Shown: positions 1 to 64,000 of the stretch, piece after piece
Position numbering within the stretch: the stretch's first letter is position 1
Layout: each line of letters starts with the position of its first letter
Assembly: GCA_044892505.1 (NCBI GenBank)
Contig: CM097882.1
Coordinates: 569,098,001 to 569,162,000 of the forward strand
Direction of reading: 5' to 3'
Length of the DNA stretch: 64,000 bases
Source: Schmidtea nova
Lineage: Eukaryota
Notes under the pieces: generated by a model
Database searches by the model: none
Told to the model about the DNA's origin: nothing
The model's input: the letters and a program-made list of their open reading frames with translations, nothing else
Program-made: the position numbers and the translations under genes

Positions 1-1003
1 ACCGAAGATCACCAAAATTAAATAAAACTTTTTAACCCGAGAGGAAACTAGACGAATCAGTTACTATTCCCGGTTTAACAACTCTAGCCCAACAAGATTT
101 GGAGACAGCAATTTTTCGAGGGAGATCTCTATCAGGGAAAATCAAAATCCTAAATAGTGTTACAATTCCAAAATTCTTTCCGAAATTCCCAAGTTTCTTT
201 TCCAAAATCGACTTAATTAAGTCAAAGTTAAAGTAACATTTTATAGTAACATTTTATAAACATTATATTGTGACATTATATTGTTATTCTTTCCCGCATT
301 ACACAGCATACATCGCGAGTGTCTGCACACGAATACCGCAAGACTCTCTCGGGATCTACAATCCTCTTATTACACCTATAGACTCTAACTTTATTTAAAA
401 CAACATAAGAAAATAAAATAACAACTGGTAAATAACNNNNNNNNNNNNNNNNNNNNNNNNNNNNNNNNNNNNNNNNNNNNNNNNNNNNNNNNNNNNNNNN
501 NNNNNNNNNNNNNNNNNNNNNNNNNNNNNNNNNNNNNNNNNNNNNNNNNNNNNNNNNNNNNNNNNNNNNNNNNNNNNNNNNNNNNNNNNNNNNNNNNNNN
601 NNNNNNNNNNNNNNNNNNNNNNNNTAATAAAATTTCATAAAGGTATAGGATACATTTTGGATAAAAATGATAATTTTGTTTACAGAGTTATCACATGCAA
701 AAATATTATGTAAGTAATATTGTATATAACTATAACTTTTGTGCTTCTAACAAATATATTATAATTGAAATTATTAACAGCATTCCAACTTTACTAATAA
801 TATTTTCTTTACCTATATATAAATAAAATATAAAAATATATAAATAAGTTCTGAATGCTTTATTTAGATTTTTATGATTTTTGTATGTAATTTATATTAT
901 AGAAAATATTTTAAATATATTTCATATGTAAAAAAATAAAATTCACTGACAACTGTCATTATTTTTATCACCTTTTTCGTGAAGTACGATAAAAATTAAT
1001 TAC

Positions 1004-1649
1004 CTCGCTTGTTTAATCTGCCCAAACTTTCTGACATTTATCGTACAATACGTTATTCGAGGGAAATTCCCATAATCTTTCCATTCATAACCTTTTAAAA
1101 GATCAGAAATTACTTTTATTCCAAACCAAGTGTTGTTTGTTTTGATAAAGTTTTTCATGAGATAAATTTGTCCAATATTGTTTAAAATAAATAGAGTTCT
1201 GACAAAGAGAAATAGAATTGTCAATCGAGTTGATGGATTGAAACAAAAGAAAACATATCTGGTAAATATTCCTGGTTCTCCTCGTCGATATCTGATTTGA
1301 GCTTCAGTGCCTTCTTCGAGTTTTGTTACGATGCACTGAATAGCTTTAGCTCTCATTTCTCGATCTGGAATAGAGGCCTCGCGAGCAGTTTTTAAAAGAA
1401 TAGGCAACCGTTTAGACCATAATCTCCAAATCAAATGAGGAAGATAGCTCATTATAGCTTGGCCTCCCATAACGATGGCCACCCACTGATAATAACTTAT
1501 ATATTTTAAAGAATGAATTTCAAAATCATCTTCTGGGATATCTTCATTATCAAGAAGTTTATAAGTGCTCTGTATCCAACAGAGATTTTCTGCATATTCT
1601 TCCCAAGACTTTGTGAATTGTTGAGGTACCCAACACTGAATTGGTTTAC
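1004..1649 (-). CDS. inx: Innexin, coding exon 2
   Basis: Manual translation gives GKPIQCWVPQQFTKSWEEYAENLCWIQSTY...YYQWVAIVMGGQAIMSYLPHLIW...GNFPRITYC, the innexin extracellular-loop Cys motifs. AG acceptor at 1651-1650 and GT donor at 1003-1002. The following exon was not found in the window. Confidence 0.95.
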
Positions 1650-1996
1650 CTTAATATTCAAATTTTCGTTAAATAATTAGTAATCTCAAGTTCTTTTTAT
1701 ATTTTTACATTTACATTTCTATTTAAAAATTTCTTTCAACAATATTTTAATAAAATTTAAGTGTAAAAATTATATTTTTGTAAAACATTTTTATGAAAAA
1801 ATAAAGAAGAGCACATTAATAACAATAAACAAATTCGGAACATTCAAATATTTCAGCAGATATTAGTCAGCAAGTCAAAGAAATATCCTTTGAAAAATAA
1901 TATATTCCAGAATCATATTAGAAACCCAATTATTTCCACACGCTTTTCTTTTCTGACTATCCAAGCTTATAAAATTTCCAACCTCAGATATTAAAA

Positions 1997-2410
1997 TGCA
2001 AAAGATTTAACGCAAAAAATTAAACGCAAAGAATTAAACGCAAAAAATTAAACGCAAAAAATTAAACACAAAAAATTAAACGCAAAACATTTAACGCAAA
2101 AAATTTAACGCAAAAAATTAAACGCAAAAAATTAAACGCAAAAAATTAAACGCAAGATATTTAACGCAAAAAATTCAACGCAAAAAATTAAACGCAAAAG
2201 ATTAAACGCAAAAAATTAAACGCAAAAAATTAAACGCAAAAAATTAAACGCAAAATATTTAACCCAAAAAATTAAACGCAAAAAATTAAACGCAAAAAAT
2301 TAAACGCAAAATATTTAACGCAAAAAATAAACGCAAAATATTAAACGCAAAATATTTAACGCAAAAAATTTAACGCAAAAAATTAAACGCAAAAAATAAA
2401 CGCAAAAAAT
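1997..2410. repeat. 14-bp minisatellite, about 29 copies of CGCAAAAAATTAAA
   Basis: Directly visible tandem array with minor variants. Confidence 0.95.
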
Positions 2411-5400
2411 CAATGGTGATCGTGACTAATAATTTCAAAAATATGATTAAAATTGTATTGCTTTAAATTCAAGAATTGATTTAATAATTATAAAAAAATA
2501 TTTTGAAAAAATATTTAAACATCTTTTCAAAAACGTTCTGGAAATCTTTTGGATGAAATTTTGAAAACTATAAAATTTTAACAATATTGAAATTTTTGAA
2601 TAAAATCGCTTTTTGAATAATTTTTGTCTCAAAGAAATTTTTTTTCAGTAATAATAATTAGAGGAGCATAATTTTCATTTTACAATTTTTCATTGAATAA
2701 ATTTTTGTAATTTAGTCTTATTAGTTAATATGTAGTTAGACGAGTTAGATCATAGTAAATAATTCTGACTAATGTTAAAGATCTTAATGACAAACAACTT
2801 TATGAAAATAATTAAATTTTGTCAATAAAAACAAATATAACATCTTTTTATATTAACACAGTGCTAGACATATCAGTCACCTGTAATAAGTGCTGGTGAA
2901 TGACCGAAGATACTTTATTTTTTGTTGGGTTTCTTTTTAAGTCGGTATAAATTTCTGACTTCTCGTTCTCCTATAAAATCAATCCCAATAGAATAACTTT
3001 TATATTTATTCACCACAAAATTACATTTGTCAATAATACCTTTGAAAAATATTCGCTTTTCTAGCGATAGGAGTAGGTCTGCCAACGGGAGATCCCCCTT
3101 TCTGGTATGCGATAATTGATTTAATGTGTGTGAAAGTCTTTATCTGATACGCTACTAAACTTTTAAGTAACCAAAAAAATATTTTCTTCGACCAACTAGA
3201 AAAGTTGTTCTTTCATCACATCTTTTAATACAGTTTCGCGAATTAAATATTTTCAATTATCGGTCAACTTCTTAACCATCCATTGCTGTTTGTTGGATTC
3301 CCCACAACAAATGTATTAAACAAAATTTAAATAAGCCCGTCATCCATTGTTTGCAACTAATTCTTATCATTTAGCATCTTTCTATACCAATTTCTCAGCT
3401 AAATCTTTATTTTTAATTTTCCGAACATTTAATTTATATTTTGTATTTTTATTACAACTTTTGTAATTTTCATGTTTTAATTGAGTTAATTTTTGTGCTT
3501 TTTTTTAATTTTTTTAAAATTTTTTAAAATTTTATTTGTGCTATTTTAAACAAGCGCAGCATTTTAAAGGATTAAAATAAATTGAATATCAACAAAAAAC
3601 TTTTATTTTTCTCTGCCAGGGAAAAACATGTAAAACATGGATAGTAGTCAACATTTTATCATTTACTCTTTTTCAGATATTAAAGCATATTAATTAAATA
3701 TTCTTAATGAGATATATTTTTAATTAATTTTTCAGATAATAAAAAATGAACGATTTTTGAGCAGTGCTGAATATTGGCAATTTGATTGACAGAAATTTGA
3801 ATTAAAGAAATTAATTAAATATTCAATTTATATATGTACAGAAATTATGAAAAAAAACTAAATAATTGAAATAATAAATAAATGACTTAAATAAATATTT
3901 TATCAAACCAGTTGAAATTGAAATTTGATACTAAGGCAATAATTTTAAAACCAATTAGAAATTTATTTTATGATATTATCGAAATGTGACATTAAAAAAA
4001 ATTATTTTATTTTATTTGTTTTTTAGAATCACTTTTCTCAGGAATCGCATTAAATGAATTATAAATTCAGAACATTTAATAAATTTTCGAAATATGCAGA
4101 TTTTTACGTACAAAAAATGTAAAAATAAATTTTATACAAAATAATAAGTACAGAAGAAAATGTAATTTAAAAACTTAAAAATTTCTGAAATTTTAGTAAT
4201 GACATTTTTTGATGACGAGAAAGTTGTTTTCGGTAGTCCTTAAAATATAATGGCAATTTTTACTTTTTGATATTTATTTCAAATTATTTCTTGCAAATTA
4301 GTTCGGATCTTTGTAATTTTGTACCACCTTCGATTATTAAGTGTGATGGGTTATTAATTTGAGTCTGTCTAGTTTCTGACTTTTCGTGCTCCTTTAATAA
4401 CGATATAACTGAGACCCAACAAAATAAATTTTATTTATTCAAATTGACAATTCACAACAGCTAAAATCAGTGCAATTTTTATTGTTTCTACACTCTCTTT
4501 CTGCACTCTTTTCTAAGCAATAGGGGTAGATTGCCCTTTCTTATACGCTTGATAGGCTAATGTTACTGTACGATAATCTCCTTTCCACTTACCCAATCTT
4601 TAAAATTAATGAAAATTCTCTTCGACCAAACTGGAAATTTTCTGTTTTTCTTGCCGCTTTTATAGTTTACCAATTTGTCAACAAATTGGTTATGTTTTCT
4701 AAACTTGCGGTCAAATTCGATTATGATTTTCCGTAATTCTAATTTTGCTAATCATATTTTGCTCAAATTTGATTTCTTTGATCCGCGCTTTTGTTAATTC
4801 GATTTCCTCTCGGGTTTCCTTTTGCTCAGGTTTTCTACATGGCTAATAAATTATTCATAAATTTTTAATAAATTTATTTTTACTAAATTTATTTTTCTGG
4901 GGACCTCCATTGGTATTTTATTATCATATTCGTGCTAATCTCTCCATTTGCCATTGGTAAATACCAATTTCCCCCGTTAAACTTTTATTTTTAATTTTTC
5001 AAATTTTTAATTAGTTTTTTTAAAAATTATTTATTAATTGTAAATTTACCGCTTTTCAGCCTTTTTATTGATCTTCCTTCAACCCCCGGCGCAATCTCAT
5101 TTTACTTGCACCACATCAGCCTAACCCCAACAAGTTTCTACTGTATCATATATTTCATTTTTTTATGTTTTTATTTACGTAAACAATTTAATTTAATTTT
5201 TTAAATACAATTGAAAACTGTATCATTATTATCTCATTTTAATCTTTGATCTTTTTGTTTTAATTTTAAAAATATTCATTTTTAAGACTATAAGATTATT
5301 TTTTAATAGATAAACGAATTTGATCAATTGTCTTAAAAATCCTAAAGATTGTAGTGTTATTGCAAGTTGCAAAATGTTTATGAGCAAAGCTAAAAATAAT

Positions 5401-6564
5401 ACTAAATATTTTGCACTTATTGAGTATAAAGAAGAGTTGAAAAAAATTAATTTCGATGAATTAATTTATATATCAAATAGTACCAAAATTATTTCTATTT
5501 TTAAATCGGGTGTTATGTTCACCTTCTTGGGACAGAATTTGTGAATGGTCAGCTTTTTTGTAACTTAAAAGTTTTTAAAATGAATAAATTTACTTTTGAA
5601 AAAAATGTAAATTTGTCATAGTATTGCTTATAAAAGGATAATAACTAGTTATAAACAAGAACAATAAAATTCTTCGCTGAAACCACCAAATATATGAAAA
5701 GAGTTAGTTAATTATTATTAATTATTAATAAAAAGAATAAATGACATCTTATTTAAGCCAAAACTGCCTAATCTTTTTCTACGTAAACAAACATCAAAAA
5801 AAAATTTCTATTAATTACAAATCCATTTTTAAATTAAATAAAACATCACAGAAAATTTCCAATTGAATTTCATAATACATTTAAAAAACTAAAAATAAAT
5901 ATTGGCACAAAATTAATAAATAATTATATCTAGTTATTTTCTATAGTATTAATTATTCAATAGTTAATTAATTCTGCTTCCANNNNNNNNNNNNNNNNNN
6001 NNNNNNNNNNNNNNNNNNNNNNNNNNNNNNNNNNNNNNNNNNNNNNNNNNNNNNNNNNNNNNNNNNNNNNNNNNNNNNNNNNNNNNNNNNNNNNNNNNNN
6101 NNNNNNNNNNNNNNNNNNNNNNNNNNNNNNNNNNNNNNNNNNNNNNNNNNNNNNNNNNNNNNNNNNNNNNNNNNNNNNNNNNNNNNNNNNNNNNNNNNNN
6201 NNNNNNNNNNNNNNAATATTTTAAAATTTGATAAAATAAATTTAATAAATATAGATTTAAAAATTAAGGGTAAAATTTTCTTAAATTAAAAAATAAGATT
6301 TTGAAATTTTAATTTTAAATATTTTAATTTTAAATAAAATTGAAAATATAATATTTAATCAGTATGTTGAATTACTGAATGATGATTCATAGCTCATAAA
6401 AATCATTGATGCTTCAGAAAAACATTCAAATAATATTATCGATTAATATTCTTTAAATAATATGATTTAATGAATATAATATTTTGGAATTAAATCTTGT
6501 TATTAATAAAAAAACAATAAAATGACTAAAGAAAAATTGCAGTGCAATGTAATTGCAACTAACA

Positions 6565-9500
6565 TGGCGACCACCCCTACCGATATCCTTATCGTAAGAC
6601 TGGTACATGAAAGCCTTGCCAGCGGGGATGATGTCGACAACTTTATCAAGGAATGCCAAATATTTTTCGAAATGGCCAAAATCCCTATAAAAGTTCAGCC
6701 GACTCTTGTTATCGGAATGATTGAAAACGAGCTTAGAGAGGAATTCGAAGAAGCAGATGAAAAATCCTTTGATCAAAAGCTGAGAGCAGCATTTAAAAAA
6801 CAAACAACGCTTATTGGCGATCTCATTAAAGACCTAGAATACACACAAGGAAACGATTTGGCAGAAGTCTTAATCCGGAAAGTAAAGACTTTAGCATAAA
6901 TGTTATCTGCACATGAATGGAAAAAAGAAGAGATCGAGGAAAGCCTACTAACACATTTCGTTCGAGACAGGGATGTGAGGAAAGAGATCGCAATGAAGGA
7001 ACTGGAAACCACAGATAAAATTAAAGCAACGATAAAAAAGGTGGAGAAAATTAACAAAACATAGATCGGGTGAATACCATGAAAGCGATACCTAATCCTG
7101 AAAATAATACGAAAAGTTATAGAGACATACCCCGGCCTACCAAAAGTCTCCAGTCAGGCAGTTATTTACCAATTGCAGTTTATGCAATGGGAACAAATGT
7201 CACAAACACACACGAATACTGAATGTCTGTAGTGCTGAGAGAGTTAGTACTTCGTTATATTACCTTTCATCTGGATAACAAGGCGCATTGTATCGACCAC
7301 TTTTGCCAAAAAATCAGTGGAGATGTGTGACCATTCTTCATGCAGATGCGTTTACAGCTCAGAGACGTTACAGGCAATGGGAATCCTTTTGCGAACTCGT
7401 CTACCAAGGACATCCACAGAAACTCAATAGGATTCAGATCAGGGATTTGTGGAACCCAATCCAAAACGTTGATGTTGTGCTGCAGAAAGAATTCCTTCAT
7501 AATGTGCAAAGTCTGAATTGGTGCATTATCCTGTTTGAAAATGAGCTACTCACTTTCAGGGAGAAAGGAAACAATCTCATTTTCCAGAATAGCACGGTAT
7601 TTTACTGACGTCATGTGATACCTGCTCTTCACTAGAGGGCACGTTTCATGAGCAGTATCTGCCATATAAACCATGAAAATGTAATGCGCGACGAATGGTG
7701 GATATGCTGGCATTCACAGGGCCAGTGTTAAATATTGACACTAACTTGGACAGGAATAACCGACGATGAGCCACCACAACAGTCGTTTCAGCTTTCATTG
7801 TGTAAGGATGCTCAGAAGTTTAGGGCGGCCTGAACTTTGCTTGTTGACATGTGTCTGCTCCTGGCAGTTATTCCTCAGAAAGTAGTTAATAGTTCTTTTG
7901 GGATGGCCAGTCAATGCATCACTTTCACTCTGACCTTTTCCACAAAGGTAAAATCCATAAATAATGCCTTTCTGACAGTCTGTAAGCTCTCTCCGAGTAG
8001 ACATATTCTAAGAAAGTGACAATTTTTCCTTAACCTGACTCACTATTATCACTGTTATGTGTCTGGTGTGAGTAGTCATATTTTGTGTGTGTGTTTGTGT
8101 GTGAATGCGTGCGTGTGTACATGTGCGCATGCAGCATGTTGAAGGTGTTGGTAACCTCTGTTCCCATTGCTATTCATATTTGCACTTAAGACGTTCATTA
8201 TAAACTGAAATATGTAAATAGCTGCCTGACTGGAGATTTTTGGTAGGCCGGAGTATTACTCAAGTGAAATCCAAATGGAAATCATATTGATAGAAACCAG
8301 GTCAGACAAGTGGAATATTAGACATGTCACAAGTTGGGCACGTTAGCAGGAACTGCAATTTTAAAAAAGAATTTCAATGTTTTGCTTGTGGCGGTGTTGG
8401 CCAAATTGTCTAAACAATACGAAATTGTCCAACAATACAGAATCAAAAGGCAGATCAAACGGGAAATAGTTATGGATATAGAGAGCCGAGACCACACAGG
8501 CAATTTGATATACAACAAACGAGATTCCCAAAGAAGGCAAAACGAAAAAGAAATACGAAAACGAGATAAATCTATATGATGACGAAGAATACCCAAAAGA
8601 TAAAGCTCCATCAAGAGATAGGAGCTACTTTGATAGAAGCTCTATGTTAGATAATTCCGGTAATGGTATGTTTCTGAGCTATGATTGTATGAATGGAATG
8701 AATGTGAATAATAAAGTAAATAAAACCCAAACGTATAAAGATAATATTCGAAACGCAATAAAAACAGATGCCAGAACACCAGAAAACGTATATAGGTTCT
8801 TGAAGAAAGAAATAGCAAAGATCGATGAAATTACGGAAACGATATTAAAAAGGAGGATCATAGGATATTGTATAATATGATGCAAGGTAGACCAAGTGTG
8901 ATGCTGAATATGAAAGGTTGGAAATAAATTGTTTATTGGATACAAGAGCACGAGTGAACGTAATAGCAAAGGCAGTTGTGGATAAGTAAGATAAAATAGA
9001 AATAATCGAAACAGATTAGTTGTTAAGATGTGCGAATGATAGCAAACCAGACACTTTAGGTAAGTTATATACTGAAGTTAAAATTTGCGATGTAGAAAGA
9101 AATTTACCATTTATTGTTGTTAAAAATATTGAACTACAAAAGCAATTGGAATAAAACTGGTATGGAACAACGAAGACAAAAAAAGCAATAGTGAATTTAT
9201 CTGTGAGATTAAAGCAAAACTCGGAAGAAATATATCAGAAAACGAAAGGATGAAAAACGCGATAGAGAAATTAAAAGTCACATAAAATACAAGACTCCTA
9301 GAAATTGTGAAAATTAAAAAAATTGTTTTCATGGTAGACAAATGGATATTGGATGTAGGGACCTTCATTGAACACAAGATCATGACAAAAGGAGATGCGA
9401 TAATGATAAACACTAAACGACAGCCAATAAATCTAGAAGGAAAATAAAAGATGCAATAATAAACGTAGAAAAAAAGATATTATTAGGAAATGTAATTTTC

Positions 9501-10800
9501 GTTTGAACACACCATTAGTATTTTTATGGAAAAAAGGAAAGGAAAGACATCAGTTTATGCTTAGATTTAAGACAGCTTAATAAAATAACAGAAAAACAAG
9601 CTTTTCCAATACCAAACATTGATGAAATTCTGGACACTCTACACGGGTTGAAATAATTTAGTTCAATAGACTTGGGAAATGTTTACTACCGAGTAAAGTT
9701 ACCTAAAGAATATCAGGAAAAGACAACATTTTCAACAAAAGAGGGACAATTTTGTTTACAAACAGATCATAAGGCTATTACTTTTATGTTGACAACGAAG
9801 AGGCCAATAGCAGCACAATTTCAAACTTGGATTAATAATTTAAGCAGCCTGGATATAAAGATGGAATATATGAAAGGCATTGATCATGGAAATACAATGG
9901 AAGATAGAACAATGCATGATAGAACACGAAGAACCGAAAAGCGGACGAGTAAAAACAATGTTATTAACAGTAACAACGGAAGACAGCGTAAATAGTAGCA
10001 AAACAATAATGATGAGATAAAGAAATAAAGAATTAAATAGAAAAGTCAAAGAACGGAAGATTCATCATAAAAGAGAATGCGATATATACGAACAAGAACA
10101 AACTATGGATACCAAAATTGAAAAGACGAGATATGATCAAGGAGACGCATTCTATGCTATATCATGCAGGAACGCAGAAAGTATCAAACTATATCCAACA
10201 AAATTTTGACATGGAAGATTTGGTAAAATAAGTCACTTATAAGAAAGACAAAAGAAGAAACTAAAACAACCATAAGTACGGAACCATTTGAGATGATCTA
10301 TATGTATATTTGTGTGGACCAATAAAAGAAACAATAAATAGTTAAAGATACATATGTGGTATCATTGGCCATTACAGTTAATGCATTTCTCTGCCTGCTA
10401 TAGCTAAATAAGATGAAAAAACAATGTAGAAAGTTTTGCTAAACAAATGGATATTAAGATTTAGAGCACCGAAAGAACTGCATGTAGACTTTGGAAAATT
10501 TTTTAAGTCAAACGGTATAAAAGAATTGGCTAAGTCAACAGGAATTGAAATTGTGTTTTCTATCCCATATCACCATAACACAAAAGGAATTATAGAAAGG
10601 CAGTTTCGCACAATCAGAGATTATAATAACGCGTCGTGTAAAGAACAAAGCAGAAGAATTAGGGCAGAGATATTACGGGAAATTGAAAATACCTTGAATG
10701 CGACAATACAGAAAACAATTGAGGTAAGTCCGACAGGGATCACTTTTGAAAGTAGAATGAACAGATCAAAATTATATAGCAGTACTTCATTAAAATAAAG
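6565..10800 (+). mobile_element. Degenerate Ty3/gypsy LTR retrotransposon (gag, PR, partial RT/RH, IN), interrupted by a Tc1 element
   Basis: Gag-like ORF 6522-6899; CCHC relics near 8320-8410 (VGHVSRNC, CFACGGVG); protease LLDTRARVNVI at ~8930; RT DFRQLNKITEKQAFPIPNIDEILD...SSIDLGNVYY joined directly to RNase H TDHKA; integrase PYHHNTKGIIERQFRTIRD; many stops. Confidence 0.88.
7130..8253 (-). mobile_element. Tc1-family DNA transposon, degenerate transposase
   Basis: TIRs CCCCGGCCTACCAAAAGTCTCCAGTCAGGCAG / CTGCCTGACTGGAGATTTTTGGTAGGCCGGAG with TA on both flanks (7128-29, 8254-55); paired-type HTH with GRPK (ORF 8004-7795); QDNAP and WVPQIPDLNPIE (DD34E-type) motifs. Confidence 0.92.
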
Positions 10801-12415
10801 AAAGAAAGAGAAAGATAAAGGAAACGGAAGTGACAAACGCAAAAGAGATCAAAACAATAAAAAACAAAATTCATCAAAAGTTATTTTATAAGTTTTTGCA
10901 TAATGTTTTGTTTAATTATGAAGAGAAGCAATTATAATTAAACTTTTGTAAAATACGTACACAGACCACTTTTATCTTTATTTAAAAACTCGACATTTAC
11001 CGGGAGTAAAAATTGTGATTTATATCCCGCTATGATTATTAATTTTCGTTTGAAAAGTTTCATTGTTAGAAAAAAGATTTATATTTACTATTACAATTAA
11101 AAAGTCTGCTTGTGCCGTCAATGTATATTATTTTAGAAATTTTAATTTTCCACAATCTACAAATAAATGTTTCTATTGATTTAATCGGATGTTTTGGAAA
11201 AATTTATATTTTTTTTGGAAAATTTTTTATTATAAAATTAAATACATGTTTATTTTTTTTAATATTTATTCATATTTTGTATGTCAATATGACATTTGAT
11301 AATTTTTATAACGTATTAAAATAGTAAGTTTATTTTTTTTGATTATTTTTCAATACGAAATAAAACTCCGCACGTTGTACTCACTTTAATTCATAGAAAA
11401 ATGAAAGCTTATTGTCAAAGAAATTGCAAATTTTTTCTTTTTTTTCTGGCCAGCCTAAATTTTACCAATGGCCGCACATAAATATAAATAATGAGAAAGG
11501 TTTGTCCTTGTCATTTATTCTGACTATACAAATAATTTTGTACTTCTCAATTTTTTTAATGATATATTTGTGGAAGAAAACTATATATAATAATAAGACA
11601 TGTCATGAACGAACGACAAAATTAATTTATAAAGTTGTAAATGTAAATGTGTCGCAGGTTGGCCACTCGCATTTAACAGGAACAAGTCTAATGCGAAAAC
11701 CCAAGATTGAAAATCTTTCAGTTTTTTTTATTTTTTATTATAGTTTGAGAAAAGCATTGTAAGGTTTTTGGCTGTGTTTCTTAGTATACTAAACTTATTT
11801 CACATAAAAAGTAAAATTTATTATTGTGATTCATAACTGTAAACTCTAAGAGCCTCAAGATAGTCCTAAAATTGGTGAACATGCGTTATTTTATTTATGT
11901 TTTATTTATTATTTCAGGGATATAATAATAAAGGAACTGTGATGAAATTCTTTAAGAAATGCGTTCAAGTCTTTGAAATGGCTGAAAGAAATTTATTTCA
12001 TTCTTTAACAAACAAAAAACAAGCTTTAAAAAAGTTAAACTAATTTGACATTTTTAATTATCAAATTCGGATCACAAAACATTCTGGCACATTTCTTTGG
12101 TCAGATTTCACAAATTTCACCAATTTTTCTCAATTTGTATATAAAGCTGTCCGAAAAAGAGTAGAAAAATTAAATTTTAAATAGAAAATAATTTAATTTT
12201 GAGAAAATGCTGAAATCTTTATTTAATCATAAAGTAGACATGAGGGAATTATGTATGGAAAAACACATCTGATAAATGACCCCCTCGGCTTTTCTTGCCT
12301 ACTTTAGTTCGTTTGACAAGATTTTCAATAACGGCTTGCTATAACTGATGCTAGATTTCATTTATTCAGCGACATCATTCCTCTTATAAGGTTAATGTGG
12401 TCTGTAGGCTTAAGT

Positions 12416-12698
12416 CGTTGATTCAGTCAGATTTTAATTAAATTTAAATTAAATCGATTTTAAACTCAGTACACTAGCACAATTCCACTAGACGCAATTT
12501 TTTTAGACACAATCCCATTAGGCACAATTCCACTAGACGCAATTCCACTAGCGAAATTCAAATAGACTAGTAACAATTGGTAACAACCCTACCCATCTTA
12601 CCCTAAAGCTAACCCTTGTTACCTAGTGAAATGGAATTATCCAAGTGAAATAGTGCCTGGTGCAATTGTGTCTAGTGGAATTGTTATAGTGGAATCAA
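12416..12698. repeat. MITE-like repeat with 15-bp sub-repeats (CAATTCCACTAGACG-like) in direct and inverted orientation
   Basis: Direct units at ~12470-12560, inverted units at ~12630-12695, central TAACCCT-like stretch. Confidence 0.5.
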
Positions 12699-12772
12699 CC
12701 GGTTACTCATTTTTCTGTTGCGCAGTTAATCCGTTTTGACAGTTCGAAGGCAGATAGTTACTATTATTAAAA

Positions 12773-13739
12773 ATGGAAAAATATTTCAGACAACACATAA
12801 TTTTTTTTTAAACATTATTTAAAAATTGGTGAAAGCTTGTCTGTCACGATTCGAAGGTTGCGTCCAATTTTCCAAGTGCAACAGCTGTGAAGAAAATAAT
12901 CCGCATTATCCAGAAGACTAGGTTAATTACTGATTTAGACCATCAACACGTGTTCCTCCAAGTAGTTCAGCAGAAAAAATCATATCTGTTTGCCAGAATG
13001 TTGTCAGAATCCGGGAACATCCAATCGGCATCGTGGTCAAAAATAGAACATTTCAAAAAGCACTATGCAGCAAATTATCATAAAGCATTTGCGTTTTCAT
13101 GCCTAAAAAGTCCAACTGAATCAACAACTATACACAGGGAAAATGATGTCGACAATTGGTTCATTAAAGAACAATAAGTGATCGGTAAGTTTTCCAGCAA
13201 AATTATATTCAGCAGTAAGATCAATTTTCGTGCTGGTGTCTTTGTAAACAAACAACAAAACACATTTTGAGTCTGCATTTTGATGTGCATTTTGGGCTGG
13301 AAGTATCATTGGAAAATTCCTTTTCGAAAACGCTGCCATGACTGCACAAACGGTATATGGAATGCGGCATGATAACAGAGATTTTATTCCTCAAACGGAT
13401 GATATGGGACTCAAAGACAAATCGTTTTAACAGGAAGGTGCTACTTGACACACATCATGTGAAACAATGACACTTTATCAAAAGATATACTCTGGTCGTG
13501 TTATCTCCAGTTTGGGCGACTAGAATAGGCTGCATAAATCATACGATTTAACGTCATTGAACTTTTTCTATAGAACCTTTTGAAGTTAAAAGTTTATGAC
13601 AACAACCCCATGACTATTCAAGTCTTGAAGGAGGAAGACTCTCTATTACGAAATCCAGCTATAATTATGCTATAAAAGAACGAAAATGGGTCTGCAAATC
13701 CGAGGAGGCCATTTGTCAAATGTGTTGTTCCATACATAA
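12773..13739 (+). mobile_element. Degenerate mariner-type transposase, probably rosa/DD41D-like
   Basis: Relic motifs KIIFS..NF...VNKQ, F*QEGAT*HT (FQQDGATCHT), DLTSLNFF (DLTPLDFF) and terminal GGHLSNVLFHT*; many stops and frameshifts. Confidence 0.75.
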
Positions 13740-14633
13740 TTCCCTCATGTCTTTTTAATAATTAAATAAACATTTCTGTATAATAATTTTCGGTATCTCA
13801 AAATAAAATTGTTTTTTATTTAGAATTTATATTTTCCACTTTAATTTTCAAAGATTTTCTATACTAGTAACTTCTCAAATCTAAAAACTTTATAATAAGT
13901 TGAAATTTGAGAAATCTGATTTGAACAAAAATTAAATTGTTTCAAAAAATAACATTATTTAGTTATTTGTTTTAATTGAGTTATTTCATTTATATATTTT
14001 TATTAGTTTTATTCCACTTTTTAGAAATGATTATAAATGATTATAATTACAATTTTTAATCACAAATTTTTAACCATAAAATGACAATGAAATAAAAAAA
14101 TTTTTGCGTTAAATTATTCAGTTTCTTACACTGATTTTTTGGATAAATCCATAAATGCTTTTCTTTGTAAAAAGCACCTTAGAATGTAATGAACATCAAG
14201 AAATATATATCTTTGAAAAATGTACATATTTTTATAGTTTGAAACAATAGGTCAAAAACATTTCAACTTCTGCACAAGCTTTTAGTACTGCCTTTAGGAA
14301 GTGAATTAGCACTTCAACAAGGCATTGCTGAAAGGTTCTGCTGAATATAAAAAATATTTTTGATCTCTCATTAAAATTATCTAATTTTTATGTATTTTTT
14401 GAAAAATGAGGTAATTTTAAACCTTTTTTAATATTAATTAAAAAAATAATGCTCTTCGTTTTTAAATTCCTTATTAACAAGAATAGAAATTTTTTAATTT
14501 GGTCAAAAATACCACATTGAAACGTAGAAATTTATTAGAAAAATTTGTAAAATATCATTGTTAAAATGTTATAATAAAAAAATAATTATTTTATAAACTA
14601 ATAAATAAAAATTAAATGAAACATAATTCTAAC

Positions 14634-27810: not shown

Positions 27811-30800
27811 AAGGTAAAATGCAATCAATTGTCTCTACGTTTAAGAAAAAGGATTTCCAGGATCAACAAATTATTGTTACCATACTAAATTTATACATTT
27901 ATTTATTTATTTATTAAAATCAATTTATTGCAATCTAAATAAAAATTAATTTTCACGTATTTAAAAATATTTGCTTAAACATTATTTTATTTTCTGATTA
28001 CTGTCATTTTGGATATAAACTATATTGACAAATTGAGAGAGAAGTTCTCGAATTATGTTAACCTAAGTTTACCATTTATAGGTTTTCACTAATATTTCAG
28101 ATATTTAAATAATTCTTTTTACATTTAGTCATTTATATCGTCATGACATGATTTATGATTTTTCTTATTTTTACTTAGATTTATATAATAAATTAAAAGA
28201 TTGAACAAAGTAATTTGACAATACACTTCACAAATATTACTGATCAAGCATTTCATTAGCCAGATGAAGGACCTTGTGATTTTTTCTTATTTCCAACCGT
28301 TTTAGGCTATTGTTTTCAGTTTACGAAAGTTATACAAGGACAATCGAAGGAGCTCTAAAAACAATGTCTGTAATATAAGATCAGAAATGCATTGAGAATC
28401 GTAAGAAATGTTGGCATTACGTGAATTATAGCTAAAAGAGTATATTTTGAATATGATTGTATAAAGATTGATAAATAAATTAGCTGTTCGTTATGGAGTA
28501 ATACTATATGAGTCAAACATTATCAAAGAAAATTAAAATTAGACAAAAAATGTTCTGCTTAATACGTAAATTTGACTGGTGAAAACGAAGTCAAATTAAT
28601 GATTAAAGCGTCGTATTTACACCTGGTTACGTACATTAAAGGTTTCTATCATATAAATTAAAAATAATCAATAGCACATGAAAACTTACATTTGTGTTAA
28701 ACTTTGATATTTCGTAGTTTAAAAGCTTTTTTATGTGATAGACAATGAGTAAGAAAAAATAAATTATACACACAAACACAACATATAATTAAAATTGCAT
28801 GCAAACTTTTAAGGGTACATCTTGTCACGCTATTAAAAGGCCTATAATAAATTTATTTATTTTTAAAATATGGTTTTTGGGTAAATATTTGGAATATTTC
28901 CTAGGGGAGTTGTCGAGAAAATGGATAAATAACATCGTTAGTTTTATTTTAATGAATTTTAATATAAAACTTCATATACTTCCGAAAATTATTTTGCAAA
29001 CTTTTTCGGTTTTCAGTAGTCAAAATAATAATCCCGTCTAATTATTTTAAAATTATAGATAATTAAATATATTTACACTGAAATTTAGATCTATTCGAAG
29101 TCTTAATTAAATTATTTCTTGGAATATCCAAAAAGATATATTCAAAGTTAGAAAATCTTTATTTAATAATATTTATTATAATAGATCTTAGTTTAAAATC
29201 ATTTTTAACTTACGTTTAATGTAAATAATTTCAAACACATGTAAAAAAATCATAATATTCTAGAAAGTATTTAAAAATTAAATAAAAATAAAATTGTAGA
29301 ACAAAGATAATGAAAATATTCAGAGATTGATTTATTTCATTAAAAAACTGTTGTTAAAAAGTATTTTTCTTTACGTTTTATGTAAAATATTTCCAAAAAA
29401 CTTCATAAAAAATCATATTTTCCTAAAAAAGTAATTAAACATAAAATCAAAATAATATTGAAGAATATAGATAAACGTTCAAAACTTCTATAGTGATCAT
29501 ATATCATTGTAAGATCAACATAGAAGCATTAAAAGATATCTTGATAAATAAACTTAACTGGTAGCCATTTTAAAAAAATGGCTAAATTTTTAAGTTAAAT
29601 AATTATGACAAACATGTACATGTACACACCTACTGGTATTGTAGTTCCTTTTAAAGTACGAAACCAGGTGTATTCTATTTTGAGTGACTGTGTGTTTACT
29701 ACCAGTGCTGAGTTTCTACACAAATTTTCTACTCATTTTCAGGTTTGAAAAATTGTGTCTTTATGTGTCGGTTTATCTCTCATTTTTCTATCATTTTACC
29801 GACACATACCACGAGTCACTCAAACATTATGTTTTTTTTCATAAAAAAGTTGAATGTTCAAAGAAAATTAAAAAAGACCAATATTATTAAATTTTTTCAA
29901 ATTAAAAATTTATGTATTAATTTATGAATTAAAAATAGATTTAACTCGAACTTTTATTTTATTTCCTTTCCTGGTTGTAGATCAACATTACCAATTTCAT
30001 TATTTCTAAAAAAGACTAGATCAGTGTACTTTTTATAAAGGTACTTGAATTTTTGCCACAGTTTCTTTTAAGCAAGTATTTCCTTAAAAGGGCTATGCTA
30101 AAAATTTGTGTACCTTTATAAAAAATATTAATTTACAGTTTTTATAAAAAATGAACATTTCAGAAATAGAAACGAAAAGATCAATGGTAAAAATAAGAGA
30201 TGTCAATGATAACATCAATATTGCCTAGTGGCAAAGAATGTGCGTTAAAAGTTCATGTTAAATAAATAAAAATATTGAATTAAAGTCTGCAAAGAAATTA
30301 AATTGAATTAACAATGAAAACAGACGAGATATTTATTTTAATACGAATTATATGATAAAGCAAAATGTAAAAATCTTTGAAATTAAGCTTTTCTTAGATA
30401 TTTCTATTTTAAGTGAAATAAAACGATTTGCAAAAGATTAAATTTTAAAATAATTTTAGCAAATGCCATTTATTTCAAAATCTTATGCCAAGAAAATAAT
30501 TTCATAAAAATAAAATTTCATTCCAGCGAAAATCAATTATTATGCAAAAAAATAGAGAAACTGTAAAATATATCCACAAGTTTTCATTTTTTTATAAAAT
30601 AAGAAATTTACTAATAAATGAAAATTATGCTAAACATTTTAGAAAAGAATTATTTTCTGAAAAAAATATGATAATTGTCTAAATGTCAAAATTATGCATG
30701 AATACTTTCTTAATTGGAATTCTGTTCAGATTTATTTGAACAGATTTTATTTTTATTTCAAACTTTTTGTCATTAATAATTGAAAAAACATTAATGATAT

Positions 30801-31257
30801 TATCAAAATGTAGACATTTCATTTGACCTCAAAATCAAAGGATTTTAAAAAATCAGTGATACATTTTATTATAATAATTATAATTATTAATATGATTACT
30901 ATTTTTATTATTTTTATTATTACTATTATAAATATTTTTTGAGTTTATAATNNNNNNNNNNNNNNNNNNNNNNNNNNNNNNNNNNNNNNNNNNNNNNNNN
31001 NNNNNNNNNNNNNNNNNNNNNNNNNNNNNNNNNNNNNNNNNNNNNNNNNNNNNNNNNNNNNNNNNNNNNNNNNNNNNNNNNNNNNNNNNNNNNNNNNNNN
31101 NNNNNNNNNNNNNNNNNNNNNNNNNNNNNNNNNNNNNNNNNNNNNNNNNNNNNNNNNNNNNNNNNNNNNNNNNNNNNNNNNNNNNNNNNNNNNNNNNNNN
31201 NNNNNNNNNNNNNNNNNNNNNNNNNNNNNNNNNNNNNNNNNNNNNNAACGATAGAAA

Positions 31258-31324
31258 TACACACTTGATAAAGGCTGTGCCGAAATATTGTGTTATTCTT
31301 TATAAAAAAAAATTTGATCTATAG
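31258..31324. repeat. Palindromic repeat family, copy 3 (right arm, between gaps)
   Basis: ACACACTTGATAAAGGCTGTGCCGAAATATTGTGTTATT...TTTGATCTATAGT matches the right arm of copy 2. Confidence 0.85.
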
Positions 31325-32763
31325 TNNNNNNNNNNNNNNNNNNNNNNNNNNNNNNNNNNNNNNNNNNNNNNNNNNNNNNNNNNNNNNNNNNNNNNNNNNN
31401 NNNNNNNNNNNNNNNNNNNNNNNNNNNNNNNNNNNNNNNNNNNNNNNNNNNNNNNNNNNNNNNNNNNNNNNNNNNNNNNNNNNNNNNNNNNNNTTGGTCT
31501 AAAAAGGCAAAAATATTGTACTAATTTAAACAATAAATACAAATAATAACCACAAAAACATTCAAAAAAACCTAAATTAAAAATTAAAATAAAATAATAA
31601 ATAATAATTACTAAATTTCCAGCAAAGGAAGAAAATCAAATTGACACAAGAACGAGCAGTATGGGGGTCTGAAATAAGAAAATTACCAATAAAATCAAAT
31701 AAAAGTACAATTAATTGGTTAATTACTTGAAAAAATCGAGACCACCCAGCGAGAAATCTGAACCGGAAATTTAAAATGGTTTATATTAAAATAAAATAAC
31801 AAAATTACTTTGATGGACGGCCTGATCCTGATTGGTCAATCTGACCAACTGGATCAGTATAAATACCGATCCAAAAATCATACAGATAACATCTAAAAAC
31901 TTAGCTACCGAACTGATTTATCATAGTCAACTTTGATACGATAAATACTGTGAAAATTTTTGGAAAACACTGCATCGTGGATTGAAACAGTAAATTTTCT
32001 TTTGTATTGTATTTTGCATAAATTTTTATGATATGTTTCATGATTCCCATTTGTTTTATTTAATATAATTTATTACTATTACTCTATTTTTCTTATGCCA
32101 TTATTTTATGATATAATAAATATACTTCCTCAGTAGCTTACGCTGCGAGGGAGCAAGCCGTAAATGTGGGATTTCACCGTTCCACAAGATGGTGAGCAGA
32201 GTTTCTATTGGTATTCTTTATTTAATTTAATTTTATCGGAAATTTCACGGTACGGTAAAGTTGTGCAGGGACAAGGACACGAGTGAAATTTGTAGACAGT
32301 GGTTAACATTTACATTCGATCAGACAGGCGAAAACAAACTATAACATAAATTATCAGGTCGACTAGATCGATTTTTTCATATACACGCAAATTTTTATAA
32401 ATCAACATAGCTGATCGAAATAATGTCCGGACACACCGAGACGATTTCGACGTTTCAACTACAGTTTAATTTAGACATAAACAACGACATATTCGGATCG
32501 ACCCTACTGATTAAATAAGTAAAATCGTAACCTGATCGCTGTACATAGCGCAGGTAATAATAGGTAAATTTTTAATATTCCGATCGCTGTACATAGCGAC
32601 GGTGTTAATTGAATAGTTTGGAAAATATTTTTTTTTTTTTCATTCTCCCTTTTCACATTTTTTTTTTGTGTTATTGATCAACGAGCAGAGCACTTTTTAT
32701 CAGGTCTCACAAAAATTTACGGATTTATCACAGTAAATTCTATTAGCATTATTATTTTCGCAG

Positions 32764-33264
32764 ATGAAATCAACGATACTGGATGAATTTCTAACAGCTC
32801 AACGTCATGTGGCACGGGTCGAGAATCCTCTAATCCGGACGCAACGGAAGAAATTGAAGTCGCTTCCACAGGAACTCCTCAGAACGCTAAATGCGTTGAT
32901 GTATAAATGGAGAAGGGAACTAGGAAAGAAATGCCCATTTTCGATTTGGGCCGGTGGATTGGATACCATCGTATATCGAGGAGGCCCCGGATGGGAAATT
33001 CAGGACGAAAGAGACCGGGAGACGACAGCTCTGTTCGTCATAGTGGTGTCAGACAGTGAAGGAAATCCAACGACAGTGATCCATTGGGGATATGTCTCAC
33101 CCCTCAAGTTGCTTCAATTCGGGTTGATTCCGAATCACCTACCAAAAACATGCCATGAGCGTCCCAAACTCAACTGTTCAATGGCTCACCTCCGACGAGA
33201 TCCAGTAAATCGCGGGTTGCATATTACTCCCGTACACGGCCTCAAGCGAAGTGTTTTCCACTAA
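32764..33264 (+). CDS. LTR-encoded ORF A, 166 aa, unknown function
   Basis: ATG ORF preceded by pyrimidine-rich TTTTCGCAG; more GC-balanced than its flanks; identical protein in the 3' LTR. Confidence 0.7.
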   Translation: MKSTILDEFLTAQRHVARVENPLIRTQRKKLKSLPQELLRTLNALMYKWRRELGKKCPFSIWAGGLDTIVYRGGPGWEIQDERDRETTALFVIVVSDSEGNPTTVIHWGYVSPLKLLQFGLIPNHLPKTCHERPKLNCSMAHLRRDPVNRGLHITPVHGLKRSVFH

Positions 33265-33447
33265 ACATTATATTCACATTTTTATAAGCTAAACGATTTC
33301 AATAAATTAAATGGTGTTGATCCGTGTTTTGTTTGTTCTTAGTTAAATTTATTTCTATTTATTTAATCATATGATTTTTACACTCGACGGATAATATTAA
33401 TCTTGGTAACATGTTTGATGCATTATAAATTGGGTTTGTTATTTAGT

Positions 33448-34038
33448 ATGACGGAAACTAGCCAACAGCGAGAATTGGACAAGGCGTGGAGAATCCGCCG
33501 AGCATTGGAAAAGGAGCTAAACCAGGAAAAAGCCTTACGAGCCAAAGCAGAAGCTCAGATTCAGCATTTACGGACCAGCTGGTTCGCACCAGCTCGCATG
33601 AAGGAGCAGATGAGTCGGACAGAAAGGGCTCAAAAGACAGCTGACGATTATCGGACCGAATGGGAAGCAACAAAAATTGAGTTGCGCCGATGTCTCCATT
33701 CGGTGACGACTTCATTTATCGAGTCCGAATTGAAAGCACAAATCCGACCCATTACTTACCAGAAATGGGTAGGAGAACAGAGAGTGGCCTGCTCAGTCAG
33801 TACAGACACCGATGGACTCGAGGCAACCACAGTGCAGAATCGGGTGGAAACCACCACTGTACCAAACCCCGTCGGAAAAACGAATAAGCGGAAACGAATC
33901 GGCTCCAAGCGCCGTCGCCAAAGAAAGCTGTTTTCACAACAATTGCAGACACAAGTAACCACTATGGCAGAAATGTCGGAGGCCGAGTGGTTATCAGAGA
34001 TATTCCCTCCAGAAGGAATTTTCAAAGAATTTCTATAA
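33448..34038 (+). CDS. LTR-encoded ORF B, 196 aa from the first ATG; coiled coil plus basic NLS-like tract
   Basis: MTETSQQRELDKAWR...; KRKRIGSKRRRQRK; preceded by TTTAG; identical protein in the 3' LTR. Confidence 0.72.
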   Translation: MTETSQQRELDKAWRIRRALEKELNQEKALRAKAEAQIQHLRTSWFAPARMKEQMSRTERAQKTADDYRTEWEATKIELRRCLHSVTTSFIESELKAQIRPITYQKWVGEQRVACSVSTDTDGLEATTVQNRVETTTVPNPVGKTNKRKRIGSKRRRQRKLFSQQLQTQVTTMAEMSEAEWLSEIFPPEGIFKEFL

Positions 34039-34524
34039 CAGATAGAATACGATGTCCGATTTGGGAGTCAATTAAATTTTTGCTCGTGTTTGTTTTGTTG
34101 TTGTTATTTCTTTTGTATTTCCTTCGATTAAATAATTCATATAATTAAAATTCAATTACCCGTCACACAACGAAAGAAGTAGCGATAAAAAGAACTTAAA
34201 TACTATCAAATTCGTAGTTTGGTTTTGCCTGTTTGTTTTGTTTTTGATAAATATATAGCCTCACACACACAAAATAGAACAATAATTGCGTAAGTCCTTC
34301 TACGGCCGCGTGAACCCGTAAGCATAAAGGGGGAGTAGTCCTAGCAATAGTGCTCACCTGCCCCTCATTGCTTAACCACCCTGCGCATCACCAACTTGGT
34401 TATCAAGGGAAATAATCAAGGGCGCTCGAGTGTAGATTACGACTATTTATGCATGATCATGGATGGGAGATCCCTAGCAATCATTAAAATTTTTACCAAA
34501 CCGTCCATGAACCCAGCATAAATT

Positions 34525-34542
34525 TGGGGGCTCAGCCGGGAT
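34525..34542 (+). promoter_or_regulatory. Primer-binding site, tRNA-Pro type
   Basis: TGGGGGCTCAGCCGGGAT matches the canonical Pro PBS TGGGGGCTCGTCCGGGAT at 16/18 positions. Confidence 0.85.
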
Positions 34543-34851
34543 CAACTTCGTTTTATCGGAAAATTGTGAATGCAAAATCTGCAGAGAAGTTTAAAGTGCT
34601 CGTGTCGTGTGAATAAATTTAATAAAAACAGAAAATTGGTAATTAAATCTAAATGATGTACAAAAATAAACAACAAACACAACAGCAAATAAAGGTAAAG
34701 TTATAAAAATCGAAGGCATGCATAAATAATTTGTCGGGACGACAATTTTTGGAAACACGGGGAGAGTAAATAAATGCTAAAAGATGCAAAACGAAACATA
34801 TTACTACGTTAAAAATTAAATTCACAAAACGAGACATATTACTACTTTAAA

Positions 34852-35355
34852 ATGATAAAAACAACTAAGTTAAAACGATTATTTATTCAGCAAATGGAGG
34901 AAAAACTGAAAGAAATCGAAGAATTTCTCAACACAGAAAACGAAACATTAGCAACAATTGGCAAGAAAATAAACCGATTTAGAGAAATTGAATTTCAAGA
35001 ACCCACAACACAGACCGAGGAAACAGATGAATTAATAAAGATAACAGAAAGAACAAGTAAAATCGACATAAAAACCCGCTACAAATGGTACCGAGCACGA
35101 CTAGAGAATGCGGAGCTAAACATTAGATGCAGACAAATAGAACAACAATTAACCCCAACATACAATCGATGGAAGGCGCAAGGGGTAGAAGCAGCGAAAA
35201 AATACCGACAGTGCTATATATGTGAAAACAACGAGATACAAATTATGTTTTTACCTTGCGGACATTTCCGTTTTTGTAAGACCTGTGCCAACAAGCGTGA
35301 CCAGTGTCCGATGTGCAACTTTACTGTGAATGAAAAAATTATGGTTTATTTGTAA
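34852..35355 (+). CDS. Coiled-coil plus C-terminal C3HC4 RING protein (IAP/RNF34-type RING), 167 aa
   Basis: CYICENNEIQIMFLPCGHFRFCKTCANKRDQCPMCNFTVNEKIMVYL; AATAAA at the stop codon. Confidence 0.9.
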   Translation: MIKTTKLKRLFIQQMEEKLKEIEEFLNTENETLATIGKKINRFREIEFQEPTTQTEETDELIKITERTSKIDIKTRYKWYRARLENAELNIRCRQIEQQLTPTYNRWKAQGVEAAKKYRQCYICENNEIQIMFLPCGHFRFCKTCANKRDQCPMCNFTVNEKIMVYL

Positions 35356-35831
35356 TAAATGTTTAGAGTTGATTAGTAAAAGGTCGAATGGTGAATCATG
35401 GGAACAATCATAGTATTTAAATAATTTTTGAGCTACTGCAAAGTAGTCCGATAAGAATCCATTGGGGGGTACCGATTGATCAACCTAGTCAGGGTGTATA
35501 GAAAGGGGCCCATCGCAAATGTTGGAAAATTTTTGTGATGTGATTGATCACCACATCCTGCATTAATGGACCAACGCGATCTTTTTGTATATTTTGGTTG
35601 GGGAGAGAGATAGGGAAATCTTGATGGAGTAAAGCGCGCATAGAGAAAAATAAATAAAAAGTTGAAACAGACTGATCAGGAAATAGTTATAATAGAACAA
35701 AGAAATAAACGATAGTGTTGAAATAATAAAAGGTGCATAGTCAGCTCGCATAGAAGTAGTTATAACTCAGCTGAGAAATTTTAATCGCTAGCGAAGTTAA
35801 GATTTGTGATTAACCGGTTAAATAAAGTTAG

Positions 35832-36064
35832 GAGATTTGTCCCTTGAAACAAAGGGTTATGAGATTTGTCCCTTGAAACAAAGGGTTATGAGATTTGTCC
35901 CTTGAAACAAAGGGTTAAGAGATTTGTCCCTTGAAACAAAGGGTTAGGAGATTTGTCCCTTGAAACAAAGGGTTATGAGATTTGTCCCTTGAAACAAAGG
36001 GTTAGGAGATTTGTCCCTTGAAACAAAGGGTTATTAGCGGTTTGTCCCTTGAAAAAAAGGGTTG
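35832..36064 (+). repeat. 29-bp tandem array, 7 near-perfect copies plus 1 degenerate (GAGATTTGTCCCTTGAAACAAAGGGTTAN)
   Basis: Units start at 35832, 35861, 35890, 35919, 35948, 35977 and 36006. Confidence 0.97.
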
Positions 36065-36232
36065 AGGCCAATGAGCCATATTGAATGACCTAGCTAGGCG
36101 TTATGGAGAGATTAAATTTAGGCCACGAGAGCCATTTGAGAGATTAAATTGAGGCCAATAGAGCCATTTGAGATAGTAAAATGAGGCCAATAGAGCCATG
36201 TGAGATATAAAATTGAGGCCGGAAGAGCCATA
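36062..36232 (+). repeat. 32-bp degenerate tandem array (TGAGGCC...GAGCCAT), about 5 units
   Basis: Units at ~36062, 36117, 36149, 36181 and 36213. Confidence 0.85.
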
Positions 36233-36848
36233 GTGAACTATAGATATATCCGGATAAATAGTAATAGAGGGAATATAGACCCATAGTGTAATCGTCGACG
36301 AGATTTAGAGTAGTGCGCACTAGTAGTTAAGAGAATGCGAGTAAAGCTGACTATGCAACCTTGAGTAAAGCATGCAAGGAGAATAGTAAAAATTTTTTTT
36401 GGGCTGACCGGAACAACCGGCAGAATAAGTAAAAACGATTGCTAGCAGGGAATAATGAATAGAAATGATAAAATAATGATAAACGAGTCAGAAAGACTCA
36501 GGGAATTAGAGCGCTCGAGCGACCAATAAATTGGGAAACTGTGGGAAAAGTAATGGATTTGATAAAACATAGATAATTATTACGACATAAATAGATAATT
36601 GTGACCAGTCTATAGATAATTTAAATAGACTAAAAATAAAGGGGAATCTGGGAAGGGGAAAATAATGAAAACCCAGTAATAAGTAATCCCGAAAGAAAGG
36701 GAATAAAAGCGCGACGATAACAATAAGGTATCGTTGAGGACCTTTGTATTTTAGATATACAAATCAATCAAACCAATCAAGCAACAAGAAGAATCAGAAA
36801 AACGATAATAGATAGGACAAGAAAATTGATAATATAAAAGTAATCCAG

Positions 36849-39800
36849 TTGAGAAAAGGAGCAAAGAGTGTCGCAATAAAGCCAACAAAAAAGCAGAAAG
36901 CCGGCAAAGATAACCACAAAAACCCACAAGGGAGTAAAGCGAGGAAAATAATAAGAGATAAATCAATTATCGAAAACGATAAATTGTCAGTAGTAAGCAA
37001 CAGCTCAAGTAACAAAGAAAACCAAGCGGAACCCAAGGAGAACCAAACAAGCGAAATAGAAAGCGACGAAACTAACAACGATAATATCGAAGAATTAGAA
37101 AACGAGGTAGAACCAGAGGTAGAAACCAACGAGAGTGATAACGAAAGTATAATATCAGATAACATAATAATAAGAGAAACTGAAAGCGATTCAAGCTCGA
37201 GTGAAACAGAAGACGAACACAACAACGAATTAGAAACAAGAAGAAACGAAAGTAAAATAACTCAAGACAGCGGAATTGAAATGAGTGAACCAAGAGAAGA
37301 AATAAAGGATAAATTCCCAGGAGAACCATTCAACGGAGATGCGAGTAAATTAGAAATTTTTCTAAAGGAATTTGGCATATTCGTGGAAGTATGCAAATGG
37401 AAAGCTGAGACAACAGCAAGTAGAATACAGTTATATTTGAAAGATAGCGCATTGGACCTATATTTGGAAGCAAAAAACGGTACCAATCCACCTACAAGCT
37501 GGACAGCGATAAAGGATTTTTTCCAACAAACATTTGGAATAAATAAAGTGCTGAGCGAGGCATTCATAGAATTCTCAATGAGGAAACAAAAGATGAATGA
37601 ATCTAATGCGGTATACGCAAGCGAACTGAAAAAATTAGCAAAATCGGTATTCAAGGATGGAGGTCCAATAAACGAGGAGTTAATGGCAGCTATCTTCATA
37701 GGAGGACTAAGAAGACCCGACATAAGAGCGCAAGTAGGATGTCAAGGATGCAAAACCATAGATCAAGCGTTAGAAACAGCTAACCGATTTGAATTGCATA
37801 TGATAGGGAGCGAAGGCAGAATTTATTTAGCCATGGACACAGCGCAAACCGAACCAGAAGTAAATCTCAACAATCACATTCCAAATTCGCAACAATTAAA
37901 CCGACCACCCCCTCAACGAAGGAATGAAGGAAATAAAGCGCAGAACTTTGAAAGCCAAAACAATTACAACCCTCCAAGACAAACAAAACAATGTAAAACA
38001 TGCGGGAAGTTAGGACACTGGCAGCAAGAATGCTATCAAAATTTGAATTGCGGAAAATGTGGAGTTAAAGGACACTCGGAAAGCAGATGTTCTACAATAA
38101 TCTGTTTTAATTGCGGACGACCTGGTCACTATTCAAGAAATTGCGGACAAAAAAGTAATCAGCGAGGAAACTGGCAGAGTAATGGGAACCGACCAAATTA
38201 CGGAAATCAAGCAAATACCGTAAACCGACCAGATTATGGAAACCAACAAAACAACAATAACAATAATCAGAACAAAACCACCCCCAAAGAAATTCATTTG
38301 ATGCAAGAAGTTCAAAGGTTGACGGAACTCATAAACAATACGACGAGAGGAAATCCGCAAACCAATCAACAACAAATTAGCATGATGAGAAAAATAGAAA
38401 GCGAAAACGAACGATTGAATCGAGAAAGTCAAGCACGACACGCTCAGGAATGGGCAAGAATACAAAGAGAGGATGAACAAAAACAGCAAGAAAGAGAACG
38501 ACAACCTCTAAGAATTAACATGCTAAGAGCAACAAACCAAACAGACACTCGCGAGAAAGAAATCACACTGGAAATGAATTCGATAGACCCGAATCCAGCC
38601 GACAACGAAAGTCGAAAAGAAATAGTACAAAAAGATGAAGAAGTAGAAAAAGAAGCAGAAAAGGGAGTGGAAACCGAGATAAACCAGGAAGAGAGGAAAG
38701 AGATTTGGAAAAAAGGAATGATGGTAATCATGCCCAACGACCATATGTTTCGATTCCAATATAACGCAAAAGAAGAAGTGAAAGTATTATTCAACAAAGT
38801 AAACCAGATGATTCCAGGAGTAACGAAGCTGCCCAGAGAAGCGTTCTTACAAATAGAGGGTGCACCATCAGTAAAATTGAAATTAACGGATATATGGGAA
38901 AACATGGGAGTAGTAGAAACAAAAAGAAATGTGATGAGAATTAAAGAAATAGAACCAGAAGAAATTCCACCACCAATACGTCACGAAACCCGAATCCGGC
39001 GAATATTTGAAGGAAAAATGATAAGAAGACGTTTAAAAGAGATAGACGAGTTGGGAAAGAAAATGGAAAAAGTCGAAGTAATAGAGGACAAGAGTGAACC
39101 AACACTAGAAATTGACAAAAACGAACCAGAACCAACGGAGAATATACAAGGAGAAACGAACCAAATAGCACATATTAATATGCTAAGAAATACCACCAGA
39201 GAGTTTTCCGATGAAGAAGAAGATAGTGACATCAGTAGCTTAGCAGGAGACATATTAAATGAATCCGAAGACGAAAATAAAGAAAGAGAAGTAATAAAGA
39301 CCTCAGAACCTACACAGATAAAAGTAGATGAAATCCAGAAATTACTAGATAACTCGCTAGAAGTAATATATAACGAAGAGTTCATGGACAAGAAACAATA
39401 TCGGAAATTCATGAAAGCATTACTACAAATGAACTACAAAGAATGGTTACAAGACCGGGAGGTAGACATGTTGAATCGATACGTAGGAAAATTAATAGAG
39501 GAACCACTCCTCAATTACACCATCTCAATAATAATAAATACATCTACACCAAGAATCTGGATCAAAACTCCATTTACAGACGATATCTACAGATGGGTAG
39601 AGGATAGACTAGGGAGCTCATACAAAAACAAATTCATCTATTCGCAGAATAGACTCGTAAAGAAAAGAACGCACTTAGTAGAAACAGGTATATGGCCAGG
39701 AGAAATAACTCTGTTATCAATATGCGATGAAAAGGAAGAAGAGAACCTACAAGAAGTTGCAAGGGAGGCAAACACGTGCTTCGAAAGGAGAATAAAACCT

Positions 39801-42800
39801 CGGTTAGAATACGAGAAAGAACGAGTCTTACGAAAGAATCTGAATTCCCTGATAGAGCAAATCATACCACAAGTCAAAAAACATAGAAAGGAGTTAATGA
39901 GAAGCGAATACGAGAAATTGAAACAATGTATTGAGTGCATACGTGACACAAGTCACACGAGATGGTCACAAATCTCACACGACAAATTAATCGCAAAAAT
40001 GGGAAAAACAATCTTCAGACAAGGGAAAATAACAGATCTAAAAATTTCAGTGGAATTGCCTAATGAAGACACCAAAGAAATTGAAGTAGTAGCGGATTGC
40101 ACCATTAAAGAATTAATAAATATCATCAACGAGACACTAGTGCAAAGAGAACCAGAAGACGAATGGGAAGACGACATAATCATACAATATAACGAACATG
40201 TATTATGGGATCACGATGAGAGACGACTATATAAAATCGGTATATGGGATAATCACCAAACCATCCACGTTATCAGAATGGACGATACACCCAGAGAAAC
40301 TGCTAAAGATGAGAAAAGAGAACGGGAACGACGGAAAGAAGTTGTGCGCAAATTACAACAAATAGTAGACATCTATCGAAATTGGCGAATTTGGCCAGAG
40401 TGGGAAAATGTATTAGGAGAACTCAATCTCAACAGACGAAGACGAACACCCGTAGAAAAACAATGGAACGAGAAAGGAAAATGTTGGGTACCAAAGGAAG
40501 GGGAATATGAAGAAGAATATGAAAGAGGAATGGAAGATGACTGCGAATCAGAAATGAGAAGGGTTTGCATGGTGACAAGGAAAGCTACGCCAATAGACCT
40601 AGATGGACCAGAAACAGCGGCTATATGGGTAGAAAAGGAAAAACAAAAAACGGAAGAATTTGTCGAAATATTAAAAACTAATGCGCACGGTAAGAGAAAA
40701 ATAATAAAAGGTCTCGCAGATTTTTTCGTGGTTAATGGAGAAGATATAACATGCTTGCGTAAAGTGGCAAAGGCAATCGCAGAATATAAAAGAGTTAACG
40801 AGTGGTGCCCGGAACAACTAGACCACGTAATTAGGAAATGGAGAAATCAAGAATTCTCGCAGGAAATTCCACAAAAAGTGCATTTAAGAATAATATATCC
40901 AAACAAGGATAAGGAAGAATTGTGGGTAGGAATAGCAGAAAAAATTCGAGATATTAAAAAGAAATTGAGATACGAACCACCATTCCATTTACAACACCAA
41001 GGACGATCATTAGATAACAGTTTGGAAATCGGAATAACGCCAGTACAACTAGACCTCATGAATACCTTGACAGTAGAAGCAATAGCAGGTCAACCATTAA
41101 AACGTAAAGAAGAAAACCATAAACCACACGGAAGTATAAGTACGCCGAGCCCGATGGAATTAGTACCAACGACAGGGACAAGTTCAAGACGATCTGAGAC
41201 AACACCCAGAGGGAATAGAGAAATGACTCCACCACAACCCTACGACGTGGACGAAATTTTAACAGACAGCGACGATATGATAGAAGAATTAACCGAACTA
41301 ACAAAGGAAAAAGACGATAACATTTTCGAAAGAATACAAGAATTACCTACGACTGTACAAGTAACCAACACCGGAGAAACAGAAGTCGAAGAAGAGATAA
41401 TAATAGAAGAAGTAAACGATTTGACGGAAGACGAAACAAGAGGAGCGAATGTCGAAAATGTACGATTAACACAAGAAATGGAAAGATGGTTGGAAGAAAG
41501 AGCTAACGAACCAAGAGATGTTACGGAAGAAACCGGACGAGCAACAAGATTTGTGGAAACGGGTACAGGAATGGATAGACGACCTCGAGGTAGACCCAAG
41601 ACAGATCCGGCAAATGTAGTCATCAGAAATAAGGATGAAAAGAGACAAGATCAATGGGAAGTATGTTTAAAGAAATTAAATAAAATCGCGGAGATAAAAG
41701 AAAAAGAGACAACACCAATATGTCAAGGTGAGGAATGGATATCGAAAACAATAATGGAAATATTGGCAATAATTGATCCGGAATTGAAAAAATACTGGCG
41801 CATAACTGAGATAAGCGAAAAGGCGAAGTCATTGCACAGCGCAATTGCACCCATCTTACCGGAATTCATAAAAGAAAAGACGAAGTCAAATCATTTAGAC
41901 TGGCAAGGAACCACTACGTTAATAAAGAAACTGACAGAAGGAGCGGAAACAGATAACAAATACGTAATAGCCATTGCATACACGATCTACAATCTGTTGA
42001 CACTGAGTAGAGGTCGACCAAAACCCACTGCATTAGAGAGACATATAAAAAATACCGCAAAGATTATAACTAGAGAAATAGAACCATACATCATTAACAA
42101 AGGAGGATGGGAAACATTTATCAAAACTAACCAGAAGAAAACGCAAGCGAAGAATATGAAAAAGAAATTCGAAAAAATATTGGAAGAGTTAGAAAAAGAA
42201 CAAACAGGAACAGGGAACGCGAAGTCATCAATGAATTTGAGTTCTATAATAATGATGATGTTGATATGGATGATTAGCACCGATAGCGCAACAGCGTTCG
42301 AAGTGTTTGATTGCGACCAAATGAAGTTAGGAGAAAAGTATTCATTGAGAGGCACGGAGCAATGCAAAGATGCAACTCCAGTAGAGTTGCAAAAGATTAA
42401 AAAGGAACAATGGTACCACGTGTATCAAGAAGCAGAACTCATAAAGACAATGGTGAATGAATGTAAGGTGCAGAAGACGAGATTCGCATTCTACTGCGGG
42501 AGAGGACATTATTCAGCAATTGTCATGCCAGGAACGGAAAGAGAACCAATCGTGTTACAAGGAGAGGACTGCGAAGCACTGTTTAAACATGGAGAAGTAA
42601 CAACAAGAGATAAAATCAAGATAAAAGGAAAGCCAGGAATGATGATGCAACAGACGTACTATGTAGCAGGACGGATTACGGGAGGAGAAGGATATTGTCA
42701 AGGAGAAACCTACCCGATGTTCGGAACACTCGCGACCAACTTAGTGGTGATGGATACGTATATAGTCGAACTAAAAAGCTACGAAGCATTTTTCGAACCA

Positions 42801-45800
42801 ACAACGGGAGAAATGAAAACGTTATCCATGTGTAAAATCGACAGGAGCATGTGTCAAACGGGAATGTCAACATTAGTGTACAAACCAAAGGTAAACGAAT
42901 GTCAGTTACAACTACTACAAGGAGCAAAGTTCGACGAAATCCAAGGAAAAACGTTCCAGGAAGAAGACGATGACGACAAAGATAGAGCAAAGCATCTCAA
43001 GGAAGCTTTAGAGAATAAAAGACAACTGAAACCAGATCATAGAGAAAAACGAATAGAAATGAGAGCCACACCAACAGTGTTGATAACCACAAATCAAGAT
43101 GTGGGAATGAGATTCATAAAAGGGAAAGCAACCCTTAAGTGTAGTACAACGGTATACGAAACAAATTACCCAGGAATATATGTGTCAAAACAAGAAGTGC
43201 CAAATGCGAAACCCAAAATCGACACAATGGATATCAAACTACACTTGTATGTGAATAATAAAATGGATTTCCTATTCCATAGAGGACAAGCCTCATTACA
43301 AAAAGTGTACTACGATTTGATAAATAATGATTGTATACTGAATCGAGAAATATTAAAGACAAAGTTGGCCGTAGCAATTACGAATCCAGATAGCGCGATG
43401 CCATTATTACCACTGAGAGAAGGACATTTCGGAAGAGTGGTTGGAGAAGCAATGTATGTATACATTTGTGAAAAGACACACGCATCGCTAGCAGCAACAA
43501 CACAGTTGAAACCTGGAACCTGTACAAATGAGTTAGAAATCGACTACAAAGGAAAAGTACGATACGTTCAACCAGTGACGAGAATCATCAATCCACCAGG
43601 GTTTGAACCAAATCCATTCAACTGTAGTAATGCGTATGGACCGCTTTATCAAAAACCAGATGGTAAATGGGTTATGTTCCCAGGAAGATCCGAAGTGATA
43701 GCACCAAGAGAATTCGAATTAATGCAGTTGTCAAAGGATAGACAATTCAGCGACGTAGATGTCTCAAACAACGGAATATATAGTCCAAAGGATTTAGAAG
43801 CAGCAAGGCAGAATATATTATTCCCAGCAAGAAGAGAAGCATTATTGTCAAATATCGTAACGATAACGGGAGGAACGGATTATCGAGAAGGACCGAATTA
43901 TGAACTGTTGTTGTCACCAGCACATTTTAAGAAAGCCACAGAAAACATGATGAAAGCAATGTGGGGAAGATTTCTGATATTCGGACAAATGATGGCCGGA
44001 ATACTGGGAGTCATATTAATAATCCAAATTGTCAGAGTGATAATAACGCAAATGTTAGCGTGTTTCGATATCTACAAGAGAGAAAAGAAAGTGAATTGGA
44101 AAATGGTGGTAGGGTTTTTACCATTCCTTGCGAAAACGATGGTGTTACACGGTCACTCAAAAGATATCCACCGAATAAAAAGACTCCTAAAGATACTAGC
44201 AAAAATGAAGGGAACAGATGAAGAAGTAGGACGAAAATTTAAAAAGATAATGAATGACGAACAAGCAAGACAACAGCTCAAGAGAGAAAGAAAAGGTTTA
44301 TGGGAGAGGGTGAAAGGATATAAAACCCAAAATGATTCGAGTGACGACGATGATGACGACGACGACTATAAGGGAGGACAAGTGTATAAGAACCAAGCAC
44401 CCCAATACATTGAAAAGAATCCAGCCGACGCGTGGAAATGTTACGCACCTCCACCAACAATGTACCAAGAACCACTACAAGGAGGAAAAAATAGCACAAT
44501 GCAAATGATGCCAATGACAAATGTATACCCCATGATACCAGAAGATTATAAAATGAGAAGATGTAGAAGCGTAGATCCACAAGGAGATACACACACGATC
44601 GCAGTAATGTCATCAAACACAGGTCCAGTACTAACCACGACAATAGAAATTAACGGAAGAGAAATCGAAGCAATGATCGACACTGGAGCAAATATTTCCG
44701 CCATCGATATCAAATGGATACCACAAGAGCAAAGACGAGATATAGAAAGGACAAACGTCCACGTAATTGCATGTAGCAAAGAAGTTGTAGAAGTAGCAGG
44801 GAGATGGTGGGTAAAAATACGCCACTTAAATACAGAAATCGATACGTACGTAGCAGTCATACCAGCATTAAGCGTACCTTGCATTATCGGAACAGATTTG
44901 ATGCCAGCATTATTTAAAGAGATTGTAATCGACCTCGGAACAATGAGACTAAAGGATCGCACAGGACAAATATGCGCAATAGAAGCCAAAGTGACAAGTT
45001 CAAAGCAAATGATAATACCCGCAAGAAAGGAGAAAATATGTTACGTAAAAATAGATCCGACAATCCAAGGGGATATGATTTTCGAACCAAGTAAGAGATT
45101 CGAGAAAAGAAAAGCGTTGCCAATGGCAAGAGGACTAGTCAACATAAACAATAATGGGGAAATCCCAATAAACGTAGTAAATTTCGACGAGGAGGATAAA
45201 ATAATCTACGAAAACGAAAGATTAGGCAAACTAACCCCAATGATGGATATCGAACTACCAATAGCAGGAGCAGAGAAAGATAAAGAACCAACATGGAATA
45301 TTGATAGTGAACTACTAAATGAAGATCAAAGGAAGCAGTTAGAAAAACTTTTGATGGAGTATAAGGATATATTTGCAGCATCCGATTTAGATCTAGGAAC
45401 ATGTGATGTCACGTTACATACGATACCATTAACCGACGAAACACCAATTGCATTAAGACCATACAAATTAGCAGAAGCACAGAAAGCAGTAGCGGAAGCA
45501 GAAGTGAAGAAAATGTTGGATGCAGAAGTAATCGAACCAAGTTGTTCACCCTGGCAATTTCCAGTAGTAATGGTAAAGAAGAAAGACGGAACACAGAGAT
45601 TCTGCATAGATTATCGAAGATTGAATACAGTGACAAAACGAGATACTTACCCATTACCAGACATCAACGAAATGCTACTAACATTACAGGGAGCAGCATA
45701 TTTTACATCGCTAGATCTAAAAAGCGGATACTGGCAAATAAAAATGAAGGAAGAAGATAAAGAGAAAACTGCCTTTACCATCGGTAGAGACCTATATCAA

Positions 45801-48800
45801 TTTCGAAAGATGCCCTTTGGATTAACAAACGCACCAGCATCATTTCAGAGATGCATGAATTTCGTCACCCATGGAATAAAGCAGTGTATGGTCTACATTG
45901 ACGATTTATTAATCTACTCTAGCACGTTTGAACAGCACATACAGGATATTCGAGATGTATTCGTTAGACTTAGACAATGGAAGTTAAAACTCAAGCCATC
46001 CAAGTGTGATTGGGCGAAAGAGAAAGTAACATTTTTAGGACATATAGTGTCAGCAAAAGGAAAAGAACCGGATCCTAGAAATATCGACAAAGTAAAGGAA
46101 TGTCCAGTACCAAAAACAATAACCCAGATACAAGAATTTCTTGGACTATGTGGATATTATAGAAAGTTTATAAAAGATTACGCCGGAATAGCAAAACCTA
46201 TACAGGAACTAGTAAAGAAAGATGTATCCTTCATATGGGGAGACGAACAACAAACAGCTTTCGAGACATTAAGAGATAAACTGATAACCGCACCCATATT
46301 GGTACACCCAGACTTCAAGAAGCCATTCTTACTTGCAACAGACGCAAGCGGATATGCAGCAGGAGCAGTATTAGGACAATACGACGATGAAGGAAAAGAA
46401 CGCGTAATCGGATATTATAGCCGGACATTCAAAAAGCATGAGAAAAATTACTCAGTAACCGAGCGAGAAGCGTTAGCAATCATACTAGCAATTAAACACT
46501 TTAAATATTTATTATGGGGACACATCATCTGTATAACCACAGATCACCAACCGCTTGTGTGGTTAGGACAACATAAGGAAACCTCCAGTAGATTAATGCG
46601 ATGGGCAATGCAGCTACAGGAGTACTCACCAGACATAAAATTTAAATCAGGACGAGCGAATGCGAATGCAGACTGTATGTCCAGACTGACATTTCCGGAA
46701 TTAACCGACCCGGATGTACAACGAATTTGTGTATTAATAGCAGAAGATTTAGATTTTAGTGAGTTAAAGAAAGATCAACAGGAAGACAGAGAGTTAGGAC
46801 AGATCATAGAGTTCCTAACATCTCGAAATATGGAGGTATTCAAAGATAATAAAGAATTAAAGGAACATATAGGAAAATATCAACATCGATATATAATAAA
46901 TAAAGGATGGTTATTGATACAAGACGGTGAAAAGAGGCTGATGTGTTTACCGGAAAACAGAAGGAAAGAGATAATGATCCAATACCACGATGGGAAATTA
47001 GGAGGTCATATGTCAGAGAAAAAGACAATAAATCGGATGAGACAGAAATATTATTGGCGAACAATGGAAGAAGATATAAAAGAATGGATTAAAAATTGCC
47101 TAACCTGCGCAACTAGAAAGGATAGTGGGAGGAAATGGAAGAACCCGCTGCAACCAATGCCGATACCAGCAGAGCCAATGACAACTATAGCAATGGACGT
47201 AATAGGACCATTACCAGAAAGCTTAAACGGAAACATTTACATACTAGTAATAACGGATTACCTGACGAAATTCCCGGAAGCATTCGCCATGCAAGATCAA
47301 AAAGCAAAAACCGTAGCAAAAATTCTAGTGGAAGAAATATGCTGCAGATATGGAACTCCAAAACAAATACTCACAGACCAAGGAACTAATTTTATGAGTG
47401 AGTTATTGAACGAGGTGACAAACTATTTCAGAATAGCGAAATTGAGAACTTCACCATATCATCCACAAACGAATGGTCAAACAGAGCGATTCAATGGCAC
47501 ATTGATTAGAATGTTATCAAACTATGTCAGCAGACACCAAACTGATTGGGACGAATACATAAAATTATGTTTAATGGCATACCGAATGTCGATACATGCC
47601 GCAACAAAACTAAGCCCGTTTCAACTTATGTATGGCAGAGAATGCAACATGCCCATAGATTTGGAGTACCAGCCACCATTATCGCAATATATGGAAGATG
47701 ACGACTACGTAACCAAATTCAAAGAAAGAATGCAGGAAATATGGAAAACGGCAGAACTTAACATTAAATTTTTTCAGGAAAGTTATAAGGACCTACACGA
47801 CCAGAAGAAAAATGTTAAAGCGAACGATCTAAAACCAGGAGATTGGGTGATAATAGAAACTCCCGAAATAATACCAGGAACGGTTAAGAAACTCCAAAGA
47901 CCTGGAAGAGGACCTTATGAAATTATATACAAAAAGGACAATAATGCCAAAGTTAAGCTAATAAACCGACCATTAATACGACCCATATATGTAAACACCT
48001 GCAGATGTAAGAAGGTGCCTAAAACGATAACTACAACACCAGAGAATCGAATAATAACCAGATCACAAACAGCCAGGATAAACATGCTCAGAGCAAACAC
48101 CAGCGAAGACGACAAAACAGAAATAAGGCAAAAAGAAATCAGAAATAAAGAAGTCCTATTGAAGGCGAGAGAGATAATGGGAAGATGGCATGTTAGAGAC
48201 GAAGCAGGCATATCAAGGGACATTAGACACATAATTAGCCGTTACGCACAAGGATTACCAACCGAACCAATTATTTCTGAATTATTGATAAAAATCCCTG
48301 AAATACTCTTATTAAAAGATGTAGGAGGACAACCAGCCTTACATAATGCGATTCAGTGTAAAAACATTGAAAGAGCAAAAGAATTCTTGAAAATCGCAAA
48401 AGAAACAAACCAAAACCTAGACGTTGGGAATCGTGAACAGGAAACTCCATTAATGACAGCAGCCATCTACCAAGCAGATAAAGAAATGGTAGATCTGTTG
48501 ATAAAAGCTCGTTTCAGTTGGACAGAACGAGATAGAGAAGATAAAACAGTGCTAAATCACGCGATATGGAGTTCTCACCAACTTATGTTGGAATATATAA
48601 TAGCAAACTCCACGTGGGAAATAGACGAATTAATAAAAGGAGACCTTATCAAAGAGGCAATCAAAATTGGCAAATGTAATACGATCCGTAAGTTAATCGA
48701 ATGGAAACGACCAGAAGAGGATACATGGGTCTTAGACATAAACGAAGTATACAGCGAAGGACAAAACGCACTGTTGAGATACCTTTTGAAATTTACTTGT

Positions 48801-51800
48801 GATCAGAAGACATTACTAACCTTATTAGACAGGGGAAACATAAACATCACAAAGAATGAAGAAGAACACAAATTCGATAAAGAGAAGGAGGTCTTATTCA
48901 ACAAAATTAGGAAATGGTGTGCGAAACCACTTGATAAACTAATAACATACAAAGACATAAATAATTTTAACGATAAATACCAGACGATAGTAAGTGAGTA
49001 CGAGGAATTAGTAAAAATCTTAAACCATCCCGAAAAATGCAAACAGGTTTTGGAGAGAAAAGAAAGAGAAAGTAACAAGAAACTCACACCACTCTTCAAA
49101 GCAGAAGCACCATACCAAGCGAGACTAGATGCGATACAAGAAAAAGCAAAAGAATTGTTACCGGAATTCGAGAATAGTAAACATGCACTAGAAATACTCG
49201 GCGCATTAGTTGAAAAAGTACACGCATACGCAAAAGGAACATACAATGGTAACGACATAGTAATAATAAAAAAGGAGATGCCAGTAACATTCCTATTACC
49301 AAAAGACGGAATAATGCCCATACATAGAGCTCTACGAAATGGCAAAGATAGGAAAGTAATGGAAATTGCAAGAGTAATGCTAAATTGCGGAAGCAATATG
49401 AATATGATAGACGAGAAAGGAGATACGCTTATGGTATTTGCAGCAAGGGCCAAAACGAAAACAAAGGTATTAGAAGAACTATACAAAGCAGGTGCAGGAC
49501 TTACAGGAAAGACAGATAAAGATAATTCGATATTGGATGTAGCATTATTAACACACAATTGGGAAATGGTCAATTTCATTAAAACCGTCCCAAATCAGGA
49601 AGAAATAGATCACCTAACTGATACGGTCAAGAAACCCAGTGTACTAGCAATGATGAACAACGTCGAACTAACAGAATCAATACTTACGTGGATAAATCCG
49701 AATACTAACGAACCAGCATTCAGGATTAATAAGTTTACAGAACATAACCAAAACTGGTGTATAAGAAGTGCCTTAATAACGTATAAATGGCCAGAGATAT
49801 TGAAGATGTTTATGGAAAGAAAGGATCTAAGAATCACAACCAGCCCGAAAGAAGAAAAATACACAGGCAAATGGAAAGAATTAATGAAGACATACATCAA
49901 CAATTGGATTAAGGCCAAAAAGGAAATCTTGGAACATAAATCCACTAACAAAGTAATACCGGAGCAGGTAGAAACACAAGAATTTGAGGCAAGTAATCTA
50001 ACGACATTAGCGTATGCGAAACTAATAGAAGAAATCAATGTCGAGGACGACATTTTCGACGAGCCAGGGGGAGATGACAACACAGATAGTGACGACGGTA
50101 ACAACTCAGAAAATTCAAGCGATCACGAACCACCCGATAAAGGGGAAAACGAGAGAAAAGACAAGAAACGAGACAAGGAAGGAAAGAAAGGTGAAGACGA
50201 AAAACAAAGAGATGAAGAGAGAAAACAAGGAACAAACGACCAAGGAGATAAAAATGACACCCAAAGAACAGGTTATAAATCAACCATAAAACCATTCTTC
50301 AAACCAGAATTACTATTATTAACAGTGATTTTAACGTTAATTAACCCAAGTCAAGGAATGACATGTGAAGAAAGGGCAATAATACAAATAAAAAACGCGA
50401 AAGGAATCGAACGAGTATGTTGGTCAAAAAAGGACAAAATCACGGAACAAAATAGTCCGATGGATTGCAGAATCTCAAAACACGAGCAAGAGATCATAGA
50501 GATCAATGACCTAGATCTAAATACCTGGTACAAAATATGCACCGTTAGAAAACAAAAGCATCCAAGATCACACAACACCATCGCATGTGCAAAATACCAA
50601 ACACCTAAAGCAGCCATGACAATACAACAGTCACCCAAAGGAGATTACATCATCGGAAAATGTGGAAGGACAGAGACACAGGGAACAGAAAACAAAAAAC
50701 CCCAGGCAACAGATAAGCAAACAACACCAACCCTACGAATTACAATAGAGAGGCCTGAAGCAAGAGTTGCCACAAACGAAACCGAAAGAGTGTCTTACCA
50801 AATGGAAGTATTATGTTTAGCACTCATACTAATAATGATAAAACGATTAGAGGAAGGAATAGAAATTGAAACTATGACAATAACAGAAGTAGAAGATACA
50901 CAGAGTACTAACATAAAATGTTGGGCGAGAAATAACGAGGAAATCGGCGTAAACGAAATAAGGAAAAGTCGAAAACCAACAACGAATAAAGTAATTAAAA
51001 TATCCGAAGTAAAAGCAGATAAGACGTACAAACTATGCCTACTAGAAAAAGAAACGAACAAGAAAGGTACCACAAAATGTAAAACATTTCAACCCGGAGA
51101 AGTAATAAAGTTCAGAAGGAGAACGAGGAAGAGAAATAAACAAATCAAGCGGAAAGTAAACATAACATTAGAAATAAAAGAGATAGAACCAAATGTGAAA
51201 GGAGTATGCTGGAGGAAGTACGAAAAAGAAGTAAATAAAAGAACGACACCACAATGTCGAACAAACACGGGAACAACGACAATTCAAATAAAAGGTTTAA
51301 AAAGTAAACAAACCTACGAAATATGTCTGGTAAAGGAAAATGATCAGATAACGATAAACGATCTAGAATGCGGAATATATACAACTTCATCCGGAACAAG
51401 AACCAAAACGTTAACACGGAAAAATAAAAGGAAACAACAAAACAAAGGAAAACCGAAGTACACCACTACCTTTAAAAACAATAAACAACCAACAAAACAA
51501 GAAGTTACGACGAAACCCGAGAGAAAAACATCAGCAACTCTAACATTATGGAAAATAGAGAATAAAACATTGAAAATATGTTGGATAATAGTACAGAAAC
51601 ATATAAGAAGACAATCAAGAGAGTGCAGAAAAACAAATAAAGAAATCAAGATCGAAAAACTACAATTTAATAGCGAGTACGAAGTATGCGCAATAGAAAA
51701 AATGGACGCACTAGGAAACCAACAAGAAAGATGCGAAACCTATTATACACCAGCAAACGCGACATCAAAAGGAGTAGCAAGGAAAATCGAATTCAAGGAA

Positions 51801-53759
51801 CTAAGCCAAACAAATGAACAAATGGACGCAGAAAAAACAATAATCGACCCTCAAGCAAAATGGACACCCGAAGAAGTTATCAAGGAAGTCAAAAGAAAGC
51901 AGGAGGAACGGGAACAATTAATAAGAAAACTAAAGGGACAATACGGAATAATGTTCAACCAAAGCGAATCTATACAAACAGACGAGAATAAAGAAATTAA
52001 AGAACTAATCGGCTTAGGAATATTAACAGCGACCATACCCGTAATAATCGCGTTATCAGCTATATGGATACGCAAGATAAACCCAAGGAAATCGGCAACC
52101 CAATGGCCAAATATAGACAGTACAAGCCATGGAGTTGAAATACTGGAAGAAAACGCACGAGAAGAACCAAAACCGACCAGGAATAAGAAAGAAGCAAAAA
52201 TCGCAAAACCAGGAATGAACAACAAAGACAAGGAAATAAAAGAGATTAAAGGAGAAGAGAAAAAATATGAAAGGCGAACCAGAAGCCTACCGCAGAGTTC
52301 AAAATGGTTGGGTCTAACAATAATATTGACATTAATCAATAGGGAAGAAGCAATAAACCCACAGACAGGGATAAAAATAATAAATGTCCAGGAAGTCGAG
52401 AAAATATGTTGGTATAGAGAAGATGAACCAATTGGAGAAAATAACCCACTAAAATGCATAATCCGAAAATCCGACCAGGATATAATACGAATAGAAGAAA
52501 TGGACAGAGGAATCATGCATCGGATATGCATAATAGGAAAGGAAAAGAAGTCGGGGCTACCTAAGACAGTCGTATGCCAAAAATATGAAACGCCTGGACT
52601 CGAATGGTATAGAGTAAAACCAACAAAGAAAGAAATCAAAAACACCATAGATCGACCAGCAACTCAGATAAGAAACACAACGGATAAACCAGGAGAAGGA
52701 GAGAAAAGCACCAATAAAACGAAAGAAAGAATATCACCCCAACAGGAGTGCGTATGCATAGCATTAATACTAGCAATGTCCAAACGTATCGATAAAGGAA
52801 TAATAATAGAACAAATGGCCATAACAATAAGGAAAACAAGTAGCAACAAACTATGCTGGGGAACATACAACGAACCAAGGAAGGAATACCAAGTTCAGAC
52901 AAGCGACGAATCACAAACAAACAAGGAAATCGAAATTCAAGAAATACAAATGAATGAAGAAGGAAGTATATGTATCTGGGAGAGAGGAATCCAAGAGGGA
53001 ATAGAGCATTGCAAGACATTCCAAAAAGGAGAGATACTGAAATTCGAGGAAGAAGAATTAACAAAGACAGAAAGAACTCTGACATTAACAGGACTCGATC
53101 AGACAGTTAAAGGAATATGTTGGACAAAGCATAACCCAGAAGGGGAAGAAGACAACCTAACCCACTGTAAAGAAACAGGGAATAAAGAAAAAGTCGAATT
53201 AAAGAAAATGGAAGTAAATAAGACATACGCGATATGTACTTTCACTAGAAAAGGTTCAGAAAAACCAGAATGCGGATTATATCAGATCTCAGAGAAACTA
53301 CAACAACAGATCGAACCAGGAAACGTAGAAAACCGAACAAAAGAAAATAACGTCAAACAACTACTAAATCGCCATTGGTCTACACAAGAAGTAATGAACA
53401 AAGTCAAGAATCAAGTACAGAAGGAGAAGAAGCCAGAGGCTCAAACCCAAAATGAGATAAAAGCGAATCAGAATAAAATCAAAGCAACAAACCGTGGAAA
53501 AACAGTAATAGGATTAATTAGTATAGGAATATTAATAGCATATGGGATAATGACGACAAGCATGATAATATATTGGAGATACAGAAAGAGAAACAAAGCG
53601 ACAGCCATACAATGGCCAGATATTAAAATTATGAAGCAAAGAATAGAAATACCAGAAGAGATACAACAAGAATTCCAAAGAAGAACGAAAGGTAAAGAAT
53701 TCTGGAAACAAATAGAAGATGAAGAACGATACGAGGAAAAGACGATAATGATGGTATAG
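36849..53759 (+). CDS. gag-pol: Giant polyprotein (5636 codons; first ATG 37281): Gag with 3 CCHC, UBL-like x4, AT-hook, Bcl-2-like, glycoprotein, PR, RT, RH, IN, ankyrins, FN3-like/TM modules
   Basis: CCHC 37992-38144; DTG 44679; YIDD 45894; TDASG 46338; IN HHCC/DDE ~46984-47500; GPY ~47910; 16.9 kb without a stop. Confidence 0.97.
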   Translation: MRKGAKSVAIKPTKKQKAGKDNHKNPQGSKARKIIRDKSIIENDKLSVVSNSSSNKENQAEPKENQTSEIESDETNNDNIEELENEVEPEVETNESDNESIISDNIIIRETESDSSSSETEDEHNNELETRRNESKITQDSGIEMSEPREEIKDKFPGEPFNGDASKLEIFLKEFGIFVEVCKWKAETTASRIQLYLKDSALDLYLEAKNGTNPPTSWTAIKDFFQQTFGINKVLSEAFIEFSMRKQKMNESNAVYASELKKLAKSVFKDGGPINEELMAAIFIGGLRRPDIRAQVGCQGCKTIDQALETANRFELHMIGSEGRIYLAMDTAQTEPEVNLNNHIPNSQQLNRPPPQRRNEGNKAQNFESQNNYNPPRQTKQCKTCGKLGHWQQECYQNLNCGKCGVKGHSESRCSTIICFNCGRPGHYSRNCGQKSNQRGNWQSNGNRPNYGNQANTVNRPDYGNQQNNNNNNQNKTTPKEIHLMQEVQRLTELINNTTRGNPQTNQQQISMMRKIESENERLNRESQARHAQEWARIQREDEQKQQERERQPLRINMLRATNQTDTREKEITLEMNSIDPNPADNESRKEIVQKDEEVEKEAEKGVETEINQEERKEIWKKGMMVIMPNDHMFRFQYNAKEEVKVLFNKVNQMIPGVTKLPREAFLQIEGAPSVKLKLTDIWENMGVVETKRNVMRIKEIEPEEIPPPIRHETRIRRIFEGKMIRRRLKEIDELGKKMEKVEVIEDKSEPTLEIDKNEPEPTENIQGETNQIAHINMLRNTTREFSDEEEDSDISSLAGDILNESEDENKEREVIKTSEPTQIKVDEIQKLLDNSLEVIYNEEFMDKKQYRKFMKALLQMNYKEWLQDREVDMLNRYVGKLIEEPLLNYTISIIINTSTPRIWIKTPFTDDIYRWVEDRLGSSYKNKFIYSQNRLVKKRTHLVETGIWPGEITLLSICDEKEEENLQEVAREANTCFERRIKPRLEYEKERVLRKNLNSLIEQIIPQVKKHRKELMRSEYEKLKQCIECIRDTSHTRWSQISHDKLIAKMGKTIFRQGKITDLKISVELPNEDTKEIEVVADCTIKELINIINETLVQREPEDEWEDDIIIQYNEHVLWDHDERRLYKIGIWDNHQTIHVIRMDDTPRETAKDEKRERERRKEVVRKLQQIVDIYRNWRIWPEWENVLGELNLNRRRRTPVEKQWNEKGKCWVPKEGEYEEEYERGMEDDCESEMRRVCMVTRKATPIDLDGPETAAIWVEKEKQKTEEFVEILKTNAHGKRKIIKGLADFFVVNGEDITCLRKVAKAIAEYKRVNEWCPEQLDHVIRKWRNQEFSQEIPQKVHLRIIYPNKDKEELWVGIAEKIRDIKKKLRYEPPFHLQHQGRSLDNSLEIGITPVQLDLMNTLTVEAIAGQPLKRKEENHKPHGSISTPSPMELVPTTGTSSRRSETTPRGNREMTPPQPYDVDEILTDSDDMIEELTELTKEKDDNIFERIQELPTTVQVTNTGETEVEEEIIIEEVNDLTEDETRGANVENVRLTQEMERWLEERANEPRDVTEETGRATRFVETGTGMDRRPRGRPKTDPANVVIRNKDEKRQDQWEVCLKKLNKIAEIKEKETTPICQGEEWISKTIMEILAIIDPELKKYWRITEISEKAKSLHSAIAPILPEFIKEKTKSNHLDWQGTTTLIKKLTEGAETDNKYVIAIAYTIYNLLTLSRGRPKPTALERHIKNTAKIITREIEPYIINKGGWETFIKTNQKKTQAKNMKKKFEKILEELEKEQTGTGNAKSSMNLSSIIMMMLIWMISTDSATAFEVFDCDQMKLGEKYSLRGTEQCKDATPVELQKIKKEQWYHVYQEAELIKTMVNECKVQKTRFAFYCGRGHYSAIVMPGTEREPIVLQGEDCEALFKHGEVTTRDKIKIKGKPGMMMQQTYYVAGRITGGEGYCQGETYPMFGTLATNLVVMDTYIVELKSYEAFFEPTTGEMKTLSMCKIDRSMCQTGMSTLVYKPKVNECQLQLLQGAKFDEIQGKTFQEEDDDDKDRAKHLKEALENKRQLKPDHREKRIEMRATPTVLITTNQDVGMRFIKGKATLKCSTTVYETNYPGIYVSKQEVPNAKPKIDTMDIKLHLYVNNKMDFLFHRGQASLQKVYYDLINNDCILNREILKTKLAVAITNPDSAMPLLPLREGHFGRVVGEAMYVYICEKTHASLAATTQLKPGTCTNELEIDYKGKVRYVQPVTRIINPPGFEPNPFNCSNAYGPLYQKPDGKWVMFPGRSEVIAPREFELMQLSKDRQFSDVDVSNNGIYSPKDLEAARQNILFPARREALLSNIVTITGGTDYREGPNYELLLSPAHFKKATENMMKAMWGRFLIFGQMMAGILGVILIIQIVRVIITQMLACFDIYKREKKVNWKMVVGFLPFLAKTMVLHGHSKDIHRIKRLLKILAKMKGTDEEVGRKFKKIMNDEQARQQLKRERKGLWERVKGYKTQNDSSDDDDDDDDYKGGQVYKNQAPQYIEKNPADAWKCYAPPPTMYQEPLQGGKNSTMQMMPMTNVYPMIPEDYKMRRCRSVDPQGDTHTIAVMSSNTGPVLTTTIEINGREIEAMIDTGANISAIDIKWIPQEQRRDIERTNVHVIACSKEVVEVAGRWWVKIRHLNTEIDTYVAVIPALSVPCIIGTDLMPALFKEIVIDLGTMRLKDRTGQICAIEAKVTSSKQMIIPARKEKICYVKIDPTIQGDMIFEPSKRFEKRKALPMARGLVNINNNGEIPINVVNFDEEDKIIYENERLGKLTPMMDIELPIAGAEKDKEPTWNIDSELLNEDQRKQLEKLLMEYKDIFAASDLDLGTCDVTLHTIPLTDETPIALRPYKLAEAQKAVAEAEVKKMLDAEVIEPSCSPWQFPVVMVKKKDGTQRFCIDYRRLNTVTKRDTYPLPDINEMLLTLQGAAYFTSLDLKSGYWQIKMKEEDKEKTAFTIGRDLYQFRKMPFGLTNAPASFQRCMNFVTHGIKQCMVYIDDLLIYSSTFEQHIQDIRDVFVRLRQWKLKLKPSKCDWAKEKVTFLGHIVSAKGKEPDPRNIDKVKECPVPKTITQIQEFLGLCGYYRKFIKDYAGIAKPIQELVKKDVSFIWGDEQQTAFETLRDKLITAPILVHPDFKKPFLLATDASGYAAGAVLGQYDDEGKERVIGYYSRTFKKHEKNYSVTEREALAIILAIKHFKYLLWGHIICITTDHQPLVWLGQHKETSSRLMRWAMQLQEYSPDIKFKSGRANANADCMSRLTFPELTDPDVQRICVLIAEDLDFSELKKDQQEDRELGQIIEFLTSRNMEVFKDNKELKEHIGKYQHRYIINKGWLLIQDGEKRLMCLPENRRKEIMIQYHDGKLGGHMSEKKTINRMRQKYYWRTMEEDIKEWIKNCLTCATRKDSGRKWKNPLQPMPIPAEPMTTIAMDVIGPLPESLNGNIYILVITDYLTKFPEAFAMQDQKAKTVAKILVEEICCRYGTPKQILTDQGTNFMSELLNEVTNYFRIAKLRTSPYHPQTNGQTERFNGTLIRMLSNYVSRHQTDWDEYIKLCLMAYRMSIHAATKLSPFQLMYGRECNMPIDLEYQPPLSQYMEDDDYVTKFKERMQEIWKTAELNIKFFQESYKDLHDQKKNVKANDLKPGDWVIIETPEIIPGTVKKLQRPGRGPYEIIYKKDNNAKVKLINRPLIRPIYVNTCRCKKVPKTITTTPENRIITRSQTARINMLRANTSEDDKTEIRQKEIRNKEVLLKAREIMGRWHVRDEAGISRDIRHIISRYAQGLPTEPIISELLIKIPEILLLKDVGGQPALHNAIQCKNIERAKEFLKIAKETNQNLDVGNREQETPLMTAAIYQADKEMVDLLIKARFSWTERDREDKTVLNHAIWSSHQLMLEYIIANSTWEIDELIKGDLIKEAIKIGKCNTIRKLIEWKRPEEDTWVLDINEVYSEGQNALLRYLLKFTCDQKTLLTLLDRGNINITKNEEEHKFDKEKEVLFNKIRKWCAKPLDKLITYKDINNFNDKYQTIVSEYEELVKILNHPEKCKQVLERKERESNKKLTPLFKAEAPYQARLDAIQEKAKELLPEFENSKHALEILGALVEKVHAYAKGTYNGNDIVIIKKEMPVTFLLPKDGIMPIHRALRNGKDRKVMEIARVMLNCGSNMNMIDEKGDTLMVFAARAKTKTKVLEELYKAGAGLTGKTDKDNSILDVALLTHNWEMVNFIKTVPNQEEIDHLTDTVKKPSVLAMMNNVELTESILTWINPNTNEPAFRINKFTEHNQNWCIRSALITYKWPEILKMFMERKDLRITTSPKEEKYTGKWKELMKTYINNWIKAKKEILEHKSTNKVIPEQVETQEFEASNLTTLAYAKLIEEINVEDDIFDEPGGDDNTDSDDGNNSENSSDHEPPDKGENERKDKKRDKEGKKGEDEKQRDEERKQGTNDQGDKNDTQRTGYKSTIKPFFKPELLLLTVILTLINPSQGMTCEERAIIQIKNAKGIERVCWSKKDKITEQNSPMDCRISKHEQEIIEINDLDLNTWYKICTVRKQKHPRSHNTIACAKYQTPKAAMTIQQSPKGDYIIGKCGRTETQGTENKKPQATDKQTTPTLRITIERPEARVATNETERVSYQMEVLCLALILIMIKRLEEGIEIETMTITEVEDTQSTNIKCWARNNEEIGVNEIRKSRKPTTNKVIKISEVKADKTYKLCLLEKETNKKGTTKCKTFQPGEVIKFRRRTRKRNKQIKRKVNITLEIKEIEPNVKGVCWRKYEKEVNKRTTPQCRTNTGTTTIQIKGLKSKQTYEICLVKENDQITINDLECGIYTTSSGTRTKTLTRKNKRKQQNKGKPKYTTTFKNNKQPTKQEVTTKPERKTSATLTLWKIENKTLKICWIIVQKHIRRQSRECRKTNKEIKIEKLQFNSEYEVCAIEKMDALGNQQERCETYYTPANATSKGVARKIEFKELSQTNEQMDAEKTIIDPQAKWTPEEVIKEVKRKQEEREQLIRKLKGQYGIMFNQSESIQTDENKEIKELIGLGILTATIPVIIALSAIWIRKINPRKSATQWPNIDSTSHGVEILEENAREEPKPTRNKKEAKIAKPGMNNKDKEIKEIKGEEKKYERRTRSLPQSSKWLGLTIILTLINREEAINPQTGIKIINVQEVEKICWYREDEPIGENNPLKCIIRKSDQDIIRIEEMDRGIMHRICIIGKEKKSGLPKTVVCQKYETPGLEWYRVKPTKKEIKNTIDRPATQIRNTTDKPGEGEKSTNKTKERISPQQECVCIALILAMSKRIDKGIIIEQMAITIRKTSSNKLCWGTYNEPRKEYQVQTSDESQTNKEIEIQEIQMNEEGSICIWERGIQEGIEHCKTFQKGEILKFEEEELTKTERTLTLTGLDQTVKGICWTKHNPEGEEDNLTHCKETGNKEKVELKKMEVNKTYAICTFTRKGSEKPECGLYQISEKLQQQIEPGNVENRTKENNVKQLLNRHWSTQEVMNKVKNQVQKEKKPEAQTQNEIKANQNKIKATNRGKTVIGLISIGILIAYGIMTTSMIIYWRYRKRNKATAIQWPDIKIMKQRIEIPEEIQQEFQRRTKGKEFWKQIEDEERYEEKTIMMV

Positions 53760-53884
53760 GGGCGGATTATGACTGTAAATAATAGTGTAAATAACAAAGC
53801 ATTACCGTAATAGTATGGGTATCGATATTATAAAAGTTGTAAAAAGATAGAAAAGCAAAGTAAATGATGTATATAATTTAGAAA

Positions 53885-54241
53885 ATGACCGAACAAGACG
53901 AAACCACTGAAATAACTATGGCTATGAGATGGAAAGCACAATGCGATTTATTAGTACGAACAGTCAACTCATTACAGAACCAATTAGCGGAAAAACAAAT
54001 GTTACTATCTGAAAGTTATAACAACTGTTTCGAACAATTACACAGAATAGAAGAACAACAAAGAGTGATAACCGAACTCACCAGAGAAAATCAAAATATA
54101 AGCAATATCAATCAAAGACAAGCAATAGAAATAAACCATTTAACACGAGGAGAAAGAGAAGGATCCGAAGAAGGATGGATGAGTTGGGTAATAAATAGAC
54201 TACACAACGAAGCGGAACCAGATTCAACGAACGAGCCATAG
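53885..54241 (+). CDS. Accessory coiled-coil protein, 118 aa
   Basis: ATG in TTTAGAAAATG context; heptad-rich Q/E/N sequence; element-like codon bias. Confidence 0.75.
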   Translation: MTEQDETTEITMAMRWKAQCDLLVRTVNSLQNQLAEKQMLLSESYNNCFEQLHRIEEQQRVITELTRENQNISNINQRQAIEINHLTRGEREGSEEGWMSWVINRLHNEAEPDSTNEP

Positions 54242-54334
54242 ATAAATAAAGCGGAAAATTGTAAATATGTAAAAATAAAAACAAGAAAAACCAAAAAATA
54301 AATGACAAGTCGAATGTATATATTATTGTAGAAA

Positions 54335-55711
54335 ATGGACAGAGAAGAACGAATAATCGAAATTTTGAGATTAGAAAACAGAAAATGGAGCAAGAGGCTC
54401 ACATGCGGAAAATGTAACAATTTATTACGAGAACCCAGACAAACGATATGTGGATGTAGAATATGTACAAAATGTATACAAGAATTAGATGCAACAGGAA
54501 TAACAACATGCCCAGAATGTAAGGAAGGAAGAATAGTGTTGGACGAAACCAGAACGGACAAAGCAACCCAAAGAGAAATTATGAGCACCACAACGGAGTG
54601 CGTAAATACACCTTGTACATGGCAAGGACAAATAAGTAATCTAGAAAATCATATGGAAAAGTGCGAGGAGAAAAGAGCCGAATGCGAGAAGTGCCAACAA
54701 ACAATAATTCTAAAGAAGAGAGAACAACACAAGGACGAATGTAAAGAAGAAGAAATCGCATGCGAGTATTGTGAAACTCGAGAAACAAGGGGAAAAATCG
54801 AAGAAGAACATTTGAATATAGCAGAGGAGAAAGTATGCGGACAATATGTAAGTAAATGTCCAAACAATTGCGAAATAACAGAAGAAATAAAGTTACATGA
54901 ACATTGGAAAGTATGTACCGAAAGGCCAAGAGAATGCCCATATAACAAGCATGGATGCAAGGAAAAGCGGACGCGACAAACAATGAACAAACACCTAGAA
55001 GAAGCAGCACTAACGCATGTGGAAATGACAAACGAAACGACAAAAGAAACGGAACAGACAATCCAGAAATTAGAAAAAGAAGTAGAATCACATAAGATAA
55101 TGATGAGTTTACTACTAGAAACAAGAGAGCAGTTTGAACTAACTCGCGAAAGAATGGAAAAGAAAATAATAGCCATAGAAGAATTAGGAAAAGGAATGAA
55201 AATACAATATAATCAATTAATACGAGAAATTGACGAAAGAAGGGACTTACCAATCGCACCTTACCTATGGAAAGTAACAGATTTCAGAGACAAACTAGCA
55301 GAAGCCAGAAATATGACGAAAACAGCAGTAATAAGCCCACCATTTTATTTATGGAAAAACGGGGTGAAAATAAGATTGAAAGTATACCCAAATGGAGACG
55401 GAAGAGGACAAGGAACACACGTGTCAATATTTTTCTCGCTATGTAAAGGAGAATACGATGACCTAATAGAATGGCCCTTGAAAGTAGGAGTCATTATAAG
55501 AATCAAAAGTCTGGGAAAACCAGTAGAAAAATTCTTTGAAACAGACAAACATACGAGTACAAGTGAAAAACCAACAACGGAATGCGGACTAGCAGCAGGA
55601 GAACCAATGTTTATAAGGACAGAAAACCTATGGGAGCGACTATATGCAGACACGCTATACATAGAGATGGAGAGGCATGAGAAAACAGACAGAAAAGGAT
55701 GGTTGGCGTAA
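54335..55711 (+). CDS. TRAF: Full-length intronless TRAF-like protein (RING, TRAF zinc fingers, coiled coil, MATH)
   Basis: RING CGKC...EPRQTICGCRICTKC...CPEC; Zn fingers H..KC...C..C; MATH YLWKVTDF...SPPFY...KVYPNGDGRGQGTHVSIFF...GEYDDLIEWP. Confidence 0.95.
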   Translation: MDREERIIEILRLENRKWSKRLTCGKCNNLLREPRQTICGCRICTKCIQELDATGITTCPECKEGRIVLDETRTDKATQREIMSTTTECVNTPCTWQGQISNLENHMEKCEEKRAECEKCQQTIILKKREQHKDECKEEEIACEYCETRETRGKIEEEHLNIAEEKVCGQYVSKCPNNCEITEEIKLHEHWKVCTERPRECPYNKHGCKEKRTRQTMNKHLEEAALTHVEMTNETTKETEQTIQKLEKEVESHKIMMSLLLETREQFELTRERMEKKIIAIEELGKGMKIQYNQLIREIDERRDLPIAPYLWKVTDFRDKLAEARNMTKTAVISPPFYLWKNGVKIRLKVYPNGDGRGQGTHVSIFFSLCKGEYDDLIEWPLKVGVIIRIKSLGKPVEKFFETDKHTSTSEKPTTECGLAAGEPMFIRTENLWERLYADTLYIEMERHEKTDRKGWLA

Positions 55712-55823
55712 TGAAGGAAGTAACCATGTAAATAAAATGTATAGAAACAATATGAATTAACAAATAATCAAAAACAATAAAATAAAAAATGATTAAATAT
55801 TCTTTTTATCTGTAATTATAGAA

Positions 55824-56885
55824 ATGGGAAATATAGAAGTAACCTTACAAGAAGTAACCGTACATCAAGACGAAATGATCAGAAATCACATGGAGCGGAT
55901 TGGGATATGGATTCACGCCTATTATCGTAAACAGGAAGAATTGGAAAGACAAACCGAAGTACTAAGAGAAGCTGAAGAAAGGAATCAAAGAAGTAGAGAA
56001 AAAATAGAGGAAGTCTATAAATTACTGAGGCAACAAAACGAATACTACAAAGGAATGATGAAAGAGCGACGAGAGGATAGAGATAGACAACAGATAAAAA
56101 CAGACCACAAGATCCAGTCAATCACCGAACAAGCAAGATATTGGAAGAAAGAGGCAAAAGACTCTTACAAGGAAGCAAGGGAGATAATTGAACGAACAGC
56201 GTATAGCGATGATTGGAAACTGTTTAAAGAGATCGATGAATTAAAAGAGGAATTAGGGCAAAAGATCAGTCAAGAAGCGTCAAATAAGGTATGGAGTAAG
56301 AAAAGACAACAATTCATCAGAGAACAAGCCAAGAAAATTAAAGAACTAACTTATCAAGTGCAAAGAATGGGAGATGATTTAGCCAATCAAGAACAGTTAA
56401 AAGGTATGCTGACCGGAATGTGGAATCACAAGGAGGAAAACATGAAAAGAGATATAAATGGATATCAAGGAGTGATTACCCAGAAGAAAATAGAATTAAA
56501 AAGGACTAAAGAAAGAATGGAAGAAACAAAACAGAGTTATGAAGAAAACATAACCAACTTGACAAAAGAAAACGAAGATCTGAGAAAGAAACTAACAGAA
56601 AAACCAGTACCCACAAAGGAAACAAGTATCACAGCAGCAGTGACCGAAATGATAGAGAAAGAAGAGAGAGAGAAAAAATTAGCAGAACTAGAAAAACAAA
56701 TAGAAACCCTAACAGAGCAGGCGAACTATCTGGAATACTTATTAGATGAAGAGATCCAGATATCCCACACGTACCGAGAGGAAGTGGAAATGTGGAGGAG
56801 TACGGTAATATGGATGCCACTCCCCATAAACCAGGTGGAACCTCAAGACGAAGGTTTTCACGAACCTAACGAAACCCTCGTGTAA
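55824..56885 (+). CDS. Long coiled-coil protein, 353 aa
   Basis: E/K/Q-rich heptads along most of its length; TATAGAAATG start context. Confidence 0.85.
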   Translation: MGNIEVTLQEVTVHQDEMIRNHMERIGIWIHAYYRKQEELERQTEVLREAEERNQRSREKIEEVYKLLRQQNEYYKGMMKERREDRDRQQIKTDHKIQSITEQARYWKKEAKDSYKEAREIIERTAYSDDWKLFKEIDELKEELGQKISQEASNKVWSKKRQQFIREQAKKIKELTYQVQRMGDDLANQEQLKGMLTGMWNHKEENMKRDINGYQGVITQKKIELKRTKERMEETKQSYEENITNLTKENEDLRKKLTEKPVPTKETSITAAVTEMIEKEEREKKLAELEKQIETLTEQANYLEYLLDEEIQISHTYREEVEMWRSTVIWMPLPINQVEPQDEGFHEPNETLV

Positions 56886-56964
56886 ATGAGCGGAAACCAA
56901 TTGTAAATAGATGATGTAAAATAAAAAGCGTCAAGCTGTATTGACTCCTATGTAAAGATAGAAA

Positions 56965-57525
56965 ATGAGAAAGCTCGCAATACCAATACTCCTAGGGTTA
57001 ATAACCATCACCCTACAGAGAGAAGATCTACAACTTAGTGAAACCCAATTACGAGTTCTACCCGACAAAACCTACCAAAAAGTAGACAGCCTAATCGAAG
57101 AAGTAATTAAAGAAATCAACGAATTCCGACAGAAATATCCCCACAATCAAGATCATCAAATCCAACAAATCTTAGATAACCAACAACTGAAGCTAAAAGA
57201 AACCCAAAAAACCCTGAAAGAAGGTAGAGAGCCCATAAAAAGCCTAGCCCAAGCTGAAATAGAATATCAAGAGAAATGGATCATAGCAATCATCATAATC
57301 CTCTCAATCAGCGTAACTATCATCGCAATCACAATCCTGATTGCCTCCTACCGGATAAAAATCCTCAAACAGAAACAAACCATCGTCAATCAAACATCAA
57401 GGCGAGACAAACGAACCCAAAGACGTATGAGAAAACATCTAGATCAAATTCAGACCCACTACGAATTAGCTACAATCAATGAGAGAACTCAAACCCAACC
57501 CAATGCGAGCCGGAGGATCGAATAG
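56965..57525 (+). CDS. Predicted type I membrane protein, 186 aa
   Basis: Signal-like MRKLAIPILLGLITITL; helical ectodomain; TM WIIAIIIILSISVTIIAITILIASY; basic tail. Confidence 0.8.
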   Translation: MRKLAIPILLGLITITLQREDLQLSETQLRVLPDKTYQKVDSLIEEVIKEINEFRQKYPHNQDHQIQQILDNQQLKLKETQKTLKEGREPIKSLAQAEIEYQEKWIIAIIIILSISVTIIAITILIASYRIKILKQKQTIVNQTSRRDKRTQRRMRKHLDQIQTHYELATINERTQTQPNASRRIE

Positions 57526-59025
57526 ACTTTGTGAACATCTCTGATGAACCTTTAACTATCCTGTGACAATAATCTGATAATATTCAACTAGCCTATAACC
57601 AATCTCATGATGTGTATAAATTCTATCACCTTAAGTGATTTTCTTGTGTTTATGTATATATCTGTAAAACTTTTTATGTATGATGTTATAAGTAGTTATG
57701 TATAATTAATTGCGGGACGCAATTTTAGGGGTCCCCGAGTGATGTTGGGCCCACCAATTGGTCTAAAAAGGCAAAAATATTGTACTAATTTAAACAATAA
57801 ATACAAATAATAACCACAAAAACATTCAAAAAAACCTAAATTAAAAATTAAAATAAAATAATAAATAATAATTACTAAATTTCCAGCAAAGGAAGAAAAT
57901 CAAATTGACACAAGAACGAGCAGTATGGGGGTCTGAAATAAGAAAATTACCAATAAAATCAAATAAAAGTACAATTAATTGGTTAATTACTTGAAAAAAT
58001 CGAGACCACCCAGCGAGAAATCTGAACCGGAAATTTAAAATGGTTTATATTAAAATAAAATAACAAAATTACTTTGATGGACGGCCTGATCCTGATTGGT
58101 CAATCTGACCAACTGGATCAGTATAAATACCGATCCAAAAATCATACAGATAACATCTAAATACTTAGCTACCGAACTGATTTATCATAGTCAACTTTGA
58201 TACGATAAATACTGTGAAAATTTTTGGAAAACACTGCATCGTGGATTGAAACAGTAAATTTTCTTTTGTATTGTATTTTGCATAAATTTTTATGATATGT
58301 TTCATGATTCCCATTTGTTTTATTTAATATAATTTATTACTATTACTCTATTTTTCTTATGCCATTATTTTATGATATAATAAATATACTTCCTCAGTAG
58401 CTTACGCTGCGAGGGAGCAAGCCGTAAATGTGGGATTTCACCGTTCCACAAGATGGTGAGCAGAGTTTCTATTGGTATTCTTTATTTAATTTAATTTTAT
58501 CGGAAATTTCACGGTACGGTAAAGTTGTGCAGGGACAAGGACACGAGTGAAATTTGTAGACAGTGGTTAACATTTACATTCGATCAGACAGGCGAAAACA
58601 AACTATAACATAAATTATCAGGTCGACTAGATCGATTTTTTCATATACACGCAAATTTTTATAAATCAACATAGCTGATCGAAATAATGTCCGGACACAC
58701 CGAGACGATTTCGACGTTTCAACTACAGTTTAATTTAGACATAAACAACGACATATTCGGATCGACCCTACTGATTAAATAAGTAAAATCGTAACCTGAT
58801 CGCTGTACATAGCGCAGGTAATAATAGGTAAATTTTTAATATTCCGATCGCTGTACATAGCGACGGTGTTAATTGAATAGTTTGGAAAATATTTTTTTTT
58901 TTTCATTCTCCCTTTTCACATTTTTTTTTGTGTTATTGATCAACGAGCAGAGCACTTTTTATCAGGTCTCACAAAAATTTACGGATTTATCACAGTAAAT
59001 TCTATTAGCATTATTATTTTCGCAG

Positions 59026-59526
59026 ATGAAATCAACGATACTGGATGAATTTCTAACAGCTCAACGTCATGTGGCACGGGTCGAGAATCCTCTAATCCGG
59101 ACGCAACGGAAGAAATTGAAGTCGCTTCCACAGGAACTCCTCAGAACGCTAAATGCGTTGATGTATAAATGGAGAAGGGAACTAGGAAAGAAATGCCCAT
59201 TTTCGATTTGGGCCGGTGGATTGGATACCATCGTATATCGAGGAGGCCCCGGATGGGAAATTCAGGACGAAAGAGACCGGGAGACGACAGCTCTGTTCGT
59301 CATAGTGGTGTCAGACAGTGAAGGAAATCCAACGACAGTGATCCATTGGGGATATGTCTCACCCCTCAAGTTGCTTCAATTCGGGTTGATTCCGAATCAC
59401 CTACCAAAAACATGCCATGAGCGTCCCAAACTCAACTGTTCAATGGCTCACCTCCGACGAGATCCAGTAAATCGCGGGTTGCATATTACTCCCGTACACG
59501 GCCTCAAGCGAAGTGTTTTCCACTAA
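59026..59526 (+). CDS. LTR-encoded ORF A, 3' copy
   Basis: Same translation as 32764-33264. Confidence 0.7.
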   Translation: MKSTILDEFLTAQRHVARVENPLIRTQRKKLKSLPQELLRTLNALMYKWRRELGKKCPFSIWAGGLDTIVYRGGPGWEIQDERDRETTALFVIVVSDSEGNPTTVIHWGYVSPLKLLQFGLIPNHLPKTCHERPKLNCSMAHLRRDPVNRGLHITPVHGLKRSVFH

Positions 59527-59709
59527 ACATTATATTCACATTTTTATAAGCTAAACGATTTCAATAAATTAAATGGTGTTGATCCGTGTTTTGTTTGTTC
59601 TTAGTTAAATTTATTTCTATTTATTTAATCATATGATTTTTACACTCGACGGATAATATTAATCTTGGTAACATGTTTGATGCATTATAAATTGGGTTTG
59701 TTATTTAGC

Positions 59710-60300
59710 ATGACGGAAACTAGCCAACAGCGAGAATTGGACAAGGCGTGGAGAATCCGCCGAGCATTGGAAAAGGAGCTAAACCAGGAAAAAGCCTTAC
59801 GAGCCAAAGCAGAAGCTCAGATTCAGCATTTACGGACCAGCTGGTTCGCACCAGCTCGCATGAAGGAGCAGATGAGTCGGACAGAAAGGGCTCAAAAGAC
59901 AGCTGACGATTATCGGACCGAATGGGAAGCAACAAAAATTGAGTTGCGCCGATGTCTCCATTCGGTGACGACTTCATTTATCGAGTCCGAATTGAAAGCA
60001 CAAATCCGACCCATTACTTACCAGAAATGGGTAGGAGAACAGAGAGTGGCCTGCTCAGTCAGTACAGACACCGATGGACTCGAGGCAACCACAGTGCAGA
60101 ATCGGGTGGAAACCACCACTGTACCAAACCCCGTCGGAAAAACGAATAAGCGGAAACGAATCGGCTCCAAGCGCCGTCGCCAAAGAAAGCTGTTTTCACA
60201 ACAATTGCAGACACAAGTAACCACTATGGCAGAAATGTCGGAGGCCGAGTGGTTATCAGAGATATTCCCTCCAGAAGGAATTTTCAAAGAATTTCTATAA
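59710..60300 (+). CDS. LTR-encoded ORF B, 3' copy
   Basis: Same translation as 33448-34038. Confidence 0.72.
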   Translation: MTETSQQRELDKAWRIRRALEKELNQEKALRAKAEAQIQHLRTSWFAPARMKEQMSRTERAQKTADDYRTEWEATKIELRRCLHSVTTSFIESELKAQIRPITYQKWVGEQRVACSVSTDTDGLEATTVQNRVETTTVPNPVGKTNKRKRIGSKRRRQRKLFSQQLQTQVTTMAEMSEAEWLSEIFPPEGIFKEFL

Positions 60301-63300
60301 CAGATAGAATACGATGTCCGATTTGGGAGTCAATTAAATTTTTGCTCGTGTTTGTTTTGTTGTTGTTATTTCTTTTGTATTTCCTTCGATTAAATAATTC
60401 ATATAATTAAAATTCAATTACCCGTCACACAACGAAAGAAGTAGCGATAAAAAGAACTTAAATACTATCAAATTCGTAGTTTGGTTTTGCCTGTTTGTTT
60501 TGTTTTTGATAAATATATAGCCTCACACACACAAAATAGAACAATAATTGCGTAAGTCCTTCTACGGCCGCGTGAACCCGTAAGCATAAAGGGGGAGTAG
60601 TCCTAGCAATAGTGCTCACCTGCCCCTCATTGCTTAACCACCCTGCGCATCACCAACTTGGTTATCAAGGGAAATAATCAAGGGCGCTCGAGTGTAGATT
60701 ACGACTATTTATGCATGATCATGGATGGGAGATCCCTAGCAATCATTAAAATTTTTACCAAACCGTCCATGAACCCAGNNNNNNNNNNNNNNNNNNNNNN
60801 NNNNNNNNNNNNNNNNNNNNNNNNNNNNNNNNNNNNNNNNNNNNNNNNNNNNNNNNNNNNNNNNNNNNNNNNNNNNNNNNNNNNNNNNNNNNNNNNNNNN
60901 NNNNNNNNNNNNNNNNNNNNNNNNNNNNNNNNNNNNNNTCTAAAAATTATAAACTGATTTGAAATAATTGGTGATAATTAGGAATATTATTAAATAATTT
61001 TAAGATAATTAAGGATAATTGAATTCATTAAATTCCGTTACAAAACCAATTATAAAAAGTATTTAAGGATATAATTAAACAAAATATGATACAGCGCATA
61101 CTGAAAATATTCTGTACAGTTATTGAAATAGGCTGAAATAAATAGAATACAAGTTGTATTAATTTGATTGACAACAGAAACCTTAGGTGAATAATCTGCT
61201 TTGCTATAGTTTGTATAAATGAATGTTTGACATTTTCGATAAATCTTTTGAAATTTGTATTAAGTTCAAAGAAATGTGAGTTAATATTTTTGAAATTTTA
61301 GTAATTTGATATTTATTCATATTTCATTACAAAATTTTAGAGAAATAATTTACATCGGTTCTTGGGTAAAAAGGATTTTGTTGGTATATGGGCTGTTAAA
61401 AATTGTTTTGCAAGGAATTACAGCAACCCCTTGATACCGTCATGAAAATGTTTAATCTCTTTCACTTGTGTACCCATAGTTACTTCTTAGTAAACTATGT
61501 TGGTATTGTACACCGTGTTGCGATAATTCAATGAGCAGGTGAGATTCATTGCAAAATTCACTGCTAATTGTATGATCTCTTTCGGCTTCCTGCTGCCGAA
61601 AGAGGGTCTTACGCTCATAATTAATTTAAAGGTCATATTAATTAATCAACTCTTAACTCTAAAACATCGCCTTATAATATTTAACATTCACTCCTATCTG
61701 TTTGAAAAAAAGATATCCCAAATAAAACATTTCTATTCCCCCCTGTTTCACCTTTCAAGTACATCTCCCAATTCCTTCTTACCCTAGCGAAACTATATAA
61801 TTCAATAAGAAATGGTCAGAAGAAAAATCAAGAACCTCCAACCGATCGGGAGCTTATAACCTGTGAGTCAACAGAGCTCCTCTAAATCAGTTTAATTAGG
61901 AAATCATTTGAGAGAGCATATTTAACAAGCAAACTTATAGTTAAAATATTTATTAACCATTTTAAATTACAGCTCAGTAAAAATAAAACATAATTGAAAA
62001 TTACAAGGAAAATATCAAACGTGCGTTAATTCATTCGTTCCACTGAATAAATTCAATTGATACTGGTGCTGGATGGTAGATTTAAAATTTTAAAATGTCT
62101 TCTCAGTAAAAAGTAAAAATTAAAAGCTTTTCTTATGATTTTTCAGCGTCTGTTTATACTAATATTGTGTGACACCCACGCGTTCTGTTCACTAATTAAG
62201 AATATTTATAATTTAATTTATATATTTATTTTAATATTTGAATTATCAATTTTTATAAATGAATTATTTATTTATTTTTCAGTAAAATTAGTTTTACAAT
62301 TTTAATTTATTTTCTAAATATTTATTTTAAATTTCACTAACTTATATGTAAAAAATATAGCATTATCCTGTTTGCGATAATTGATTAAATAAACAAATTT
62401 TCCTATTTTAGTCCCTATTTCTGTAATTTTATCGATATTTTAATGGGCATTTCTTCTATAATCTTTAATAAATCATTCTCTTTTTTTTTATACTAATTTT
62501 ATCTTTGATCATGCCTTTGTATATAATATACGAGCAAAGATCTTTCCCATTCAATTTTCGTGTCTTCGTATGTAAATTTGACCTGCACTCAAATTGTGTC
62601 CTCTCTTTTTAGATGCCTCTTTTTATCGCTTTATCCCTACCTCGACTGACTTATGAAATGCGGTTCGTTTGCCTGCTATTTGTGATTTAATATTCGATAT
62701 TCTTCTTTTCTATTTTTACTGTATGTGTTATCGTGTTTTTTGAATTCATATATTTTTGTGAATTTTCAATTGTAAAAATATTTTGTTTAATGAATTTTCT
62801 TAAAAAGGAATTGCAAAGAAAGAGATATAGGAAAAGCCCTTGGAATTCTTTTCATAAAAGTATCAAAAAAGTATCAAAAATATGAAAACATGAGATTTGA
62901 TCACAATTTTAAATATAATTTCTGTATTATATATGACAAAAGAATTTGTAATTTTTATGAGGTACGGTGATGTTTAAAATTATTTTGCAATTAATTTTAT
63001 ATAAATTCTTTTTTAACAATAAAAAAAAACCAAAGCACAATTTCCATGGAATTGAGATTTCTCAACATGAATAACTTTGGATTTTTCTTGTAATTTTCCA
63101 ACATTAGGAATAATGAATTAAATAAATCTAAAAGGCACTTCATGTATTTTGACATAATATTTTGACATATTTTTGACATATTTTTGAAATAAAAAATTAT
63201 TAAAAACTACATGCAACAAAATTCCAAGAAAGACTATCGAATTTAATATTATAATCAAAACAGTATCAAATTTATAAGACAATTTTTTTTCTCGATTTTT

Positions 63301-63784
63301 CCTTATCCTATAAATTTGTTAAGAAAAATTAATCGTATAGATTTAGTTTTTCTCTCAGGAATTCAATCGGAATATCATATCCTATTCTGACTTCGAAATC
63401 AAAAAATAAGTTTCTAGAAAAGAATATCAGGACGCCTAACATAAACGTTAAGAAACCAGTTATCAACCATTTCTAGATTATATGGCGATAGAATAGGAAC
63501 TTATTAGATAGGAACTTATTAGAATAGGAACTTATTCTAACATTATCAATTAAAGTAATGAAGACACAGTTGACTGAATCTACTACATTTCCTCAATAAT
63601 CATGAATGTCATAAACATCTGTATTTATGATATTATCGGGAACCATAAATTTGTTACAAGATACAGAGATATAATATTTTAAAAACAACAAAAGATTATG
63701 TCATCAATAACAGCACGTATAAATTAGTTCATTAGTTTAGCCCATTTCTTCAGGGAGAAATTCTGAGAGCAAAAATGAAAGATT

Positions 63785-63862
<78 letters not shown>

Positions 63863-64000
63863 GGATGTCTTGTTTTAGGTTTATTTTATGTAATTATTCT
63901 TTTAACAGTTTGTAAGCGCCGTCATTACTATGGACGGTGCCCTTGCGGTCACCAGGAACCCCCCCCCCTTTTTTATTTTTATTTATTGCAAAATAATTAA

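Follow-up and report, generated by a model that had tools for sequence, protein, structure and literature searches.

A Bcl-2-related domain before the probable internal envelope signal of a Burro-type retrotransposon in Schmidtea nova

The 64,000 nucleotides of Schmidtea nova analysed here (GCA_044892505.1, contig CM097882.1, positions 569,098,001 to 569,162,000 of the forward strand; referred to as the window) contain a Burro-type retrotransposon whose polyprotein carries a Bcl-2-related domain ahead of the probable internal signal peptide of its envelope (env) glycoprotein. The reading that we somewhat favour, drawn from sequence comparisons, is that cleavage behind this signal would leave the Bcl-2-related domain in the cytosol and held at the membrane by the signal, where it would dampen death or immune signalling.

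Architecture of the element and its known relatives

The Bcl-2-like segment and the hydrophobic segment behind it (41730-42296) correspond to residues 1639-1827 of a 5,647-codon frame, which belongs to a young, multicopy Ty3/gypsy retrotransposon of about 29 kb (at least 29.3 kb; Table 1). Both LTRs are at least 3.0 kb long, their true ends being hidden by bordering N, and the insertion is considered young because the LTRs match at 3019 of 3021 aligned bases. In a search of the element's own genome, the best 150 of 1,619 candidates were all 94-100% identical over the domain, and eight of them had an internal stop. The accessory ORF before gag ends in a RING finger, which we take to resemble that of IAP proteins. 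Two LTR-borne ORFs (32737-33264 and 33367-34038) were also considered and dropped, with no convincing family found for either. In the Pfam scan of the long frame, the Gag region showed three CCHC knuckles and a match to PF03732 slightly below the cut-off (E 1.5e-4), the Ubl-like region before the Bcl-2-like domain gave a weak match to PF18036 (E 0.085), and the stretch between PR and RT (44970-45329), where a dUTPase-like region is described for Burro, had no Pfam match at E <= 1; the Burro paper used HHpred (PMC6431247).

Table 1. Coordinates of the retrotransposon features in the window
Feature	Position	Strand	Remarks
5' LTR, visible part	31494..34516	+	N precedes; 3019/3021 aligned bases identical to 3' LTR
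Accessory ORF, C-terminal RING finger	34813..35355	+	PF13920 E 3.6e-12; stands before gag
Single frame, first Met 37281	36816..53759	+	gag, Ubl-like, Bcl-2-like, env, PR, RT, RNase H, IN, ankyrin, membrane cassettes
Last protease-type motif before the Bcl-2-like domain, RVCMV	40560..40574	+	residue 1249; putative N-terminal cut
RPRGRPK landmark, presumed AT-hook-like	41580..41600	+	sequence
BH3-like helix CLKKLNKIAEIK before the core	41664..41699	+	aligned with ERLREIAN / EKLREIAS / EKLKEIAN of sister families B, C, D
Bcl-2-like helical core	41730..42110	+	BH1-equivalent 41943-41981, BH2 42081-42110
Linker, 42 residues	42111..42236	+	helix followed by coil (prediction); protease-type motif absent
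Internal env signal peptide	42237..42296	+	13-residue core LSSIIMMMLIWMI 42237-42275, polar c-region STDSATA, predicted cut after 42296
gB/chuvirus-type fusion glycoprotein	42297..44045	+	ectodomain from FEVFDC, TM helix 43989-44045 (hydropathy); Monjiviricetes-type PF24664 E 8.9e-73
pol: protease, reverse transcriptase, RNase H, integrase	44595..48089	+	PF00077, PF00078, PF17917, PF17921, PF00665 above cut-offs
TRAF-like ORF: RING, TRAF zinc fingers, MATH	54332..55711	+	PF22486 E 1.9e-20, PF02176 E 1.9e-7
3' LTR, visible part	57758..60778	+	N follows

Judged from its domain sequence, the architecture of the element (gag, Bcl-2-like, gB-type env, pol, ankyrin) is that of the planarian Burro elements. 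Burro1-4, or GYPSM1, are giant Ty3/gypsy elements of dugesiid planarians (PMC6431247, citing Grohme 2018 and Jurka 2007), and they are described as about 30 kb in size, with long LTRs and one ORF of about 5,000 residues that encodes a CCHC Gag, Ubl-like and BCL2-like regions, an in-frame env between gag and pol, PR-RT-RH-IN, ankyrin and MATH/TRAF (PMC6431247). The window element has the order Gag-BCL2-env-PR-RT-RH-IN in one frame together with ankyrin and MATH/TRAF, and its likeness to Burro1-4 is one of architecture, set against their published description (PMC6431247). It differs in that TRAF is encoded by a separate downstream ORF, in a longer C-terminus with two further signal/TM cassettes, and in that no BIR domain was matched in the frames scanned with Pfam, whereas BIR has been reported for S. 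mediterranea elements (PMC6431247). The two additional signal-like/TM segments, which lie C-terminal to the ankyrin region, have no Bcl-2 domain before them.

The order BCL2-env-PR has thus already been published for Burro; section 7 of that account does not discuss a signal peptide, an anchor or processing (PMC6431247). Burro elements are present in thousands in planarian genomes and an interference with host apoptosis has been proposed (PMC6431247), and BURRO1 transcripts have been detected in planarian tissue (PMC8532177). Errantiviruses with the order GAG-ENV-POL and an HSV/gB-type env have been described from Nematoda, Bryozoa and Platyhelminthes; they share gene order and env class with the window element, and their ectodomain lies between a signal peptide and a TM, or between two TMs (PMC13524379). 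The main text of that paper contains neither 'bcl' nor 'burro'.

The Bcl-2-related domain

By sequence comparison, Bcl-2 homology is established at the level of the family and for alpha4-alpha8, because profiles of the relatives match Bcl-xL although the window domain alone is weak. Taken alone, it scores 14 bits against PF00452 (E 0.078), below the gathering cut-off of 31.4, and E 0.8 against Bcl-xL; an ESM Atlas search gave no usable match, and a word-index protein search returned nothing among longer proteins for the domain itself and P0030 only for the profile. Sister-family copies reach up to 34.9 bits against PF00452. When G000 was searched with this model, 33 of the best 150 matches lay above the cut-off, and among the 30 of these loci inspected, 16 were sister elements with the order GGW-linker-hydrophobic-xxxYDC and 14 resemble host genes; one further family was added from a separate search. 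Querying a protein library with the domain joined to the beginning of env yielded 100 proteins, seven of which carry the domain before env, one more being a fragment of the domain. In the resulting 12-row alignment, the rows are 15-28% identical to the window, and all 12 match PF00452 at E<1. The 12-row profile matches Bcl-xL with an E of 4.6e-8, with matches beginning at profile position 68 of 198, and a 7-row profile without the Pfam-picked rows matches Bcl-xL at E 8.5e-6 and the ASFV A179L chain at E 6e-4. In leave-one-out scoring, the profile of the other relatives gives the window domain 55 bits, true Bcl-2 rows scoring 30-71 bits. The Bcl-2 homology proposed in the sequence-only reading is thereby borne out at family level, and the strings on which that reading drew do lie in one frame where it had placed them (EEWISK 41730, DNKYVIA 41952, EPYIINKGGWETFI 42081 and GGW 42102).

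A complete Bcl-2 helical bundle is likely, the fold models being of middling confidence at best. Both AlphaFold2 models contain helix only, as the all-helical segment of the earlier reading had anticipated. The single-sequence model (pLDDT 46.5) was excluded from the fold search; the alignment-based model has a pLDDT of 60.6, rising to 72-84 in alpha4-BH2 but staying below 60 in the greater part of the N-terminal half. With Foldseek, all 43 of the rows listed belonged to the Bcl-2 family (Mcl-1, Bcl-xL, Bak, NRZ) with a probability of 0.84-0.99, at E values of 0.02 or worse (none <= 0.001) and a TM of 0.29-0.37 by query length. In a wide structural search, KsBcl-2 (Z 7.0, rmsd 4.1, 116 aligned) and F1L (Z 6.8) were found, generic helical bundles scored equal or higher, and Bcl-2 proteins were not separated from other helical bundles. 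A complex prediction of the core with the BH3-bearing peptide of host locus L032, which we label Bok-like, gave a score of 0.02 when run without an alignment, which speaks neither for nor against binding.

BH2 (W-I-x3-GGW) is well kept, with GW invariant in 12/12 rows and the first W present in 10/12, the window having Tyr at this position. In BH1 (the NWGR signature), Trp and Gly are replaced in all 11 rows with letters there, and Arg or Lys is retained in all 11; the window has Asn1714 at the Gly and Lys1715 at the conserved Arg. The degenerate BH1 seen by the sequence-only reading is therefore real as an eroded motif, but its register was one off, TDNKYVI rather than DNKYVIA standing opposite NWGRIVA. 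The BH1 Gly matters for BH3 binding, and since Trp and Gly are absent in 11/11 rows, canonical BH3 binding by the domain appears doubtful. A helix before the core (41664..41699), which we liken to BH3, has low pLDDT in the model; it is common to four families of G000 and was not seen in P0003, P0018 or P0056.

Compared with cellular Bcl-xL and Mcl-1, alpha4-alpha8 and BH2 align and a hydrophobic segment comes after BH2, whereas the window domain lacks the BH1 Trp and Gly, its linker is longer, and its hydrophobic segment lies inside the polyprotein with a signalase-type site behind it, so that it would target as an ER signal rather than as a tail anchor inserted after translation. A captured fold with eroded BH motifs is likewise seen in divergent viral Bcl-2 proteins (ASFV A179L, KsBcl-2, vaccinia F1L, N1 and A49), but these are stand-alone genes of large DNA viruses. 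BH motifs can be absent from viral Bcl-2 proteins and action outside the groove is possible (PMC7022251, PMC4358236, PMC2836074), and some of these proteins act outside apoptosis (PMC4358236). For the window domain, a pro-survival or signalling role by a non-canonical surface is somewhat more likely than not; such a role by the classic BH3 groove seems rather unlikely.

The Bcl-2-like domain is under purifying selection, with a pN/pS of 0.04-0.06 based on variants common to three or more copies. In 50 natural copies, selected on protein similarity across the domain (a possible ascertainment bias) and partly overlapping the second set, the core has 9 missense and 59 silent changes (pN/pS 0.04); in 30 copies picked by env DNA it has 9 and 38 (0.06). 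These values are about half those of the disordered stretch upstream (49 missense and 128 silent, 0.10, in the 50 copies; 0.12 in the 30), and env is at 0.02 in both sets (9 missense and 100 silent in the larger one). Counts are small for the signal (1 missense and 6 silent, 0.03; 0.05 in the env-picked copies) and for the linker (5 and 10, 0.11; 0.17). GGW and the Ala at -1 are invariant in 50/50 copies.

The probable signal peptide of the envelope glycoprotein

The predicted cut A1827|F1828 lies within A-T-A|F, with Ala-x-Ala at -3/-1 and the last Ala ending at 42296. The sequence-only reading had proposed a signal peptide that ends in a signalase-type site here, with a luminal glycoprotein behind it, and this is supported as a prediction from sequence. 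That the segment belongs to a Ty3/gypsy polyprotein was no part of that reading; its 'basic stretch' is present, but forms part of the 42-residue linker, which ends polar and near-neutral, the 14 residues that precede the hydrophobic core having a net charge of 0. Among relatives, this linker varies in sequence and length, with 46-76 residues from GW to the cut.

The same kind of segment was surveyed in 104 sequences, 74 of which have the [YF]DC mature-start motif and 67 of these enough upstream sequence; the 30 dropped sequences without [YF]DC are mostly fragments starting inside env, and seven were too short upstream. A hydrophobic core (best 11-residue KD at least 1.8) precedes the mature start in 11/11 rows with Bcl-2, in 35/37 rows near the N-terminus, including free-standing glycoproteins of 596-719 residues, and in 19/19 internal rows without Bcl-2, of which only eight show gag or pol motifs (P0002, P0004, P0006, P0010, P0012, P0016, P0021 and P0041) and several others may be wrong start calls. 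When cut sites are set by their distance from the [YF]DC motif and not by a trained predictor, a small residue at -1 with a small or aliphatic one at -3 occurs in 9/11, 27/37 and 15/19 of these rows, respectively. The mean KD11 of the segment is 2.82 with Bcl-2 and 2.87 without, and PF24664 matches in P0003, P0006, P0016 and P0018 start some 14-18 residues ahead of the mature start (model position 5-7). When 11 Bcl-2-less rows were scanned over their whole length for the Bcl-2 domain, the best score was 1.5 bits, and the distance from the motif that we regard as AT-hook-like to env is 215-239 residues in three Bcl-2-bearing rows versus 95-191 in three rows without Bcl-2.

An env tree of 20 rows, which leaves out family C (a near-copy of D), five distant internal rows and seven free glycoproteins, places seven Bcl-2 rows and five rows without Bcl-2 in one subclade (90/89); an earlier 33-row tree was a quick tree only. 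Five rows outside this subclade have the signal and no Bcl-2, and P0002, P0004 and P0006, all without Bcl-2, cluster together with P0009, which carries it (96/92). Monophyly of the Bcl-2 rows was rejected (p-AU 0.0098). The sequences fit one gain of Bcl-2 with later losses, several gains, or recombination, and under every such history they indicate that the signal is independent of Bcl-2. The hydrophobic segment is likely to be env's own signal peptide by descent, because it is present before the same mature start with or without Bcl-2. The earlier idea of a Bcl-2 tail anchor given a second job is thus not supported, the segment being the signal of the glycoprotein family itself. Sequence comparison also makes it likely that the domain was captured from a host gene into a slot before a pre-existing signal, so that any anchor would have been borrowed from env and not brought along.

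Processing, anchoring and alternative readings

In the mechanism that we propose, a single frame would be translated and the internal signal would open translocation. Signal peptidase would then likely cut after Ala1827, a cut that the sequence makes highly probable, sending env into the ER lumen as a prospective type I protein whose TM returns Pol to the cytosol. An anchor on the Bcl-2 part requires both the cut at 42296 and retention of the remnant, since no stop follows, and freeing the Bcl-2 part from Gag needs a second cut on its N-terminal side. For the latter, the element protease is a candidate: the motif [RHQT][IV][NCSHA][MVA][LMIV], drawn by eye from the window polyprotein, has nine copies, four of them at Pol borders, against 0.8 in shuffles, a contrast that is overstated because the motif was drawn by eye. 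Cleavage near residue 1253 would release a product of about 575 residues with Ubl-like, disordered, Bcl-2 and anchor regions, an outcome on which our judgement is evenly balanced. Between residues 1254 and 2593, the linker included, the protease-type motif does not occur (the next is at 2594), and retention of the signal on the Bcl-2 part is therefore favoured; against this, the linker of sister family D contains an INAE string. The Bcl-2 product would stay on the cytosolic side of the ER via the signal remnant and, alongside the TRAF-like, RING and ankyrin cargo, would likely blunt death or alarm signalling.

In viral polyproteins, signal peptidase cleaves behind internal signals and leaves a remnant that resembles a tail anchor in having its N-terminus in the cytosol and its C-terminus in the lumen. 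The anchored capsid of flaviviruses and HCV core-E1 offer an analogy, one segment there both anchoring a cytosolic protein by its C-terminus and serving as the signal of the next glycoprotein; it is an analogy only, as those proteins are unrelated to the ones in the window, and in Flaviviridae the anchor is removed from the capsid by NS2B/NS3 or cut again by signal peptide peptidase (PMC7601889). Any tail-anchor role would be a topological by-product of the signal, which a second cut could undo as in Flaviviridae, and we hold lasting anchoring, as opposed to a second cut by signal peptide peptidase, to be slightly short of an even prospect. The reading in full, in which the kept signal yields a membrane-anchored Bcl-2 at the rate of the capsid, ER-bound, eroded in BH1 and with a BH3-like helix of its own, for host survival or alarm silencing during particle production, is rather unlikely.

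Should the segment only target env and then be destroyed or cut away, whether by signal peptide peptidase or at a protease site that escaped recognition, the Bcl-2 part would be soluble or remain in a particle-packed Gag precursor. We consider this unlikely but deserving of serious weight. The window segment is short and studded with polar residues (rich in Ser/Asn/Thr), its best 19-residue KD being 1.37 compared with 1.71-1.86 for three host Bcl-2 tails; it is alike in the Bcl-2-less relatives, the linker is variable in length, and HCV and pestivirus core are released in this way (PMC7601889). On the other side, the window linker has no protease-type motif, several sister rows (B, C, D and P0056) have long cores with a KD19 of 2.0-2.4, and the full activity of cellular Bcl-2 proteins depends on their anchors (PMC7022251). 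That the captured Bcl-2 gene's own tail anchor was converted into the env signal, as the sequence-only reading had it, is very improbable. The segment does come after BH2, as tail anchors do, and the 46-47 residues from GW to the cut in P0018 and P0056 are near the 33-43 of host tails; nonetheless, the same segment and c-region occur in the eight Bcl-2-less gag/pol polyproteins and the free-standing glycoproteins, rows outside the Bcl-2 subclade already carry it, and it lacks the basic end seen in two host tails.

Whether the domain is a Bcl-2 protein at all, and in which direction it would act, bears on the other two alternatives, both of which are extremely improbable. A decayed passenger or an unrelated helical spacer with a chance GGW match would be consistent with the sub-threshold single-sequence scores, the lack of a usable Atlas match and the several relatives without the domain, but this reading is largely refuted by the family profile (E 5e-8), by the invariant GW at such low identity and by the low pN/pS. 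A pro-death function, in which either the BH3-like helix or the domain itself would aid particle exit by causing cell death or permeabilising membranes, could draw on the conservation of that helix in four G000 families and on the lost NWGR groove signature. Against it, the helix was not seen in three further relatives, the best sequence matches are to pro-survival Bcl-xL, and the element's other cargo resembles what we take to be survival and NF-kB regulators. We hence return to the Bcl-2-related domain before a pre-existing env signal as the reading that we prefer.

The element type and its BCL2-env-PR order were already known, and the reading of its processing is modestly new. A literature search, outside which lay Grohme 2018 with its supplement and the supplements of PMC13524379, sources that may bear on the matter, found neither the signal-as-anchor reading nor the family-wide loss in BH1 and the absence of Bcl-2 from sister elements. 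The proposed interference of Burro elements with apoptosis gains a concrete form, with predicted product boundaries, a cut site, the conserved loss of the BH1 Gly and selection on the domain. If the remnant does not anchor, the signal is an ordinary internal one and the finding confirms the published domain order. If it does, captured host domains would become membrane proteins at no extra cost to the polyprotein, and the element would exemplify a death regulator encoded by an animal transposon.

Predicted membrane cassettes at the polyprotein end

The polyprotein of the Burro-type element ends in two cassettes (Table), in each of which a further signal-like segment is followed by Cys-bearing repeats and then by a TM helix. 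The repeats of both cassettes gave weak fibronectin-III matches (E 0.01-0.09), and the two cassettes are predicted from the sequence to be receptor-like type I membrane proteins. An extra hydrophobic stretch, present in each of the two ectodomain-like regions, is at odds with a simple topology of one signal and one TM helix. The sister element families B, C and D in genome G000 possess one terminal cassette of the same plan, shorter than those of the window. Separately, the related polyproteins P0002, P0004, P0005, P0006 and P0041 carry at least two tandem aspartic-protease motifs downstream of env.

Leader, LTR and accessory reading frames

The sequence directly 3' of the 5' LTR resembles a tRNA-Pro primer-binding site. 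Family searches gave no convincing match for the 175- and 223-codon LTR ORFs and no convincing assignment for the coiled-coil and 187-codon ORFs.

Table. Features annotated in the window
Feature	Position	Strand	Remark
gag-like fragment	17740-20006	+	second, unrelated element; DUF7041, E 6.8e-7
175- and 223-codon ORFs	32737-33264, 33367-34038	+	5' LTR
Second copies of these ORFs	58999-59526, 59629-60300	+	other LTR
Candidate primer-binding site	~34524-34542	+	
RING-finger ORF	34813-35355	+	PF13920; upstream of gag, between the LTRs
Tandem array	35798-36062		29-base unit, about nine copies; leader upstream of gag
BH3-like helix	41664-41699	+	directly upstream of Bcl-2 core; also loci L073, L075, L077
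Two signal-like + TM cassettes	50304-50357, 52008-52070, 52305-52352, 53502-53570	+	
Extra hydrophobic stretches	50802-50840, 52752-52790	+	
Full TRAF-like ORF	54332-55711	+	downstream of polyprotein, between the LTRs
Coiled-coil ORF	55797-56885	+	362 codons
187-codon ORF	56962-57525	+	possible membrane segment

The BH3-like helix and host-type Bcl-2 genes

In an alignment of relatives, the BH3-like helix is present in four G000 families; none was seen in aligned P0003, P0018 and P0056, library proteins with a Bcl-2-like domain before env. G000 also possesses several host-type Bcl-2 genes (L038, L042, L050, L056 and L059), which are near-duplicate, divergent and without the NWGR motif, some having a C-terminal tail. 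These genes possibly represent an expansion in G000.

What the first reader, a model, noticed from the sequence alone, without database searches (positions are those of the whole stretch)
42297..44060. Chuvirus-type glycoprotein embedded in frame upstream of protease and RT
Seen: FEVFDCD...YSLRGTEQC, ECKVQKTRFAFYCGRGHYS, NNDCILNREILKTKLAVAITNPD...GEAMYVYIC and a TM at ~43971-44058. From memory these match the motif order of chuvirus glycoproteins (xxxYDC, CKV.I.R...YCG, C.LERQ.L...L.LA...PD), which are also captured by some BEL/Pao elements. Established: env normally lies 3' of pol in its own ORF. Here it sits between gag and pol in one polyprotein, which forces equimolar synthesis and a membrane crossing, with PR-RT-IN returning to the cytosol after the TM.
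Basis: partly seen in the sequence, partly recalled or inferred. Interest (0 to 1): 0.86.

Follow-up and report, generated by a model that had tools for sequence, protein, structure and literature searches.

The report
Giant flatworm retrotransposon with built-in envelope
This is a recently copied, 29-kb Burro-type retrotransposon, likely of a planarian. Its one giant protein carries a conserved viral fusion-protein domain between gag and pol, a layout published in 2019, plus predicted fibronectin-type membrane modules that we found in none of the papers searched.

Summary
The stretch lies in one 5,647-codon ORF of a ~29.3-kb Ty3/gypsy LTR element and matches Pfam PF24664 (Monjiviricetes fusion glycoprotein, E 2e-72). 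The order is Gag, Bcl-2-like, signal, env, TM, PR, RT, RNase H, IN, ankyrins.

Arkhipova & Yushenova 2019 described this in-frame env between BCL2 and PR in planarian Burro elements. An eLife 2026 survey classed S. mediterranea GAG-ENV-POL envs as HSV/gB-type. No BEL/Pao domain was found.

Added here:
(1) Env is under purifying selection like Gag and PR: piN/piS 0.033 in 24 intact copies, and 0.042 in 15 copies picked without regard to env. The family is still inserting (LTR pairs 99.8-100% identical, 4-bp TSDs).
(2) A rough estimate gives only two membrane crossings before PR, so RT is predicted cytosolic.

Fusion activity, virions and equimolar synthesis are untested. Verdict: a new member of a known kind.

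The parts
31494..34518 (+). 5' LTR (visible part; its outer end reads N in the window), ends in CA
   Evidence: 3,023-nt alignment to the 3' LTR at 99.87%; letters
34525..34542 (+). likely primer-binding site, tRNA-Pro-like (recalled, not confirmed)
   Evidence: just after the LTR end; matching host tRNA not found by two pattern searches
34813..35355 (+). upstream accessory ORF with C-terminal C3HC4 RING
   Evidence: PF13920 E 3.6e-12
35827..36231 (.). 29-nt and 32-nt tandem arrays in the leader
36816..53759 (+). single polyprotein ORF, 5,647 aa stop to stop (first Met 37281)
37281..38144 (+). Gag: capsid-like region and three CCHC knuckles
   Evidence: PF03732 E 1.9e-4, below cut-off; PF00098 E 8.5e-8; motifs
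41706..42140 (+). Bcl-2-like domain (weak match), GGW kept in 24 of 24 copies
   Evidence: PF00452 E 0.045, below cut-off; piN/piS 0.065
42219..42296 (+). predicted internal signal peptide ending A-T-A just before FEVFDCD
   Evidence: hydrophobic segment; equivalent segment before env in 6 other families or proteins; cleavage inferred
42297..43955 (+). env ectodomain, class III (gB/chuvirus-type) fusion glycoprotein family; 14 Cys, one N-glycan sequon, a REKR furin-like site at 43041
   Evidence: PF24664; Atlas; Cys, NCS and REKR each kept in 24 of 24 copies; piN/piS 0.033 and 0.042
43956..44060 (+). membrane-proximal helix and predicted env TM, followed by net positive charge
44637..44909 (+). 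aspartic protease
   Evidence: PF00077 E 1.9e-7; DTG 24 of 24
45573..46625 (+). reverse transcriptase and RNase H
   Evidence: PF00078 E 1.9e-37, PF17917 E 1.4e-38
46950..47465 (+). integrase (H2C2 and core)
   Evidence: PF17921 E 1.9e-20, PF00665 E 3.8e-11
48339..48608 (+). ankyrin repeats (best stretch; a second stretch follows)
   Evidence: PF12796 E 2.1e-15, two stretches
50304..52076 (+). membrane module 1: predicted signal, four FN3-like repeats, predicted TM
   Evidence: repeat alignment with invariant C-W..C..C; AF2 model of repeat 51153-51392 pLDDT 84; FN3 fold matches; TM
52302..53756 (+). membrane module 2: predicted signal, three FN3-like repeats, predicted TM, tail with QWPD kept in 24 of 24 copies
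   Evidence: weak PF24942 hit E 0.0015
54335..55711 (+). separate TRAF-like ORF (RING, zinc fingers, MATH)
   Evidence: PF22486 E 1.9e-20, PF02176 E 1.9e-7; unbroken in 22 of 23 fetched copies
55824..56885 (+). accessory ORF, coiled-coil-like
   Evidence: only a weak Filament hit, E 0.001
56965..57525 (+). accessory ORF with hydrophobic N-terminus and a TM-like segment
   Evidence: read from the sequence
57743..60778 (+). 3' LTR (visible part), starts TGTTGGG; each LTR carries two ORFs of 166-223 aa

Best explanation
The stretch is the envelope gene of a Burro-type Ty3/gypsy LTR retrotransposon: a conserved class III-family fusion glycoprotein domain encoded in frame between gag and pol, predicted to be threaded into the ER by an internal signal peptide and anchored by one TM, so that PR-RT-IN would stay cytosolic and the element would likely bud as an enveloped particle. 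Shown: the single ORF, the domain order, the family assignment, purifying selection and recent transposition. Inferred: signal peptidase cuts after A-T-A, releasing Gag-Bcl-2 on the cytosolic side. Env passes through the ER and is possibly cut at REKR. The element's own protease frees itself and RT/IN from the env tail. The ribosome re-enters the translocon for two further signal-FN3-TM modules. Env then likely drives spread between cells of the animal, for example from derepressed differentiated cells into stem or germ cells.
For: PF24664 E 2e-72 and Atlas hits to PF24664, rhabdovirus G, gB and gp64 clusters. Domain order as published for Burro. By eye, the env is closest to Smed_errantivirus_5 and _6, classed ENV_HSV. 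Env piN/piS 0.033 (95% CI 0.015-0.055) against Gag 0.042, PR 0.023 and RT 0.007 in 24 intact copies, with piS 0.11-0.22; 0.042 (0.026-0.062) in 15 of 20 copies chosen by another region. 14 of 14 cysteines kept in 24 of 24 copies. LTR pairs 99.77-100% in 10 of 10 copies; 4-bp TSD in 9 of 10 (6 by script, 3 read from the printed letters). Only four segments pass a rough insertion-energy estimate, and the helix after the env TM scores about +5. Signal-env-TM-PR-RT in one frame in four more own-genome families and in L169, at 35-39% env identity.
Against: No direct fold for this env: the single-sequence AF2 model failed (pLDDT 35), and sequence searches of the PDB found no fusogen. Topology rests on a rough scale recalled from memory; in two sister families the conserved helix after the TM is more hydrophobic (KD 2.1 over 15 residues). 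Purifying selection shows that env is used, not that particles form or infect. The ectodomain has only one N-glycan sequon.
Confidence: 0.8

Rival explanations
1. Env is kept not for particle entry but as a membrane tether or cell-fusion factor: it anchors Pol and capsid assembly on ER membranes, or fuses neighbouring cells, and no free virion forms.
For: The in-frame layout ties Pol physically to a membrane protein. L169 has a further signal-ectodomain-TM cassette between protease-like domains upstream of RT, so membrane passes are tolerated freely.
Against: The whole 553-aa ectodomain, not just the TM, is constrained (piN/piS 0.033; 14 cysteines invariant), which a mere tether would not need.
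Confidence: 0.12
2. Env and Gag-Pol are in practice made from different RNAs (spliced or subgenomic), so the shared frame says little about stoichiometry or topology.
For: Some single-ORF LTR elements use splicing or turnover to set Gag:Pol ratios (recalled, no call).
Against: No stop or frameshift separates env from gag or pol in 24 of 24 intact copies (these were chosen for a long frame) or in four other own-genome families; L169 has env and pol in one frame, its 5' end open. The internal signal and TM give an even number of crossings before PR.
Confidence: 0.15
3. It is a neutral chuvirus-derived insertion (an endogenous viral element) or a BEL/Pao-type capture carried passively.
For: The profile hit is to a negative-strand RNA virus family; mosquito Pao 'Anakin' elements carry such glycoproteins (passages).
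Against: Strong purifying selection; same position in families only 35-39% identical; no Pao domain among the Pfam hits.
Confidence: 0.02

Closest known systems
Burro / GYPSM1 giant Ty3/gypsy elements of dugesiid planarians (PMC6431247, section 7 read in full)
   Same: Giant single ORF; Gag with three CCHC; BCL2-like, then in-frame env, then PR-RT-RH-IN; ankyrins; MATH/TRAF; tandem repeats; about 30 kb; very many copies
   Different: 5,647 aa against 4,873 aa (Burro1); TRAF here is a separate downstream ORF; no BIR found in the ORFs scanned; two C-terminal signal-FN3-TM modules that the paper does not mention ('fibronectin' 0 hits). That paper likened the env to gypsy Env as well as mononegavirus glycoproteins; the hits here point to class III.
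Smed_errantivirus_1-6, GAG-ENV-POL HSV/gB-type errantiviruses (eLife PMC13524379; passages, section 5 part 1, section 6 part 2, supplementary rows seen)
   Same: GAG-ENV-POL order, gB-type env; _5 and _6 share visible motifs with this env, and the 3,401-aa own-genome family looks very close to _1 (by eye)
   Different: The main text has no hit for Burro, polyprotein, in-frame, splicing or fibronectin; this family is clearly diverged from _5 and _6 (by eye only).
Anakin BEL/Pao elements of mosquitoes (PMC7642597, passages)
   Same: Chuvirus-type glycoprotein captured by an LTR retrotransposon
   Different: Other superfamily (Pao) and host; in the passages seen, the BEL/Pao env-like genes named (Roo, Tas, Cer-7) lie downstream of the polyprotein
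Chuvirus / Monjiviricetes G, rhabdovirus G, herpesvirus gB, baculovirus gp64 (class III fusogens)
   Same: PF24664 match; Atlas neighbours; signal-ectodomain-TM with conserved cysteines
   Different: Embedded inside a retroelement polyprotein; no BLAST-level viral relative found

Membership tests
Ty3/gypsy LTR retrotransposon | Two LTRs TG...CA with short TSD | tested here: met
   LTR pair 99.87%; TG..CA and 4-bp TSD in 9 of 10 other copies; this copy's own outer ends read N
Ty3/gypsy LTR retrotransposon | Gag, then PR-RT-RH-IN order with gypsy-type domains | tested here: met
Ty3/gypsy LTR retrotransposon | RT phylogeny within Metaviridae | not tested
   no named reference RT sequences were on hand
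Burro elements | About 30 kb with a giant single ORF | tested here: met
   about 29.3 kb by LTR offset; 5,647 aa
Burro elements | BCL2-like domain then in-frame env then PR; ankyrin; MATH/TRAF | tested here: met
   (Bcl-2 weak, E 0.045, below cut-off); compared
Burro elements | BIR domain | tested here: inconclusive
   none in the 12 ORF pieces scanned; present in a related env-less family of the same genome; listed for Burro1 and, per the review, Burro-2 to -4
Burro elements | Direct sequence identity to named Burro1-4 | not testable with these tools
   Grohme 2018 not held; no Repbase
Class III (gB-type) fusogen | Profile match to a class III glycoprotein family | tested here: met
   PF24664 E 2.5e-73; Atlas 0.93-0.96
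Class III (gB-type) fusogen | Five-domain trimeric fold with fusion loops | tested here: inconclusive
   single-sequence model pLDDT 35; the eLife supplement lists an AlphaFold model for the homolog Smed_errantivirus_3
Class III (gB-type) fusogen | Membrane-fusion activity | not testable with these tools
   needs bench work
BEL/Pao (Anakin) | Pao-type Gag, protease and RT domains | tested here: not met
   no Pao family among the Pfam hits at E up to 0.05; RT motif YIDD
Fibronectin type III domain (C-terminal repeats) | FN3 beta-sandwich fold | tested here: met
Cytokine receptor (box-1 WPxxP, WSXWS; motifs recalled) | WSXWS motif and proline-rich box 1 | tested here: not met
   no WSXWS in the printed sequence; the P of module 1's QWPNI is kept in only 9 of 24 copies; module 2's QWPD is kept in 24 of 24 but lacks the later prolines

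The most novel reading that the evidence does not exclude
This Burro family is a complex, herpesvirus-like endogenous virus built as one multi-pass polyprotein. A gB-type fusogen does entry, and captured FN3 type-I membrane proteins act as its receptor-binding partners or as receptor decoys that signal with the element's own TRAF, Bcl-2-like and RING proteins to keep infected stem cells alive.
Probability: 0.2. Interest if true: 0.75.

Novelty: new member of a known kind. Interest (0 to 1): 0.3.

Why it matters
This family adds population evidence that the in-frame env is maintained as strictly as Gag and protease in an element still inserting at high copy number. That supports the open hypothesis that Burro elements are infectious endogenous viruses of planarians, in a laboratory-tractable group. 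The C-terminal FN3 membrane modules have no hit among 1.84 billion representatives and were not found in the papers searched. They suggest further surface proteins made from the same polyprotein.

Tried and rejected
- AF2 of env without an alignment: pLDDT 35, unusable, not fold-searched. The second and last job went to the FN3 repeat.
- PDB sequence searches with env or its alignment: no fusogen.
- Stand-alone env relatives in the protein database: none; two long polyprotein fragments found.
- Viral contigs: none. Metagenome contigs: none with the single query, three with the alignment.
- C-terminal 1,157 aa against 1.84e9 representatives: 0 hits. Atlas hits were FN3 proteins but all under 0.9, a lead only.
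- Expression: no RNA holder listed. Four runs of unknown kind were laid as contigs; none of the 15 listed joints (81 more not shown) had GT..AG ends. This is no evidence on splicing.
- Positive selection on the FN3 modules: rejected at domain level (piN/piS 0.18 and 0.32, upper bounds below 1). Site-level tests were not run.
- Cytokine-receptor mimicry via WPxI: weak.
- Host tRNA for the PBS: two patterns, 0 matches.
- Tree against chuviruses or Pao env: not done, no named reference sequences on hand.
- Grohme 2018 and Sacco 2022 not held; Grohme's extended data may already list the C-terminal domains.
- Earlier scan notes: nothing.
Full report
Observation. The quoted motifs are present at 42297, 42339, 42459, 43323 and 43443, and the TM-like segment peaks at 43989-44045. 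All lie in one stop-to-stop ORF of 5,647 aa, 36816-53759. The region matches Pfam PF24664, Monjiviricetes_fusion, at E 2.2e-72 and is the only family hit at E up to 1. ESM Atlas features place it at 0.93-0.96 beside PF24664, rhabdovirus G, gB-containing and gp64 clusters. The Atlas recognition value was low (1596), so this counts as support for the Pfam result and not as independent proof. A single-sequence AF2 model failed, so the fold of this env was not shown directly.

The element. Two LTRs align over 3,023 nt at 99.87% (31494-34516 and 57758-60778), giving about 29.3 kb. The ORF reads Gag with three CCHC, a long insert, Bcl-2-like (E 0.045, below cut-off), signal, env, TM, PR, RT, RNase H, IN, ankyrins. 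Two stretches of the insert look ubiquitin-like by eye only; Pfam did not confirm them. Separate ORFs encode a RING protein upstream and a RING-zinc finger-MATH TRAF-like protein downstream (unbroken in 22 of 23 copies). In ten other copies the LTR pairs are 99.77-100% identical and 9 of 10 show a 4-bp TSD around TG...CA ends. The script scored 6; three were read from the printed letters where it had mis-set the start; the tenth has a 611-nt flank duplication. The family is therefore recently active.

Copies and selection. The env search scored 78 of 3,618 candidates, all full length at 99-100%; 25 lie in frames over 5,600 aa. I used 24 of these (window plus 23), dropping one with a stop in env. 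Synonymous diversity is 0.11 in env and 0.15-0.24 in Gag capsid, PR, RT, RNase H and IN, so the protein identity is not due to youth alone. piN/piS with bootstrap intervals: env 0.033 (0.015-0.055), Gag 0.042, PR 0.023, RT 0.007, IN 0.013, Bcl-2 0.065, ankyrins 0.12, FN3 module 1 0.18, module 2 0.32. Because those copies were picked by env score, I repeated the count on 20 copies picked by the C-terminal region. Env gave 0.042 (0.026-0.062) in 15 of 20; two were dropped for stops, two as partial and one had no hit. PR gave 0.033 and RT 0.009 in 19 of 20. All 14 env cysteines, the sequon and the REKR site are kept in 24 of 24.

Topology (inferred). A hydrophobic stretch ending A-T-A precedes FEVFDCD, and an equivalent stretch precedes env in six other families or proteins; a seventh family shows it. 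On a rough insertion-energy scale (values recalled) only four segments of the ORF pass: env signal, env TM and two C-terminal TMs. The conserved helix after the env TM scores about +5, and net positive charge follows the TM in all seven sequences printed. The caveat is that this helix is more hydrophobic in two sister families. Equimolar synthesis is not established: no run on record as RNA was listed.

Relatives. The genome holds at least four more env-bearing families, with ORFs of 3,401, 3,393, 3,442 and 2,993 aa. Their env is 35-38% and their RT-RH 49% identical to the window's. All have the same in-frame order and end in a TM-bearing region after IN, with a signal-like stretch flagged in three of the four. 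Metagenome contig L169 has the same order plus a further signal-ectodomain-TM cassette between protease-like domains before RT. A BIR-bearing family with no env or RT motif keeps PR, ankyrins and one signal-FN3 unit 27% identical to module 2 (E 1e-7; 2 copies examined). The 3,401-aa family resembles Smed_errantivirus_1 closely by eye, so the host is likely a dugesiid planarian.

What is known. [quoted passage not shown] PMC8532177 (passages) shows BURRO1 RNA in differentiated cells after smedwi-2 knock-down. PMC7642597 (passages) covers Pao captures. FN3 modules in Burro were not found in searches, nor in the text of the two key papers. Grohme 2018 and Sacco 2022 could not be read, and figure labels are not held, so prior annotation is not excluded.

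Verdict. The feature is real and functional by selection, but the highlighted layout is published: a new member of a known kind. Interest is 0.3, carried by the selection evidence and the FN3 membrane modules.

Noticed in passing
window 50304-53756: Two tandem signal-FN3-TM modules at the end of the polyprotein; they evolve 5-10 times faster at protein level than env (one repeat falls to 76% identity between copies) but stay under purifying selection.
   Followed up: yes
window 50796-50855 and 52737-52800: A second signal-like hydrophobic stretch after the first FN3 repeat of each module, with no TM before it; well conserved; topology unexplained.
   Followed up: partly
L169:2-10282: Related polyprotein with three protease-like domains and a signal-ectodomain-TM cassette between them, upstream of RT; a DEDDh-type exonuclease ORF (PF00929, E 1.4e-5) follows. 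P0001 and P0002 also have two or three protease motifs.
   Followed up: partly
L198-L203 (G000:C1:531914092-531944091, 552686797-552716796): Very numerous BIR-bearing family (150 of 1,295 candidates scored) with PR, ankyrins, one signal-FN3 unit and TRAF-like ORF but no env, RT or IN motif in the two copies read: likely a non-autonomous Burro derivative.
   Followed up: partly
window 32737-34038 and 58999-60300: Each LTR carries two open frames of 166-223 aa with no convincing Pfam match.
   Followed up: no
L061/L062: One copy is flanked by a 611-nt direct duplication instead of a 4-bp TSD.
   Followed up: no
window 42770-44103: Summed contig depth in four runs is about twice that of neighbouring bins; may mean env is shared with further families; depth is not a copy number.
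   Followed up: no
L164, L166, L168 (ORF ends): The 3,400-aa families end in a TM followed by a tail ending YEETFV or YDETFV, which resembles a PDZ-binding end (recalled motif).
   Followed up: no
window 17740-20006: Overlapping ORFs of another element (DUF7041, E 6.8e-7), unrelated to the Burro copy.
   Followed up: no

Follow-up and report, generated by a model that had tools for sequence, protein, structure and literature searches.

Burro elements rank with the largest known LTR elements. Dugesiid planarians carry the giant gypsy-like LTR elements Burro and GYPSM1 (Grohme 2018, reviewed in section 7 of PMC6431247), described in that section as about 30 kb long and of high copy number, with an ORF1 of about 5,000 aa in which an env-like fusion domain lies between gag and protease, and with ankyrin and MATH/TRAF domains, accessory ORFs and tandem repeats in the leader. 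The same section places TRAF inside ORF1 or in an upstream accessory ORF, and says nothing on how the accessory ORFs are expressed. Derepressed BURRO1 has been called intestine-enriched (PMC8532177). Accessory ORFs behind the structural genes are also found in complex retroviruses, such as walleye dermal sarcoma virus with its orf a and orf b, where the cited account has them served by spliced subgenomic RNAs from one LTR promoter (PMC3185748). In the spliced-leader (SL) operons of flatworms and nematodes, as outlined in the passages cited, same-strand ORFs lie about 100 nt apart with a YAG near the ATG (PMC12582326, PMC8629364).

The locus described here lies in a window of 64,000 nucleotides of Schmidtea nova DNA and shares with Burro/GYPSM1, as portrayed in that section, each of the likenesses listed above; its four small ORFs (A1–A4, Table 1) are the 3' accessory region of a Burro-type giant gypsy LTR element. 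We make this assignment because of the size of the element (about 29.3 kb), its LTRs of about 3.0 kb each, its 5,492-aa ORF1, its ankyrin and MATH/TRAF domains and its accessory ORFs. The LTRs are spaced 26,264 nt apart and are 99.87% identical across 3,023 nt, and host tRNA-Pro genes contain the complement of the primer-binding site. The single ORF1 is ordered gag-env-PR-RT-RH-IN, with CCHC knuckles (residue 274), a mononegavirus-type fusion protein (1926-2266), protease (2453), RT (2765) and RNase H (2986), then integrase; it also has ankyrin repeats. In contrast to the Burro elements of the review section, the TRAF-like protein is separate here, encoded downstream of ORF1 as one of four. 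The accessory cassette is kept by four families in the genome, whose proteins are 34–77% identical. Our survey covered 167 spacers from 44 copies of these families, counts that are not independent because copies and families share descent; one rearranged locus (L031), the short pattern loci L021-L029 and the TRAFs without a cluster (L054-L058) were excluded, and 9 of 176 spacers could not be delimited by script.

Table 1. Features of the element and its accessory region, in window coordinates
Feature	Position	Strand	Remarks
5' LTR, readable part	31494..34518	+	ends CCCAGCA; end placed by aligning the 5' and 3' LTRs of other copies
TATA box of LTR (predicted promoter), AGTATAAATAC	31858..31865	+	
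Donor-like GT, putative end of predicted non-coding first exon	31990..31991	+	
LTR ORF a, 166 aa	32764..33264	+	start directly behind TTTTCGCAG
LTR ORF b	33448..34038	+	start 1 nt behind TTATTTAG
Primer-binding site, complementary to tRNA-Pro(TGG)	34525..34542	+	invariant in six copies
RING-finger accessory ORF	34894..35355	+	Pfam zf-C3HC4_3 E 2.7e-12; start 3 nt behind TTATTCAG
Acceptor-like AG (TTTGTATTTTAG), opens gag leader	36753..36754	+	526-nt leader without ATG
ORF1, 5,492 aa	37281..53759	+	16,479 nt
Spacer 1	53760..53884	+	125 nt; TGTAAATA 53774 and 53786, conserved core 53800-53835, A-rich linker, TGTATATA 53868, AG 53880-53881
A1, 118 aa	53885..54241	+	no Pfam family; intact in 20/20 near copies
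Spacer 2	54242..54334	+	93 nt; GCGGAAAA box, TGTAAATA 54260, second TGTA, A-rich linker, TGTATATA 54315, AG 54330-54331
A2, 458 aa, TRAF-like	54335..55711	+	intact in 16/20 near copies
Spacer 3	55712..55823	+	112 nt; TGTAAATA 55727, second TGTA, A-rich linker, T-rich tract, AG 55820-55821
A3, 353 aa	55824..56885	+	intact in 20/20 near copies
Spacer 4	56886..56964	+	79 nt; GCGGAAA box, TGTAAATA 56902, branch-like TTGAC 56941-56945, weak acceptor AG 56960-56961
A4, 186 aa	56965..57525	+	no family found; intact in 19/20 near copies
T-rich 3' tail	57526..57742	+	polypurine-tract-like end at 57726-57739
3' LTR, readable part	57743..60778	+	begins TGTTGGG

The A2 product combines a RING-like Cys cluster with zf-TRAF (Pfam E 1.9e-07) and MATH (MATH_2 E 1.9e-20) domains, and its best database relatives are TRAF2-like host proteins (24–35%); no other kind matched. 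A1 is likely to form a coiled coil and A3 a long one; the only Pfam result for A3 was a sub-threshold Filament match, and no database relative was found among proteins of similar length (194–618 aa). A4 is predicted, judged by eye, to be a membrane protein, because its N-terminus is hydrophobic and a further hydrophobic stretch precedes basic residues; an atlas search with A4 returned matches below 0.8 only. No relatives were found in the viral contigs searched.

The first-pass annotation had each accessory ORF open at TAGAAA(A)TG behind a spacer. In the window its spacer lengths are exact, its four start contexts and the exon starts at 53882, 54332, 55822 and 56962 are correct, and the observation goes beyond what chance would give; as a general motif the start did not survive, since literal TAGAA(A)ATG is family-specific, present in 89 of the 167 spacers. 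A fixed TAGAAAATG start motif was rejected. The conserved feature is instead an acceptor-like AG, which lies no more than 8 nt from the ATG in 167/167 spacers and takes the form YAG in 153, the other 14 being AAG and all in spacer 4. The distance from AG to ATG ranges over 1–7 nt with changing letters between, and TAG gives way to CAG in family 4 (spacers 3 and 4) and in family 2 (spacer 4). None of 20,000 shuffles placed TAG 0–3 nt from the ATG in all four window spacers, and among the 514 ATGs of the internal region 63 have YAG plus 0–3 nt and six have TAGAA(A), four of these being the A1–A4 starts. The sites of A2 and A3 fit the flatworm acceptor consensus UUNYAG as given in the cited part of PMC12582326, that of A1 fits partly and that of A4 does not. 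Among the 100 listed of 131 matches to the A2 site, TAG was intact in all 100 and changes were confined to the N position (2/100). The acceptor of A4 is a poor one, reading AAG in 14/37 copies and having 4–7 T among the preceding 17 nt. A branch-like T[AG]A[CT], a motif common in AT-rich DNA, lies 13–35 nt upstream in 152/167 spacers and is missing in 15; in spacers 1 and 4 it varies at its free positions.

Judged by invariant columns over the four families, spacers 1 (76/112) and 2 (51/86) are more conserved than four-fold sites of the ORFs (23/60), and spacers 3 (32/83) and 4 (19/60), taken overall, are no more conserved than such sites. A common origin is possible for spacers 2 and 4. All but one of the 167 are 73–133 nt long; in one family 3 copy (L040) spacer 1 measures 57 nt and its stop-proximal UGUAHAUA pair is missing. 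Each spacer holds four further ATGs, and an AUG carried by a leader would be in frame in 69/167, so that no frame preference is seen. It had been proposed that the cluster is spliced into monocistronic mRNAs, and the acceptor part of that proposal is supported by conservation, namely by the YAG rule, the free AG-ATG distance and the branch-like TNAY; the AGs before A1–A4 thus likely behave as splice acceptors.

Similar acceptor-like anatomy is shared by the two LTR ORFs, the RING ORF and gag. The YAG just before LTR ORF a is missing in three family 2 copies and present in two others, and the AG that opens the gag leader is kept in families 1 and 2, the aligned letters in family 4 being AAG. 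No ATG occurs in that leader against 6.9 expected, and 23 occur upstream of it. Upstream of all these sites, copies from each of the four families carry AGTATAAATAC about 380–400 nt into the LTR, and GT(A/T)(A/T)T follows 108–184 nt past the TATA in 8/8 copies, with a T-rich step behind it that is present in families 1–3 and weak in family 4; donor-like motifs are frequent in this DNA, at 7–13 candidates per kb.

The second recurrent component of the spacers is TGTAAATA, whose five reported occurrences were confirmed. All five fall within 409 nt of spacer; ORF1, A1–A4 and the 3' LTR have none, and neither does the element's reverse strand. Dinucleotide shuffles gave a mean of 0.20 and at least five in 0/20,000; with correction for looking elsewhere, some 8-mer was common to all four shuffled spacers in 131/5,000. 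Across the families, UGUAHAUA lies on the sense strand in non-coding DNA 14–21 nt past the stop in 156/167 spacers, a narrow spacing (four uniform positions were equally near the stop in 347 of 1,000,000 draws) compared with the 51–108 nt from site to AG. A first site 15–22 nt past the stop accompanies 15/16 family-by-ORF junctions with a cistron behind and 0/16 after LTR ORFs a and b, RING and A4, the 3' tail behind A4 having no stop-proximal UGUAHAUA. The perfect form is found in 0/6 copies of spacer 4 in family 4, and in spacer 2 of family 3 the site reads TGTATATA, which departs only at the free position from UGUANAUA, the consensus of the Pumilio response element (PMC5855632). Like that element, as characterized in the cited part of the paper, the 8-mer is exact, sense-only, non-coding and often paired, with a free fifth position; unlike it, the candidate is fixed relative to inter-cistron stops and has a further UGUA beside the acceptor. 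The earlier reading of a Pumilio-type element is supported in that the 8-mer appears to vary between families as a PUF element would, and UGUAHAUA behind the internal stops is likely a Pumilio-type RNA element.

AATAAA does occur in spacers 2–4 as described, and the poly(A) cleavage in the style of nematode operons that had been read from it was not sustained. Seven occurrences were seen against 4.56 expected, a number reached by 3,076/20,000 shuffles; the hexamer is missing from spacer 1 (0/44 copies), three of the four families lack it in spacer 4 as well, and the spacers are A-rich rather than U/GU-rich, with a T content of 21–32% against 38–51% behind the LTR ORFs. The tails of LTR ORFs a and b are U/GU-rich with AATAAA and ATTAAA respectively, and AATAAA lies at the stop of the RING ORF. 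Within 75 nt past the stop, none of five listed hexamers was found for ORF1 in any of the families, for A2 in family 2 or for A3 in families 3 and 4. Planarian poly(A) signals tolerate one or two changes, and S. mediterranea is reported to have neither upstream UGUA enrichment at its poly(A) sites nor CFIm59/68 (PMC5068929). Given the chance level and lack of conservation of AATAAA and the reported lack of UGUA at planarian poly(A) sites, poly(A) cleavage in the spacers is doubtful.

Our current working hypothesis, which we consider slightly more probable than its opposite, is that A1–A4 are each translated from their own subgenomic mRNA, cis-spliced from a short LTR exon in the style of complex retroviruses. 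One LTR promoter would produce a single long pre-mRNA, in which the donor-like GT about 130 nt past the TATA would be joined to one of eight acceptors (those of the two LTR ORFs, RING, the gag leader and A1–A4), so that each junction would put that ORF's ATG first in the message and remove the four spacer ATGs. The mRNAs of ORF1 and A1–A3 would stay uncut in the spacers and be 3'-coterminal, the following spacer opening a long 3' UTR. In that position a PUF protein, with Pumilio the likeliest candidate and CFIm25 an alternative, could bind the twin UGUA element and would set the stability or translation of the messages; this is the least secure of the four steps. Under the model introns would be 22–25 kb long, and splicing would have to pass over T-rich acceptors of greater strength within the LTR. 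Relative to the complex retroviruses of the cited account, the element differs in its gypsy-type RT, invertebrate host, non-overlapping ORFs and repeated spacer cassette, in eight predicted acceptors that include gag, and in a predicted donor upstream of the primer-binding site. Introns of such length would not be needed in a true operon, in which the host spliced leader would be trans-spliced to A1–A4 at the same AGs, with or without spacer cleavage, and the twin UGUA would couple both steps. The acceptor evidence would serve this explanation equally, planarians trans-splice, the spacer lengths match a flatworm intercistronic distance of about 100 nt (PMC8629364, PMC12582326, in the parts cited), and a CFIm25-family gene is present in the genome; we nevertheless regard it as possible but unlikely. 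An upstream cis donor is reported in the cited part of PMC8629364 to disfavour trans-splicing, and a donor-like GT lies near the promoter here; the frame of a leader AUG appears unselected and every ORF keeps its own ATG; and the poly(A) signal and U-rich element expected of an SL operon were not found conserved in the spacers, though planarian signals are degenerate. The setting also differs from the SL operons of the cited passages, since the genome RNA of a retroelement has to remain intact. That accessory genes in a provirus-like retroelement are organized as an operon of the host kind, with a repeated spacer cassette passing each downstream ORF to SL trans-splicing and a stop-anchored twin UGUA linking how successive cistrons are processed or translated, is likewise a tentative proposal, and the literature searched yielded no retroelement with accessory genes in such an SL operon. 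We lean towards cis- over trans-splicing because a donor-like GT follows the TATA of the LTR and because the setting is that of a provirus.

If the accessory ORFs were alternative last exons, joined by cis-splicing and each ended by a weak poly(A) site within the spacer behind it, UGUAHAUA would lie in a short 3' UTR. The poly(A)-like signals behind the LTR ORFs and RING, the tolerance of planarian signals and the AATAAA fixed in families 1, 3 and 4 (+32/33 and +19/20 in spacers 2 and 3, respectively) speak for this, but the chance level of AATAAA, the junctions without any listed hexamer and the low T content of the spacers make it improbable. Splicing would be dispensable in a polycistronic RNA translated by reinitiation or internal entry, with TAG as the upstream stop and the A-rich linker recruiting ribosomes or poly(A)-binding protein. 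The motif is indeed fixed relative to the stop codon, the spacers are unstructured, and the window copy has small in-frame ORFs that end at the TAG before A1 and A2; TAG as a stop-restart signal was nonetheless rejected, since it is CAG or AAG in several families with a free frame to the ATG, and with four other ATGs per spacer we hold this explanation to be very improbable. To an internal promoter in each spacer we give the least credence. GTAAATA would then be a forkhead site, matching the forkhead core RYAAAYA, TGTATATA would be a TATA-like box, and a GCG(G/A)AAA box precedes GTAAATA in spacers 2 and 4; however, every site is on the sense strand, GTATATA in spacer 2 of family 3 breaks the core, the TATA-like box is merely 10–20 nt before the ATG and the YAG rule would go unexplained.

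Contigs of four runs from one study, which look like DNA and are uninformative on splicing, were compared with 53000-60770, and none of the 15 joints listed of 36 fell at a predicted acceptor; against 53740-54460 there was no joint at all, and the loose ends listed belong to diverged families. Searches for spliced retrocopies gave no match to the A2 start with foreign upstream letters (131 in the control) or to exon 1 without its G (against 24), and are uninformative because spliced RNAs would lack the primer-binding site. Rfam returned no match for 31400-61000, and the spacer 1 motif had no relatives in metagenomes. A spacer 1 hairpin of five pairs was rejected, with no compensatory changes, a spacer 4 hairpin was not supported, and spacers 2 and 3 gave no consensus fold.

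For Burro-type elements, the cassette makes base-exact predictions: four acceptors in the accessory region, eight in the element and one donor. A PUF-type site fixed behind internal stops would be an unusual design and a possible control on messages with long 3' UTRs. For the planarian host, the hundreds of intact element-borne TRAF copies bear on the reported expansion of planarian TRAF genes.

One LTR element, ~29.3 kb long, lies in the window; its two LTRs are 99.87% identical (3,023 readable nt compared), with termini reading TGTTGGG...CCCAGCA. Its ORF1 (5,492 aa) contains CCHC knuckles, a mononegavirus-type fusion domain, protease, RT, RNase H, integrase and ankyrin repeats. Planarian Burro elements are reported to have the same layout (PMC6431247), which points to a planarian host; neither the element class nor its set of accessory ORFs is new. 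The primer tRNA gives 1,106 pattern matches across the genome, and at locus L074 (G000:C1, 459.61-459.66 Mb) its genes form a tandem array with a period of 308 nt. The C-terminal part of ORF1 (51400-52100, 53000-53756) includes repeats of a unit that contains Cys residues and hydrophobic stretches, which matched no Pfam family. Outside the element, overlapping ORFs with a DUF7041 match (17526-20006), flanked by direct repeats of 67 nt (17510 and 20233), are probably another mobile element.

Accessory ORFs, the spacers directly before them and the primer-binding site
Feature	Length	Position	Remark
Primer-binding site		34525-34542	complementary to host tRNA-Pro(TGG) genes
Spacer 1		53760-53884	before A1
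A1	118 aa	between ORF1 and 3' LTR	
Spacer 2		54242-54334	before A2
A2	458 aa	54335-55711	TRAF-like
Spacer 3		55712-55823	before A3
A3	353 aa	between ORF1 and 3' LTR	
Spacer 4		56886-56964	before A4
A4	186 aa	between ORF1 and 3' LTR	

A genome search found the accessory region to be multicopy (36 scored of 984 candidates, identity 93-100%). Three families besides the window's (family 1) were reached, all with the A1-A4 order kept and with proteins 66-77% (family 2, 88 pattern matches), 50-70% (family 3) and 34-54% (family 4) identical. The elements carry hundreds of TRAF ORFs, mostly with open frames: a MATH domain search gave 2,437 candidates, of which 150 were scored (every one 95-100%), and a second family adds >100.

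The first-pass annotation had described an operon-like cluster of ORFs starting at TAGAAA(A)TG, and its spacer lengths, start contexts and motif positions were correct on re-check. TAGAA(A) does precede the ATG at all four window starts, where TAG lies within 3 nt of every ATG (0/20,000 shuffles), but it is not general, being found in 89/167 spacers across families. In 44 copies, which yielded 167 delimited spacers of 176, an AG lies within 8 nt of the ATG in all 167 and a YAG in 153, the gap between AG and ATG being 1 to 7 letters of variable composition. CAG replaces TAG in spacer 3 of family 4; spacer 4 has TAG, CAG or AAG, and the A4 acceptor-like site is weak. Among the matches listed for A2 starts, TAG is intact in 100/100, and 2/100 vary at the free position of the UUNYAG acceptor motif (PMC12582326). 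In 152/167 spacers a T[AG]A[CT] resembling a branch site is found 13-35 nt upstream, its free positions varying in spacers 1 and 4. Since the AG is kept while neighbouring letters and distance change, it evolves as an acceptor does and not as a fixed start motif or a stop codon would. Very probably the spacer AGs are used as acceptors, whether in cis or in trans.

The second component of the spacers is TGTAAATA, present five times in 409 nt of spacer, a count reached in 0/20,000 shuffles, and absent from ORF1, A1-A4 and the 3' LTR; any 8-mer common to all four shuffled spacers arose in 131/5,000. Across families UGUAHAUA lies 14-21 nt past the stop in 156/167 spacers; another UGUA comes 0-5 nt after it and a third is near the AG. 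Because its distance to the AG ranges from 51 to 108 nt, the position of the element is set by the stop. After ORF1, A1, A2 and A3 it is present in 15/16 family-by-ORF cases, and it was found at this distance after the two LTR ORFs (LTRa, LTRb), the RING-finger ORF and A4 in 0/16; the exceptions are spacer 4 of family 4 and copy L040. Spacer 2 of family 3 has TGTATATA in its UGUA element, which a forkhead core does not permit. The PUF consensus UGUANAUA, as reported, permits it (PMC5855632). Conservation exceeds that of four-fold ORF sites in spacers 1 and 2, and outside the motifs does not in spacers 3 and 4. A core of spacer 1 (53800-53835), GCAT(T/A)ACCGTA...TATGGGTAT, is nearly invariant across the four families and recurs in still further ones (contigs of four sequencing runs). 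L040 is a deleted derivative comprising the RING ORF, a short fragment that resembles a protease and has a different origin, the ORF1 end and a 57-nt spacer 1 that retains the acceptor half alone.

Poly(A) sites in the spacers had also been proposed. AATAAA is indeed present in spacers 2-4, but at chance level (3,076/20,000 shuffles); spacer 1 lacks it in all 44 copies, and the spacers are not U-rich. It occurs in 92/167 spacers overall, and family 1 is the one family with it in spacer 4. T content in the 90 nt past internal stops is 21-32%, and past the LTR ORFs 38-51% with GU-rich runs. Poly(A) sites of S. mediterranea are reported to be U-rich and without upstream UGUA, degenerate signals being common and CFIm59/68 absent (PMC5068929); a CFIm25-family gene is present in the genome analysed here. 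In three families the AATAAA position is fixed in spacers 2 and 3, so weak poly(A) sites there are possible. In the 3' tail (~57625-57640), a hairpin TCAC-CTTAA-GTGA, with a conserved GTATA(A/G)A before it and with both arms altered together in family 4 (CCAC...GTGG), is possibly a 3'-end or replication signal.

Acceptor-like sites recur elsewhere in the element. In most copies read, a YAG comes 0-7 nt before the start of LTRa, of LTRb and of the RING ORF; it is missing just before LTRa in three family 2 copies. Gag is preceded by TTTGTATTTTAG and then a 526-nt leader without ATG (6.9 expected), with 23 ATGs farther upstream; family 4 has AAG at the aligned position. The LTR TATA box is conserved, with a donor-like GT 108-184 nt downstream in 8/8 copies and, in families 1-3, a step to T-rich sequence there; the donor assignment is tentative, since such motifs are common. 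Each LTR (32764-34038, 59026-60300) has two ORFs of no known family, which the four families all keep (25-58% identity); acceptor-like and poly(A)-like signals accompany each of these ORFs. Before the gag ATG, 155 codons of the ORF1 frame are open and contain no ATG (36816-37280; 121-194 in other copies), a stretch 67% identical in family 2 and possibly reflecting non-AUG extension or leader constraint. Tandem 29-nt repeats at 35798-36240, between the RING ORF and gag, differ in number among copies.

From these sequence patterns we lean, with some reserve, towards alternative cis-splicing: a single LTR promoter would drive the element, and a short first exon would be joined to one of eight acceptors. 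The accessory mRNAs would not end in later spacers but run through them, and in each the long 3' UTR would begin with a PUF-type element. Spliced subgenomic RNAs are reported to serve for accessory ORF expression in walleye dermal sarcoma virus (PMC3185748). SL trans-splicing at the same acceptors would accord with the ~100 nt spacing reported for flatworm operons (PMC8629364, PMC12582326), but the spacers show no frame preference for a leader AUG (69/167 in frame), and we regard this route as unlikely. Alternative last exons are improbable, reinitiation or internal entry at the accessory ORFs more so, and promoters within the spacers marginally less credible again.

A literature search on Burro, its splicing and SL trans-splicing of retroelements, covering listed records, abstract openings and passages of PMC8532177, PMC11410931 and PMC13238120, gave no account of such signals. 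The spacer cassette is real and conserved, probably a cis-regulatory unit in a known element class. An expansion of TRAF/MATH proteins has been reported from S. mediterranea transcriptomes (PMC6109357), and Burro cargo may account for part of it.

Follow-up and report, generated by a model that had tools for sequence, protein, structure and literature searches.

A full-length TRAF gene in a Burro-type giant retroelement of Schmidtea nova, probably captured once from planarian TRAFs with an all-cysteine RING

The 64,000-nucleotide stretch of the Schmidtea nova genome analysed here (the window) contains an open reading frame (ORF) for a complete TRAF-like protein, which raises the questions of whether the gene belongs to the host or to a mobile element, where it came from, and what it may do for its carrier. 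A first-pass annotation regarded it as a TRAF captured by an LTR element. This assignment holds, because the ORF is located between LTRs that are 99.87% identical over 3023 nt (Table 1), and in 30 of 30 fetched copies the end of a polyprotein lies upstream of it and a coiled-coil ORF downstream. The carrier is a ~29-kb planarian Burro-type Ty3/gypsy giant LTR retroelement, and the near identity of its LTRs indicates that this copy was inserted recently.

Table 1 Features of the TRAF-carrying element, in window coordinates
Feature	Position	Strand	Description
5' LTR, aligned part	31494..34516	+	Contains ORFs of 166 and 206 aa
RING ORF	34852..35355	+	167 aa; C-terminal C3HC4 RING (zf-C3HC4_3, E 3.1e-12)
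Polyprotein	37281..53759	+	5492 aa; gag to integrase, ankyrin, C-terminal membrane-spanning units
Accessory ORF	53885..54241	+	118 aa; upstream of TRAF; acceptor-like site before ATG; homologues in families B and C
Predicted 3' splice (or trans-splice) acceptor	54315..54331	+	T-rich tract; TAG ends 3 nt before TRAF ATG
TRAF ORF	54335..55711	+	458 aa, no intron; all-Cys RING, linker helix, zinc fingers, coiled coil, MATH
TRAF ORF parts (aa)			RING 24-62; TRAF zinc fingers ~85-225; coiled coil ~225-302; MATH ~306-446
Accessory ORF	55824..56885	+	353 aa; coiled-coil-like; downstream of TRAF; acceptor-like site; homologues in families B and C
ORF	56965..57525	+	186 aa; predicted membrane protein, hydrophobic N-terminal and one internal stretch; homologue in family B
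3' LTR, aligned part	57758..60778	+	Direct repeat of 5' LTR

Burro elements of dugesiid planarians (GYPSM1/Burro1-4) are reported to be ~30 kb long and to encode a ~5,000-aa polyprotein with an env-like fusion protein between gag and protease, RT-RH-IN, ankyrin repeats and a BCL2-like region, as well as accessory ORFs and cargo with MATH_TRAF_C and BIR domains (PMC6431247). The BIR domain is described there for the S. mediterranea elements and is not stated for those of D. tigrina. The element in the window is of the same ~30-kb size, with LTRs of at least 3.0 kb placed 26.26 kb apart, and its single frame of the ~5,000-aa class contains gag, an env-like region before the protease, RT-RH-IN, and ankyrin repeats. 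The Pfam matches of the polyprotein comprise CCHC knuckles, a mononegavirus-type fusion glycoprotein (PF24664, E 5.7e-71), protease, RVT_1, RNase H, rve, and Ank_2. A faint BCL2-like stretch (E ~0.6 to Bcl-xL) had no Pfam match, and Pfam gave no BIR match in the nine translated frames of the element. Therefore, we call the element Burro-type rather than Burro1. The RING of its 167-aa ORF is presumably of the IAP-like type. Four ORFs follow the polyprotein, in the order 118 aa, TRAF, 353 aa, and 186 aa.

Additional features were recorded in the window. At 34517-34545, CA is followed by TAAATTTGGGGGCTC..., which we take to resemble a 5' LTR end and primer-binding site. A 29-nt tandem repeat (35798-36236) is present in the leader that separates the RING ORF from the polyprotein. 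The ORFs of 166 and 206 aa are intact in each LTR (32764-33264 and 33418-34038; 59026-59526 and 59680-60300) and matched no Pfam family over the cut-off; the 206-aa ORF has homologues in further LTRs and in pieces resembling solo LTRs. The polyprotein tail (50100-53759) consists of repeat units that contain Cys along with signal-like and membrane-spanning stretches, and it has one faint FN3 match (E 0.04). The motif QWP[ND]I stands right after the membrane segment in both tails of family A, the element of this window, and is absent from the tail of the related family B. The idea of a self-contained receptor, in which membrane proteins of the element recruit its own TRAF, was abandoned, since the C-terminal units of families A and B contain neither PxQxT/S/D nor PxQxxD; matches to a degenerate four-residue motif differ from tail to tail. 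Two long near-perfect palindromes (25144-25319 and 20398-20565; 176 nt at 98.9%), possibly MITE-like, have a related sequence at 31257-31314 adjoining the 5' LTR. Two overlapping C-rich ORFs (466 and 320 aa, 17761-20006) are flanked by a 67-nt direct repeat (17510, 20233).

The description of the gene as an intronless RING-zinc finger-coiled coil-MATH ORF was borne out by Pfam, solved chains, and structure prediction, which together point to the architecture of the TRAF family, with a RING followed by TRAF zinc fingers, a coiled coil, and a C-terminal MATH domain. The MATH domain (MATH_2, E 1.9e-20, residues 310-445) and the zinc fingers (zf-TRAF, E 1.9e-7) were recognized by Pfam over the cut-off, and RING models matched residues 24-62 weakly, below the cut-off (TRAF3_RING, E 0.029). 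Solved RING-zinc-finger chains of TRAF6, TRAF5, and TRAF2 matched the N-terminal 160 residues (E 5e-14 to 5e-11), with CGC of the element opposite CGH. An AlphaFold model based on a 31-row alignment had a mean pLDDT of 88.6 and a pTM of 0.45, and the TRAF-N coiled coil was predicted as one helix (residues 225-302) with pLDDT above 90 along most of its length. The best Foldseek matches of the model were the TRAF domains of TRAF3 and TRAF2 (E 2e-15), and the N-terminal domain of TRAF6 was matched with E 1.6e-11. The predicted fold thus resembles that of vertebrate TRAF2, TRAF3, TRAF5, and TRAF6, from which the element TRAF differs in its shorter coiled coil and in the residue at RING ligand 4, His in the vertebrate proteins. 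An initial homologue search with the element TRAF returned 11 proteins, none of them planarian and none element-borne.

Two regions of possible functional importance are altered. At the hydrophobic E2-contact position of RING loop 1, where TRAF6 has Ile and TRAF2 has Ala, the TRAFs of families A and B have Lys and that of family C has Ile; the position also varies among host TRAFs, and those of one host group, the C3 cluster, likewise have no Ile there. The linker-helix Arg is retained (R80, by alignment). In the MATH domain, SSSF and SGCP of TRAF3 are replaced by TSTS and AGEP, in stretches that we take to line the peptide-binding groove. The same stretches are variable among host TRAFs and differ in each of the three element families. 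Given these changes, the partners of the element TRAF may have changed.

The RING contains eight Cys residues (24, 27, 39, 41, 44, 47, 59, and 62) in the C4C4 spacing C24-x2-C27-x11-C39-x-C41-x2-C44-x2-C47-x11-C59-x2-C62. Ligand 4, His in C3HC4 (RING-HC) domains, is Cys41 in 30 of 30 copies in each of two overlapping sets. All eight Cys are intact in 29 of 30 copies picked by their flanks, and the remaining copy has a stop at the first Cys. The first-pass annotation contrasted the CGCRIC of this RING with a CGHRFC of TRAFs and inferred a signalling rewire or a dominant negative. The Cys is real, but the contrast does not hold for most TRAFs of this genome. We read the RINGs of 12 non-element loci (L031, L033, L036, L073, L099, L117, L118, L119, two at C1:154.6 Mb, L201, and L203), a number that is a lower bound; in two further loci, no in-frame RING was present. 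Ten of the 12 have Cys at ligand 4, whereas L119, a locus interrupted by a stop, has Ile and L203 has His. Among the non-flatworm RINGs read, ligand 4 is His in 10 of 11 and Tyr in one. Seven database proteins also read CGC, the single named one being TRAF-4 of Dendrocoelum lacteum (P0014). The ten host RINGs and the Dendrocoelum TRAF rule out the all-Cys RING as an innovation of the element; the comparison indicates that the His-to-Cys change is a trait inherited from host TRAFs and not a sign of a rewired protein. Nor does it imply a dead or dominant-negative protein, because C4C4 is a known class of RING E3s. CNOT4, entered as a C4C4 RING E3 with an E2 complex (PMC3166285), has eight Cys ligands as here in an unrelated protein context.

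The host genes with the all-Cys RING form tandem clusters outside Burro LTR pairs. When the flanks of all host TRAFs but L117 were checked for Burro proteins, none of the genes was inside such a pair. L036 was considered as a second element-borne capture and was treated as a host gene, since its position is 1.8 kb beyond the 3' LTR of a non-autonomous element next to it and its sequence shows no A skew. Most of the host all-Cys genes are single open frames, so that the lack of introns was rejected as proof of retro-capture; the His-type L203 has its RING and MATH in different frames, as expected of a gene with introns. Among named sequences, those closest to the host TRAFs come from Dendrocoelum and Dugesia. 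The triclad TRAF2/3/5-like genes (L031, L033, L036, L073, L099, L118, and Dendrocoelum TRAF-4) share with the element TRAF the domain order, the all-Cys RING, the single frame, and a third zinc finger with a long HLN...C spacing, which is shorter in coral and ray TRAF3. They differ from it in identity (26-30%), in a longer MATH loop and other groove stretches, and in codon usage. The A-rich, element-like codon bias noted earlier was confirmed, as the fraction of A at four-fold sites is 0.74 in the element TRAF and 0.60 in the polyprotein versus 0.30-0.40 in seven host TRAFs. As a separate observation, at least 11 dispersed sequences (L062-L072, for example G000:C3:97177311-97177967 and C2:263423997-263424653) match the RING-zinc-finger half of L036 (residues 1-219) at 78-95% identity, many with stops, and no Burro proteins were found in the two 20-kb flanks read. 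They point to a TRAF fragment without MATH that some carrier has recently spread in a separate event.

The element TRAF is maintained by purifying selection. At least 92 copies are present in the genome: all 92 matches scored, drawn from 3602 candidates, are full length with 95-100% identity, and four have stops. For the calculation of dN/dS, 30 loci were chosen by upstream flanking DNA, avoiding choice by protein score; the 431-nt probe gave 511 candidates, which are not copy numbers, and 40 were scored. The mean pairwise dN was 0.018 and dS 0.149, a ratio of 0.12 (bootstrap range 0.08-0.17; 100 codon resamples, 60 pairs), so that the check proposed in the first-pass annotation spoke against neutral evolution. 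The ratio was 0.10 for the RING, 0.14 for the zinc fingers, 0.095 for the coiled coil, and 0.10 for MATH, and all four domains are under purifying selection. Five of the 30 copies contain stops. When copies were chosen by protein score instead, the ratios (0.109 for family A and 0.098 for B) were biased low, and these values were superseded. Selection among copies shows that the gene is useful to the element and not in which direction it affects signalling. Four near-identical TRAF copies at ~33-kb spacing (L012, L013, L015, and L025; G000:C1:590.84-590.94 Mb) are either a tandem array of elements or an assembly repeat.

Genome searches with outside TRAFs identified two further element families, B (at least 40 matches at ≥95% to a 401-nt probe) and C (11 matches at ≥96%). 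Their TRAFs are 52% and 44% identical to that of family A, both with the RING motif CGCRMC, and lie in the same gene order, between homologues of the 118-aa and 353-aa ORFs downstream of a Burro-type polyprotein. Families A and B are 95% identical in RT and 90% in integrase versus 49-56% in the TRAF domains; the element TRAF thus evolves far faster than RT (52% versus 95%). Rearranged copies were also found. In a family-B-like copy (G000:C2:167486001-167506000, L196-L197), an internal deletion has joined gag-env-protease and the MATH domain of TRAF into one 1304-aa frame, and a deletion of this type is one natural route to the layout with MATH inside the polyprotein reported for S. mediterranea Burro. 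Two non-autonomous Burro-like elements with LTRs at least 99% identical lack RT-RH-IN. One (G000:C2:197025500-197048000, L193-L195) retains env, ankyrin, and TRAF, and the other (C2:416797000-416821000) has RING, protease, and ankyrin parts and no TRAF match.

Phylogenetic trees group the element TRAFs with the all-Cys host TRAFs. The first of two main trees was calculated from 23 of 33 rows, after ten short, long-branched, or redundant rows had been dropped, and in it the TRAFs of families A and B form one clade with the all-Cys host genes (100/99). When family C was added (23 rows), the three element TRAFs formed one clade (100/100) nested in the all-Cys triclad clade (100/99); a phylogeny with host TRAFs had been proposed in the first-pass annotation. 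Six of the seven CGC database proteins belong to this clade, and P0026 is placed there on a long branch; the His-type L203 is outside. Two changes on the tree explain the ligand-4 states, and holding the elements with the His-type TRAF2/3-like rows was rejected (p-AU 0.003). The long third zinc finger common to element and triclad host TRAFs agrees with the trees. A candidate host sister of the element TRAFs is the C3 cluster, with support of 94/86 and then 85/55, for element rows that are long and compositionally odd. Together, these data suggest one likely old capture from the triclad all-Cys host radiation, before the element split into three families. The codon bias, the branch lengths, and the presence of the trait in Dendrocoelum indicate transfer from host to element. 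The gene was earlier called a long-domesticated host gene; its age and host origin stand, but domestication is the wrong way round, as the element took a gene of the host.

The position of the gene behind a long polyprotein is accompanied by a possible route of expression. The site before the TRAF ATG is among the three most T-rich of 709 YAG sites, on a purine-rich strand where 13 of the 709 have at least seven T in the preceding 14 bases; three of these 13 precede, by 2-3 nt, the start codons of the 118-aa, TRAF, and 353-aa ORFs. All 30 flank-picked copies retain the TRAF site, as do families B and C. SL trans-splicing occurs in flatworms. We predict that TRAF is expressed from a dedicated spliced or SL-trans-spliced mRNA. 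Four sequencing runs of unspecified kind covered the element evenly, as DNA would, with no supported splice joint at the acceptor, and are uninformative on expression.

Based on these results, a role of the element TRAF can be proposed. The protein would be translated from its own spliced or trans-spliced mRNA through the acceptor just before its ATG. Its RING would still bind two zincs as a C4C4 RING, and the coiled coil and MATH domains would trimerise. The RING and linker helix could pair with host TRAFs; through such a helix, a TRAF unable to bind E2 may still assist the RING of a partner (PMC5702613). The added TRAF activity would damp degeneration and cell-death signalling of the TAK1-p38/JNK type, alongside the IAP-like RING and the putative BCL2-like domain of the element. 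We put the chances at about even that this full-length accessory gene, likely captured once from the host all-Cys clade by a Burro-type element, promotes survival as a TRAF mimic in cells with an active element. The proposal is favoured because an intact, selected TRAF is located beside an IAP-like RING. It is further supported by RNAi of host TRAFs, which increases cell death in planarians (PMC7586133), and by the finding that traf2-1 inhibits infection-driven tissue degeneration (PMC4993586). The Burro1 IAP (B-IAP, with BIR and RING; Lee et al. 2026, as described in PMC13465017) is also a host-type signalling gene on a Burro element linked to cell survival; it was functionally tested and, according to that second-hand account, protects stem cells, whereas the role of the element TRAF is a prediction. 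Against a pro-survival mimic stand the Lys at the E2-contact position in families A and B (Ile in C), the MATH groove unlike that of TRAF3, the divergence of TRAF far beyond that of RT, and the stops in five of 30 copies.

The same Lys and groove changes would suit a decoy that enters host TRAF oligomers, is incapable of engaging E2 or receptors, and blocks innate signalling against the element, for example that linked to TBK1. Planarian TRAF2/3/5 homologues are reported among the TBK1-induced genes of a response that limits foreign-DNA expression (PMC13563047), and the env-like gene makes antiviral pressure possible. We consider such a dominant negative, which the first-pass annotation had also suggested, possible but rather unlikely. 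The Cys change behind the idea is inherited from the host, the RING is conserved as much as MATH, family C retains Ile, and TRAF2 and the C3-cluster host TRAFs likewise have no Ile at loop 1. In addition, published knockdowns of host TRAFs raise cell death or degeneration, which a blocker would mimic (PMC7586133, PMC4993586). The proposed NF-kB read-out is doubtful in planarians, because NF-kB homologues are unclear there (PMC13563047); our genome search for the RHD gave no match, but neither did its control.

Purifying selection on all domains, a groove that is different in each family, a second RING ORF within the element, and the rapid divergence of TRAF from family to family relative to RT would also be consistent with a retargeted ubiquitin ligase or adaptor. 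Its changed MATH groove would bind a host restriction or silencing factor, and its RING, alone or with the other RING ORF, would direct degradation, as retroviral accessory proteins do. The loss of the loop-1 Ile in two of three families argues against a ligase, and we think this explanation unlikely.

Transfer in the reverse direction, or in both, would make the element lineage the sister or the source of the intronless all-Cys host TRAFs. A tree with the host all-Cys TRAFs held together and the elements outside was not rejected (p-AU 0.102), and most host members are single open frames. However, the host genes have no A-rich signature, are clustered in tandem away from Burro LTR pairs, and have shorter branches, and the trait is present in Dendrocoelum, whose family is not listed with the Burro expansion in a second-hand account (PMC13465017). 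Therefore, we regard a reversed transfer as improbable. The stops in five of 30 copies, expected after insertion, could be ascribed to a gene that is carried neutrally or to a host gene residing next to the element. Both readings are refuted by the position inside near-identical LTRs, the full-length copies, dN/dS of 0.12, constant flanking ORFs, and intactness in three families at 44-52% identity.

In known Burro elements, MATH is described as part of ORF1 in S. mediterranea and, in D. tigrina, as part of an accessory ORF located upstream (PMC6431247). In contrast, the element described here encodes a complete RING-zinc finger-coiled coil-MATH protein in a separate ORF downstream of the polyprotein, and its IAP-like ORF has no BIR by Pfam. 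The expansion of TRAFs in planarians was already known (PMC6109357). Our literature searches turned up neither a Burro element with a complete TRAF gene at its 3' side nor triclad TRAFs with an all-Cys RING, although both may be shown in figures or supplements of the first Burro description and of the 2026 paper on Burro1. What appears to be new is a full-length TRAF as a 3' accessory gene, originating from one old capture and provided with its own predicted splice acceptor.

A complete, selected signalling-adaptor gene thus joins the known cargo of Burro elements. We speculate, with considerable doubt, that Burro-type elements run a host-survival cassette, in which full TRAF, IAP-like RING, and a putative BCL2-like domain are each expressed from an mRNA spliced or SL-trans-spliced on its own, that hundreds of TRAF copies make up much of the planarian TRAF expansion and contribute real TRAF signalling in stem cells, as a second host-transposon mutualism, and that the element may have seeded the intronless all-Cys host TRAFs. 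Element copies can confound both counts of planarian TRAFs and TRAF RNAi. Because Pfam RING models give low scores to the all-Cys RING, a triclad TRAF trait, planarian TRAFs may have been annotated wrongly as RING-less. The element TRAF provides a concrete RNAi target for the question of whether Burro cargo beyond the IAP protects host cells.
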